64,000 nucleotides of DNA, from positions 64,001-128,000 of the IMG/VR virus record IMGVR_UViG_3300027896_000010, one strand, 5' to 3'. Within the stretch, counting starts at the first letter, position 1, and every line of letters starts with the position of its first letter. Positions 1 to 64,000 of the stretch are shown here, piece after piece. The position numbers and the translations under genes are program-made. This stretch comes from a virus. The notes under the pieces are model-generated. The model saw nothing but the letters and a program-made list of their open reading frames with translations. It ran no database searches and had not been told where the DNA came from.

Positions 1-147
1 TGTCATGTTACCCCTTGGAATTATATCTACGCCTACAGCACCCGGGAAAATTCTGCCCCCGCAACAAACATCAATCCCATTGCCGTTGGCATAAGGCGAC
101 ATGGCTTCATACTCGCTCTTGTCTATTTCTACCCAATCTTTAATCAT
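1..147 (-). CDS. Class I SAM-dependent methyltransferase, N-terminal fragment (runs off the left edge; not in ORF track)
   Basis: Manual translation from ATG at 147: MIKDWVEIDKSEYEAMSPYANGNGIDVCCGGRIFPGAVGVDII. GxGIDVCCG...AVGVD resembles SAM motif I/II; GAGGAGG RBS upstream. Confidence 0.6.
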   Translation of the reverse strand, partial: MIKDWVEIDKSEYEAMSPYANGNGIDVCCGGRIFPGAVGVDIIPRGNMT

Positions 148-352
148 CCTCATCCTCCTCAGCCGAATCAAACATCAATTGTGTTTCCAGCGACAGTAGC
201 AATGCTCGTAACTCTCTTATCGTGGAGATAAACTGAACCCACTCATCTCCTGCAATTTTATCGGACTTCTTATAGGCAAAGTGTTCGTCTATCAAATTAT
301 GATTACGATTAGCAATCATTCCAATAAGACCATCAACTTTCTTCTGTATCAA
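140..352 (-). CDS. Hypothetical protein (70 aa, acidic tail)
   Basis: Fills the gap between neighbours on the coding strand; no recognised motif. Confidence 0.5.
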   Translation of the reverse strand: MIQKKVDGLIGMIANRNHNLIDEHFAYKKSDKIAGDEWVQFISTIRELRALLLSLETQLMFDSAEEDEDD

Positions 353-361
353 GATGACCCC

Positions 362-1423
362 CTATATGGCCATATTCTCATGGATAAATTCTTGGAATCT
401 CTGTTTGCCACTTAGTGCTTGAATGGTCAATAGCTCCCTCGCCATTTTGATATCAACCAGAGCCTTTTCGTAATCTGATGTTATCCTTCCTACAATTTCT
501 TCCAAATGTGTATAGTGGTATTTAGACCATTCTTGGATATACAATTCAGACACCACGTTATACATTGGAACGCAATATCGCTCTAGTCCACCTTGCGCTG
601 ATAGTTCAAACATCTTGAAATGGTAGTTCAAGCTCACCAGCGGAGTCTCGGTTAAAATAGCCGCGACCATGCCGTGCAAACGATGAGCCACTATGATGCC
701 ACATTTCGATACTTCGTCCAGCAGATAATCAATCTGGTTCTGCATATCATGAATCCTAGGCACAATCCATATTCTGGAATCGTCTATGTTATTTCTTAAA
801 ATTTCGTATCTGGGGTAATCTCCGCTAGTATCACCAAAGGGAATCAGCGAGACATCATACCCGTTCTCAAGAAAAAATCTTATCTTGGCCTCGTAATACT
901 CCATGGCATAAGTAAATGTGGCGATAAGACCGACCCTCTTATTTTCCCTTGGGTACTTACGGGCAAAGGGATATGTTATCGCCATATCAGAAGCCACAGT
1001 TACATCTTCTTCCGCTATCATTTTGAGATGATAAGCACTGATCTGGTCTCTGACGATAATCAAATCCATTGCATCGAATACCTTTTGCATATAGACCCGA
1101 CTATCATCTCGATAAATGACATTGACCCCCACATCATAGGCGATTATTTTGCTACCATATTTCTTGGCATTCAAAAAAATGCTGTAGATAAGCCCCTGCG
1201 AGAAGCCATCTTCTCCGAACCAGCCCCCGCCACCAGCCACGACGAAATCTGGTCGCATATCAGGTGAGGCAAAATCACAGCGATTGAGTATCATGTCTTC
1301 CCATGTCAGATAGCAAAAATGGGCAAGAGGGTCTACCTCTAAAATGTGTTGCTTGGTCGTTTCTCGCAACATATTATCCCCAACGTTATCCTTCCCGTAA
1401 AAACCGACCAAAAGATATCTCAT
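362..1423 (-). CDS. Polysaccharide pyruvyl transferase family protein (CsaB-like)
   Basis: GFYGKDNVGD, GGGGW, VRDQIS and AHRLHGMVAA motifs typical of pyruvyl transferases. Confidence 0.8.
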   Translation of the reverse strand: MRYLLVGFYGKDNVGDNMLRETTKQHILEVDPLAHFCYLTWEDMILNRCDFASPDMRPDFVVAGGGGWFGEDGFSQGLIYSIFLNAKKYGSKIIAYDVGVNVIYRDDSRVYMQKVFDAMDLIIVRDQISAYHLKMIAEEDVTVASDMAITYPFARKYPRENKRVGLIATFTYAMEYYEAKIRFFLENGYDVSLIPFGDTSGDYPRYEILRNNIDDSRIWIVPRIHDMQNQIDYLLDEVSKCGIIVAHRLHGMVAAILTETPLVSLNYHFKMFELSAQGGLERYCVPMYNVVSELYIQEWSKYHYTHLEEIVGRITSDYEKALVDIKMARELLTIQALSGKQRFQEFIHENMAI

Positions 1424-3199
1424 CTAATTTCTCGCCTTGGCTTTGACGATATAGCAATTGCTGACCGACAGGTCGTCGGCAACCACATCAAACCCTGCCA
1501 ACTGCATTTCTGCCCTCAGCACTTCTGGGGTATACTGGCGAACATGACCGTTGGGGTTTATAACAGAATCACAACATGGGCACCTGAGCGATGAAGCCAT
1601 CAGGCTCTCATTGATGGGAACACTGACCACAATAATGCCATCTGGTCTCAGCAGGTCTTTAAGTACCCGCCAAGCATCAAACGTCTGTGAACAGTCTAGG
1701 TGTTCTAGGGTCTCCAGACACAAAACCCATTGATGTTCCTTTTCCCACTTCTTTGGCATCTCGTCAAGCCTCATCATCCTGAAGTCTCCAGAGTAATGCT
1801 CCATCAACAACTTGATACTGTTCGGAGAAAAATCAGTAGCACTCAGTTGGGCATTGGGGAACCTATTGATTAATTCTTCAACCGCTAATCCATAGCCAGC
1901 CGCAACATCAATCACATCGGAAACGTCACCGTCCAACATATCAATAGTCTTTTGAATACGTGCCTTTGTGCCGGGATTCTCCTGTTCGAATACGCGATGC
2001 TCTTCCATGTAATAATCCCACATCGTTACGCTATTAAGTTCGGGGGCAAGCTTCTCCAGATAAGACTTCCTAAAAGCATCCATATCATCATTCAAAACTA
2101 ACTGATGTCTTATAGAATCAGCATCCCAGTACTTTGGCCGAGGTTCGCGTTTCGCTTCAAACCCAAGAGCCTTGATTTTATCTGCTAGCCCTAACTTCTC
2201 AGAGAAATCTTTCAACAACTGTTCGGCTCGTTTCTCATAACTATGGTCTCGCACGGCTCTTCTATATCCAGCCCTTCTCATAAGTTCTCGTTTTCTTTCA
2301 TTGGCAAGATAGTACTGTGCTTTCTCAATACATTCTTCTGCCGATGCGAACATTTCAATTTCTTTCCCCACCCTGAAAAGCTCTGGGAGATAGCTGAATT
2401 CCTGAGAGAGCATAAAACCGCCATATCCGGGTATCTCCATGTGCCGCATCTTCAGCCCAGCAACCCCTGCTGGCTGGTCGGAGAAAGCCAGATTGATTTT
2501 CGTCCTCTCGGCTATCGTCGCCATGTCTGGTAGCTCCACTCGGTCTCCCCAGTCCTCACAGCCCTTGCGAGATAATTCACATCCCATCAGCTTCAATTGT
2601 GGCAACGCTTTTTTGACCTGCTGGCATATCTCGTACCTGTTTGATTCGGGCCAATTAATAAGAGGGTTTCCACAAAATGCTATGTCTTGAGGCTCATAAA
2701 CCATCCTGCCCAGATTGCGCCTGTCTCGCCATTGAGTAATCATGCCATTAGGCTTTGGAAGACAATTAGAATCATAGCCAAACGGCAACCATTTAGCTGT
2801 CATCCCGTGTTTCGTGTATAAAGAAAGGCTGTTCAGTTCTGTGGTATATATCATGTCGTATCCGACAGAATGAACCAGAGAAACCTTCTCGAACCAGAAC
2901 GGGTCATCAATTTGCCATACAACCGTGAGTACTCCAGATAGCTTAATCCTTTGCAGAAGATTGGAAGTTATCATGTCACCCTTCGCCAAGAACATAACAT
3001 CGGGCTGAAACTCCTGCGTGGCTTTTAACACCTTGCTATCATTCTGTATCAACCTGATTCTTAATCTCTCTCCCTCTAGCTCCCAAACATTAGCATTGGA
3101 TACTATCTTCACCTTATGCCCTAGAGCCTTAAACCCATCCACTATTCCTGTGGTATAGAACCCCGGCCCCATACACTCGGCTACAACAAGAATTTTCAT
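1424..3199 (-). CDS. CgeB-like GT-B glycosyltransferase fused to a C-terminal class I SAM methyltransferase
   Basis: WQIDDP, KINLAF..MRHMEIPGYGGFMLS and GYRRAVRDHSYEKRAEQLL (Glyco_trans_1_2-like), then VIDVAAGYG, TDFS, CLETLEHL and IIVVSVP (methyltransferase). Confidence 0.8.
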   Translation of the reverse strand: MKILVVAECMGPGFYTTGIVDGFKALGHKVKIVSNANVWELEGERLRIRLIQNDSKVLKATQEFQPDVMFLAKGDMITSNLLQRIKLSGVLTVVWQIDDPFWFEKVSLVHSVGYDMIYTTELNSLSLYTKHGMTAKWLPFGYDSNCLPKPNGMITQWRDRRNLGRMVYEPQDIAFCGNPLINWPESNRYEICQQVKKALPQLKLMGCELSRKGCEDWGDRVELPDMATIAERTKINLAFSDQPAGVAGLKMRHMEIPGYGGFMLSQEFSYLPELFRVGKEIEMFASAEECIEKAQYYLANERKRELMRRAGYRRAVRDHSYEKRAEQLLKDFSEKLGLADKIKALGFEAKREPRPKYWDADSIRHQLVLNDDMDAFRKSYLEKLAPELNSVTMWDYYMEEHRVFEQENPGTKARIQKTIDMLDGDVSDVIDVAAGYGLAVEELINRFPNAQLSATDFSPNSIKLLMEHYSGDFRMMRLDEMPKKWEKEHQWVLCLETLEHLDCSQTFDAWRVLKDLLRPDGIIVVSVPINESLMASSLRCPCCDSVINPNGHVRQYTPEVLRAEMQLAGFDVVADDLSVSNCYIVKAKARN

Positions 3200-3215
3200 C
3201 TCAAACTCCTAGCTC

Positions 3216-4082
3216 CTAATACCATTCATCTGGAACAATGCCCCCGGGAGATGCGTCCGATGCCCCCTTGCGAACTTTCAACGGACGCTCCTTCAGATAC
3301 TCACCAAACTTCTCTTGAAACACTTTTAGATTGCCTTGCAGAGCCTGAGAATGATGTTCTCGGTTAGTCGGTTCCATCATGTGCCGAAGCTCAGACTTGG
3401 GGCAGTAGACGACTTTCATCCCTGCTTGCTCTACTCTCAAGCAGTAATCATCATCATCAAAATAAATGGGCCAAAAACGCTCCTCCAAATACCCTATCTT
3501 TTCGATAGTAGAATTCAGATACAGACCAAAACCACCATAATCACATTCATATTCCTCTTCGGCTGGTTCGTAGTGTCTTGGCTTGGTAGCATAGGCACAG
3601 ACAGTCTGCCCGTCACGCAATTTAAAGGCCCCAGCCGCCTGTATACTGTAATCAGCCCTGAGTTGCTTACTGGCTATATGTCCCGCCTCAGGATGCTTCT
3701 CAGCGCATTTGATGGCCTCTGAGAGCCAATGAGGCTCTACATAGACATCATTATTAATCAAATAGATATATTTATAGCTCCTGCACATCTTCATAATCCT
3801 ATTGTTGGCTTCGGCATACCCCAAGTCAGGACTATGGTCAAAAATCAGGGTCGCCTTATTTCTCATATTAGAAAACAACCATTGTGCCGTGCCATCTGTC
3901 GAACACGAATCCACGATATACAAATTGAACAAATCAGTATCACCAGATTTATACAGATGTTTTATCGCCTCTTTCGTCATCTCCAGCCGATTGCGGGTCG
4001 TCAATATAACTGCCGCCTTATTGGTACAGGTCTCTGAGAATTGCCGACCATCTTTCACTATACTTCTCCTTATTTTAGACAC
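3216..4082 (-). CDS. GT2 family glycosyltransferase
   Basis: VILTTRNR, VDSCSTDGT, GYAEANN, LINNDV (DxD equivalent) and DDDDYCLR acceptor motif. Confidence 0.85.
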   Translation of the reverse strand: MSKIRRSIVKDGRQFSETCTNKAAVILTTRNRLEMTKEAIKHLYKSGDTDLFNLYIVDSCSTDGTAQWLFSNMRNKATLIFDHSPDLGYAEANNRIMKMCRSYKYIYLINNDVYVEPHWLSEAIKCAEKHPEAGHIASKQLRADYSIQAAGAFKLRDGQTVCAYATKPRHYEPAEEEYECDYGGFGLYLNSTIEKIGYLEERFWPIYFDDDDYCLRVEQAGMKVVYCPKSELRHMMEPTNREHHSQALQGNLKVFQEKFGEYLKERPLKVRKGASDASPGGIVPDEWY

Positions 4083-5131
4083 TCTTTGATTGATTTAATT
4101 ATCTTCATAACCCACTTATGTTCAAGCGAAGGATAAATGGGCAAACACAAAATACGCTCAGAGACATCTTTCGCTACAGGACATTTTACGTCATCCGAAA
4201 CCAATGGATAAAAATACTTGCGGGTACTGATAGAGGCCTTGAGCAATTCATCATGCACCCTGTCTCGTTGGCTCTGGTTCGCAAATCGAACTGGCATATA
4301 CGCCCAGTTATACTCTGTAGCCGTCAGCCTCTGGAATTCAATATCTTTCTCGTCTCCAAGATACGTCTTGTAGATATAATAGATGTTCTTTCTAGCTACC
4401 AAATGGCTGGTCGTATCGGCAAGATTGCAAAGCCCTACTGCGGCTCTGAGTTCATCCATCTTCGCGTTAGTGCCTTGGGGAGAAAATCGCTCACAATTCA
4501 CAATGCCATGATTCCTCATCAGCCTTACTCTTTCGGCACTCCATTCATCTGTAGGGGCTATCGCCCCACCTTCAAATGTGTTAAAGACTTTGGTGGCATG
4601 GAAGCTCAATATAGAAATATCTTTGCGCTTGAGAACCGATTCGTGCCGATACTGAACACCAAATGCTTGTGCCGCATCAAGTATCAATCTCAACCCATGG
4701 TTCTTGGCTATCCTTTCCAAAGCCACAATGTCACAAGGATTGCCATAGACATGGACGGCGACTATGGCAGAAGTCTTATCGGTAATCTTGCTCTCTACAT
4801 CTTCAGGATTAATACAATAAGTCTCTGGGTCGATATCGGCATAGACTGGGATAAGCCCCTCCCACTCGATTGCATTCTTGGTAGCAATAAAAGTAAATGG
4901 GGTCGTGATAACTTCCCCCCCAAGATGCCAAACCCTAAGAGCAATCTGCAATGCTAAGGTTCCATTGGTGACAACCATTAGGTCTTGCACACCCAAATAA
5001 TCCTCAAGCTTTGATTCTAGTTGTTGCAACAGAACGCCATCATTAGTAACCCATCCCCTGCCCCAAATGCCCTGTACATATTCCATATATTTGCCTATCT
5101 CTGGCAGGTCTGTCTTGGTCACATAAATCAT
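4070..5131 (-). CDS. DegT/DnrJ/EryC1/StrS PLP-dependent sugar aminotransferase (VioA-like)
   Basis: TNGTLAL, TTPFTFIAT, VHVYGNP, DAAQAFG and SFHATKVFNTFEGG (PLP lysine). Start moved to ATG at 5131 (ATGA overlap with upstream stop). Confidence 0.9.
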   Translation of the reverse strand: MIYVTKTDLPEIGKYMEYVQGIWGRGWVTNDGVLLQQLESKLEDYLGVQDLMVVTNGTLALQIALRVWHLGGEVITTPFTFIATKNAIEWEGLIPVYADIDPETYCINPEDVESKITDKTSAIVAVHVYGNPCDIVALERIAKNHGLRLILDAAQAFGVQYRHESVLKRKDISILSFHATKVFNTFEGGAIAPTDEWSAERVRLMRNHGIVNCERFSPQGTNAKMDELRAAVGLCNLADTTSHLVARKNIYYIYKTYLGDEKDIEFQRLTATEYNWAYMPVRFANQSQRDRVHDELLKASISTRKYFYPLVSDDVKCPVAKDVSERILCLPIYPSLEHKWVMKIIKSIKECLK

Positions 5132-5859
5132 GTCTGTCTCGTAATCTTGTAGTTGTGCAGGGGCGGGAACGTAGCACTCAAATCCCAATGACGTTCAAGC
5201 TTGAGTTTGAAATAATCTGGGTAGTCCCGCCATGCATCCCAGCCCTGATGGTATACCTCATGTTCAAAGCGCCCTGTAATAAAACCCGACTGTTGTATGA
5301 AGCCTATTAGCACAGCATCAGCTATAGCTAATGATGTTTGCATAAACGCATCAAGTTGCTGTTTCCTAATACAAGTAAAATAGCCCCCGAAATTCGTTTG
5401 GGGGCAAAATCCATATTTGATATCAAAATAAGCTCGAAGCTCCCCGAAAGCTTTATTGGGTGTATCATAGAAATTGCTCATGTCAGTAGGCCAGCCCATT
5501 ATGCCCACCTCAGAGAATCCGAACGCCCTTCTCATCTCTCCAATCCAATCAACAGGCTTGTGGAAAAGAACATCAGAATCAGTCACCATCACAAAGGCAT
5601 CCGAATCTTCTCCCGGGAGATTCAACTGATAACCATATCGATATGCTTGGAGCATAAGGTTATCTTTGAACTGGATGAAAGTCTGGACTTTACCTATCTC
5701 GATGCGGTGGAGGATACTGGACTCTAACTCAGAACTGCGTTCGCTTCTGTTTTCAAGAATCGTTAAGTGAATAGGCTCACTAGCATTAGCTACTATACTA
5801 TCTATGAACCGTTCTGTGTACTCCAGACAATAATATGCCAGTGCATAAACATATATCAT
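5128..5859 (-). CDS. Putative GT-A fold glycosyltransferase
   Basis: N-terminal beta-alpha unit, ILENRS and VMVTDSDVLF DxD motif; lies within the sugar cluster. Confidence 0.55.
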   Translation of the reverse strand: MIYVYALAYYCLEYTERFIDSIVANASEPIHLTILENRSERSSELESSILHRIEIGKVQTFIQFKDNLMLQAYRYGYQLNLPGEDSDAFVMVTDSDVLFHKPVDWIGEMRRAFGFSEVGIMGWPTDMSNFYDTPNKAFGELRAYFDIKYGFCPQTNFGGYFTCIRKQQLDAFMQTSLAIADAVLIGFIQQSGFITGRFEHEVYHQGWDAWRDYPDYFKLKLERHWDLSATFPPLHNYKITRQT

Positions 5860-6413
5860 GCCTTCCCCTCGGACTCTTCGAGCCTCGCCTGTGCTTCTAG
5901 CACAGGGCGCTTGGGTCTGGTGCCAATCTTTTTAACAGGCACCCCCACGTACACAGACCATGGCTCTAGAGTAGAATCTGCCAGCACTAAAGCGCCAGCA
6001 CCTATTATCGTCCCTTCAGGGATATCATTATCTGGCAACACAATAGCGTTAGCACCAACAAAGACATATTTTCCAAGCCTAATAAACGAACGCCTCACAC
6101 CCCTGAACTCATCTGGAATTGTGGGGTTATTGAGCAGATATGGGTCTTCGGTGCCAGAGAATAAACGAATCCCTGAAGATATACAAACGTAATCCTCCAA
6201 GAAAGCTTCTCCACCACCAGTAATCGATGTAAATGAAGCAATGTGAATATGATTCCCAATAAAAAGCGCAAGATGCTTTCCTATGAAAACGAAGTCGTCA
6301 ATAACGATATGATTGCCAAGACTGATTACCTCTGGCGAGATAATCTTAGCAAGAGGATATATCGTTACATCTTCGCCTACGCTCTTATAACTATCCTGCC
6401 AGTACTCTATCAT
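5856..6413 (-). CDS. Hexapeptide-repeat (left-handed beta-helix) acyltransferase, VioB-like
   Basis: ISLGNHIVIDDFVFIG, VFVGANAIVLP and SVYVGVPVKKIG; directly upstream of the GT/DegT genes. Confidence 0.85.
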   Translation of the reverse strand: MIEYWQDSYKSVGEDVTIYPLAKIISPEVISLGNHIVIDDFVFIGKHLALFIGNHIHIASFTSITGGGEAFLEDYVCISSGIRLFSGTEDPYLLNNPTIPDEFRGVRRSFIRLGKYVFVGANAIVLPDNDIPEGTIIGAGALVLADSTLEPWSVYVGVPVKKIGTRPKRPVLEAQARLEESEGKA

Positions 6414-6433
6414 GCCCTCTCCTTATCTCACTA

Positions 6434-6467
6434 GGGGGAGTTAGCTTGCAACAACAACCCCCCCCCC
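6434..6467 (-). terminator. GC-rich hairpin, possible terminator
   Basis: Minus strand reads G-run-GTT...AAC-TCCCCC downstream of the 6500-7303 gene; no clear U tract. Confidence 0.35.
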
Positions 6468-6499
6468 AACAAGACTTTAGCCCTTGACCGTCAATCAAT

Positions 6500-7303
6500 C
6501 TATTGAGCAAACCCTGCAGGTACAGGACAAATCTGAGCTTCCTGCGCCCTGAGAGCATCTACTACCACCTGACAGTTGTCAACATATGGGTGGTCAGGGA
6601 CACAATACCCAAGCAACTCGGTTACGTTTTGAGCCTGACCCCAATGACTTACGATATTGTCTGAGTACCTAGCGATGGCCTCGTCCCAAGAACCAAAGTG
6701 GCAACCTATCATCCCAAATGGATTAAAGCTCCCACAGCATATAGCCCCTTTTGAGCTTTCTGCTTCTGCCTGAACTGGCCCCATATAACAACAAATCCCA
6801 GTTCGCTCCGCATTAGCGACGAAGCATTCTCCTAGACCTGCCATCGGACTCCCAGCAAGATAAGCATCAATTACTTGTACCCTTGCCACTCGTTTATCAG
6901 CATTTCTTTGTGCTATAAGCTGGTCTACTATCCATGCATGCTTTCGTGCTTCCAATTCATCAAATGTAACTGGAACATCTTGGGATATCCCTGTTCCTTC
7001 TATCTGCACTGGAAACGAAGTCTTCTTCGCTTCTGCCTCAGTTTTAGGAGCCGCTCCAGCCTTCCTTAACAACTCTGCATTCCTTAGTATATCTGCGTCT
7101 ATCTCTACCCGATAAGCCTTGAACCCTGCCTCAAAATCTCTCATGAACTTAACTTTGATAGCCATCATTCTTTCTTTTTGGGTTAGAACCTTGGCTCTTA
7201 CTGGCATCATGAGAAACATTGTTCCTATTAATGCCACCAGCACAAATCCAGTCAATAGAAAACGAGTAGTAGCTTTCCTTGTATCATTCATTATAAACAC
7301 CAC
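6500..7303 (-). CDS. Membrane-anchored lysozyme-like/glucosaminidase-like protein
   Basis: N-terminal TM helix; YLAGSPMAGLGECFV...AEAESSKG...NPFGM...FGSWDEAI resembles GH73-like cell-wall hydrolases. Confidence 0.5.
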   Translation of the reverse strand: MVFIMNDTRKATTRFLLTGFVLVALIGTMFLMMPVRAKVLTQKERMMAIKVKFMRDFEAGFKAYRVEIDADILRNAELLRKAGAAPKTEAEAKKTSFPVQIEGTGISQDVPVTFDELEARKHAWIVDQLIAQRNADKRVARVQVIDAYLAGSPMAGLGECFVANAERTGICCYMGPVQAEAESSKGAICCGSFNPFGMIGCHFGSWDEAIARYSDNIVSHWGQAQNVTELLGYCVPDHPYVDNCQVVVDALRAQEAQICPVPAGFAQ

Positions 7304-7583
7304 CTAAGCGTCAACCTCTTGAGGTCAATCGCATTGGGCAACCGCTTAGTGTAAACGCTTGCGCTTTGTCCTGCTCGATTACTTCATTCAGTTGTATTTT
7401 CTTGGATGGCGTTAAATGCCGACATCACTTCCTTATCTAATGGATTACCGTGGTGTTTTTCTCTGGCAAGGATTTTGCAATCAGGAAATTAGCCTACCCT
7501 AAAATATATCCTATCGAAACGCTGTTTCCACTAGATTGGCATACTAGCTTCCGCAGACGCTTCACACCCCTACTCAACACACC

Positions 7584-7829
7584 CTACACTATATGCGCTT
7601 TACAATGCACAAAACTCCTTGGTCTTGGACGCAAAAAATAACTCCCCAAAAATACTATCTTTGTCGATTGGCATCGAGGGCATCTAAAGAAGAAATAGTA
7701 TTCTCTCCAATAAATATTCCCACATGCTTTACACTTATAAAAATCGGGGGCAAAAGGTACACCCCAAAACATCTCGCTATCTTCATACCTGCTAAGGTCT
7801 GGGTCGATATCATAATCAGGGTTCGTCAT
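7584..7829 (-). CDS. Small zinc-ribbon protein
   Basis: CKACG...CPRCQS pair of CxxC motifs. Confidence 0.55.
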   Translation of the reverse strand: MTNPDYDIDPDLSRYEDSEMFWGVPFAPDFYKCKACGNIYWREYYFFFRCPRCQSTKIVFLGSYFLRPRPRSFVHCKAHIV

Positions 7830-7855
7830 CTTATTGCCCCTTAAGATTTCTTGCT

Positions 7856-8452
7856 TTAGTTTGTTCGTATTTCATGTTGGTATTTATTATAGAAGGCTAC
7901 CAAGTTAGTTACCATAGGTGTTCGTAACGTAGGAATCACTTCTTTGATAATTTCAACAGGCCAATCCCACCATCGTATTTCAAGCAATTTCTGTATTTCA
8001 TCTTCGTCAAATCTCTTTCTGACCATCTTCGCTGGATTACCAACCACCAAAGCATAAGGTTCTACATATCCAGCTACCACACTGAATGCACCGACTATGG
8101 CTCCATTATCTATCGTGGCACCCTCTAAAAGCCTAGCGCCCTGAGCAATCCATACATCATTTCTAATAACTATGGGTTCGGCCTCATGCTCTAGCGGTGA
8201 GTCGTATTTCGAATCCAAATATTTGCCTTCTCTTACATATGGTTTTTGTTCTCTATCTGTGTTTGCCACTGTTACATCTGTCAGGTTACTAAATGGATGC
8301 AGGGCAATATTGTACTGGGAATGTGTCTCCCCAAAATAAAACCCCACTTCATGAGCTATCGAACAAAACTTACCGATAATAATATCGCCCAATCTGCCAT
8401 TTAGTTTATTTAAAGCGGTCATAGAATAACTATATGCGCCCATCTCTATCAT
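7856..8452 (-). CDS. CatB/Vat-family (xenobiotic acyltransferase-like) hexapeptide O-acetyltransferase
   Basis: IGKFCSIA, NDVWIAQGA, VVGNPAKMVRKRF and LLEIRWWDWP family signature. Confidence 0.85.
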   Translation of the reverse strand: MIEMGAYSYSMTALNKLNGRLGDIIIGKFCSIAHEVGFYFGETHSQYNIALHPFSNLTDVTVANTDREQKPYVREGKYLDSKYDSPLEHEAEPIVIRNDVWIAQGARLLEGATIDNGAIVGAFSVVAGYVEPYALVVGNPAKMVRKRFDEDEIQKLLEIRWWDWPVEIIKEVIPTLRTPMVTNLVAFYNKYQHEIRTN

Positions 8453-8471
8453 TTATTAGCCCTTAACTTGC

Positions 8472-8915
8472 TTACCTAGAATTTCTCACCTTGACTAGAT
8501 TTCTCTCTTTGGCGCACTTCTCCAGTTCTTCTGTCTTGGCTACCCCACACCTGCAACACTTATCCTGACCCTTAATGAATTCATGCAAACATGCTTCCTG
8601 CCGAACAGTAACCATCAACTCTGCATACTGCTTGGCTTCCTTCTCATACGTTTCTGCCATCTCAATATTGCCTTCCTTTTTGGCTTCAATAAATAAAGCC
8701 ATAGTGTTTTCGAAAGCATAGTTCAGGTTAGCATAACGGCTGGCTAAGTCAATCGAAGGCCCAATCTTTTTCTGTACTGCCTTCCTCGCCCTCTCCCTCA
8801 GGTTGATAACCTCCCCAGTATCACTATGGATATCATAGTCTGGTATACTGAGACGCATATTCTCACTACACATGAGCCTCTCGAAATAAACGTGAACCTC
8901 TTCCTCAGACATCAT
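8472..8915 (-). CDS. Hypothetical protein with C-terminal Cys/His cluster
   Basis: CLHEF...CCRCG; gene-dense context. Confidence 0.5.
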   Translation of the reverse strand: MMSEEEVHVYFERLMCSENMRLSIPDYDIHSDTGEVINLRERARKAVQKKIGPSIDLASRYANLNYAFENTMALFIEAKKEGNIEMAETYEKEAKQYAELMVTVRQEACLHEFIKGQDKCCRCGVAKTEELEKCAKERNLVKVRNSR

Positions 8916-9153
8916 CTTCCCCTTCCACTTCTTTCTCTATCGGGAGCATTTTTTTCTGTGACATAATAGTATTTGGCATGATACCCAAGGTCTGACCATG
9001 CTCACTTACTATACCAGTATATAGGTCTAGCTCCTGCCCCATCTCTATCCCGAAAGCTTCAAGAACCCTCTTCGCCTTAAAGGGTTCTGCGTCGAACGCC
9101 ATTCCATTAATAATTATTCTGCGCTCTTCCTCGTGATAAAATACTTTTGGCAT
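8905..9153 (-). CDS. Hypothetical protein
   Basis: Overlapping stop/start with both neighbours. Confidence 0.5.
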   Translation of the reverse strand: MPKVFYHEEERRIIINGMAFDAEPFKAKRVLEAFGIEMGQELDLYTGIVSEHGQTLGIMPNTIMSQKKMLPIEKEVEGEDDV

Positions 9154-9740
9154 TACTTCTTCCTCCCTCTCTGCCGTTGCCCTTCACCATTTAGACTAGT
9201 AATGTCTTCCAGAACTTTTTGTTCATAGGCAGTCAATATTCTCTTATCTTGGTCAACTGGCTTCGAAATTGATAACTCCTTCTCATATATAATCTTTGCG
9301 ATTATGAATGCGTCTATAACATGTTCATTATCAATACCGTCCAGTTCAGACCATTTCCGTACGGCAGAAACCGCTGCTTCCATTTTCTTAGCATTGCCTT
9401 TACCACAGGCAAACTTTTTTGCCATGTGAATCTGAATCACATAAAATCTCTTAACTCGCTTAACCCTAAGCTCCTGCACAGCCACCAACTTGGCAATGCC
9501 ACCAACCTCTCCCATGGCTTCACGACCATACTTCGAGCCTAATGAGTAGCCCTCTATGGCCAAAGCGTCAACTGGGGCGTGTCTTTTAACAAGCTCCTTT
9601 ATAAACTTATAAATGGCATCAAGCCGTGTGATGTCAGTTACATCGGGAGAAAACACTCCCTGTTCAACTATACCTTCGCCACCAAGTACTACAAAACCTG
9701 TATTGGTGAGTGACTGGTCAAGGCCAATAACTAATGTCAA
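9153..9740 (-). CDS. ruvC: RuvC-like Holliday junction resolvase
   Basis: IGLDQSLTNTG, AIEGYS, KKFACGKGNAKK and NEHVIDAFIIA acidic active-site pattern. Confidence 0.85.
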   Translation of the reverse strand: MTLVIGLDQSLTNTGFVVLGGEGIVEQGVFSPDVTDITRLDAIYKFIKELVKRHAPVDALAIEGYSLGSKYGREAMGEVGGIAKLVAVQELRVKRVKRFYVIQIHMAKKFACGKGNAKKMEAAVSAVRKWSELDGIDNEHVIDAFIIAKIIYEKELSISKPVDQDKRILTAYEQKVLEDITSLNGEGQRQRGRKK

Positions 9741-18217: not shown

Positions 18218-20772
18218 TTTTCCTCCTTGTCTTCTATCTCTTCTTCCTCGTCCACTATAGATGCCACATCGGGAACCTCTTCACCAATGAGCTTAGTCCT
18301 CGCTTCTATTTTTGATATCAAATCTTCTTTGACTTCAGGATTCATGTCGAGATGGTTCTTAATCCGCTTGCGTCCTACAAATTTCTCGCCATCCAGAACA
18401 AACGAATTACCAGTTTTAAGAATCAGGTGGTCACTCATAGCAAGACTCAAGACTTCTTCTGTCCTATCAATATCGCCTAAGTCATAATTAAAAGCGAACA
18501 TTGCCTTACGCATAAGGGCTTGAGTTTTATCCTTCTCTACAACCGCTTGGATATAATTGCCCACCACCATGAGTCGCTCAACGTTTTTCATCTTTACAGG
18601 GTCAAAATCAATTCGCTTCTCCTTAATCTTATCTGCTACCGAAAATTGTATCTTCTGCGATGAAAAGAAATCCATCGCTCTACCACCCGGCTGGGTCTTA
18701 GGTGAGCCGAACATAATGCCCACCTTCTCCCGAACCTGATTGATAAAAATGAGCAAAGTATTCTCATTAGCGGCTGTCAGCTTCCGTAGAGCCTTGGACA
18801 TTATCCGAGCCAATTCTGCCACGCTTGCTTGTTCGGCTAACTTCTCCATCTCGGCTTTGGGTAAAAGAGCCGCGATGCTATCAATCACTATCACGCCAAA
18901 AAGCTTACTCTTTAGCATTTGATAGATAACATCCATAGCTTTCTCACCATATGCTGGGCGGTTGATGATAAGCTCGTCACAATTAACCCCAAGCCTAGTC
19001 GCCCACTCAACATCCAGAGACTTCTCTGGTTCTATTAATCCACAGGTCATTCCTGCCTTCTGGGCACAAGCGATTGTCTTAAGCGCAGTCAGCGTGTTGT
19101 GGCACACAAACCCATTTGACCAAAATGTATGAATATCTGGAACTTCAAAGTCCCATACTTCAGCCATTCCTGCGCGGATTTCGATGACTTCATCATAATA
19201 GTAATGAAGTTTTATCAAATCCTCAAGATATAGAAAGTCATCAAGGTCTGATGCAACTGGCTTCAAAGCATCGACATAAGAACGCATATCATCATAAGGT
19301 ATCGCATCAGAAGTTCTATGACTTGAATACTTGCGATGTGTAAGTAACGGGTCTACTTTCTCTAACAAACTCCATAGGCCATCTTTGCCAAAAGCCCCCT
19401 TACCACTTTTATAAGTACCCATTCTGCGCCGAACATCATTGCGTAACCTCGCTATTCTCTCAAACTGGTATGGAACACGACCTGTTGTAACCATTCGTTG
19501 CCGACCAGTGCCTTCTTTTTTTTGAACAAGTTTATCACTCAAAACCTTGACCTTGCGGGGTGTAAGAAGACCAATCTCTCGCTCAAATATTTCTAAATCA
19601 TCTCCTCGTATCGAAAGCATCCAATAATCCCGCATTATCTGTGACCCATTAGTTGCACAAGTACTAACATGCTTGACTTTGGAAACCACCCCAAAGTTAA
19701 GCAACATCAACTGGATTTGTTGAATCATTTTACTAGACGCACTCACTATCCGCATGTTTCTAGCAGATATTTCCATATCCATATAAGCCCTAAGAAATTC
19801 GGCTTGAATTTCTTTGGGAGCCATTATTATCAAATCTGGGATATACTTATCCCTAGATTTACCTTTTACCCCAAGTTGTTCAAGACACCACACTAAGTGA
19901 GCAGAGCAAATTCTTACATATCCTATTCTGCCTTGTGACAATACTTTGACCGCAATACCCTCCCCAAATAAAGAATCTGCCACCGCCACAAAATCATTCA
20001 GTGTAGCCTCGTCCTTCTGAGTAAATGCTAGTTGCTTGCGTTGGATATCCCCTTCAGCTATCATATAACCCAAAAATCTAGCAAGTTCCTTTGTTACTTT
20101 CTTCGGAAACTTAATGTGTTTGGCAGTATGATATTTGAATTTTTTATTCTGGTGTACTTCCTCAGCATAAACATTGAACCCCAAATCACAAGTTATCTCT
20201 GTCTTGTTTGCAAACTGAAGCATGCCTCGTCTTATTGCTGGCTTATCGCCTATTTTCAAATCCCTCAGGGCTACAAAGTGAAAATTCCCATCCTCGCCCA
20301 TGACAAGTATCGGATGATTCAAGGAGCCTTCCAATTCAAGCCCAGTTTTGGTCACAACTCTTATGGTTGGTTTAACCCCTCCCCTATACAAACAACTAGT
20401 CTTCTTCATACCATTAGCCGAAACAATCTTGCGTTCATGGGTGACCCACTCATCAGGTTGCAGTTCAATACCCTGCGTAAGTTCCCCCATAGTCACAAGA
20501 CCCAACTCCGAATCAATAACATAACTATCAAGTGCTACGCACTTAGCTGTTGCGAAATCCCCCCACAGAAGCACCGAGCGACCCAATGGGAATCCCCCAC
20601 CAAGTACCCTATCTAATGTTAGGCTACCCGAAGATATTTTAACAATCTGAAGGCTTGGGTCGTTGGCAAATTTGACTACTCCTTCTCCGAATTCCCTATT
20701 GAGACTATCCTTAAGAGCTTCCAGTTCTTTCTGATGGTCAGACTTAGCTTTCGCCATTAATACACCCTCCAT
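18214..20772 (-). CDS. recA: RecA recombinase containing an intein
   Basis: ISSGSLTLDRVLGGGFPLGR, P-loop GDFATAK|T split by the intein, IEPEKSLD, VIVIDSIAAL, IFINQVREKVG and PGGRAMDFFSS; likely start MAKAK. Confidence 0.93.
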   Translation of the reverse strand: MEGVLMAKAKSDHQKELEALKDSLNREFGEGVVKFANDPSLQIVKISSGSLTLDRVLGGGFPLGRSVLLWGDFATAKCVALDSYVIDSELGLVTMGELTQGIELQPDEWVTHERKIVSANGMKKTSCLYRGGVKPTIRVVTKTGLELEGSLNHPILVMGEDGNFHFVALRDLKIGDKPAIRRGMLQFANKTEITCDLGFNVYAEEVHQNKKFKYHTAKHIKFPKKVTKELARFLGYMIAEGDIQRKQLAFTQKDEATLNDFVAVADSLFGEGIAVKVLSQGRIGYVRICSAHLVWCLEQLGVKGKSRDKYIPDLIIMAPKEIQAEFLRAYMDMEISARNMRIVSASSKMIQQIQLMLLNFGVVSKVKHVSTCATNGSQIMRDYWMLSIRGDDLEIFEREIGLLTPRKVKVLSDKLVQKKEGTGRQRMVTTGRVPYQFERIARLRNDVRRRMGTYKSGKGAFGKDGLWSLLEKVDPLLTHRKYSSHRTSDAIPYDDMRSYVDALKPVASDLDDFLYLEDLIKLHYYYDEVIEIRAGMAEVWDFEVPDIHTFWSNGFVCHNTLTALKTIACAQKAGMTCGLIEPEKSLDVEWATRLGVNCDELIINRPAYGEKAMDVIYQMLKSKLFGVIVIDSIAALLPKAEMEKLAEQASVAELARIMSKALRKLTAANENTLLIFINQVREKVGIMFGSPKTQPGGRAMDFFSSQKIQFSVADKIKEKRIDFDPVKMKNVERLMVVGNYIQAVVEKDKTQALMRKAMFAFNYDLGDIDRTEEVLSLAMSDHLILKTGNSFVLDGEKFVGRKRIKNHLDMNPEVKEDLISKIEARTKLIGEEVPDVASIVDEEEEIEDKEEK
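19096..20541 (-). mobile_element. Intein (482 aa) with LAGLIDADG homing endonuclease domain
   Basis: Starts CVALDS, ends FWSNGFVCHN followed by Thr+1; block B LEGSLNHPIL; LAGLIDADG-like LARFLGYMIAEG and FLRAYMDMEI. Confidence 0.92.
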
Positions 20773-20773
20773 T

Positions 20774-23587
20774 TTATCGCCATCCCTCTTCCAAATCCCT
20801 AACTTTAGTATATGACATCTCGGTCATTCTGTCTAACTGTTGACCACTAAACAATATCATCTGCCCCTTGCTTTGTTTCTTCTTGGATTTCTTTATAATT
20901 TCAAGTACGGCCTCGAACTGTTCTAGCATTTTTTCTTGGTTAGGATACATCTGCGAAAAGGCCCCGCCCTTAATCAATGATTTAATAGCATCCTTTTTCA
21001 CAGTTTGCCCATGAACCTTCTCGACAAAGTCGATAAAATCCTTGAAGCCCTTGCCTCGTGCCTTTATGATTGCATCAATAGTCTTTTCACCAATGCCCTT
21101 AACAATACTAAGCCCTGCCCGGATGGATTCTCCTTCAATTGCAAAGGCAGCTTCGCTCTTATTGATATTAGGTCGCACCACCTTGATACCAAGCCTCTTA
21201 CATTCATAAACATAATCTCTCATACGGTCAGCATCAGGAGCAGAAGCAAGGCTGGCACACATAAACTCCAGAGGATGATAGACCTTCGCCCACATCGTAT
21301 AATACGCGACATAGGAGTAAGCCGTGCTGTGCGCCTTATTGAACATATACGCGCCGAACTGCAGGAGTGCCTTCCAGAACTCTTCGGCTTCATTTATACC
21401 AACCGTTTTAGTGGCTCCTTCAATGAACTTCTTTTCGTGCTTCTCCATCCCGACTTTACTGGACATGGCTTTTCTTACGCCGTCTGCTTCTGCCAAAGTA
21501 AAACCAGCGATTGCATGCACCATCCTGATTGCCTGTTCTTGATAAATCATGAGTCCGTAAGTGTTCTTGGTTATCTTCCACATCTCGTCATTCATCGGGG
21601 GTATCTCTTCTCGCCCTCGCTTTCTCTCGACGTACTTCTGGGTGTATCCAGAATGCAACGGCCCGGGGCGATGGAGTGCGTTAATAGCTACTATGTCATC
21701 AAACGTTTCTGGTCTCATTTCCTGACAGAGTCTAGTGATACCCGGCCCCCAGAATTGGAATATACCCGCCGTGTGACCCAAGGCGAACTCCTTGACAACC
21801 TTCGAGTCATCCAGCATTAACTTATCCCACTCGATAACCTCACCAGTACGTTTCTTTACCATCTGGCGAACATGCTCAAGTATCTTAATAGTACGAGAAC
21901 CTAAGAGGTCTAATTTCAAATAGCCCATGCGAGATAGCGAGTATTTATCCCACGCCGAAGTGACCTGCTCGTTAACTATCTCCAGAGGGACACTACCAAA
22001 CAGAGTATCTCGTGCTACAATAACACCAGCGGCGTGTTGCCCTCTTTGGCGCACTTTCCCTACCAATCCACTTGCAATCTTTTCGATATCTTTTGAGCCA
22101 ACCTCGGCAAGAGCCTGTTTGAAAACATCTTGGTTGAGATAGTCCTCTATGTTTTCGTCTACTACGTAATCACTGAATAGCTTGGTAAGCTTATTGGCTT
22201 CTTGGGGAGCAACACCCATAATACGACAGGTATCTTTGAAAGCATTCTTAATACGAAAAGAAGAGTTTACCCTGATACTGGCGACATTATCGGCTCCGTA
22301 CTTCTCAGCCAGATAATCTTTGACCTCTTGTCTTCGGTCTTCCTGAAAATCCATATCAATATCAGGTAACTCAAAACGGTCAGGATTGATAAACCGCTCA
22401 AACATCAAATCATGTTTCAGCGGGTCAACGTGGGTTATCCCCAACGCATAAGCAACAAGTGACCCAGCGGCTGAGCCTCTTCCCGGCCCATATGCTATGC
22501 CCTTGGACTTGGCGAAGTTGATTACATCGTGGATGACAAAGAAATAATCAGCAAACCCATGACTACAGATTATTGATATCTCATCGGATAATCTTTCAAT
22601 GTAGCTGGGAGATATCTCTGTAAGCCCTCGCTCGTGCCACCCTTCATGACATAGCTTCACCAAAAACTCTTCTTCCCCCATCCCTGTGGGGCGCTTTATT
22701 TTCGGGAGTTTACCCTTCCTCTTTTCCAAATCTATATGACACATATCAGCGATAGAAGCCGTATTGTTCATAGCTCCTTGCCAGATATCAGGCTTAAGGT
22801 CTGGATGATAGAGGTCGAACATCTGTGACATTTCAGATGCATCAGCCAAGAAGAATTCCCGCCAAGAAAATCGCATACGCTTTTCGTCGCTCAATAGCTT
22901 ACCAGACTGAATTGTCAACATAGCATCCTGAAGTAACCAGTCGTCTGTCCCAGCATAATGAACATCGTTAGTCGCTACCATCGGAATATCGAGCCTCTTC
23001 GCCAGCCCAGCTACCCTCTTGTTATACAGAATCTGTTCCTCAATACCGTTGGGCTGGATTTCAACGAAGAAGTTATCTCCAAATAAATCTCGGCAACGCT
23101 CTAGATAAGTCACAGCCGCGTCTTTGCTCTTGTTGAGAACATGAGAAGCTAGCTCCCCCTTTAAACACCCAGACAATATGATTAGGTCTTTCTTATAGTT
23201 CGAAATCAATGAGAGGTCTGCTCGTGGCTTATAGTAAAATCCTTCGAGGTCAGCCTTACTGGCTACCACGAGCAGGTTGCTTAGCCCCTTATTTGTCTTG
23301 GCGAGAACCGTCAGGTGTGAAACGTCTGCTTTCTTTTCTTTGTTCTTCACTAGGCGGTCACCAGTTACATATAGTTCACAGCCAATGACTGGATGGATGC
23401 CTGCATTTTTACAGGCGTCATAGAACTCGACTACACCAGACATCGTACCATGGTCAGTAATGGCGAGGGCAGACATTCCCTTTACCGAAGCTGTCTGTGT
23501 TAGCTCTTTGGGAGTAGATACACCATCAAGCAGAGAAAACATCGAATGTACATGCAATTGCACAAACGGAGCCATATGGTCTACCAC
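20774..23587 (-). CDS. dnaE: DNA polymerase III alpha subunit (DnaE-type, C family)
   Basis: PHP motifs HVHSMFSLLDG, ITDHG, GCE and NDVHY; GRGSAAGS; PDIDMD; KLDLLG; FNKAHSTAY; HhH; terminal QMILF clamp-binding-like motif. Confidence 0.95.
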   Translation of the reverse strand: MVDHMAPFVQLHVHSMFSLLDGVSTPKELTQTASVKGMSALAITDHGTMSGVVEFYDACKNAGIHPVIGCELYVTGDRLVKNKEKKADVSHLTVLAKTNKGLSNLLVVASKADLEGFYYKPRADLSLISNYKKDLIILSGCLKGELASHVLNKSKDAAVTYLERCRDLFGDNFFVEIQPNGIEEQILYNKRVAGLAKRLDIPMVATNDVHYAGTDDWLLQDAMLTIQSGKLLSDEKRMRFSWREFFLADASEMSQMFDLYHPDLKPDIWQGAMNNTASIADMCHIDLEKRKGKLPKIKRPTGMGEEEFLVKLCHEGWHERGLTEISPSYIERLSDEISIICSHGFADYFFVIHDVINFAKSKGIAYGPGRGSAAGSLVAYALGITHVDPLKHDLMFERFINPDRFELPDIDMDFQEDRRQEVKDYLAEKYGADNVASIRVNSSFRIKNAFKDTCRIMGVAPQEANKLTKLFSDYVVDENIEDYLNQDVFKQALAEVGSKDIEKIASGLVGKVRQRGQHAAGVIVARDTLFGSVPLEIVNEQVTSAWDKYSLSRMGYLKLDLLGSRTIKILEHVRQMVKKRTGEVIEWDKLMLDDSKVVKEFALGHTAGIFQFWGPGITRLCQEMRPETFDDIVAINALHRPGPLHSGYTQKYVERKRGREEIPPMNDEMWKITKNTYGLMIYQEQAIRMVHAIAGFTLAEADGVRKAMSSKVGMEKHEKKFIEGATKTVGINEAEEFWKALLQFGAYMFNKAHSTAYSYVAYYTMWAKVYHPLEFMCASLASAPDADRMRDYVYECKRLGIKVVRPNINKSEAAFAIEGESIRAGLSIVKGIGEKTIDAIIKARGKGFKDFIDFVEKVHGQTVKKDAIKSLIKGGAFSQMYPNQEKMLEQFEAVLEIIKKSKKKQSKGQMILFSGQQLDRMTEMSYTKVRDLEEGWR

Positions 23588-24339
23588 TCTTCCTCTTCTG
23601 CATTCTCTGCAGAATCAGTCGCTGTATTATCTGGCTCTAGAGGTTCTGCTGGCTTTGCTGGCTCTGCTGGCTCTGCTTCGTCCTCCTCAAACATGTCTTC
23701 CACCGCTTGAGCATTTGTTTGCTGGTCTTTACCTCCACCATAGTAACGGTCAATTTGCCCCTCGAAAATATTCTGTAGGTACTTGGTTGGAGTCTCCGTT
23801 ATCCCCAGCTTCTTAAGGGCATCCTTGGGGAGCTTCTTGCCATCATCAATCTCCAAGTCATACTTGGTGTCGATGCCCGTCCCTAGGCGAGTAAGGATAT
23901 ATGGCTTATCCATCATTGTCCCTCGTCTCTCAAAGCGATTAAGGATAGTAGAATTCAAATCGGTATTGGCCTTAAGCACCAATGCCTTCCTGTCATCTGC
24001 TGGCATAACCAGATAAGCAACCCTGAACGACTTCTTAGTCTTATTGTCGTCTTCAGACGCACAGAGCTTGCAGTTCTCTGGGCAGGGTATATACTGCCAT
24101 CCACCTTTATCTTGAAATACGTGTTCATAGTAGCCAACAGCTACATCGGGGTCATGCATAAAATAGAATTTCTGGCTCTCCCCATCGGCAAGAAATAGGA
24201 AATTACCCCCCGACCCCTTCGCCTTTGCCTCGGCTTTCTTCTGTTCCTCTTCCAGTCCCTTCATCCCTGTTACATACTCTAACGCCATGCTACTCTCTCC
24301 CTTCATCCGTACTTTCGTTGCAATATGGACTTCGTCCAT
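23581..24339 (-). CDS. Phage single-stranded DNA-binding protein (gp2.5/gp32-like)
   Basis: GSGGNFLFLADGES, CPENCKLC Zn site, TRLGTGIDTKY and acidic tail ending AEEEEW; sits next to dnaE; likely start MALEY. Confidence 0.7.
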   Translation of the reverse strand: MDEVHIATKVRMKGESSMALEYVTGMKGLEEEQKKAEAKAKGSGGNFLFLADGESQKFYFMHDPDVAVGYYEHVFQDKGGWQYIPCPENCKLCASEDDNKTKKSFRVAYLVMPADDRKALVLKANTDLNSTILNRFERRGTMMDKPYILTRLGTGIDTKYDLEIDDGKKLPKDALKKLGITETPTKYLQNIFEGQIDRYYGGGKDQQTNAQAVEDMFEEDEAEPAEPAKPAEPLEPDNTATDSAENAEEEEW

Positions 24340-24758
24340 CGCACCTTGTCTCTACTGCCCAGACCCATCGCTACTATCTCTGCAGAACTCATGCCATCAG
24401 CCAGCAAGCATATGATGTCATAGTGATTAGGATATTCTCGTTCCCAATCAACTTTAATATCAATATCATCGAAGAACTCGACCTGACTTGTAGCAATAGA
24501 GACCTCTGGCCTTTGTTGCCGTTTGGCTTTTCTATTTAACCATATAGTTCTGTTGTGAACCGACTTCCTGATATACGCAAAATTGCTCTGTCTGCTACCA
24601 TTACACCTCCTTGAAGCTCTACAGGCAACCTCCATTAACTCCTGCAATATATCGTCCCTGTCATAATAGTTCTCTGCGTCACAGTGCCCTGCCTCTTTAA
24701 CGAGAAACCACTGATGTGTCTGATAAAAATCCGTGAGCAAATTATCATTTTTCCCCAA
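24303..24758 (-). CDS. Sigma-70 family (ECF-like) sigma factor-like protein
   Basis: Region-2-like RDDILQELM...FAYIRKSVHNR and C-terminal LLADGMSSAEIV HTH. Confidence 0.6.
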   Translation of the reverse strand: MGKNDNLLTDFYQTHQWFLVKEAGHCDAENYYDRDDILQELMEVACRASRRCNGSRQSNFAYIRKSVHNRTIWLNRKAKRQQRPEVSIATSQVEFFDDIDIKVDWEREYPNHYDIICLLADGMSSAEIVAMGLGSRDKVRWTKSILQRKYG

Positions 24759-24782
24759 TTCACCCTCCCTTGTATTATACTG

Positions 24783-25154
24783 CTAAACAACGACCTTTGC
24801 TAATGCATCACAACCAACTATCACCCCATGCTCATCTCTCACAACTTTATCTGGAAATAGCAAATCGTCTCGGTGCCTTGCCGCTTCCGCTACAACCATA
24901 CTAACAATCAGATAAACACCTTCTTTTTTATCGGGAAGCCCTACAACTTCGCCAAATGATTTGGTATTAATAGGCACCCGATGATTATCAATCATTATAT
25001 GGTCACTAGTCTCCCTTATCTCTTCTACCCGTATCGGTGTTTTCTCTGGCTTGATTCGAACTGCATCCAAGCCTTCAGAACCAAAAAACACAATCGCATG
25101 TGGAGTATAATTCAATATCACCACATTATCTTGGTCTGCAATTCTTCTTCGCAT
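24783..25154 (-). CDS. NxTPH-motif small protein; candidate Crn4-like ring nuclease
   Basis: LNYTPHAI, GLP..KEGVYLIVS, RDDLLFP and VRDEHGVIVGC define a conserved phage family. The link to Crn4 is from memory and unverified. Confidence 0.4.
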   Translation of the reverse strand: MRRRIADQDNVVILNYTPHAIVFFGSEGLDAVRIKPEKTPIRVEEIRETSDHIMIDNHRVPINTKSFGEVVGLPDKKEGVYLIVSMVVAEAARHRDDLLFPDKVVRDEHGVIVGCDALAKVVV

Positions 25155-25183
25155 TATCCAGTCCTTCTCTGGGACGGCTTACA

Positions 25184-26131
25184 CTATGCAAGCCGCATCT
25201 TCAACCCAACAAACGGCCTAGTTTTCCCCAACACCGCCTCAATTTCTTCCTTGCTTAATTCTTGTGGGTCTTTGCGTTCCTTGGGATATCTGGTACACAT
25301 CAAATTGATACCAAACCGTACCATCTTATCGCCCAGCCCATTATCATCATAAAGCGCATCCTTGCCAGCATCGTCGTTATCAAGCATTGAAATAACAGTA
25401 TCGAATTCTGATAGCAACTCCAACTGCCTATCGCCCATGCCCAATCCCAGCAAAGCTACGGCTGGATAGCCATGTTGCCATAACCACATAGTGTCCAATG
25501 AGCCTTCGGTTAATATGACTCTGTTGGTGGAATCAATCATGTTCATCCCAAACAAGATTTCCTGCTTCCATTTGCCACGAGTGTAGAGATATCGTGGTTG
25601 CTGGGAATCACGAATACCCCTCAAAATAAACCCACGCACTATGCCCTTCTCGTCTGGAGCAGGAACCACAATGCGCTCTGTATCGGCATACCATCCCAGC
25701 TTCCATCGCTCTGCCGTTTCCTCTGTAAATCCCCTCTCAGCCAGATATGGATGCAGAGTCTGTTCGTAAGGTATGAATTCAGAGGTGAGTGTCGGCTTCT
25801 TGTCCATCAGCAAGTCTCCAAGGCGGTCTTTCAGCTTCGTGATTGGAATCCCGAACCCACCCTCACTTAACTCTCTAAGCCGCTTCTTAGCGCTCTCAGG
25901 GTCACAGGACTCCATCCTCATAACAAAGCCGACGATGTTACCATGAGCGCCACAGCTAAAACAGTTCCATAAACCAGATTCTCTATTCATACCAAAGTGA
26001 TGATGAACATCATCCTCGTGGAAAGGACAATCAGCATTCAAATCTTCTGGGCTGGTTACAGTTACATTCTCTAGAGCATAGTAATTGAATAGCTCTTCTA
26101 GCTCTAAAAAAACATCCTTAATGCCTATCAT
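25184..26131 (-). CDS. dnaG: DNA primase (CHC2 zinc finger + TOPRIM)
   Basis: CPFHED...WNCFSCG; LTEGSLD; LDNDDAG. Confidence 0.9.
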   Translation of the reverse strand: MIGIKDVFLELEELFNYYALENVTVTSPEDLNADCPFHEDDVHHHFGMNRESGLWNCFSCGAHGNIVGFVMRMESCDPESAKKRLRELSEGGFGIPITKLKDRLGDLLMDKKPTLTSEFIPYEQTLHPYLAERGFTEETAERWKLGWYADTERIVVPAPDEKGIVRGFILRGIRDSQQPRYLYTRGKWKQEILFGMNMIDSTNRVILTEGSLDTMWLWQHGYPAVALLGLGMGDRQLELLSEFDTVISMLDNDDAGKDALYDDNGLGDKMVRFGINLMCTRYPKERKDPQELSKEEIEAVLGKTRPFVGLKMRLA

Positions 26132-26433
26132 GGTTCTCGCTTTATGTATGTCAGCTTTTTGCTATCAAAGTCGTAAGCTTCTTCCGATACCCCCGCGACT
26201 TCCTCTTCAAACTCGGCACTATGCTTTTCGCATAATGCCACCATCCTGTCGGTATTCTTACCAGTGATACCCTTCTGAATATCCTCTACGGGATTAGAGA
26301 TTAGCCATATTGCTTTGACAGGTTCCCCACACACATCTTCTTCGTCACCACTAAACTTCTTTCCACATGTCCTTGTGCTAGTACCCTCAGCTACCTCAAC
26401 CTTGGATATCGTCATTAATTTGTCCATTTTCAA
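26128..26433 (-). CDS. Small Zn-binding hypothetical protein
   Basis: TCGK...VCG...LCEKH. Confidence 0.5.
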   Translation of the reverse strand: MKMDKLMTISKVEVAEGTSTRTCGKKFSGDEEDVCGEPVKAIWLISNPVEDIQKGITGKNTDRMVALCEKHSAEFEEEVAGVSEEAYDFDSKKLTYIKREP

Positions 26434-27776
26434 AGCTCCTCCTCGTCGCCCTCTTCATCCTCTTTAACTTTTTGGGCTTCGTCATCCCAGAACTGCCCAT
26501 CAATCTCTTCTTCTCTAGATGTACCAGTAGAAATTTCATCCAATATACCCTCGTTAACATGGAAATCCATCTTAGTGCTGAGGAACCCCTCTCCACTACG
26601 ATTCTTTATCAAACCGTAATATAGCGCATCTTCGGCCTTATTAATTGATATCACCTTATCAGAATCTGCCCCCAACGCATCTCCAAAACTTATGTGTTCT
26701 AGGCGAGGCAGTAATTCGCCACCTTCTTGCTTCCCAGCACCTGCCCGATTGACTTGAGCCACAGCAATAGAGCATAAGTTATGCTTTACCGCAATCAATT
26801 TAAGACCATTAGAAAGCTGTCTCACCATGACATAGTCTTCGGCTCTCGCCTCGGCTTCAGGTCTTAACAGAGTCAGATAGTCAACCATTATCAGGTCAGG
26901 TTTCTCAAGACTACAATCACTATCAATCCTGCCTATCGTGTATTCTTCTCTTATCTTGCCTATATCAAGGATTTTCAGTTGCCCCTCATATTTTTTATAG
27001 CACTCCTCAAGCAACTCCTTATAGTCTCTGTGGTCGCCACGCCCTTTAGATAAATCTCGGTTGGTTATACCGTAATCCATATCATGCGCTAGGAAGGCAT
27101 GGAGTCTAAACATCACCGCCGTCAGATTCATCTCAAGAGGATAATATACTATCTTACAGCCAGCCTTCAGAGCCGCTTGTATAATCTTAACACCAATCCA
27201 CGACTTGCCCCTACCAGTCCTCCCGATAATAGATACCAACTCTTGCTTTTGGAATCCACCTGCTACATTATCAAAACGATTAAGTCCTGAAGGGATACCA
27301 GTTCCTGTACCGTCCATACGGCCTATAAACTCATCCAGACAAATCTTCCCTGCGCCTTCCTCTTCCATAGAGAATGCATCGACAAGACTGGCAGAAGCGA
27401 CTTGGCCTAACATGTCCTGTATAGTCTGCCCCAACGATTCGATAACAGGTACAATATTCCCCCTGTTTTGAGCCAGCGTCACGGTCTTATCCATTTCTAT
27501 TGCCAAGGAACGCCTTAACTTTTTGTCTATAAGAATTTCGGTAACAACAGAAACATCTTCTTCTGACACATCTTCATGCCGATAAGATTCGAAACGGGCT
27601 TCCATCCCCGCTGGGGTAAGCCCCTCTCCATCCATTAAGCGTTCGGAACCCCATTCAAACATCTCACGGTAAACTGGGTCTCGAAAATGTAATGTTGTTA
27701 TTCCTTTTTCCTGAAAGGGATGTATGCCGAATTGACATAAACAACGAATGGCAAGTTCTTCATGACCAGTTATCAT
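26430..27776 (-). CDS. dnaB: Replicative DnaB-like helicase
   Basis: Walker A GRTGRGKS, YPLEM, IMVDYLTL, AQVNR, DSDKVI and KNRSG. Confidence 0.92.
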   Translation of the reverse strand: MITGHEELAIRCLCQFGIHPFQEKGITTLHFRDPVYREMFEWGSERLMDGEGLTPAGMEARFESYRHEDVSEEDVSVVTEILIDKKLRRSLAIEMDKTVTLAQNRGNIVPVIESLGQTIQDMLGQVASASLVDAFSMEEEGAGKICLDEFIGRMDGTGTGIPSGLNRFDNVAGGFQKQELVSIIGRTGRGKSWIGVKIIQAALKAGCKIVYYPLEMNLTAVMFRLHAFLAHDMDYGITNRDLSKGRGDHRDYKELLEECYKKYEGQLKILDIGKIREEYTIGRIDSDCSLEKPDLIMVDYLTLLRPEAEARAEDYVMVRQLSNGLKLIAVKHNLCSIAVAQVNRAGAGKQEGGELLPRLEHISFGDALGADSDKVISINKAEDALYYGLIKNRSGEGFLSTKMDFHVNEGILDEISTGTSREEEIDGQFWDDEAQKVKEDEEGDEEEL

Positions 27777-27988
27777 TTCTTATCTTTTTTCCTATTGGGA
27801 TTAGTACCCATTCGAAAGATATGTAAAGCGCAACCAGCATCAGGACAATCCCTGACAATGGCGAAATTTCCTCCAACACAATCTAAACAATAAAGATGAA
27901 TGCTTTTAACTGGGGTGCGCTTCTCGGGATAATTAGGTCTATTATAGTCGCTCACTGTTCTCCCCCTCCCCGCACTTACGGACGCCAT
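27773..27988 (-). CDS. Small Cys-rich phage protein
   Basis: TPVKSIHLYCLDCVGG...C...CALHIFRMGTNP. Confidence 0.6.
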   Translation of the reverse strand: MASVSAGRGRTVSDYNRPNYPEKRTPVKSIHLYCLDCVGGNFAIVRDCPDAGCALHIFRMGTNPNRKKDKK

Positions 27989-28011
27989 ACACCCCCTCCC
28001 ATATCTAGTGT

Positions 28012-28041
28012 ATTATACGGCAAATATTCAGCTACTGTCAG
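28012..28041 (-). promoter_or_regulatory. Sigma-70-type promoter CTGACA-N18-TATAAT
   Basis: Upstream of the helicase/primase operon. Confidence 0.5.
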
Positions 28042-28383
28042 CTATTCTTCCCAAGGACTTTTATCCTCATCTGCGTCAGGGTCTGCTTCGCTAACAGCAA
28101 CGAGCCTCTCGTAACAAGCCTCGCACATAGGAAGACCCCTCTTATCTTCCCACACATAAAAAATCTCACCACAATGATGACATTTTTGTCCTACTACTCC
28201 CTGTGGTGGCTCCTTGACAAGAACAAGGTCTTCGGGCATATCCCAAATATTACCACAATGATTGCAATTGAAAAAACGCTGTTCTCTCCATGTGCTTACA
28301 AATGGACTATTACAGCTAGGACATTTCACACCCAGTCGCTTCCTCTTTATCAAATGCAGGTCTACCCTCAGCGTGTTCATCAC
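28042..28383 (-). CDS. Double zinc-ribbon protein
   Basis: CPSC, CNHC, CHHC and CEAC. Confidence 0.6.
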   Translation of the reverse strand: MMNTLRVDLHLIKRKRLGVKCPSCNSPFVSTWREQRFFNCNHCGNIWDMPEDLVLVKEPPQGVVGQKCHHCGEIFYVWEDKRGLPMCEACYERLVAVSEADPDADEDKSPWEE

Positions 28384-28807
28384 AAAGAGTATGTAACCAG
28401 CTACCCCGCCTCAATGTTGCTGTCCAAGTCTCACCACATTTCTCACAAGTCATCCCCGATTTCTGTCCAGCCTTTTCTATTCGAGCATAAATTATCCTGT
28501 ACCAGCTATCAGAGAAATCCGTATCTTCATTGTGATAGTTTATGCTAATATAAAAACAAAGTCGCCCAAACTTCTCCTTCACCTGCACAGCGATAATCTC
28601 TATGCCAGTTGCTTTCTGGATAGCATCGAGGTCTTGGCATAATTCATCTACTAGGGTATACCAACCCGCCTGAATGTCAAATCCCCAACACATCAGCGTC
28701 TTGGTTTTGTCTGCACGGCGGTCTCGGAATATATCTGGATATTTCTCTACTATATAGCTATCAAACTCTTCCTTGTCCATTAGGGGCTTCTCTGCCGTGT
28801 CTGTCAT
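28316..28807 (-). CDS. Conserved phage hypothetical protein
   Basis: QVKEKFGRLCFY...TCEKCG...TLCDEH. Confidence 0.6.
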   Translation of the reverse strand: MTDTAEKPLMDKEEFDSYIVEKYPDIFRDRRADKTKTLMCWGFDIQAGWYTLVDELCQDLDAIQKATGIEIIAVQVKEKFGRLCFYISINYHNEDTDFSDSWYRIIYARIEKAGQKSGMTCEKCGETWTATLRRGSWLHTLCDEHAEGRPAFDKEEATGCEMS

Positions 28808-29374
28808 TTCATGGTTCCTTTCTTCCTCTCCTGTATTAACACTATAGACATCGATAAGCTATTTCTCCTCTTCGCCCTTCTCTACCTTCTTTGCTTAGCC
28901 ACTTTATCAATTTCTTTCTCCGACCTCAGCCTTGACCTGAGCCATAACCGCCTTGGTTATCGTCGGCAGTTGACCCTTGGCATAATCCGTCAATATCTCA
29001 TAGTTATCGGCAACCCTCTTTCGATAATCTTTATGCCAGAGCATCACTAGCGTAGGTGGTATCTGCCATCCTATTTCGTCAAGAAAGAAGCTAGTCAATA
29101 CCAAGTGAGCGGCACCTCCAGCACCATACTCTCTTACCATCTTTCCACCGATGATAAAATTGAGCTTGGTACTATTATTCTCTTCGGCTGGGATTTCAAT
29201 ATGGTGGCAGTATTTCCAGCGTTCTAAGTCCTTGAAGAAGACCACCAAATCACCACCGTTCCAGTCAGCAACATGCTTCTTTTTATGGGAAGCTTCGACA
29301 GTTGCCATCATGGAATGCTTGGTTTTCTTTTGGGGCTGACTATGCTTCTTCATCTGTTTGAAGACTTCCATACC

Positions 29375-29743
29375 TTAATCCTCATCGAATGGAAGTTCCC
29401 ACCATCCACGCTCCACCATAACAGCTATTATACCATAGTTGCTCAAATCCTGCCATGTATCAATAACTGTTTCAGCCACTTGCGCTTCCCTTCCTTCCCA
29501 CACCAGACGCTTGAGCCTGTTCACCTTGTCCCAAACCCGAACGAAAATACCCTTAACGCCAAGGGATAATATGTTATCAGGGCCATAATCATTATGCTTA
29601 TGAATCATCAGAGTACGAAGCTCTCCCATAACGATATCAAGTGCGTCTGCCCATGTCTGGGGCAAGTCGCCCTCAATCGGTGGACGTTGATAAGACGCAT
29701 CAATAGCATACTGTCTCAATTCCTCGCCAGTCGTCTTCTCCAT
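29375..29743 (-). CDS. DUF1599 / nucleotide modification associated domain 1 protein
   Basis: KHNDYG...VRVWDKVNRL...ETVIDTWQDLSNYGII. Confidence 0.75.
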   Translation of the reverse strand: MEKTTGEELRQYAIDASYQRPPIEGDLPQTWADALDIVMGELRTLMIHKHNDYGPDNILSLGVKGIFVRVWDKVNRLKRLVWEGREAQVAETVIDTWQDLSNYGIIAVMVERGWWELPFDED

Positions 29744-30629
29744 ACTATAGCTCCTTCGTTATGGGACTATATAAGTAATCCTATGGTCTTCTACCTGAAC
29801 AACCACTGGAACGTTTGCTCGGATATCTCCATGGGCTACCTCTACTGACGGAGCAATCCTTACAGATACACCTACCACTTGAGCCAATAAGAATAGTACA
29901 ATAATCGCCTTCATTCTGCCCCCCCAAGCTTCTGTTCTTATCTCCCTATCGCAATTAAGCGTAATAGTAAATAATCAATGCCAAGACTAAAAACAGGACT
30001 GTAAATCCTGCCACTACCCACATCATTGTTTAGCCTTGACCTTACGGGCTTCCATCAACTGATTCATGAAGCCATTTATGTCGTCCATACAGCCCCTTGA
30101 GTATATACCTTGATTGGTCGGGAAGTAACAATACTGCCGCCATGGCCCGTACCACTTTATGATACCAAGATGGTTTCCAAGATTGTTGTTACGGCACTGC
30201 CAGATGGTCGTCTTGCCAGTGTCCGACACCTGCTCAAAGCTGATGTACTCATACTTGGTCTTCATCGTAACTTCCATTCCATATCAGGTTCATATGAAGA
30301 ACACTCTAGCCAGCTTGCCTCATGCCAATAAGCACAATAATTTTTAGGGCAATTCGGTGTTGTATCCAAATCCACAAACCACCGACAAGGACGGGGCTTC
30401 GCGCAGAGATACATTTCGAGATTCTCCACCACATGCTTGAGTGCTGGAGCGTGGGGGCAGGAATCAGGGCCGACAAACCATTCCTTCGTGACGGTTGGCA
30501 ACAGCGGGTGGATGCCCAGTCCGGTTTCATACTTCCACAGTTCTTGTCCCGTCAGAGGGCAGTACCAGAACTTGCCACCTATCCCACGTTCGCCCTTGGA
30601 ATGACTAATCGGGCATTCATCGCATACGT

Positions 30630-30665
30630 TCATGGCTTCCTCCCGGTGCCGTGGCAGGTGGGACA
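30630..30665 (+). repeat. Junction repeat copy (TCATGGCTTCCTCCCGGTGCC...GGTGGGACA)
   Basis: Identical 21-mer at 39067-39087, one mismatch at 39184-39204, partial copies at 40027, 42290, 42557 and 44031. Confidence 0.8.
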
Positions 30666-31169
30666 GGGGACTCTTACTGTCTTCTCCATCCCCCTGACCA
30701 TCTGTAGGGTTAGTCGCTCCTTCCTCCCGCCGCAGTCGGGGCAAAGTTTCCTATTAGGATAAATCTTATAAACTTCTTCCTTCCCTCCTTGTTCCCAAGT
30801 GTGCGTGACCTTCGCCCCTGCCAGCACCGCCTCGATGATGGCGAGGGCTTCGTCAGGGTAAATCTTTTCTTGTAGCTGATTCTCTATCGCTTCCTGCTTT
30901 GCCATTCGTCTTTCAAGAGCCTCTTTCTCGCTAATTTTTTCCACCGCCTGAATTGCTGTCCCATTGTAAGAAGACATTTGGAGCCTATTATTATTAAGTT
31001 TCCACTGCTGTTCTGCAAATGAATCTGCTGGATGAACTATCACTGTAACTCCATAAAGAGTACAATTTTCAAGAACCCCATCCCTCCCTAAATCAATTAT
31101 CCCCATTCCGTTCTTCATAGCCAGCTTCTTCATTAGGTAGTTCCTGAATGCGAACATAACTTTCTTCAT
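30630..31169 (-). CDS. IIEAVL-family protein with C-terminal CxxCxGxG zinc finger
   Basis: EALAIIEAVLAG...CPDCGG...CPTCHGTGRKP. Confidence 0.65.
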   Translation of the reverse strand: MKKVMFAFRNYLMKKLAMKNGMGIIDLGRDGVLENCTLYGVTVIVHPADSFAEQQWKLNNNRLQMSSYNGTAIQAVEKISEKEALERRMAKQEAIENQLQEKIYPDEALAIIEAVLAGAKVTHTWEQGGKEEVYKIYPNRKLCPDCGGRKERLTLQMVRGMEKTVRVPCPTCHGTGRKP

Positions 31170-31449
31170 GCTTACTCCCTCGTCTCCAGTGTGGGCAAAA
31201 CCAGTCTAGTTCTTCATATTCTTCCATCTCTTTACACCAATTGAATCCACTATCAGGGTCAGGCTCAGGGTCGAGATGCTCACAATGATTGCAATCAAAC
31301 TCCCCCAAAATCATAGCATTGATTATAATACAATCATCAGAAGCAAGCTGACAACTATCTTTGGCGTCTATCCTGCAAGCCGTCCAAATCTCGGGGCCGT
31401 CTAGCCGCCTTCTTCCGAAAGTACACCCTTCACACTTATCCATTATTTT

Positions 31450-31980
31450 TCACACTTGTCCATGCCCCAGCCAATAGACTTCGGGCTTTAAATCTTCAGG
31501 TATAGAAGTATGTACCAAAATTGTTTCGGCTTGTATCACATAAAGATAGGCTCCAGTCTTTCGACTATGGAAAAACGTATCCATGATTTCAAATTTTTCT
31601 GCTGTGACAGGGTGCATATGTACAACTTCAATGACATACAGAGGGGTTCCCTTATGAAAAATCACTATATCAGGAATAAATAGAACTTTCCCCCTGTCAT
31701 AATTCTCCATAATTCCAAATTCGCCTGTTCTGGTCAGACCACCTGAATCTTCAAAATAAAATACATCACTAGATTCATAAAATGGTATTTCCATATATAC
31801 GCCCCAATTCTTTCTCCAACCAAAATTGGCGAAGTGGCAATCATCATTAGAATTATTTTCGGTTTCTACAAGCCACCCATAAAGCAATTCCTTTGCCAAT
31901 TTATGTTTATAACTTTCTGTATCGTCGGTGAATGGACTCTTTGCAAATTGGCGGCAAGCATCAACCTCCCTGTAACCCAT
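31450..31980 (-). CDS. PD-(D/E)xK nuclease, CoiA-like
   Basis: ESYKHKLAKELLYGWL...FIPDIVI...VIEVVHMH. Confidence 0.6.
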   Translation of the reverse strand: MGYREVDACRQFAKSPFTDDTESYKHKLAKELLYGWLVETENNSNDDCHFANFGWRKNWGVYMEIPFYESSDVFYFEDSGGLTRTGEFGIMENYDRGKVLFIPDIVIFHKGTPLYVIEVVHMHPVTAEKFEIMDTFFHSRKTGAYLYVIQAETILVHTSIPEDLKPEVYWLGHGQV

Positions 31981-33634
31981 TATTTCTCCAAAACAGATTC
32001 CAAAAAAGCCAGTTCTTTAAGTATGTCTTCTAGGTTCCTAGCCATCTTCAACAACTCTGCGTTGGTTATTCCCTGCTGGGCTAGGGGCATGGATTGAACC
32101 TTCTTAGTCAACTCCGCATACCTTGCTTCAAATGACGATGAGCAATTTAAATCAAGACTTATGCCAGCCCCACACTTGTCATCAGCATCCCAATAATCAA
32201 ACAGACAATTTTCACATTTCATCCCCATGCCTATGCCCCCTTACAGAGATATCATATTCGTCTTCGTCTGTCTTTCTTTCCATATGCTCTTCGGCCAGTA
32301 CATCAGAAAGAACCTGAATCATATCAGCAACATTATTGCTCATGCGAAACAATTCTTCTCTGACTGACCTCAACCCATTGATAGCAAAAGCGATTAGCTG
32401 GTCATCCATTCTCTTTCTCCTGCTCTATCTTGCGAAGACAATGCTTGCACACCTCTCTTGGATGGTAATTCATTTTCGCTCCCCAGTCCTTGGGGAGTCT
32501 TTTGCCACAGGCTGATATCATCACATGGTCAAAACTGACGGCTCCCCAAGAAGTCGTGTTAATCTCATGAGCCATATCGACCACTATGTGAGCTACGGTT
32601 CTGGCGTTCCACTTGCCATCATAACCATATACTAAATCCATCATTTCCCCTTAGGGGTTAACCCGAACAGACTCTTGATAGGATGGGCTTTTCTCCATGC
32701 CGTCTCTGCATCCCTTGCAATCCTATGCATCTCCATCAACTCGGCTCCAGAACAGATGTTACAGCATCGCCGTGTGCGTAGTTCTATCTCTGTTTCTCTG
32801 CCACATTCGGGACATACCTCGATATAACAGAGAGTTGTACCAGCAGGAATCTTTTCCATCAAACCCTCCCAGAACCATGACAATCAGGACAAGTCTTAGC
32901 AAATAGCACAGGGTCAGTTGCCCACTCAAATTGAGCGGGAACCACAATCCCTGTCGCTTGGCTCACCGTTACTGGCCCTTCCTTATGGTGTTCATTGCCC
33001 ATCTCAAGTAGGCCAATGATGAACATCCCAAGTACCAACAATGCTATTATTACAAATATCGTACATTTGATTCCTAATATTATGAATTTAGTCATTAACT
33101 TTTCCTAATTCCCTTAATAATAACAACTGCACCCGATTCTACATCGGCATCGCTTAGAAGACCAGCTTGCTTATAGGCATTAAACTCGGCTTGATTTACT
33201 ACAAACACTGACGGTAGACAACCCCCCTCTAGCCAGCCCATATCAATCATCTTCGGACTCCTCAGCAAGATTACGGATATTCACCATATCCTTGATTTGA
33301 CCATGTTCATCAAGAGAGACCAGATATGCCTCATTGGTCAGCATCAAAGAACCCTCTCCCCTAGACCATCGCTGAAGCGTGTCAAGGTCTTTCTCGCTGG
33401 TCTCTGGCAGGGCTTTGAGAATAGTAGAAAAAGGACAGGATTCAGGAATCTCGCCAATCAAGACTCCACCCAGAATATTTTTATCAGTCCTTGCGCTTTC
33501 TTGATATTCTTCATGCCAAAGCTTGAACCCACACCCGTCGAGTTCACCCTCATACCCTAGACTAATAAGCGCGGGACAGCGATAATCATCGCCAAGCATA
33601 TTGCAATCCTGTTTCTCTTTGCGCTCCCATACGC

Positions 33635-34045
33635 TCATGCCTTCACCTTCCCAGAGCCATGACAGGTGGGGCAATCAACATCATAGAACTTGCCGCCCAA
33701 ATGCTCATTATCAAACTTGCCCGTCCCTTTACAGGCGGGGCAAACTTTGGCATCAGCCATCAAGAAGTCTCCAGCTTGCTTCCTCCCAGAACTATGACAG
33801 ACAGGGCAGGATTCATATCCGTTCTGCCAGTCTTCACATTCAGGCAATCCCATCCCGCCAACGGGTTCTTTCCCCGTCCCTTCACACCGGGAGCAGATAT
33901 CTTCGCCGTGCAACCCATCAGGAATCATGCCATCGCCATCACACGTAGGATACGGTGGGTTGGCTCGTTCTTTTTTATATTGATGCCAACTTCGCGTCCT
34001 GCCCCGATAGCCACTCATTTCTGTTCCCCTGCCCCTCCACACCAA
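33635..34045 (-). CDS. Protein with six CxxCxGxG-like (DnaJ-type) zinc motifs
   Basis: TCDGDG, CSRCEGTG, CPVCHSSG, CPACKGTG and CPTCHGSG. Confidence 0.6.
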   Translation of the reverse strand: MVWRGRGTEMSGYRGRTRSWHQYKKERANPPYPTCDGDGMIPDGLHGEDICSRCEGTGKEPVGGMGLPECEDWQNGYESCPVCHSSGRKQAGDFLMADAKVCPACKGTGKFDNEHLGGKFYDVDCPTCHGSGKVKA

Positions 34046-34449
34046 TCACAGGTTCGTTCTTTTCTGTTGTCGCCTGTCATTGGGAATAGCTTCCCTGTCC
34101 CACCACATCTAGAGCATTTAGTCGGGCTGGTTGGTGGGGTCAGAGTCATGCCCAAGCTACCAGTTCCTTTACACTCCTCACAAATAATAGAATGCATCTT
34201 CCCTTTGACATCCCCCGATTCTTTACAACGTTCTTCCTCATAAGGAACCAGTATACGTCTGCGTATCTCGGCTATGCACTCCCCCAATTCACCTAAATAA
34301 TTCTTGTAATTATTATAGCTGGGATGCACATACCTCTTGCACAGGGCGAACAGGACATAATTCAGGTCGCCGTCCATTGCGAGAGCATCTCCCAACTGGT
34401 CAATGATATCGTCTAGCTCTGCCCTGCGCTCTTGTCTTATGTATGGCAC
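34015..34449 (-). CDS. DUF6899-like helical phage domain fused to CxxCxGxG zinc repeats
   Basis: MPYIRQERR...GDLNY...YNNYKNYLGELGECIAEIRRRILVPYEE, then CEECKGTG, CSRCGGTG and CDWCGGAG. Confidence 0.55.
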   Translation of the reverse strand: MPYIRQERRAELDDIIDQLGDALAMDGDLNYVLFALCKRYVHPSYNNYKNYLGELGECIAEIRRRILVPYEEERCKESGDVKGKMHSIICEECKGTGSLGMTLTPPTSPTKCSRCGGTGKLFPMTGDNRKERTCDWCGGAGEQK

Positions 34450-35525
34450 TATTCATCCCCCCACAACGTCTGCCTATCATGTTCTTATTTCTTTGCCAAG
34501 CCCAACCGCCAGAACCACAATAATGAAAAGGGAAATTAACCCAGCAGGAGTGAACCCCAATATCATCCACCAGCGGAAATCTTTTTTGTGCTGTAGCCTG
34601 TCTGCCGTGTATACCGTAGGCCACAGAACAACAGTAAAAAATACCAGTATGATAAGTATTACCAGCAAGCCAACGAGAAAATCCTTAAGATGTTGCTTCA
34701 TTATCTTCCTGCTCTTCTTTAAAGCTCAATCCCAACTCCTGTAGTTCTAGAGCAGAAGTCTGCATCAAAGAGCCAGCGATATCCCACAACCAATCCGACA
34801 GTTCCTCTAAGCCAGCTTCCCCAGCATGTCTGGCCCAGAGCGCAACCTGCTCAGCCCTATCTCGTGGTTTCTGCCCTGCGATAATCCTCGCTAGCAAGGC
34901 CTTATAGTTAGGCCACGGTTCTGTTCTCATGGATTATCTTCCTTCTCGCTATCAGCTAAAACATCAGACAGAACAGAAATCATGTCAGCAACATAATCAG
35001 CCAAGCGAGTGAGTTCAGTTCTTGTTGACCTAAGCCCATTGATAGCGAACATAATTAAATCATCCTTGTCGCTCATTTGGCTTCCTTTTCTATCTTGGTC
35101 ATACCAAGTATCGTACAATCGCCTAGCAAACAGAACTCGTGGTCTACACCCTTACTGTCACGCACCATCATGGAGATTCCAGCAATAGCCAACCTTTTCC
35201 CACAAAATGCACACCTACGGTCTCCAAAGTATTCTCTATTTTTCCGGGCTAGCGTTTCAGACCATTCTTTTTCAAACATCGCTAGCTCTTCAAGAAAAGC
35301 CTCTTCCATTATATCCTTACTTCCTTCCTCATCTTATCTATGGCTTCTTGGTGATGCCTTTCATACAAACCCTGACCGACAGCGACACCGAAAGCTAGTA
35401 TACAACCTAGTAATAGTAACGTTCCCATCCTCATCATCTCCTTTCAAAAAGAATAGGGGCTGGTAGGGGTTACTTGCTGAGTGTGACAGAACCCGAAGCT
35501 CGTCTAGTTACCAGCCCCCATTATT

Positions 35526-36002
35526 TTATGGATATTTGTAGCCGTTGTCCTGCAAGTACTGTTCTCTATCGCTGTTACTATATCCCTCGTCATACAACTG
35601 CTGACTCTTACGTATGTAATCACCTCGTTGCTGCTCTTTCCTGTTTTCTACAGCCTGTTCACGAGTAGGTGGAGTGTAGTTCCTGAGAGCATTATTAACG
35701 GCGTCATCGGTGTAATCGGGGCCGTTGCTATCAGTGGAACTCCCGGGAGAATAGGTGACGCCATTGCGGAAACTAGTGGAACTTGCACCATCAGAATCCC
35801 TATTGTGGTTAGACACGAAAATAAACGCCAGAACAAATACCAAACCAAGGAGCAAGCTCACAATCCCAACTAGAGCCAGAACCATAGTCCTATTACTCCT
35901 CATCCTAACTGTAGCCTGATTCATCTTTGCTTGTATCTCTTCGGTTCTCTGGGTAGCTAGGCCAGAGTATTCCTCGTAACCCTTTCCCTTATCTAAGTCC
36001 AT
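35526..36002 (-). CDS. Single-pass membrane protein with Ser/Thr-rich linker
   Basis: Hydrophobic VLALVGIVSLLLGLVFVLAFIFV followed by a low-complexity segment. Confidence 0.6.
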   Translation of the reverse strand: MDLDKGKGYEEYSGLATQRTEEIQAKMNQATVRMRSNRTMVLALVGIVSLLLGLVFVLAFIFVSNHNRDSDGASSTSFRNGVTYSPGSSTDSNGPDYTDDAVNNALRNYTPPTREQAVENRKEQQRGDYIRKSQQLYDEGYSNSDREQYLQDNGYKYP

Positions 36003-37594
36003 TGTGGCTCCTTCCCCTCGTCCTCATCCTCGTCCATGTCAAAAACAATCTCGACTTCCTGCCCCCTGAGGATGCCTAACATAAACAAGCACTCTCGGAA
36101 GCTCAACGTGCCATCTCTCCAATCTATCCATGCATCTGTAATATTTCGCCAGTGTATGTCTCTAAACCTTCCCATTTTCAATATTCCCTTTCAACTAGCG
36201 CCAAAACAGCATGCACAAACTGACCTGCTATGGCTTCTGCTTCCCGCCCAGTCATTGTTGTCTCGATTCTGGGCTTCTCTCTTTTATCGGCTGTATCGTC
36301 AAGCACCTCTAGTGGCGAGACGAACGAAATTATAACTTCATCATCATAAATAGAGACTACTGGATAGGGGCTGAGCTTGTCAGTTTTGATATCATAATCA
36401 AACTTCTTCCTGTTCTTCGTCGTTACACCCGATACTCTCATCATTCCTCCTATTCCTTTTCATTCCAGTTCTTTATTTCATTTCGACTTCTCTGGCGGGA
36501 CTCCTTTGCAGTTACTCGTCTACCAAACTTACCAGTAGTCATATGAATCCAACCATTCGTTTTAATATGACCCATACCTGAGCTTTTGGCTGGGATTTTG
36601 CCTTCGCCATTCAATACAGGAATCTTACTCATGCCTTCGCTTCCTTTGCGTCTTTGCCTTACTCTTCGAGGAGTTGCTCTCCCTTTTATGGCAAGACACT
36701 CAGGGCACGTAACTGGAAGTCTAGTCTCTTCCCAACTCTCAACCAACCATCCTGTAAAAACTCTCTTATCTGGTTGGCAAACTAGATAGCCAAAACTTGC
36801 GCTTTTGTATGCCGAAGTTGCCCAATGTACCACATTATCTTCAAGACATTTAACTCTCATAATCTAATCCTTAGTTACTTCTTAATGAACTAACGATGCA
36901 TATTATTGAAATATGTTTCAATATCTTGCATCGTTAATATCCTAACTTCACAACTCTATTTATAAGCAAAAATAATTCCTTCCAACATTTCTTACATAAA
37001 GTAATTGAATGAAAGCCTTCCCCTTCTATCCAATATAAAACCTTATTTTTCCCACACTCGTCACAATTACCTTTTTCTCTTTGCCTAAACTCCCAAGCCA
37101 TTTCCATCCTCCGTCCGTTTCCCCCTTGACTCGTCTGATTCGAGCGTCAGATATCGGACTGCACTCAAATTAACAAAATGGACGAGGTCTTTGTTTTCAC
37201 ACACAATCATGATGGGGATATCCAGCATTATTTCAGCGTCAATGCTTTCCCATTGTACTACCGTATCATCCAGATATTCCACATGTACAAACATTACTTT
37301 CTCCTGTCCATCCAATCTTCAAGGAACCCTATCGCCACGATAGCTATCATAAAGCCAATAATTATCCCTGTTATCAACATATACCAAGGAGCCATTATTT
37401 CTAATCCTTTACTTGCCTAGTGTACTTCTTTCTGTATTTCTTACAATCAACCTTCTCCTGAGGCCAACCATTTGCAAGCTGTCCCTTCAAGCACCCATAT
37501 ATCATACCACCAGTATTGAAGTGGTTATACTGGCACTCTCCGCAAACAGATGGATTTCGTGTATCGCTCTTCCCCATCGGATACGCCCCCTGCT

Positions 37595-38143
37595 TCATGG
37601 TTCCTCTTCCACTTGTATGGGTGCTACTGAAAAGAGCGTCCGTTTTGCTCCATCCTCCCGCTCCAAATAGCGAATATTACTTCCATCATCCTTGCTATAT
37701 GGATTATCAAGATAGCCATTTTTAAGGTAAAAATCTGTAGGGTCACCTGATGTAACATCAGTTTTAACTCTTATCACATCTGGCTTCAAGTAGGCCAAAA
37801 GTGTGCGACCTATTCCTTGCCCACGATAGTCTGGGTGGACGAAGAGATTGATAAGCGTGTTGTTGACCCAACTAACTATTATAAGGCCCACAATCTCTCT
37901 CCCAGATTCCGCAATCCACACTTTCATCGGCTTACGCTCCGCACGGTCTGGAGCTTGACCAGTTATCACACGCCACAATTGCTGATTAGTGGTAAAGTAG
38001 TCACGGCGATAATGGGTATCCAAAAGTTCTCTGATATTCTCGAAGTCAATATCGAGTGCTGGTCTGATGATTATGAATCCACCAGCTATTGATTCCATTA
38101 CGCCCCCTTGTCTAGTATGGGTTTTGGATTGCATGCTGGGCAT
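37595..38143 (-). CDS. GNAT N-acetyltransferase
   Basis: LINLFVHPDYRGQGIGRTLL acetyl-CoA motif; FYLKNGY. Confidence 0.85.
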   Translation of the reverse strand: MPSMQSKTHTRQGGVMESIAGGFIIIRPALDIDFENIRELLDTHYRRDYFTTNQQLWRVITGQAPDRAERKPMKVWIAESGREIVGLIIVSWVNNTLINLFVHPDYRGQGIGRTLLAYLKPDVIRVKTDVTSGDPTDFYLKNGYLDNPYSKDDGSNIRYLEREDGAKRTLFSVAPIQVEEEP

Positions 38144-39183
38144 CGCTCTCTGTCGTAACCATGCATGATATATCCCTTCCTTGCTCCTCCCCTACATAGA
38201 GGACAAAAAACATCCAGCTTTACTATTTCTTCTTCACAGAAGAACCTTTCTTCTATGCAATCCTCCTTCAATGCCAACTCTATGGTATCGAGAGCAAGCT
38301 CAGGTATCATCGCCCCATAAAGCATACGATTTACTATGGAGTCTATCCTGTCACCGTATTCCATCACTTATCACCTGCTTTTTTGGCACCGATATGATAC
38401 TTAATGATATGGTTGTTCTTGCTCCAAATGGTAATGTCTCCGTTAACTCCTGTTGACCACGCTTGCTCTCCCAAGGATTCATCAGAACGAATGGTATATT
38501 CTCTTCCATTAATCAACCCTCTCACATAAAACGTTTTGTTATCTGCTCTTGGATAGGTGATATTAGTTATATGATAGGTATAAGCTCCATCAGAAATGTG
38601 TGGGCCTATATGACCCTTGTTGATAAGGCACCCCTGAACGCAATAGGTAGCCCCACACATTAGTCCAGCACCTACAGCTATTACTACCACAACACAAACA
38701 GCTATCACCAACATAGCGAAAAGAACGTTCAACACATCTTCCCTAAATTCTCTCATTTTTCCTCCTTCTTGGATTCCCACTTATTCCATTTTCTGCACCG
38801 CAAACACATCTCGGATTTACTAGCTGGTAAATCGAACTTGCAGTTGTAGCAGTCCTTCTTTTGCGCCACCAGCACCAACTCTGGATTCTCGACCACGGCT
38901 TTGAGTGCGGCGGCGTGAGGGCAGGAGTCGGGTGGCAAGTTTTTAGTGAAATGCAACCCGCAAAATACTTCCAAATCGTCATATTTGTCGCCTCTTTTTA
39001 GACACGGGCAGTCGGGATAATCCATCGGCCACAATTCGGGATGTCTCCCATCGTTCTCACACACGCTCATGGCTTCCTCCCGGTGCCTACCAGTGACATA
39101 TCAAACTTTCTAATCCCACAAAGCCAATAGAATGATAAGAACGCCAAATACCCAAATCGCTATCAATACTTCCGTTTGTGTTG

Positions 39184-39495
39184 TCATGGCTTCCTTCCGG
39201 TGCCTTTGCAGGTGGGACATTTCTTTTCGCTCATGTGGGATGCGGGCCAGTAATGTCCTCGATATGCAATGGTTCCCTCGCCACCGCACTTTTCGCAGGG
39301 ATTTTCCTTCTTTACCCACACTTCATAAATCATCACGCCACCGTCATGCTTCAACTCGAAGTGTTGGTCTTCTAGCACAGCCTCGATGATGGAGAGGTCT
39401 TCGTCCTTGAGCATACTGTTGGCAATCGCAATACCAAGTTCTTCGCGGTGAATCTGCCTTTGCAATATCTCGCTCATCGGCACCTTCTCGGTCAT
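39184..39495 (-). CDS. IIEAVL-family zinc-finger protein
   Basis: LSIIEAVLED...CEKCGGEG...CPTCKGTGRKP. Confidence 0.65.
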   Translation of the reverse strand: MTEKVPMSEILQRQIHREELGIAIANSMLKDEDLSIIEAVLEDQHFELKHDGGVMIYEVWVKKENPCEKCGGEGTIAYRGHYWPASHMSEKKCPTCKGTGRKP

Positions 39496-40153
39496 TCTTC
39501 GGCCTCCTCAACCTCGTAATCCTCGCACCATTTATCGATGACAGATTGGGCTAGTTCTTCGGCGCAGGAGAGGCAGATGATGGAACCATATTGAAAATAT
39601 GCTGTTCGTATCCATTCGCCATGTCCGTGGCACCAATGCTTTCCCTCTTCTTCATTCTCATGGTATGTCCAAGTCATCGTTATGCCTCCCATATATCTTG
39701 AATAATAATACCAGACTCGCTCTCGGCTATCAGTTCCTTGCAGATAGAAAACCTATCATCCAGCCAAGCTTCCTTCCCCTCGTCTGCCGCATGCTCTGAT
39801 GCTATCATCCTCGCTTCTTTCTCGTCTTTCGCCCTTACGACTACTGTGAAACACTTGTCATACCACGGTAGCCATGGGTTTATCTTAAGATTCGCCTCAT
39901 CTTGTTCTTGTTCCTTCTTCAAGACCTTCCAGAATACCTCTTTCGTCTCTCCCTGTTTATAGATATCTGCAAAAGAATCAAACTGTACATCGGGCAAATC
40001 TTTCTGTGGCTCAAGTATCCAGAGTTTCATGCTTCCTCCCTAGTTCTTTGCAACAAATGATACACCACTTAGAATCAAGCGTATCAATATGATACCCTAA
40101 CGAACAGCATATGAACTTACGCCACCAGAACCAGAATCTACCTCCTCGCCATA

Positions 40154-40861
40154 TCATACATCTTCTTCCTTCGACTTAAAATTCTCACACGCCTTCATCT
40201 TCCCGGGGAACCAGTCAGGAGCATTATTGTTCTTTTTTATTCTGGTGCTATTCCAACAGGCTACATAAGACCTATTATCATCATTGATGGTCAATAATGA
40301 ATTGGCACAATCCCCACACGTATACTCCCACCAGTCATGCAAATTAACATCTTTTTTGATATCTTCTAGCTCTTCCTCACAATAAAGACCATCCTTGCTG
40401 AAGACATCATTCGCTATTTTTGATTCTTTCTTGCTGGCAAGCTTGCCCATATCATCATAGAACTGGTCATAGTCTCCATTCCAGTATCTCTCCAAATACT
40501 GGTCATATACGGCCTCAATATCAGCAGGTGAATAATTAAACTCCTCTGCCTTAATTGGCAAATCCAGACCGTGTTCGTACTCGATGCCCCAGACCTTCTT
40601 TTCGATACGCCCTTGGTCAAGGATTAATTTATCATAATGGGTTTGTAGCTCTTGTATCTTCTTGTGCGTCTCGGCACTCCATTCGTCTATCACCTGCCGG
40701 TCCTCTTCTAGAGAGAATATGCGTCTCTCTATTGTGACTGCATAAGACGCCAGTGTATGAGATATCAAATGAACTACCCTCTTCTGCATGAACTTCGGCA
40801 TCCACCCAAGCTTATTCTGTGCCTTTATCATTTCGCTCTCCCTCCGATTGCCATTTTTCAT
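40154..40861 (-). CDS. Hypothetical protein with coiled-coil and C-terminal Cys cluster
   Basis: TCGDCAN...ACW...ACENF. Confidence 0.55.
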   Translation of the reverse strand: MKNGNRRESEMIKAQNKLGWMPKFMQKRVVHLISHTLASYAVTIERRIFSLEEDRQVIDEWSAETHKKIQELQTHYDKLILDQGRIEKKVWGIEYEHGLDLPIKAEEFNYSPADIEAVYDQYLERYWNGDYDQFYDDMGKLASKKESKIANDVFSKDGLYCEEELEDIKKDVNLHDWWEYTCGDCANSLLTINDDNRSYVACWNSTRIKKNNNAPDWFPGKMKACENFKSKEEDV

Positions 40862-42337
40862 ATTATACCTCTTTAAATATTTTTCTGATACCTTGCGTCA
40901 TTGCTACCAATATTAACTCAGGGTATTTCACTATAGCCTTAAGAGCATTAGCATGAGGGCAAATATCAGCTTCATCTGGATAGATAATCGTCATCCTCAA
41001 TCGACAGTAAATATTTCCATCAGAATCTTGTTCCGCACATGGACAAGTAGGCTCGTCCACATCCCATCCTTCATCGCAAAGCATCGTGCTTCCTTACGGC
41101 TCTCTGCATCTGTCTCCTGTGTCTACGGTCTCGCCAGTGAAGCTTCTTCCCCGCCTTCTCTTTGTCCTGAATGATAGCTTCGACATAACTTGTCCAGTTT
41201 ATCTTAGAAGGATGCGACATCTTACCACCCATTATCCCTCCTCTTTATCGTCGCTCCAGCCTATACAATCAAAAAAGTAGTTAATCTCTTCCCCCGTCAT
41301 GCTCTTCTTCCACAGGATACTCTCTACTCGCTGGCACAAATCCACAATGGGCAGGTTCTACCCAAAGGAAACTCCTTAATATCATGGCATACGGTTTACG
41401 AACCTCCTCTTCGACGTCTCTCTCAACCGTCTCGCCCCTAAGCTCAGGAATCCATAACTCACACTTGCTCTTGATACATTCTACTCTTTTCCATGGAGCA
41501 GGGCTTATGGGCATTCCCCAGCTACTCCCCGCCCACTCTATGTTCGCAAACGGACACAACCCCTTACCGTTCATCGTAATCTTCCCTCCTCGGCGATATA
41601 GGCACCGCCGCCAACTCGTATATATAGTAAGGGTCATAGAGAACCTTCTTCAAGACTTCTCCTGTAACACACTCTTCGGGTGGGAAGTTAGGCATAACCG
41701 CCGATTTGGATACCCATTTCCAGAACAGGCAGTGGTCGAACATCCGAACCTCAAATCCAAGCTCTTGCTTGTGTACCTGCCCTCGCATGAAAGCTGGGCA
41801 ATTATCACATGGATTCATTTTCATCATCTTCTTTCTCTATCCTATCGGTTGAGCCAAATAAACGTTCAAGTTCTTCTTCATTCATGCCTAAAGATTGCCA
41901 ATGCCTTCTACTTAATAGCCTGAAGTGTTCTTTTTTATCCCATTCTTCTTTCTCTATCCTGCCACCAGCAACATAACCGGCTATCCACTGTTCCACTGAG
42001 TCTAGTCGGTCTGCCAAGTTACGGTCGAAGTCGTGGTGAGCTTGTTCCTGAAGACGTACTATCTTCATCGCCAAAGTCTCTATCAAGAGAGCCATATCCA
42101 TCCTAGGATAAATTCCCAGCTTCTCGGCGTTAGAGTTATGCTTAACTTTTCCAGTTTCCCATCTAGGCCGAACTTTGATACAGTTACCATTCCCCCTCCC
42201 TGTCCAAATCGGGCTAATCCTGCCGCCTGTAAATCTCCTAATTCGATTCCAGAACCACCATTGAAACATTTGCCAGTTTGTTGCAGGATTCATGGCTTCC
42301 TCCCGTCCGGTGAAAAATCCCAATGCAAATATCATCT

Positions 42338-42868
42338 CTCCACCTCCGCTCTAATCGTCATCTCACCACACCACCCTCAAATCGAATCCCTCGCTTTGTG
42401 GCACAGATTCGCGACACATCTCTTGCAAAGATGAATCCCGCGCCAGCCTTCCCAATATTCTTTCATCGCCCTACCGCAGTTCGAGCATTGTGGGGTCGCT
42501 TGTGTGGAACGTCTTTTAACAAAATCCCAAGTATGATATTTCACTCACTCACCTCGCCGGTGCCTTTGCAGGTGGGACACTCTTTTTTATTCTCAATCCC
42601 AGATATGATTTCCCAAACAACTCCTCCCGTCCCTCCGCAGTCGGGGCAAGTGGCGTCCTGAATCAGATTTAGATTAGATTTATCTCGTCTCTTGATTTCG
42701 GATGGCAATTCCAAGAGCATCTTCCAAGCATCCAAATATCGCTCATCCAGCACAGCCTCGATGATGGAGAGGGCTTCGGGAGATGCCTTTTGCAATTTAT
42801 CGCAAGCGACATTAATTCGGTCTGCCAAATCCTCGCTCATCTACTCCACCTCCGCTCTAATCGTCATC
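42338..42868 (+). repeat. 25-bp identical direct repeat pair (CTCCACCTCCGCTCTAATCGTCATC) at 42338-42362 and 42844-42868
   Basis: Read directly; on the minus strand it spans a stop codon plus RBS. Confidence 0.8.
42541..42840 (-). CDS. IIEAVL-family zinc-finger protein
   Basis: EALSIIEAVLDE...CPDCGGTG...CPTCKGTG. Confidence 0.65.
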   Translation of the reverse strand: MSEDLADRINVACDKLQKASPEALSIIEAVLDERYLDAWKMLLELPSEIKRRDKSNLNLIQDATCPDCGGTGGVVWEIISGIENKKECPTCKGTGEVSE

Positions 42869-43314
42869 GCCAGTCAAGCCAAGAGCCGTTTTTATTCTTT
42901 CTCTCAACGTTGGTGATACGGGATATTCCAAATCATCCACAGTCGCCGCCAGTTCTTCGGCGCAGGAGAGGCAGATATGAAACACATCTCTATTCTCAGG
43001 TTGCGACTGGAAATATGGTCCTTGCGTGAAACTCAAACAATGAGGACAATATTGCGAACGCCGCTCTTCATTCTTATGGTATGTCCAAGTCATCGTTCAC
43101 CTTCTATACTTCGGAATCGGCTCATACATTGGCATATAGATAAGACCATCGATGACTATATTTTTCACAAATTCGAGCCAAGCTTTTTCTTGAGTGTTAC
43201 CAAAACCTGCAATAGGATTCTCTCTATCACCACGATACATAACACACCATATATCACCATCACGAAACATCTTGATGGTCAACTCCACTTCCAAATCAGC
43301 CATCGTCATCTCCC

Positions 43315-43623
43315 CTAGTAACCATCATCAATTCTTCTAGTGCCGTCTCTTTCTCTTCTTGCTATCTGAGCCTGATGCATTCTGCCCCTTGCTTCCCAAG
43401 ACCGTTTTTGACCCTTACGGGATTCACTTGATTTGCGCCTATGTTCTTCTGTTTGCTTATAACCTAAAGCGTTTTTCTTTCCCTTCATGGCTTCACTTAG
43501 TTTGCGCCTTGTTTCTTCAGTGGGGCTAAAACCCTTATGGGGCATTATTACCATCCAACCCTGTCCAGAACTTTGATAACCAACCAGCCACAGATAACCC
43601 CAAGAGGGATACCCGCAAGACAA
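43315..43623 (-). CDS. Stand-alone NUMOD3-repeat DNA-binding protein
   Basis: TEETRRKLSEAMKG and TEEHRRKSSESRKG repeats; no nuclease domain; likely start MPHKG. Confidence 0.65.
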   Translation of the reverse strand: MSCGYPSWGYLWLVGYQSSGQGWMVIMPHKGFSPTEETRRKLSEAMKGKKNALGYKQTEEHRRKSSESRKGQKRSWEARGRMHQAQIARRERDGTRRIDDGY

Positions 43624-44013
43624 CCTAAACCAAAAGCATAGCCATGTATATACATTACCTGACCCACTTCCACTTCTTGACCCTGCCGTACTTGATTACA
43701 ACCACAGCTTTCATACCTTTTGATGCTAAGTCAGCTACCACCTGTGAATCATCAGATATCTCCTTGCGATAGAAAACAACATATCCATCTCCCTGTATAT
43801 CCATCAAAACTGTGTTGTCGAAGTTGTTATTGACATTGACTACCGTCCCACTATAAGTGCCATCTTTTAGGACTGGTGTCGTGTAGTCACCATGGAAATT
43901 TATAGCCCATAATGCAATAACTACAGCCGCTATTATGGCAACAATAGATATAACTATAACTAAGGGCATCTTGGATGGCATAGGCTCTGGAAAGTTTCTT
44001 GCTTGATTAGCCA

Positions 44014-44352
44014 TTAACCCACCACCTCCACTCTCCCGGTGCCTTTGCAAGTGGGACAATCATCGCCTTGCTTCAAATCATTCCTATGACCACCCCATCG
44101 CCATTCACGATGATTTATGTCGAACTTCCCGCTCCCTCCGCAGTCGGGGCAGGTGGTGGACTTCTCAGCACGGGCATTCATCGCTTCGGTCAGTCCCCAC
44201 GCTCGATTTGTGTCTTCCAGTATTTCCCTAATCTTCCACTCACTTATGCGCCCCTCCAGCACCGCCTCGATGATGTCGAGTTGACCATTTGACGCACCGC
44301 CCCGAACGAGGTGTCCAAGAGCATCGCGGTATTCCTCGTTTAGTTCACTCAT
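44014..44352 (-). CDS. IIEAVL-family zinc-finger protein
   Basis: LDIIEAVLEG...CPDCGGSG...CPTCKGTG. Confidence 0.65.
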   Translation of the reverse strand: MSELNEEYRDALGHLVRGGASNGQLDIIEAVLEGRISEWKIREILEDTNRAWGLTEAMNARAEKSTTCPDCGGSGKFDINHREWRWGGHRNDLKQGDDCPTCKGTGRVEVVG

Positions 44353-45091
44353 TTATCTTCGACCCCCTTACGAGGTTGCCACATTTCACATGGATAGAGA
44401 TTTGAAACTTCACCACCGCGCATCTTACAGCCGGGACGATGAGGGCCGTAACCTAAATCAGCATGACCACACTTCGAGCAATTCCATTCTTCCGCTATCA
44501 TCGCCCTTATGATGGGGAAGTCAGCAGGGGTGAGGTGGCAATCTTGAATGTGACAATCCACATGACCCGCTGGATAAGGTGCTTTTCCATCACAAGGATA
44601 AAATCTTTTTGCTATCGGGCATCCTTCACATTTAACCATTCTCGTTCTCCTCTTCAGTATCAAACATCGGGGTGACGACCTCATACAATTTGAGGTGTTC
44701 CCCATCGAGATACCTAGACCCGACACGCTCTGCCTTCCCGTTCAGTACTGCCTCGATAATGGAGAGGTGCTTATCTGAAGCATTGATAACGGCACTGGAG
44801 ATGCTTGACCTGCGCCGTGCATCTTTCCATTGTTCCTGTGTCCAAGGTACATTTTCCATTATCTCACTTCTCCTTTCTATCAACAGAATCCAGATGGTCA
44901 AGATAGATAAGCGTACTGATATACATGACAGCCAAGCCCACTATCAACCCAAAACAGAAATTAAACATTAACTTCTTCTCCCTGTTCTAGAGACAGGCAA
45001 AGCGGAGTGAGCAGGAACAGCCGCGAACCCACTTACGCCCACATCCGCTTGCCTATGCTCTAACATCTTCTTTACTTCCTAATCTCTATCG

Positions 45092-45505
45092 TCAATCTGG
45101 TGGCAGGGTGCCGTGGGATGCCGACATATATCCCGCCCTGTAACCCTCGTACCAAGTTTTTTCATCGTACTTGTTGTTGTATTGAGGGTCTGGCATCGCT
45201 GTTTTATAGGCGTAGGGATTGTTCAGCGCATCCCAATGTCCATGGCTGTAACCATCAGAGGTAACGTCTCCCTCATCGTGAGGGCCAGTAGCCTCTGGCG
45301 TGTCTGACTCGGACGTACTGGTATCCGTACTCGTCGAGGTGTCTGTGGTGCTGTAAGTACTGTCAGAAGAACTTGTAGCATTCGGGTTGCCGAAGTGTTT
45401 CTGGCAGATTATGATGGTGGCGACCAACAGGCCGACTATCACTATCACAACCAGCAGGACTTTTGCGAACGTCTCAAAGTAATCCAGTCCAGTTTTTGTA
45501 TCCAT
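45092..45505 (-). CDS. Single-pass membrane protein with Ser/Thr-rich stalk
   Basis: TM helix, SSSDSTYSTTDTSTSTDTSTS and a small C-terminal domain. Confidence 0.6.
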   Translation of the reverse strand: MDTKTGLDYFETFAKVLLVVIVIVGLLVATIIICQKHFGNPNATSSSDSTYSTTDTSTSTDTSTSESDTPEATGPHDEGDVTSDGYSHGHWDALNNPYAYKTAMPDPQYNNKYDEKTWYEGYRAGYMSASHGTLPPD

Positions 45506-46083
45506 CTATATCACCTACCTCTCGTCCTAGTCCATCGAAACTTTTTTGATGTGATACATCACGTATATCATGTCCTTACTGCGAACCCCGCCATTCTCCT
45601 CTACCCACTCGATAGGCTCTTCTGGTCTGCCGTACTGCGCCTCTGACTTGTTATGCTCTCGCTGGGCTACAGCCTTGGCTCTCTCAAGGGTCTTGCAGTA
45701 CTTCCTCCAGTTAGCCCAAGTATGCTCCGTTCCCATCGGCCCACCCAGACCAGTCAGGTTCTCGCTCTCCAGTTCGTAGACGTACTCCTTCGCCATCTCT
45801 ATCACCTAGCTCTCTTACCCGTTCGAATTCTGGACTTCCAACTTCCCCATCTCGTACGCCCACTCCAGCATCTGGCGAGTGAACTCAGCATCGTGGAGAT
45901 TCTTGTAGTACTGAATCATCAGGTGCTTATCCTCATGGTTGGAAAGCCCAACAGCCCAGATAGTCTCACCGTATACATCCTTATCAACCCATACATCGAA
46001 CATGTCCTGCTCCTAGTCCTTAATCTGGGATACCCTTATCCCAAAACTCGGCATCGACAGCCCTGCGCCCTATATATTCGTAG

Positions 46084-48114
46084 TCACTGGCTTACAATCA
46101 TTGACCAACTTCCTCCTTCTGCTTGAACGTCCATTATGTAAATTCCGGGGGAGACGTTGATAATGACTGAGTCGTCCCTGTTGCCAATCTCATTTTCCAA
46201 CAAGTCGACTTGTTCTCCGTCAGAACGGTAAAGCCAGATAATGAAGTTACTGTCTCCACGATATGCCATGTCAAAACGGGCGGCTCCCCCATTAAGTGTG
46301 AAGAACCCCGTATGGCTGTCAGACGACCCTTGATACGTCTGGGGTACTCCAGCTGCCGAGGCAGGACGAGGCTGTTCAACGTGTATCGTCCACGGTCCAG
46401 AGGCGTAAGTGATGGCCAAATAATAGTTGCCGTCCGAGGGAACACTGAAGACTCGGCCTCCGCTATATTTAGACAGTTCATTAGCTATAAGTTCTAGGTC
46501 ATTTCCCTGACTGTCTCTTAACCACACAATGAAGTTCGAGTACTGTTCCGAAGTACTGTACGTTAAATCAAAGGTCGTAATCCCCTTCATCAACCCGAAA
46601 ATCGCGGTCGCTTGGTTGCCATTTCCGCTGAAGTCATAGGTGTAAGGTGCGGGAGGGGTAGGAGGTGGAGGTGGTGGAGGCGGTGGAGGCGGAGGCGGAG
46701 GAAAATTAGGCCCCTTGCCTTGATAGTCAAAGTACATCGGTCGTTCCACTATAAGGCCCGAATCGGATGTTACGTCGATAGCGAAGTCCTGTTCAGGCCC
46801 GATAGCAAGATTGGCATCGACCGTTACCCTAGTGTTGGCAGGAACATTAACACTTTGAGGTATAGAGGTTCCACTCGTGTTCCTGTAAGTGATATTGGCG
46901 GTCGTGGCAAGGCTGTTCGGGTTCTGTATGCAGAGCCAAGTCTCAAAACCGGCCCTGCTACAACCCTCGGCGAACATCGAGACGGTCTGGGGAGAAGTAG
47001 CCCCGAAGGAGTCGGAGCCTCCGTCCCACTTGTCCCTGTATAGGAAATACATAGGTCGTTCTACGGCAATAGGAATATTGCTTACTACCTTGGAACTGAC
47101 ATCCTGTTCTGGCCCGATGTCGGACGCCACGTTCACGGTCTTCCTCGAATGCGGCGCGACCGAGTATGACTTTTTCTGTGTTCGTCCAGTCGCCATCTGA
47201 TAGGTGATATTTGCCGATGCCGTTGTACCGCTGGGATTCTGAAGGGTCAACCAAGTATCGAATCCCTGTCGAGTACACCCCTCCCCAAAATACCAGCTAG
47301 TGGACAGGCTGTTGGCACCTACGGCATCATGTCCCCCGTTCCACTTGCCTTGGTAGTTGAAATACATAGGACGTTCGGCCACGACAGGACTTCCAGTAAT
47401 CTTCACCGAAACGTTCTCGTTATCCCCGACCGCATCACGGACATTGCGGGTGAATCTACTCCAAGGGCCAACAGAAACAACCTCCGACAAAACGGAACCA
47501 TTCTCATTCATGTACTGTATGGTTATAGTCGCATAGGAATCACTTGGATTCAGGATACAGAGCCACTCGTCAAATCCGGGCTGTGTACACCCCTCAGCAA
47601 AGTACCACGTTGACTGGGGATGACCAACTCCCATGGCAACGTGGCCACCAGTTCTACCATTGCTGTTGAAGTACACGGACCTCTCTACGACAATGGGAGT
47701 GGAGTTAGTAACCTTACACGCTACATCGTGTTCGCCATAGAAGACATCGTTGACATAGATGGTCAAGCGGGAATTTGCGCCGACTTCAACTGACTGACTT
47801 TTAATGGAACCATCTTCCAAGTAGTAGGTAATCTGCGGGTTCACGGAATAAATTGAGTAGCGGTTGAAAATGCACAGGTAGGTATTGAACCCGCTTCTGG
47901 TACATCCCTCAGCAAAGTACCACGTTGACTTGCCCTGCTGGGTTCCCATTACAACGTGGCCACCAGTCCAGTCGGCGAAAGCAGCCGGGGACAATGTGAG
48001 AAGTAGGAGGAAAATCAGAACCGCTGATAGCAATACCTTTCTCACTATGATGACCCTTTTCTTTGTCACCTTCCCCTTGATGAACGTCCGTATTCGCTTC
48101 GTCTTCTCCATCAT
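46084..48114 (-). CDS. Secreted surface protein with WYFAEG (DUF5719-like) repeats, poly-Pro linker and PPC-like C-terminal domains
   Basis: Signal peptide ending AFA; four repeats of (W/M)(Y)F(A/G)EGC.R.GF.TW/YL.I.NP...ERP/SMYF; long Pro run; two beta-sandwich-like domains. Confidence 0.75.
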   Translation of the reverse strand: MMEKTKRIRTFIKGKVTKKRVIIVRKVLLSAVLIFLLLLTLSPAAFADWTGGHVVMGTQQGKSTWYFAEGCTRSGFNTYLCIFNRYSIYSVNPQITYYLEDGSIKSQSVEVGANSRLTIYVNDVFYGEHDVACKVTNSTPIVVERSVYFNSNGRTGGHVAMGVGHPQSTWYFAEGCTQPGFDEWLCILNPSDSYATITIQYMNENGSVLSEVVSVGPWSRFTRNVRDAVGDNENVSVKITGSPVVAERPMYFNYQGKWNGGHDAVGANSLSTSWYFGEGCTRQGFDTWLTLQNPSGTTASANITYQMATGRTQKKSYSVAPHSRKTVNVASDIGPEQDVSSKVVSNIPIAVERPMYFLYRDKWDGGSDSFGATSPQTVSMFAEGCSRAGFETWLCIQNPNSLATTANITYRNTSGTSIPQSVNVPANTRVTVDANLAIGPEQDFAIDVTSDSGLIVERPMYFDYQGKGPNFPPPPPPPPPPPPPPTPPAPYTYDFSGNGNQATAIFGLMKGITTFDLTYSTSEQYSNFIVWLRDSQGNDLELIANELSKYSGGRVFSVPSDGNYYLAITYASGPWTIHVEQPRPASAAGVPQTYQGSSDSHTGFFTLNGGAARFDMAYRGDSNFIIWLYRSDGEQVDLLENEIGNRDDSVIINVSPGIYIMDVQAEGGSWSMIVSQ

Positions 48115-48308
48115 CCTTCTCCTCTCGCTATTTTGCTTGCTTTGCCTTACATTATTTCTATAATTTCATAGCTTATGATAATATACTTCTATATCTGTTT
48201 ATGTTTTCCTCCTTGAAAAAACCTCTTACCTATAAGGTAAGCTTTTCGACCCCTAAAATGGGGGTTGGGTTTGAAAATTGAACAAAAAACTTTCATTTGT
48301 CTAGTAGT

Positions 48309-48842
48309 CTAATCCCTGTCTTTCATCCGCTTAAGCATCTTGGCATTGCCATAATAGAGGTGCCCATCTATCCATTTCCTAGTTCGTAATTCTAAGGGAC
48401 GGGAACAAGTCCAACACTCATCGGTCGTATCTCCGTCCTCCACTATGTTCCACTTCTTAGGATTGAGTTTCGTTCTTATCCCACACAAAGAACGTATCTC
48501 TCCTTTGTATCTTATAAAAAAATGCTCTCGACCTATAGAATCATATCCATACCACTTGAACAGCTTCTGAGCGCCATTGAGCCATTTGTTTGGGTCTGGC
48601 TCTGGCTCTTTATCCTGTTCTCTTTTTTCTAGAACTCTTTGCCGTAATTGTTGGAGGTCTCTTTCCCTAGCCAAGTACTCTTCCAAAACTCCTATGTCCC
48701 TAGCACCCAGAGTCAATTGGGCAAAATGGCGAGGCTCTTTAGAGTCTTCAAATGAAATTATAAAATTGCCATTATCATCCTTCCCTACCCAAATACCCGT
48801 ATCCTCATCAAATTCTTTAGGGCCTTCTCGCTTCCAATCCAT
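48309..48842 (-). CDS. Hypothetical protein
   Basis: H...SLCG...ECWTC Zn-like motif. Confidence 0.5.
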   Translation of the reverse strand: MDWKREGPKEFDEDTGIWVGKDDNGNFIISFEDSKEPRHFAQLTLGARDIGVLEEYLARERDLQQLRQRVLEKREQDKEPEPDPNKWLNGAQKLFKWYGYDSIGREHFFIRYKGEIRSLCGIRTKLNPKKWNIVEDGDTTDECWTCSRPLELRTRKWIDGHLYYGNAKMLKRMKDRD

Positions 48843-49305
48843 CTATCTATCCTTTCAGCGGAAGCGTGGCTCGGTGTCATCGTATCTGGTAGACCAGACG
48901 ATAGCGTCACTGTGGCGTGTGGGGTGCTTGAGACGCTCCCAGAGCGATTCTGAGCGTGGTGCGACCCCTCCAGTAGGACGGATGCCTTCTTCATCGTTAC
49001 CGGCCTCTACAGGCTCAAAATCTACTGTTTCCTTCGGGGGCGGTGTGCCATCATATAACTCACAGAATTCCTGATAGCCCATGTCCTCGATTTGGGCGAT
49101 GAATTTGATATGGTCAATAGAAAGGCGTGTTCCTGTGATTTCATTCCAAGTGGTGATTGTGCCTTCCTCGTCACAGGGGAAAGCCATAATCTCCCAGCCA
49201 GTATATGGAACATGGACTCCGCTTAATACGAAATACCTGTCGCCCCATCGGCAGAGCCACGCCTCACCACGCCAGCCCTCAAGGTCTCTTTCAATAACCT
49301 CGATG

Positions 49306-51762
49306 TTACCAAACATCATCCTCATCCCAATCGACATCCTCGATGGGTGGCAGTTCGTCAGCCAATTCTTCTTCTGCCATAATCTGCGCTTCAATCTCTG
49401 CGTTTTCGTCTGCTTCCATCTCTGCTCTTATTTCTTCTATGTCTTCTGGGGTTGGGGATATGGTCTTAACCCAGACATAGCTCCGACCATCCTTTTGGAT
49501 ATCAAAACCGTTCTGCTTCAAGCGCCTGACCACGTACGGAATGTCCTGAACGAGTGCTTGTTCAGGTGTCTTGTTGGTCTTGAGTGGCAAGCCAGATGCT
49601 ATGATATCGTCCATGATTTCTTTCTTCGTCCCTCCCTCTAGTATTCGCTTTGCTATCGCCCTAGGTGCGGCGTCCCGAAAGATTTCGTCCAGAGACTTAA
49701 ATCCGTTCGTCATTACATCCTCCCTTTCTTGCATTATGTGGCTCATGGCACTAAAAGCCTTCTGCACCTTCGCCGTTTCTTCCATATGTAGCTTCTGCAA
49801 ATCCAACCATTCTTTGACGGTGATACCGACAGTCAGCTTCCCTCGAAGCTCCTCATCAGCTATGATGTTCGCCAATGTACAAACGACTCCAGTTTTCAAC
49901 GTCATTCACCTCCTTGACGCCTTCGCTTATTAATAGCCTAAGGCGGTTCTTGTCCTCGTCTGTTTTGATTGCCCATGTCATCCATGACAGAGACATTATC
50001 ACCCAGCATATACCGGGTGCTCCCCCATATACGACCTTTCCTTTGCGTTGCCACCATTTCTTATCGATTCGAATTGGCTTCTTGGTATCACCAGCCGTAT
50101 AGACTGGAAGGGTGATATAGTCCTCTCCCATATCTGTGAAATCAATGACGCTCTTTTTCTTGGGAAACAATTGGTCTTTCAATAGCTCCTTCATACCCTC
50201 GTCATATTCCTCAGAATAAGAGTCAGCGAGAGCATCCAGAGTATCTTCCCCTGCTTCCCAAAGAGCTTCTTCATCCCTACCAGCCAATGACCTCATGCTC
50301 CTTTTTCTCGACCTTCTTGAAGTCGTCTTCTTCCCAAGTATCAACATCCTTGAAATCCTGTAAAAGAGTTACTGCTAGTGCGAACATCGCTCCAGTAACA
50401 AACGCTACTATGATATACAGTATTGACTGGTTTGGTGCCAATACTATGACCATAGATAAAACCCCAAAACTTAACACAAAAAGCAGACATTGAATAATGA
50501 GCCATTTATGCTTACTCATTCTAGCGCTCCTTACGAGTTCAGATATGCATCCCTGACTGCCGTAGCCTCGTCGTTAACCTCTTGTTCTACCTTGCTCCAG
50601 AGCGCGGCGAATGTCCTATCGACATCGTTCCTGCTATTGGTCATGATAGTCTTGCTGACAGAAGCATCGACTCGTGCCGATTCATATTGTGCGAGGCTTA
50701 TAGTCAGCCCAAGCTTGACCTGTATCGTAGTCTCACTTGGTTGCGGTCTTGGTTCTAGTACTTCTTTCTTATCCTGTTCCGTTGCCATTACCTACTCCTT
50801 TCATGATTCCCATGAATTGGTGGGACAGTTTTAATGAATGTCCCTGCTCTTACCAACTGTATCCATTTCGTTTTTTCTTCTTCGGTAAACTCTTGAACAT
50901 GGAAATGACCCAGAGCTTCCTTTGGGACAAGCATCATCGGATACTCTTCTTCTAACTCTCGTCTCAGCCATGCCTCTCGAATTCGTTTGCGACCCCTATG
51001 ATAATTGACTCGTGCCAAATGTCTGCTGGCATCCCATAGAAAAATCATAGCAAGAATCGCTACGCCCCCGACAATCAGCAATCTAAGTATCCATGCTGGC
51101 ATCATCCATCTCCCCATCCCAAAAATCATTCTCCTGTGTCTTGTCGTATTCTTCTATAATTGCCAATGGGTCAGTAACACCATCGTTTCGCTTCTTTAAT
51201 ATGGCTTCCCAACCCCTACGAGCAAGAACATCGAGCAACCTCGATAGCTCATAAAGCTGAGTCCAAGTCAATTCTGATATAGCCCCCTGTACCGAAGACT
51301 CTATAGAATCTTTGAATCCCTGAAACTCATCTTGACTAGCCATGATTATGCCTTTACTGCCGACACCTTGACATATGCCGCTATCTTCTTGATAGTGGCC
51401 ATCTCTGCCGTCTGCTCTTGGGTCAACTTGCCCTCGTTGACCAGTGCCACGATACGCTCTGGATTAAACTGGGTAATTACTTCTACCACATCATCCCAAA
51501 GCCCTAGTGGCTCCAGATAGGCTTTGCATTTATCTTCTTTCCATTCAATCGAGCTTGGCTCAACCTTAGCGATACTCAGCATCTCGCCATCGACATCCAG
51601 TTGTTTGGAATCGATATTGTTGGCAAGCATGTACGATAGCAATTTACCGTTTACCAGCTTGAGCTTTTTATCTGCCTCGGCTTTCTCCTTGTAGATTTTC
51701 TGCCTGACCTTGAGGGTCGCCAGAAACTGCTCTTCCGTTCCAATTCCAGATTCAACTTCCAT
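49306..51762 (-). other. Run of helical hypothetical proteins (49306-49905, 49856-50347, 50277-50519, 50531-50788, 50788-51129, 51083-51343, 51346-51762)
   Basis: Contiguous minus-strand ORFs; no recognisable family. Confidence 0.5.
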
Positions 51763-51784
51763 CCCATTCTCCTTTTCTAATCAT

Positions 51785-52939
51785 CTATCCCTTGATTACT
51801 GCTAATGGCCTCAGTACCACTAGTGGCTCGATTAAGTCAAGCTCCTGAGCGATAACCTTTTCGATATTCTTATAGGCTCCGGGGGCTTCATCCAAATCTT
51901 TCTTATGGCGAATGCCATGGACAATATCACCCATCTTAGCCATCTCGTCTTTTAAGCTAAGTTCGCGCTTCGCCTGATTACGACCCATTTTTCTACCGGC
52001 TCCATGGGAGCATGACATAAAGGATTCAATGTTGCCCTTCCCCTTAACGATATATGAGTGCGTTCCTTGAGAGCCGGGGATAATTCCAATCTGCCCTTCT
52101 CGTGCTGAGGTTGCCCCTTTGCGATGAACCATAACATTCTGCCCAAAGTGATTCTCAAAAACCGCATAATTATGATGTATATTGGTTATCTCAAGCTTAT
52201 CCCATACATCATCTGCATCAATATCAAATGCTTCTATGGCCTTTCTCATCATCATCTCACGATTAGCCTGTGCGAATTGCAAACAATATTCCATTTCTTC
52301 CATATAGGCTTGACCCTCATCTGTATCTAGCGGGAGGAAAGCTAATTGCCACTCCTTAGGAATTGAACTGTGCCATCTATTGTTTAGCTCGACAGCAATC
52401 TTATTGTAATAATCGGCAACCTGCTTCCCAATATTCCGCGACCCTGAATGAATCATCACATAGATGAACCCATCATCGCCCTTTTGTATTTCAATAAAAT
52501 GATTGCCACCGCCTAGTGTGCCCAGTTGCTTACGAGCCTTTTCATATTCTCGCTCCACTATCCCATTCGACAACGTCAGGCTAGGCATATAGTTTTCGGG
52601 GCACGGCACATCACGATGGCTGAATCCAACTGGAATAGTATCACGAATAAGCCCCATAGTCCTCTTGAGCGAATCAGTATCGGGAAGAGTGATATCGGTC
52701 TTCACCGCGCAGACTCCGCAACCGATATCGACCCCTACGGCATTGGGAACCACAACCCGCTTGGTCGCTAGCACCCCTCCGATTGGCATGCCGTAGCCCT
52801 GATGGGCATCAGGCATAATGGCAACATGTTTAAAAGCGAATGGCAATTTAGCCAAATGCTTTACCTGCTCCATGGCACCATCCTCGATATAATCGAGCCA
52901 TAGTTTTATCGGAAGCCCATCACTCTGCACTACTTGCAT
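51785..52939 (-). CDS. rtcB: RtcB RNA ligase (3'-phosphate/5'-OH)
   Basis: MPDAHQG, GVDIGCG, GTLGGGNHF, HSGSR, HHNYA, HRKGAT, PGSQG, HGAGR and DEAPGAYK. Confidence 0.95.
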   Translation of the reverse strand: MQVVQSDGLPIKLWLDYIEDGAMEQVKHLAKLPFAFKHVAIMPDAHQGYGMPIGGVLATKRVVVPNAVGVDIGCGVCAVKTDITLPDTDSLKRTMGLIRDTIPVGFSHRDVPCPENYMPSLTLSNGIVEREYEKARKQLGTLGGGNHFIEIQKGDDGFIYVMIHSGSRNIGKQVADYYNKIAVELNNRWHSSIPKEWQLAFLPLDTDEGQAYMEEMEYCLQFAQANREMMMRKAIEAFDIDADDVWDKLEITNIHHNYAVFENHFGQNVMVHRKGATSAREGQIGIIPGSQGTHSYIVKGKGNIESFMSCSHGAGRKMGRNQAKRELSLKDEMAKMGDIVHGIRHKKDLDEAPGAYKNIEKVIAQELDLIEPLVVLRPLAVIKG

Positions 52940-53946
52940 ATATGCCCCTAATCATCTGAGCCATCGCATATGGCTAACTTCAAATCTATGCTTTTGTTAA
53001 CAATATCTTGAACAACATTGGCCTTAAGAAATGGGGCTTCTGCATAACTCCCATCGATATCAAATCCCATCGAATCAAGCCAAGTAGCCAGTTGCGTATG
53101 ATACAGAATCCATTGGTCATTAGTATAACCATGGCCATCTCGAAGTCTGAGCCGTGGCCCAATCTCGACTACCTGTATGATTTCAGAAGCGTCTTGATAC
53201 TGAACTACCACAAAAGGAATCCTTTCGTCGTGTATGCTTTCGAGGACGTAATTTCCTTTAACAACAATTTTCTTATCTCTCGTTATCATCTCATCATCAA
53301 TGACTCTTGTCTTGTCAACCATTATTATATCACTCTCCTATGACATCATATAAAAAGTACGAGGGTCTATCTCTAGCCCTGCGAACTTACCGCTATGGAT
53401 ATGAATCTTACAACACAGGGTCTGCTTGCATTCTGGGCAGATGTCAATCCCCTCTAGGCAACCACTTGCTACGACATAGTTGTTCTTTATCGCCCCACGC
53501 AAGTCGAATCTAACCTCATCTCCCTTACGAAACTCAGCCAGCATATTTTCAAGTTGCTTGGTTTGCACTTCTGCCTCGTACTCATGCTGGCAATAAGGGC
53601 AAACTATATTGTCATAGAAACTATCAAATAGTCCCATTTAGTTTCTGCTCCTTCCTTACTTGCCATATCACATATCCTTCGCCATGATTATTAACACCAT
53701 AGTAAGCATCATGCCTAATACTACTATTAAGCCTTCCAACAATATTTTCCACAAAGCTTCCCAAGTGGACATAACCCTAGAAGTAGTTACAATAACTGGC
53801 CCGTTAGGAAAATCAACTCTGTCCTGATGTTGCGGGAAAGCGTAATCATTAAAAAACAAAGCCCCTGTTATCGTAGATGCAAAAACAAGAATAGCCAATG
53901 TTATTAAAACAAATCCTCTCATCTTCCTACTTCTTCCCTATGGCGT

Positions 53947-54504
53947 CTAATATGTGGTGCCACTACCATTGCTATTATCGTTACTGTTATCTGTGTATTC
54001 AGATAATGCAATTTTCCACTTCCCGTTTTCTTTATAGCATGGATAGTACAGCATATCCCCAGATGACTTATTCAGAACCGTAAGCTGAGCCTCGTCACCC
54101 GATATCTCTTCCTTCTGAACTACTAACCCGCCTGACTGGTCACCTGCCCAGTAATCACGAATATCCGAAGAAGTCTCATTAGCGGCATCCTTCGCTGTCA
54201 GGTACGAGTGAGCCGTTGCAAAATCTCCTCTATCCAATGCCTTGACGAAAGCCAAGAACGTTGCCGATGGCCCCATTGGCTTGATAAGAGTCAGGGGCAA
54301 GACGACTGCTAGAGCTATCACCACCAATAGCACCAGTGCACCTATAATGCCTATCATCCATCCTTTGGATATCTTCTTCTTCGGCGATGGAACCTTGGGC
54401 GTATAATATGTCGATATCTTGGCTCCTAGTGGCTCTCCACAACTAGTACAGAACGGAGGAACCTCGTTGGAAGAATACTGCTTCCCACATTTTGGACAAT
54501 CCAT
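53947..54504 (-). CDS. Zinc-ribbon + TM + NTF2/DUF4878-like domain membrane protein
   Basis: CPKCG...CTSCG, TM helix, PSATFLAFVKALDRGDFATAHSYL...KENGKWKI. Confidence 0.65.
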   Translation of the reverse strand: MDCPKCGKQYSSNEVPPFCTSCGEPLGAKISTYYTPKVPSPKKKISKGWMIGIIGALVLLVVIALAVVLPLTLIKPMGPSATFLAFVKALDRGDFATAHSYLTAKDAANETSSDIRDYWAGDQSGGLVVQKEEISGDEAQLTVLNKSSGDMLYYPCYKENGKWKIALSEYTDNSNDNSNGSGTTY

Positions 54505-54564
54505 TTTATCCTCCCTTTTTAGGTTTCTGATTTAATCCCATCAGGCTTTTCCTCTATTTCCTTG

Positions 54565-54936
54565 TCAATTGATATGGTCTATGGACAAAAATTCTGGAAT
54601 TGTTTCCCCACAACACATACACTTGCCACCATAAGCTTCTATCACCTTAAGACGTTCTTTCCAGCGCCATGTTCGTTGAATTTCAGTGCGGCGTTCAGGG
54701 TTCTCTTGTCTCCATTGAGAAGCTTGGTTTTTATAACGTGACTTATTGAGTTGATAATTATCTCTAGCTATCTTTTTGCCTCTTTCCGTATTTGCTCGAT
54801 ACCACTCTTGAGATTTCTTTGTATAACACGACTTACATTGAGCCTCAAGTTTGCCAGTCTTTTTCCGCATAGGAAATTCAATAAAAGGTTTCCATGCACC
54901 ACAACCAGAACATTGTTTGAGTTTTGTATCAGCCAT
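54565..54936 (-). pseudogene. HNH homing endonuclease truncated at the HNH core
   Basis: CSGC...CKSC N-terminal Zn, AYGGKCMCCGE..LSIDHIN then TGA; the rest of the HNH motif is absent in the downstream sequence. Confidence 0.65.
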
Positions 54937-55234
54937 TTTTTTTCTTCTTTTTTACAGCAGTAAAATCAGGATAGAAAAAGTCTCTCGTTTCAGTAACAGG
55001 TTTGATTTCATCGCAAATATCACAGGTATCCTCATGCCAGCAGGAGACTTCGACCTGACGACCACCAGAAGACTCACTACCACACTCCTGACATACCCAA
55101 TGCACCTTTCTAAGCCATACTGAGCCGTCTTTGACCATTTGCCTTATCGTGTCACCCTCGCGCCAGCCTACCGCTTCTATGGCTTCAATAGGAAGCGTTA
55201 TGGCTCCCTTTGAATTTATCTTTACTATCCACAT
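54929..55234 (-). CDS. AbrB/SpoVT-like DNA-binding domain fused to a zinc ribbon
   Basis: KINSKGAITLP...GWREGD; CQECG...CDIC. Confidence 0.65.
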   Translation of the reverse strand: MWIVKINSKGAITLPIEAIEAVGWREGDTIRQMVKDGSVWLRKVHWVCQECGSESSGGRQVEVSCWHEDTCDICDEIKPVTETRDFFYPDFTAVKKKKKNG

Positions 55235-55459
55235 AGCTTTCCTACTTCCATTTTATAATTTCATCTCTAGATTTAGATGTAGTCTGTATAAGACTTCTGT
55301 TTCTGTGGAAGATTCCCTTGCTCTCAAAGTGTGAAACACAAACATTATCAGCAGCCTTATTAAGCCCATAATAAGCACAGTACCCAATGGTATGTTTAAT
55401 TTTACACTTCCAAAAGGTACAGCACTCACAGCGTATTCTGTTCTTCACCAGCTTTCTCC

Positions 55460-57106
55460 TTACCGCCTCAGCAGTTCCTTGATATCGTTGAAAGTCATTT
55501 GAGGGACTATATTGCCACCATCTGCTTCGACGATACGATTGAACAATTGCTTCTTCCTTGTCAGAATCCTTTCCATGCCTTCTTCTACCGTGCCCCGGGC
55601 AACCATCTTAATAACGTTGACCGTGCCTTCCTGACCGATTCGGTGCGCCCTCGCGGCGGCTTGCTCATTAACGGATGGCACCCAGTCTTGGTCAAGAAAT
55701 ATCACGTAGTCAGCCGCTGTGAGGTTGATAGCTTCCTTGCAAGAATCGATAGTGCCTATGAAAATTTTACACGTTTCGTCCTCTTGAAACCTCTTGACCT
55801 CGACTGCCCTTTCCCTGCCCCTAACATCACCATCAACATAGGCTATATGATAGTCATGTTCCAGCAGGTAGCGCAACCGCATCGTAGCTTCTTTAAACTT
55901 GGAATAAATGATGGCTTTATGACCGTTATAAATAATGTCCTTCAGTAGATTTTGAACCTCATCGAACTTGGCGCTAGGAGCCTCTGACTTTATCAATTCT
56001 GGGTGGACAGCGATTTGACGAAGACGCATCAGCCTAGCGATGGCGTTCGGTATCGTCAGGACATCGCCTTCCTTGTTGACTATGAGAGCCTGTGCGATTT
56101 CCTCTTCTATAGCATTATACAACCCACGTTGTGCAGGGTCGAGGTCTATCATGATTTTCTGATGTATCTGTGCTGGCAGTTCCTTCAAGACTTGGTCTTT
56201 GCGCCGACGAATCATCACCGAAGCAAGGTTGCGACGAAGCTCGTTGAGGTTCTGATAGGCGACGACCTGCTTGCCTTCCCAGCCACCGTACACACAATAG
56301 CGATGAGAGAAGTTCCAGTAGCTTTTGTAATCCTCAGGGAACATACAGTTGAGAAGTGACCAGAGTTCATCTGGGCGGTTCATGATGGGAGTGCCAGTCA
56401 AGAGCATTGTCCTCTTGGCCTTGATGGTCTTGATGGCAACCGTCTGCTTTGCCTTAGGGTTTTTAATCCTATGCGCCTCGTCGATGATTAGCATATCCCA
56501 TGAAAGGTGCTTAAGGTCTTCAGCGTGTATTCTCGCTAGCGAATAATTAAGAATAGTAACGTTGACGTCCTCTGTCATTTGTTTCTCCCGCTTGGGCTTA
56601 GTACCTTCAATAACTACACTGGTCATGTCACTCCACTTCTCAACCTCGTCTTTCCAGTTCCATGTTGCCGTGTTCGGGCAAACAACAAGAATCTTCTTGC
56701 AACCAGTTAGAATTGCTACGGCAAGAGCTTCAACGGATTTCCCCAATCCCATCTCGTTGGCATTGAGGACATTCGTGCGTTCTAGCAGATACTCGACATC
56801 GGCCTTCTGATAAGGTCGAAGCTTGTCGGAGAAGGCCAACTCCTCACACACATCGCCCTGAGGGACCTCAGGCTGGTCGAACAGGTCTTTGTTCACCTGA
56901 GTCACCAAGGCATGGACTTCATCGCTTACGTTAGCTTCTGGGAATGCATCAACGACAGACGTAACCACCATGGGGGGATACAGGTTCGCCTTGGTACTGG
57001 CATCATAACTGCGACCGGGGATTTCCTTGCAACGCTCTACCAAGTCCCATGAGAAGTCAAACCGAACTCGAACCTTATCGCCAGCAAGGTCGATGTTGAC
57101 TGCCAT
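55460..57106 (-). CDS. SNF2-family helicase with N-terminal HARP-like domain
   Basis: NEMGLGKS, IIDEAH, LTGTPIMN, MIRRRK, YVDG, INLTAAD and QAAARAHRIGQ. Confidence 0.9.
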   Translation of the reverse strand: MAVNIDLAGDKVRVRFDFSWDLVERCKEIPGRSYDASTKANLYPPMVVTSVVDAFPEANVSDEVHALVTQVNKDLFDQPEVPQGDVCEELAFSDKLRPYQKADVEYLLERTNVLNANEMGLGKSVEALAVAILTGCKKILVVCPNTATWNWKDEVEKWSDMTSVVIEGTKPKREKQMTEDVNVTILNYSLARIHAEDLKHLSWDMLIIDEAHRIKNPKAKQTVAIKTIKAKRTMLLTGTPIMNRPDELWSLLNCMFPEDYKSYWNFSHRYCVYGGWEGKQVVAYQNLNELRRNLASVMIRRRKDQVLKELPAQIHQKIMIDLDPAQRGLYNAIEEEIAQALIVNKEGDVLTIPNAIARLMRLRQIAVHPELIKSEAPSAKFDEVQNLLKDIIYNGHKAIIYSKFKEATMRLRYLLEHDYHIAYVDGDVRGRERAVEVKRFQEDETCKIFIGTIDSCKEAINLTAADYVIFLDQDWVPSVNEQAAARAHRIGQEGTVNVIKMVARGTVEEGMERILTRKKQLFNRIVEADGGNIVPQMTFNDIKELLRR

Positions 57107-57142
57107 AAGCGACTCCTTTCACACGTTTCTCAGTCTTATGAT

Positions 57143-57171
57143 ATTATACCACAAAACGTGTGATTTAACAA
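57143..57171 (-). promoter_or_regulatory. Sigma-70-type promoter TTGTTA-N17-TATAAT (TGn extension)
   Basis: Upstream of the SNF2 gene; shares TATAATATCATA with the Ubl promoter. Confidence 0.6.
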
Positions 57172-57176
57172 GGAAA

Positions 57177-57815
57177 TTAAAGACTATTTCTCACCTGTTC
57201 AACCCAATCTCGCCATTGTACATCGATGCCTTCGCCCTCGTACGAGGCTACCTGCCAGCCCCTCTGTATTGACCCAAAGTTTTCATAGAGATACTTGCAG
57301 TATTTTTCTATCTGTATGGCTGGGCTATCGGCTGGATTGCTAAGGCCACCAAAGATTCCAATAGGCCCTCTATTATTGCCACCAGTCTCCACTACGGCAA
57401 CCCCTGCTAGTATTCTTGGGTCTATTCCGTAAGCCCCTGCATCTATTATCATCTTTTCGCCCATGCCAGCTAAGTCAGTGCCAACGAACCTAGCGTTAAG
57501 TCTATCAACCAGCCCTTGGTCAACCACGACCCTGCCCCGATTCTCTTGCATATCAACTCTCTGCTGGAGCGTTTCTGTCTTGGCAACCTGCCTCTTCATC
57601 TGTTTCTCTAACTTCACAATATGATTGCTGGTACTGGCCCACATAGGGAATATCATGAGGAACGCCAGTAGCCCCATAATAGACCCGCCAATACAGAAGC
57701 CCAGCAACCCCATGAGAGGACGTCTCGCCGCCTCTATAATATCCTTTTTCTCTGTCTCACGCCTTTGCTGTTCATCCAATTCCTCTGGCGTTAAAATCCC
57801 ATGCTTCTTAACCAT
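57177..57815 (-). CDS. Membrane-anchored lysozyme-like protein (paralog of 6500-7303)
   Basis: TM + coiled-coil + FVGTDLAGMGE...YGIDPRILAGVAVVETG. Confidence 0.5.
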   Translation of the reverse strand: MVKKHGILTPEELDEQQRRETEKKDIIEAARRPLMGLLGFCIGGSIMGLLAFLMIFPMWASTSNHIVKLEKQMKRQVAKTETLQQRVDMQENRGRVVVDQGLVDRLNARFVGTDLAGMGEKMIIDAGAYGIDPRILAGVAVVETGGNNRGPIGIFGGLSNPADSPAIQIEKYCKYLYENFGSIQRGWQVASYEGEGIDVQWRDWVEQVRNSL

Positions 57816-57872
57816 ATTGACTTCCTTTCCTCATCTTAGTCCTTGTTTATAGATATTCTTCAAAAGTCCATG

Positions 57873-58379
57873 TTATCCTCTAATTTTATACATAATCACG
57901 GCTGTGCAATTACAAGTCTCTGCCCCACACTTCGGACAATACACATCTCTCCAGTAACCCTCTACTCTCGCTATCTCTTTTAACCCTAGGTGCTGGAATA
58001 GTCCTAGAGATGATGCCTCACTTTCCAACCACACTTCAGCAAATAGGGCATGGTCTGGATATGCCCTTCTTATCTTTTCTAAAAGCATCCACCCTATCCC
58101 TCTCCTGCGATATGCCTCATCAACCACCAAGTCCAATATCCATAATGTATTCGGCGCTAAGTTCACCCCTAACTGTTTCTTGAACTTTCGTCTATACCCT
58201 CTGGTCATGGGTTGCGCTGTCCCTACGCCTATAACGTCACCGTCACGATGGATAACATTAATCGCTATCCCCGACACCATTGATTCTATAATCTCAGGGT
58301 CTACCTCATCCCCCAGATACTTAGCCACCAGCTTCTCAGAGGCTTTTATCGTCTCACCTTTTATTGGCTCTATCTTCAT
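57873..58379 (-). CDS. GNAT N-acetyltransferase
   Basis: LVVDEAYRRRGIGWMLL; YW...CPKCG...CNC tail. Confidence 0.85.
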   Translation of the reverse strand: MKIEPIKGETIKASEKLVAKYLGDEVDPEIIESMVSGIAINVIHRDGDVIGVGTAQPMTRGYRRKFKKQLGVNLAPNTLWILDLVVDEAYRRRGIGWMLLEKIRRAYPDHALFAEVWLESEASSLGLFQHLGLKEIARVEGYWRDVYCPKCGAETCNCTAVIMYKIRG

Positions 58380-58402
58380 GCATCCCTCCCCTGAAGGCTA
58401 TC

Positions 58403-58482
58403 TGGCTGGAGAGGTAGGATTCGAACCTACGACATGACATTTGGCTCCAAGGGCCAACGTTCTACCGCTGAACTACTCTCCA
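58403..58482 (-). tRNA. tRNA-Gln(UUG), atypical (C33, 10-nt variable loop), encoded CCA
   Basis: TGGAGAG/CTCTCCA acceptor with G73-CCA; GTTC/GAAC D stem; TTGGC-CCTTGGA-GCCAA anticodon arm; GTAGG-TTCGAAT-CCTAC T arm. Confidence 0.8.
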
Positions 58483-58688
58483 ATATATCTGTACTGATGG
58501 CTCCTGAGGACATGCCATCTCAATGACTGTTCATCTTTGTATGCGTTCAGGCAATAAGGACAATGCCAAAACACATACTTGTGAATCTCATCTACATTTG
58601 CCATGTGTCCTATCACGGCATTTAACAGAACACTCGCCACGAACAATGCAATTAGTATTATCAGCAATCCCCACGTTACTCCACGCAT
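58473..58688 (-). CDS. Small TM protein with a C2H2 zinc finger
   Basis: TM helix then CPYC..AYKDEQSLRWHVLRSH. Confidence 0.55.
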   Translation of the reverse strand: MRGVTWGLLIILIALFVASVLLNAVIGHMANVDEIHKYVFWHCPYCLNAYKDEQSLRWHVLRSHQYRYIGE

Positions 58689-58942
58689 CCACCCCTTCCC
58701 CTGTGTCAGACCTCAAGCTATCTATTAATCAAAATGCATGCCTCTTTTGAACGTCCTTCGGTACAACCAGTTATCGTATTTTAGGATGCCCCAATCCCAT
58801 AACCACTCTGTCTGGTCTAACCAGAACAAGAAGTTGAACCACAAGTCTTCTTTTAATGGCCTCTTCCTGTCGGTGGGGATGAAGTCGCCATTCTCATCCT
58901 TATCGCATTCTTCCCAGCGAACCCACAGTTTGTTCTTGGCTT

Positions 58943-59647
58943 TCACAGCTTCCTCCAGACATGCAGTTGAACTGGCACCATCTTATGCATCGCCATAAAA
59001 ACTGACAGGGGGGTCTTCTCTTGCAGATGAAGACCCTTCCCTATGCCACCGCCTTCCTCGAACCATGTCTCTTCAAACAACAGTCCTCCAGAGTTCAATC
59101 GGGTCAATAAATGAGCCAATAGAGCCTCGTAATCGGCACAATGCTCTATAACGTCCTGCATTATTATACTATTATAATTATCACGAATGCAATCAATATA
59201 TGTGAATTTATTGTCATCATCGAACGGGCTGAGAATCCTATACTGATATTTTGCACGACCAACCATGCCCTCTTCATTCAGTCGCCAGCGAACGAAATTG
59301 GTGCATGGCAAACTGATATCAAAATAATGGACTTCGAGACCTCGTTGCAGGAGCGGGAAGAAGTTGTTCCCAATACCGCCACCAAAATCCAGCACAGGCC
59401 CAATAGCGGTATCGAGCAGTTGCCAGTAAGTATGAGACGCAAGATGAAACATATAGAGGGTGCTGGTGCGATAGAACCAGTCCTGTTCTTCCTTGGTCTT
59501 GGGGGCTAAAGCGTCATACTCTTTTGGATAGTAATAGTCAGGCTCCCGATTGATTGCCTTCCTGATGAAATCCTCAGACAACCCAGACCACTTGGTAAAC
59601 CATCGGACGTATCGCTCCATCTCGTCTACAGTTGCCCAAGTACTCAA
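58943..59647 (-). CDS. Class I SAM-dependent methyltransferase
   Basis: VLDFGGGIG, YFDIS and QDVIEH. Confidence 0.8.
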   Translation of the reverse strand: MSTWATVDEMERYVRWFTKWSGLSEDFIRKAINREPDYYYPKEYDALAPKTKEEQDWFYRTSTLYMFHLASHTYWQLLDTAIGPVLDFGGGIGNNFFPLLQRGLEVHYFDISLPCTNFVRWRLNEEGMVGRAKYQYRILSPFDDDNKFTYIDCIRDNYNSIIMQDVIEHCADYEALLAHLLTRLNSGGLLFEETWFEEGGGIGKGLHLQEKTPLSVFMAMHKMVPVQLHVWRKL

Positions 59648-60192
59648 TGGTGTGTCCTTTGATTTCGCTGTGCAGATGTCTCCTTATCGGCATATGGGTT
59701 TTCTACATGCGGATGTGCTGGTCTTTGTCTCTCGCCATGCTCAGCGATGTCCATAGCAATGGGGGGGGCGAGTAATGGTGGATTATTAACATACTCTCTT
59801 ATAAAGTGGTTCGTATACCCATTCTCATCTTCCGCTGTCACATTAGTCGGGCCATCACGACCAATCTCAAGCCTGATAACTGGCTCTCGTATTGTCATCC
59901 CATTACGATTCACCATCGGCTCTGGCATATGTCCTTCTGTTAACGTCCTAGGGACTGGTGACAAATTCATAGATGGGAGTCGGAGATTAGCTCCTCTATC
60001 ATGATTAGCGATGAGACCTCTTTTCATCTCATCTGCTATCCTATCAATCTCGTAAAGCAAGGCTCCTACCCCACCATCCATTAGGCGAGGGTCTACAGTG
60101 CCTTTACATTCTAAAATATCCCCCGGCACACCGGGGCTTCGAATTTCAAATTTCAAAGCAAAGTAATCCCTGTCTCTCCACCTATCATACAT
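59644..60192 (-). CDS. Hypothetical protein
   Basis: Coding-strand ORF with GGAGG RBS. Confidence 0.45.
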   Translation of the reverse strand: MYDRWRDRDYFALKFEIRSPGVPGDILECKGTVDPRLMDGGVGALLYEIDRIADEMKRGLIANHDRGANLRLPSMNLSPVPRTLTEGHMPEPMVNRNGMTIREPVIRLEIGRDGPTNVTAEDENGYTNHFIREYVNNPPLLAPPIAMDIAEHGERQRPAHPHVENPYADKETSAQRNQRTHH

Positions 60193-60203
60193 CGCTATCC
60201 TCC

Positions 60204-60442
60204 TACTCCGTGATTACTCCGTGATGTAAAACATCATATCATATCATTTGGGGTCAAGCAAAACATCCGTGATTAATCCGTAATATGGATTCCTGACCCA
60301 AATGAAAGTTCGAAACCTTTGATATCAATATCCCATACTCCGCGAGTACTCCGCGAGACTCTATCATAAATCCATAATATGGAATCTACCCCCCCCCCAA
60401 TGAAAGTTCGAATCAAAGTTCGAACCTTTTGATATCAATATC
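60204..60442. repeat. Imperfect tandem duplication (about 129 bp and 107 bp units) with internal 11-mer doublets and palindromes
   Basis: TACTCCGTGAT x2 versus TACTCCGCGAG x2; ATCCGTAATATGGAT versus ATCCATAATATGGAA; AATGAAAGTTCGAA x2; CTTTGATATCAATATC-like x2. Confidence 0.8.
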
Positions 60443-60450
60443 AAAATAGC

Positions 60451-60479
60451 AAAAACCCCCCTGCATTTCTGTAGGAGGG
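60451..60479 (-). terminator. Rho-independent terminator after the Ubl gene
   Basis: CCTCCCTAC-AGAAAT-GCAGGGGGG followed by TTTTT. Confidence 0.65.
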
Positions 60480-60508
60480 CTATATTGCTGAGTCGGAGAA
60501 GGTCGTCT

Positions 60509-60730
60509 CTAGAGGCAACCACCCCTTATCTCAGGGACAAGCGTGACTACGGTGGACTCCGATTCCTTCATCGGAGCATCGGGGGTGGTCGGCATGCCGT
60601 TCACCCTGATGTCGAAGCCCTCGCCAGTCTCACCAGCCTGAGCGAGTACGCTAGCTACGGTGGTAGCGTCTGCCGCCGCTACCTCAATCTCCCTGACATC
60701 CTCACCGAGCTTGGCAAGCTTTATCTGCAT
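60509..60730 (-). CDS. Ubiquitin-like (beta-grasp, ThiS/MoaD-like) protein ending IRGG-CL
   Basis: 73 aa from ATG 8 nt after GGAGGAGG; beta-grasp pattern (IKLAKLG..VREIEV, TVASVL, IRVNG, VVTLVP) with di-Gly two residues from the end. Confidence 0.85.
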   Translation of the reverse strand: MQIKLAKLGEDVREIEVAAADATTVASVLAQAGETGEGFDIRVNGMPTTPDAPMKESESTVVTLVPEIRGGCL

Positions 60731-60828
60731 CTGCAACACCTCCTCCTTGTCCTTCAGCCAGTTCCTTGGCTTTCCCCTTATCCAATCCGCTCTATGAAGT
60801 TTTCAAACTGTTAACTTCTTACTATGAT

Positions 60829-60857
60829 ATTATAACACAGGTCAAACTGGGTGTCCA
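60829..60857 (-). promoter_or_regulatory. Sigma-70-type promoter TGGACA-N17-TATAAT dedicated to the Ubl gene
   Basis: Near-consensus -35/-10 with TGn extension in the E1-Ubl gap. Confidence 0.7.
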
Positions 60858-60866
60858 GCTTTTTCT

Positions 60867-61526
60867 CTAAGCCGTCAGGAGCGTCATCGTCTTCAGGTCG
60901 AAGATTATCTCCTGATTCACAGTCTCCCCCTTAGCGAACTTCTTGACCTGATTGCATATCAAGCCAGCTATCATGAACACGTTGTAGATAACGGCCTGTG
61001 CTGTGCAAGGAGCCTCGATGGCCTTATCGTCATCGTACAGGGTGCGCTCATACATCTTTATCTCGCTGGGCGAACAGGTGTTCACCGTATAAAGCCGACA
61101 TACCTCAGCGCCCATACGAGCCTCGATGTAGACCTTCACAGATGGATTGAACTTTACCCGCTCCCAGATGGCCTTACGAGATTCCATGCTATCCACACCG
61201 CTAATGACTATACCATGGATGGGCTGGCTTGTAAAATGCTCAGCATGACCCTTGATTTTGATGGCTCCGAACGACTCACAGATTTCGGTAAGAGCATCGA
61301 CCTTGTTCTTGGTAATGTCCTCGCACCGATAGACCTGATTGGGCAGGTTGTGGTTCTCAATGGTATCGCCATCATAAACCGTGATATCACCAACGCCCAT
61401 CTTGCTAAGAGCCAGCACGGTAGGCGACCCGATTCCACCAGCACCGATAACCGTAACAGGGTCGGTAAGCTCCTTGTTAGGGTCAAGAATATCTAACTGC
61501 CGCCAGTAGTCCAGTTTAACTGCCAT
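60867..61526 (-). CDS. E1-like ThiF/MoeB-family adenylyltransferase
   Basis: GAGGIG, DGDTIENHNLPNQ, KVDAL, GVDSMESR and putative catalytic Cys in APCTAQA; start moved to MAVKL (GAGGAGGT RBS). Confidence 0.9.
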   Translation of the reverse strand: MAVKLDYWRQLDILDPNKELTDPVTVIGAGGIGSPTVLALSKMGVGDITVYDGDTIENHNLPNQVYRCEDITKNKVDALTEICESFGAIKIKGHAEHFTSQPIHGIVISGVDSMESRKAIWERVKFNPSVKVYIEARMGAEVCRLYTVNTCSPSEIKMYERTLYDDDKAIEAPCTAQAVIYNVFMIAGLICNQVKKFAKGETVNQEIIFDLKTMTLLTA

Positions 61527-61566
61527 ATCGACCTCCTCTCCTAGTCCTCGTCCTTTGGATGCATCC

Positions 61567-61595
61567 ATTATACCATACTTTGTGTGAATTCACAA
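61567..61595 (-). promoter_or_regulatory. Sigma-70-type promoter TTGTGA-N17-TATAAT upstream of E1
   Basis: TGGTATAAT extended -10 in the JAB-E1 gap. Confidence 0.6.
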
Positions 61596-61599
61596 ATAC

Positions 61600-62709
61600 C
61601 TATGAGGGGGTATCGTCCTCGCCTTTTTCCTCAACATCCCATTCGACATCTTCGACATCGTAATTATTGAACATATACATGTGGTACTGCTCATCGGTTA
61701 GCATCACGATGCCATCCTGCATAGTACCATTCGCTATGGCTTCGGCTTCAAGCTCTTCAGCCTCTTCCTGCGACCCCATGACAGCCATCTTAGTGCCATC
61801 CCTGTCCATGTAACACCCTATTATGACAAGGTCTTCGTCATTGTCAATAGCATCCTTGTGTATGCAAGCGTTATTCTCCTGAGAGTAGACGTAATTCTCT
61901 GAACAGTTACCGTCACCGTCATCGTAAGAACACCCTACACAGGGATTCTCTTTGTCCCACTCGATGCCTATGATGCTATCGGTTACTTCTTCGTCATCCT
62001 CGACATCAACCCATACTTTTTTTTCGTCGTCCCATCGCCGTGATTTATTCCCCCTAGCCTGTCTGTTCTTGGCGTAGGAGCTAGCACAACCGTCAAAACC
62101 ATACATCCCTCCCTTGCCACCCCAAAGCTGCCCGGTCTCGCTATTAGGCTTGCCCTTATAATAGGGGAAATGAGTGGTCAATGTCACGACTGTAACCTTG
62201 GCTTCGATATCTGCCTTGATAGCGATAGCAAGTTCATCCTCTTCCTCAGTAGTCTTGTCAAGCTGAAGCGAGAGCTTATCGACTGACAGGCGATAGGGGC
62301 GGTACTGGTCGATACGAACCAGATACTCACCATTCTTGTTGCCGACGATTGATATCATCCACTCGTTTTTGAACCGCTCCATGGTGTCCGTATCTGTCGT
62401 ACTCCAGAAGGTTCCCATATCAGCGTGGCTGTGCCACCACACCCTGAAGTTAGAGGGGTTCTTGCCAGCCTGTACCGTCTCGACGATAAAGTTAGCGATT
62501 GCCTCTTCACTCAGGTCAGTGGACGCTCCTGTGGCCTTCTGCTCGAAGAGCATGATGTCAGTGATGAGGAACGACATCTCCTCTGCGTTATAAGCCACCT
62601 CGCCCAGCCCAGATATCTCGCCCTCTGCAAAGGCGATATACAGGTCAAGCTTTCGTTTCGCCAGCGGGGTAATAAAAACGTCAGGTATCTTAGTTTCAGC
62701 GTTACTCAT
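61600..62709 (-). CDS. JAB/MPN+ (JAMM) metalloprotease with long acidic C-terminal extension
   Basis: GEISGLG catalytic Glu; HSH-ADMGTFW-S-TT-D matches HxH-x7-S-x2-D. Confidence 0.88.
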   Translation of the reverse strand: MSNAETKIPDVFITPLAKRKLDLYIAFAEGEISGLGEVAYNAEEMSFLITDIMLFEQKATGASTDLSEEAIANFIVETVQAGKNPSNFRVWWHSHADMGTFWSTTDTDTMERFKNEWMISIVGNKNGEYLVRIDQYRPYRLSVDKLSLQLDKTTEEEDELAIAIKADIEAKVTVVTLTTHFPYYKGKPNSETGQLWGGKGGMYGFDGCASSYAKNRQARGNKSRRWDDEKKVWVDVEDDEEVTDSIIGIEWDKENPCVGCSYDDGDGNCSENYVYSQENNACIHKDAIDNDEDLVIIGCYMDRDGTKMAVMGSQEEAEELEAEAIANGTMQDGIVMLTDEQYHMYMFNNYDVEDVEWDVEEKGEDDTPS

Positions 62710-62710
62710 A

Positions 62711-63991
62711 TTACGCCACCTCCTCCTTCTTGGTTACTTTCTTCCTAGGCCAGTGTCCAATACCATGCATTGGGTCGGCATCATTATATGTCGCAAGGTA
62801 TTGCATCATTATCTGCGCTATCACGGCGAACTCATAACTCGCAGTCAGTTCGGCAATACCGTGTCCAATATTGCCTAGGCAACACCAGCCCTCGCCATCA
62901 ACGTGCGGATGCATCCAACCATCGACTACCTTGGTCAGATTGTAGCACCTCACGCCACCCTCTGAACCATCGGTGTAGATATCAATCCGAAACTTACCGA
63001 TTTCGTACTCGTCACCATCATACGGAATCGAGATGCTATCAGTAAACACCTGTACGATACTATCCTTGACTCGTACACGCTCGACTCCCGGCACGTTACA
63101 TAAGCTCGTGAACTCAGCGTCAAACTTGCCATCGTCTCCACCATTGAGCTTTTCGATAACAGCCAGTTCAGCCTCAAGCTCCATAATCTGCCTGAGCTTG
63201 GCGACCAGTTCTACCTGATATGTCTGTACGTTCTTTTTAGCTTGGGCAAGGCTTGCAGTAGCCTTGTCTTTCTTTACATGCATCCTCTTGCTACATTCCT
63301 GTATATACAGTAGGCGTGAAGCCTCAGCCTCTGCCTTGATGGCTTTCTCACGTTGCTTTGCAAACTTTTCTTTCATCTTGGGGTCAGCACTATACTGAAC
63401 GACGAATGCTTCCATGATATGCCTAATAAGAATGTTTGTATCCCTACCATGAGGAAGGTCAAAATGGACGTATAGGTTGTTTCCAAGATACTCAGCGACT
63501 ATCATCCCATTCTCATCAAGAATGGGATTGCCAACGCCACTAAAAGCCATGCCATCTCGCTGAGAGCCTGTTAATTTGATGCCAAAGGCGCTGTCCATAT
63601 ATCGCTCTTCTTCCTTATCATCAAAGTCAGGGATAGACCAGAACCAGATGTACAGCTTGCCATCATCAATGACAGGTTCATGAGCATAACCGTGAGGATT
63701 ACTGACCCGAATCTTAAGACCCATAGTGTCAGCAAACTCTTCCAGAACAGGGAGCATAAAATTCCAATTTTCTATGTTGGCATTGCTAGTGCGCCTCACA
63801 GGCATTTCGGCTTGTCGCGCATTCTCAGTCGCCGTAACAATACTAGTTTCCTTCATAAGCGTGACTCGCCGCTTGTCAGTCTGCATACGATTAAATCGGA
63901 TATCACGGCGACCCAGCAAATCTAACACTTTATACAAAGAATATTCTGGGAAGGCAACGCCAGTTATGGCTTCAGGCATTTCAACCGTCAT
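62711..63991 (-). CDS. E2/UBC-like conjugating domain fused to an N-terminal domain and long coiled-coil (may extend beyond the window)
   Basis: C-terminal HPHVDGEGWCCLG matches HPN/H-x-x-x-x-G-x-x-C-L of E2 folds, followed by helices ending YLATYN; frame stays open to the window edge. Confidence 0.72.
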   Translation of the reverse strand: MTVEMPEAITGVAFPEYSLYKVLDLLGRRDIRFNRMQTDKRRVTLMKETSIVTATENARQAEMPVRRTSNANIENWNFMLPVLEEFADTMGLKIRVSNPHGYAHEPVIDDGKLYIWFWSIPDFDDKEEERYMDSAFGIKLTGSQRDGMAFSGVGNPILDENGMIVAEYLGNNLYVHFDLPHGRDTNILIRHIMEAFVVQYSADPKMKEKFAKQREKAIKAEAEASRLLYIQECSKRMHVKKDKATASLAQAKKNVQTYQVELVAKLRQIMELEAELAVIEKLNGGDDGKFDAEFTSLCNVPGVERVRVKDSIVQVFTDSISIPYDGDEYEIGKFRIDIYTDGSEGGVRCYNLTKVVDGWMHPHVDGEGWCCLGNIGHGIAELTASYEFAVIAQIMMQYLATYNDADPMHGIGHWPRKKVTKKEEVA

Positions 63992-64000
63992 TTCGGTAAC

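Follow-up and report, generated by a model that had tools for sequence, protein, structure and literature searches.

A phage-encoded module of predicted ubiquitin-like conjugation proteins with tandem E2-like genes

The 193-kb genome of a large, contractile-tailed freshwater phage carries a five-gene module, ordered E2a-E2b-JAB-E1-Ubl and lying entirely on the minus strand, which we interpret as a phage-run cascade that reversibly tags proteins with a ubiquitin-like protein (Ubl) and serves the phage's own infection programme. We regard this interpretation as probable, with conjugation, targets and purpose remaining matters of inference; among its supports is the family-wide conservation of the catalytic residues, namely Cys174 of the E1, Cys403 of the E2 and the JAMM motif of the JAB protein. 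The window analysed is a stretch of 64,000 nucleotides (positions 64,001 to 128,000 of the IMG/VR record), to which the coordinates below refer unless the genome is named. The initial annotation had described four minus-strand open reading frames here, and their positions and motifs stand; their number does not, as there are five genes. The E2 frame thought to extend to 63991 is in fact cut by the window edge, its true start lying 87 nt past that edge, and a second E2 gene directly upstream, outside the window, had been overlooked. The features are as follows.

E2a: genome 128148-129569 (L001:6149-7570), minus strand, wholly outside the window; 473 aa, tandem paralogue of E2b.
E2b: 62711..64000, true start at genome 128087, minus strand; 458 aa, with ACT-like head, GATase-like domain, coiled coil and UBC domain.
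JAB/JAMM zinc isopeptidase (predicted): 61600..62709, minus strand; domain at about residues 1-180, followed by an acidic, low-complexity C-terminal tail.
Minimal ThiF/MoeB-type E1: 60867..61526 (longest open reading frame to 61568), minus strand; 219 aa, ThiF match at E=1e-20.
Sigma70-like promoter consensus, TGGACA-17-TG-TATAAT (11/12): 60829..60857, minus strand, in the 128-bp gap between E1 and Ubl.
Single beta-grasp Ubl: 60509..60739, minus strand; 76 aa, GTG start, ending IRGG-CL.

The E1 probably starts at 61526, where a strong Shine-Dalgarno sequence is found, rather than at 61568. The putative promoter in the E1-Ubl gap may allow the tag to be produced in excess; this is a lead only, and promoter matches in the region are in total no more numerous than in shuffled sequences. 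Neighbour clustering revealed no flanking gene of the phage that recurs beside other modules, save a generic response regulator. Methyltransferase, GNAT and SNF2 genes were considered as parts of the module and rejected, since they do not recur beside other modules.

That the contig is viral, as had been proposed, is borne out by its terminase, tail sheath and baseplate genes and by its status as an IMG/VR virus record, estimated to be 95% complete; a host chromosomal island is accordingly rejected. An assembly artefact can likewise be dismissed, because the same 6-kb stretch occurs with zero differences in a second assembly, which probably derives from the same sample and is therefore not independent. 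No tyrosine integrase was found in the phage, which fits a lytic lifestyle, and no proteasome gene was found.

E2b comprises an ACT/ferredoxin-like head (residues 1-85), a class-I-GATase-like domain lacking the catalytic Cys (95-232), a helix or coiled coil of ~80 residues (236-314) and a UBC domain (316-448). In the AlphaFold2 model (pLDDT 90.8), the latter shows the helix, four-stranded meander and C-terminal helices of the UBC fold, and the fold suspected from the sequence was recovered in structure searches (Foldseek probability ~0.99; Z 7.5-7.8 over ~115 residues), as illustrated by Ubc13 (Z 7.8, rmsd 3.5, 113 residues aligned). The motif H393-P394-H395, followed by C403 at the catalytic position (HPH-x7-C), aligns with the HPN and catalytic Cys of UbcH7, so that C403 is in register. 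The match remains middling, with Z under 8, a sequence E-value of 0.006 and HPH in place of HPN; fold matches of the head domain are weak (Z 5-6.3). Across 103 E2 sequences sharing 22-38% identity with the E2b query, C403 is conserved without exception, P394 and G405 are also invariant, and the Asn of HPN is replaced by His in 97%. Conserved His residues lie upstream of the catalytic Cys, in the HPH-x7-C motif, and none downstream. The family, which falls into about 3,800 clusters when grouped at 50% identity, is unannotated: no model for it exists in Pfam, NCBIfam, PHROGs or PADLOC, and a single member weakly matches UQ_con.

E2a, separated from E2b by 60 bp, has the same domain order and keeps HPH-x7-C; the two proteins are 39% identical over 463 aa (E=2e-102) and are sisters in the tree (support 95). 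Divergence is greatest in the head (26% identity) and coil (28%), as compared with 39% in the GATase-like domain and 52% in the UBC domain. Independent duplication of E2 has occurred in at least six lineages; in six, the copies pair as sisters (support 92-100). The E1 and JAB genes, unlike E2, are nearly always single-copy. This duplication of E2 alone, together with the architecture of the protein, suggests that the head chooses the substrate without an E3. For the idea that the head is a substrate receptor, the architecture is the only support.

The E1 is a single domain with the ATP-binding motif GAGGIG and a crossover-loop Cys (C174, in PCTA) that is its only conserved Cys and is invariant in 80/80 sequences; it lacks Zn-binding CxxC pairs, a rhodanese domain and an inactive adenylation domain. 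Its closest solved relative is ThiF, and C174 lines up with the Cys in the crossover loop of the E. coli protein, whose Zn cysteines have no counterpart. The JAB protein falls below the cut-off of the Prok-JAB model (E=0.011), and an intact JAMM motif (E31, H93-x-H95, S103, D106) is invariant in four homologues and is present in 80 of 90 proteins of the viral set and 53 of 54 cellular matches. It is predicted to act both in Ubl maturation and as a deconjugating enzyme. The Ubl, the only one in the phage genome, matched SAMP2 and ThiS weakly, and its family profile retrieved SAMP2 (E=3e-9) as well as ubiquitin chains, with the KGG motif falling on the RGG of ubiquitin. Its di-glycine, initially taken to be C-terminal, is followed by Cys-Leu; since the protein ends GG-CL it needs trimming, and it is predicted to be a precursor cut after the di-glycine. 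Relatives encode polyUbl precursors in which each repeat has a KGG or KGN junction and the chain closes with a single additional residue, as in polyubiquitin genes. Extended and mature Ubls number 52 and 19 in loci with JAB, and 5 and 10 in loci without. We do not count this association as evidence, nearly all loci lacking JAB coming from a single clade of Methylomirabilota and unnamed relatives.

On these grounds the following pathway may be proposed. The JAB protein would strip Cys-Leu from the Ubl and expose Gly73-Gly74, as inferred from the motif, the polyUbl precursors and the precedent of Bil. The minimal E1, probably a homodimer, would adenylate Gly74 and then bear the Ubl in thioester linkage to Cys174; here the fold and the invariant Cys are observed and the chemistry is inferred. 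The Ubl would then be handed to Cys403 of E2b or to the equivalent Cys of E2a, a transfer for which the UBC fold and catalytic register provide the basis. In the apparent absence of an E3, each E2 would select its substrate through the N-terminal head, kept near the UBC site by the coiled coil, and form an isopeptide bond on a substrate lysine, so that two E2s would provide two specificities, as their architecture and the repeated E2-only duplication lead us to infer. Finally, the JAB protein would remove the tag again. No conjugate, binding or expression data are available for the cascade. As its targets we tentatively put first those host proteins, among them defence proteins, that the phage would need to block or take over; behind these we rank phage proteins of replication or assembly, a doubtful but possible choice. 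In several phage clades the module is located amid replication genes, and the gene neighbourhood gives no hint of a tagging target.

The arrangement recurs widely. Among 80 IMG/VR loci collected through E1 alone, E1, E2, JAB and Ubl are adjacent and co-oriented in 59, so that the module is unlikely to be a chance assembly; neighbour clustering of the viral loci disclosed no conserved fifth gene. The module is not virus-specific. Cellular copies occur in chromosomal contexts in Methylomirabilota, Patescibacteria, Chloroflexota and other uncultured bacteria, many of them amid housekeeping genes and some (L123 and L169) in integrative-element contexts. Apparently vertical retention in Methylomirabilota chromosomes excludes a purely viral job. 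In a quick E1 tree, in which one sequence of unknown origin (L006) was labelled viral, viral and cellular E1s interleave, with 18 changes, at least four of them forced by strong branches.

Cultured phages carry related loci. Xanthomonas phage PhiXhv-12 encodes a small GG-ending protein, an 892-aa protein that the UBC profile picks out of a set of 23 proteins (E=5e-9), and an E1, with no JAB seen at this locus. Related JAB and E1 genes stand in the same order in crAss001 (gp79-76) and Flavobacterium phage FpV4 (gp53-50), where the fit of the upstream genes to the E2 profile is weak (E=0.009 and 0.17, respectively) and the first gene lacks a terminal GG; tblastn searches of cultured phages with E2b and with one distant E2 gave no match. 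The ThiF and MPN genes of crAss-like phages have reportedly been annotated. The cultured-phage homologues are named as thiamine biosynthesis (in GenBank), metalloprotease or hypothetical proteins, and our analysis suggests that the first of these names is wrong.

The module encodes all four activities of the bacterial BilABCD systems of types I and II (Ubl, E2, JAMM deubiquitinase and E1, without an E3; 10.1101/2023.09.04.556158; PMC10557695), as the initial annotation had recognized, and shares with Bil the cysteine relay and a Ubl precursor with a short C-terminal extension. The suspected differences in E2 architecture and gene order are nevertheless real, and the E1 differs too. BilD is a large E1 with IAD (inactive adenylation), AAD and inserted, helical CYS domains and a structural four-Cys Zn site (type II structure), all absent from the 219-aa single-domain E1 of the module; BilB of both types has a conserved His downstream of the Cys, whereas the module E2 has a canonical upstream HPH and about 315 extra residues; and the bilA-B-C-D order contrasts with E2a-E2b-JAB-E1-Ubl, which is phage-encoded. 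BilB, BubB and Cap2 do not appear among the fold matches listed, which does not exclude them. The best structural and sequence matches are eukaryotic UBC E2s (UbcH7/UBE2L3, Ubc13, UbcH5, UBE2S), with which the HPx-x7-C register is shared; these have HPN, however, whereas the module E2 has HPH, a UBC domain preceded in the same chain by head domains and a coiled coil, and a ThiF-sized E1 partner. Complete E1-E2-RING cascades of the Caldiarchaeum/Asgard type include a RING E3 gene; a zf-RING_2 search gave no match for the module phage, nor for the control genomes. The type 6d systems of Iyer et al. 2006 (PMC1779556) likewise have stand-alone Ubl, JAB, E1 and E2 genes, but their E2 has a downstream His instead of the classical one, their JAB has a JAB-N domain and a helical gene is added; the PRTRC ThiF model, whose cut-off is 144.75 bits, gives the module E1 a score of 37.6. 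The module does not fit the PRTRC/6d definition. Bub systems (6E/DUF6527; PMC11601596) also combine bacterial Ubl-E1-E2 conjugation, JAB processing and polyUbl forms, but form oxyesters on a Tyr of the E1 and a Ser of the E2, have fused genes and include the BubE peptidase, whereas both Cys are invariant and the genes separate in the module. In the Cap2-Cap3 proteins of type II CBASS, Pycsar and MBL systems, E2 and E1 are fused and act on a signalling enzyme encoded next to them, with no free Ubl, in contrast to the separate genes and free Ubl seen here; PADLOC E1-E2 models match only the ATP-binding part of the E1. The archaeal SAMP2/UbaA/JAMM1 system resembles the module in its minimal E1, its JAMM peptidase and a Ubl that is the most similar to that of the phage. 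SAMPylation is not known to use an E2. Judging from the minimal E1 and the unannotated E2 family, the module is not Bil, Bub or PRTRC.

It may still be a weapon of the Bil kind. Bil tags the central tail fibre in anti-phage defence (Hor et al., 10.1101/2023.09.04.556158), and a module shuttling between bacteria and phages could let its carrier tag structural proteins of competitors, the bacteria keeping it for defence. The four shared activities, the interleaved E1s, the integrative-element contexts of some cellular copies and an E2 diversification compatible with an arms race all speak for this. We nonetheless consider it unlikely: PADLOC and NCBIfam defence models do not match the E2, no defence gene or WYL/CapHP-type regulator is apparent in the recurrent neighbour clusters (judged from unannotated representative sequences), cellular copies often lie among housekeeping genes, and a phage without an integrase has less to gain from protecting its host. 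A decoy or antidote, in which the phage would use its JAB to undo Ubl or CD-NTase conjugates of the host, or its E2 and Ubl to titrate the host E1, would accord with the possibility that the Ubl has its own promoter and with the speculation of Hor et al. (10.1101/2023.09.04.556158) that phage DUB domains counter Bil. One part would suffice for such a role, however, whereas the module supplies the entire cascade, including a phage-encoded E1 with invariant catalytic residues, and we give the idea very little credence.

Two further readings deny protein conjugation. The Ubl might be a sulfur carrier, thiocarboxylated as are ThiS, MoaD or CysO, or the E2 might transfer it to lipid, nucleic acid or a small molecule. 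ThiF as the closest solved E1 relative, the thiamine-related GenBank name, the proximity of the Ubl to the dual-use SAMP2 and the ligand-binding-type folds in the E2 can be cited in favour, and JAB peptidases mature sulfur carriers too. The absence of sulfur-pathway genes, first remarked for the immediate neighbourhood, nevertheless extends to the whole 95%-complete genome, in which no rhodanese, ThiG, MoaE, PALP or TtcA/TilS family gene was found. No donor or acceptor gene (rhodanese, desulfurase, ThiG, MoaE, CysM, TtuA) stands beside the carrier, although host enzymes could act in trans; the single Aminotran_5 match is a DegT sugar aminotransferase. Moreover, sulfur relays need no E2, yet the E2 family is present in 60 of the 80 loci, mostly with the Cys motif. 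Such a function thus appears improbable. Equally, the C-terminal domain of the E2 could be a mere RWD/UEV-like scaffold, with no transfer past the E1, as its structural Z under 8 and the lack of Pfam or NCBIfam matches for E2b would allow; given that P394, C403 and G405 are invariant in such divergent sequences, at the exact catalytic position, we find this hard to credit. A reversible protein-tagging cascade run by the phage remains the preferred reading.

A bolder extension, which is on balance doubtful, would see in the module a phage Ubl code directed at the host, in which one E1 feeds several E2s that each unite E2 and E3 in a single polypeptide through a built-in substrate receptor, the repeated duplication of E2 follows an arms race over the targets of host defence or of takeover, and the family forms a large, unrecognized, eukaryote-like E2 branch exchanged between phages and uncultured bacteria. 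The literature consulted, including Iyer 2021 on jumbo phages, Yutin 2021, Shkoporov 2018 and a 2024 review, contains no account of an E1-E2-JAB-Ubl set encoded by a phage. Related loci in cultured phages (the PhiXhv-12 group and, more distantly, crAss001, DAC15 and FpV4) make the module testable. Prokaryotic Ubl conjugation has so far been shown on the host side only (Bil, Bub, CBASS Cap2, SAMP), and the characterized kits of this kind are all bacterial anti-phage defences. A complete phage-encoded cascade, if true, would overturn this picture and make covalent protein tagging one of the means available to phages. With eukaryotic E2s as its best structural matches and yet a ThiF-sized E1 as its partner, the E2 family bears on the origin of the hierarchy in which one E1 serves many E2s, and also on that of substrate choice without an E3.

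The replicon is a contractile-tailed phage. Its record, 193,437 bp long and classed as a virus in IMG/VR (95% complete), encodes the terminase large subunit, tail sheath and baseplate proteins, together with DnaE, DnaB, a primase, an intein-bearing RecA and a sigma factor; the window corresponds to its positions 64001-128000. The genome yielded no tyrosine integrase. The terminase, tail sheath and baseplate genes and the IMG/VR status rule out a host chromosomal island and settle the viral origin that the initial annotation had left to be confirmed. The sole sequencing run listed for the record is a freshwater metagenome.

This large phage carries a real and apparently intact five-gene module for ubiquitin-like (Ubl) conjugation. 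The four minus-strand ORFs first reported are present in the sequence with the motifs named for them; the number four does not stand, as a second E2 upstream makes five. Extending the ORF reading beyond the window edge gave the order E2a-E2b-JAB-E1-Ubl, with an E2b that fills window 62711-64000, continues past the edge and totals 458 aa, and, 60 bp upstream, E2a, a 473-aa paralogue sharing 39% identity with it across the full length. A good match to a sigma70-like promoter is located between E1 and Ubl, with the caveat that the promoter total of the region was not above that of shuffles. A non-coding gap 3′ of Ubl (window 60192-60508) contains imperfect direct repeats and a small hairpin.

The E2 matches no family in the family libraries searched, and a profile search found 3,811 clusters at 50% identity. 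With 103 sequences as input, AlphaFold gave a confident model of E2b (pLDDT 90.8), which contains, ahead of the C-terminal domain:

Residues 1-85: small alpha/beta head, ACT-like by structure comparison
Residues 95-232: second domain, class-I glutamine amidotransferase (GATase)-like, catalytic cysteine absent (Z 5-6.3)
Between the GATase-like and C-terminal domains: helix of about 80 residues, seen in the AlphaFold model

For the C-terminal domain, the top Foldseek matches were UbcH7, Ubc13 and relatives (probability about 0.99), and VIA-align against eukaryotic E2s gave Z 7.5-7.8 over about 115 residues. These structural scores are middling; UBC identity is nevertheless supported independently, because the sequence profile agrees. 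UbcH7 was its best PDB match in the sequence search (E=0.006), and the profile alignment places HPH-x7-C on the HPN-x7-C of UbcH7. The UBC fold, whose absence would have refuted the original proposal, is thus upheld. P394, C403 and G405 are invariant in the 103 sequences. The coiled coil has a second cysteine, C265 (Y-x3-C-x2-R), conserved in 92 of 103 homologues, and H132, D210 and H213 of the GATase-like domain are conserved in 76-82%; these residues remain unexplained, a relay cysteine being one possibility and a site for a ligand or metal another.

At least two cysteine-bearing E2s occur in 7 of 80 viral loci. The copies are mutual closest relatives in six lineages, including the studied phage (FastTree, support 92-100), and E1 and JAB are nearly always single-copy. 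Identity between E2a and E2b falls from 52% in the UBC domain to 26-28% in head and coil. From this we infer that a single E1 supplies several E2s, with the N-terminal part of E2 picking substrates in place of an E3. Up to five E2-family genes, not all of them with the catalytic motif, occur in two phage loci (L047:607-7210, L011:5833-14318), along with additional Ubl-like ORFs that lack GG.

E1 consists of a minimal ThiF-family domain that lacks both the zinc cysteines and a rhodanese domain. Its Cys174 is invariant (80/80 sequences) and corresponds in the alignment to the crossover-loop cysteine of E. coli ThiF. JAB retains E31, H93, H95, S103 and D106. The GG described at the C-terminus of Ubl is present, albeit not terminal: the protein ends in IRGG-CL and is therefore a precursor. 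The Ubl family profile matches SAMP2 (E=3e-9) and also ubiquitin chains, its KGG motif falling on ubiquitin RGG. In several relatives the Ubl comes as two or three repeats, each junction bearing the motif and the end carrying a single additional residue; this is the layout of polyubiquitin precursors and supports processing by JAB. Many viral Ubls (loci L040, L058, L061, L078 and others) end in K-G-N-stop, their Asn standing where ubiquitin has Gly76, and polyUbl junctions read KGN. The activated residue is then Asn, unless cleavage follows the first Gly.

Bil systems work similarly, but an E1 with inactive adenylation domain, CYS domain and zinc, and an E2 with its histidine downstream of the cysteine, are features of Bil (Hor et al. 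10.1101/2023.09.04.556158; Chambers et al. PMC10557695). The phage module, with its minimal E1 and differently placed E2 histidine, is not a Bil member, as the differences in gene order and E2 architecture noted at the outset had suggested. Bub conjugation runs through tyrosine and serine oxyesters (PMC11601596), in contrast to Cys174 of E1 and Cys403 of E2 here, and 6d/PRTRC-type E2s lack the classical histidine (PMC1779556), whereas the phage E2 has HPH. The family is undescribed: a literature search that lacked most subscription papers turned up no account of such a set encoded by a phage.

The same synteny, sought in other viruses, was recovered: among 80 viral loci, collected through E1 alone and including some near-duplicate contigs, JAB occurs in 79, Ubl in 74 and this E2 in 60, and all four components, always co-oriented, in 59. 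In bacterial and archaeal genome bins, of which some short contigs could be misbinned phage, all four are present in 45 of 80 loci, and E1, E2 and Ubl in 17 more. These cellular loci belong to Methylomirabilota, Patescibacteria, Chloroflexota, Myxococcota, Bacteroidota and others; several have housekeeping genes as neighbours, and some are located in mobile elements. Viral and cellular sequences interleave in the E1 tree (18 changes, of which strong branches force at least 4), in which Methylomirabilota copies form one well-supported clade. The module is therefore common to phages and cells. Neighbour comparison across loci revealed no conserved fifth gene. Chromosomal E2-E1-Ubl sets without JAB in Methylomirabilota (loci L105, L110, L112, L119, L130, L131, L133-L135, L139), with a mature GG at the end of their Ubl, are apparently a domesticated bacterial form. 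Among cultured phages, Xanthomonas phage PhiXhv-12 (L004:2817-6693) encodes E1, a small protein ending in GG and a long one that matches the UBC profile, while crAss001 (L002:2238-6648) and FpV4 (L003:2613-6624) carry related JAB and E1 in the same order, preceded by genes that have diverged further; the annotations of these loci read thiamine biosynthesis, metalloprotease or hypothetical.

Other genes of the phage include:

Window 362-13714: large cluster whose genes look, from their ORF starts, glycosyltransferase-like or sugar-modifying
Window 4070-5188: DegT aminotransferase, within this cluster
Window 18214-20772: RecA, split by an intein carrying a LAGLIDADG endonuclease
Window 46084-48114: DUF5719 protein
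Window 51785-52939: RtcB RNA ligase
Window 58403-58482: tRNA-Gln(TTG) gene
Genome 19894-43270, outside the window: long run of small acidic ORFs with a shared starting motif like DEERLEEIISKVVKEVLG

The sugar cluster possibly serves virion or DNA glycosylation, RtcB and tRNA-Gln(TTG) are possible counters to host tRNA-cutting defences, and the acidic ORFs are apparently a large paralogue family. DUF5719, a family known from Actinomycetota, is a weak pointer to an actinobacterial host.

What has been observed is limited to folds, motifs, conservation and linkage; the mechanism proposed on this basis is inferred in all its chemistry, binding and targets. JAB would cut Ubl back to Gly74; E1 would adenylate it, hold it on Cys174 and hand it to Cys403 of either E2, from which a target lysine would receive it, and JAB could remove the tag. 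That the module performs real protein conjugation seems to us likely. Transfer of sulfur or to a non-protein acceptor is improbable: the absence of sulfur-partner genes, initially noted for the neighbourhood, extends to the 95%-complete genome, in which no rhodanese, ThiG, MoaE, PALP or TtcA/TilS families were found, and the sole Aminotran_5 match was rejected as a sulfur-pathway gene, being the DegT sugar aminotransferase. We give still less credence to an inactive scaffold, and as little to a decoy. Exclusion of competing phages is unlikely, if less so than these. Protein conjugation would rather serve the phage's own infection programme, a reading we favour with some reserve; within it, host takeover or counter-defence ranks slightly ahead of control of the phage's own proteins.
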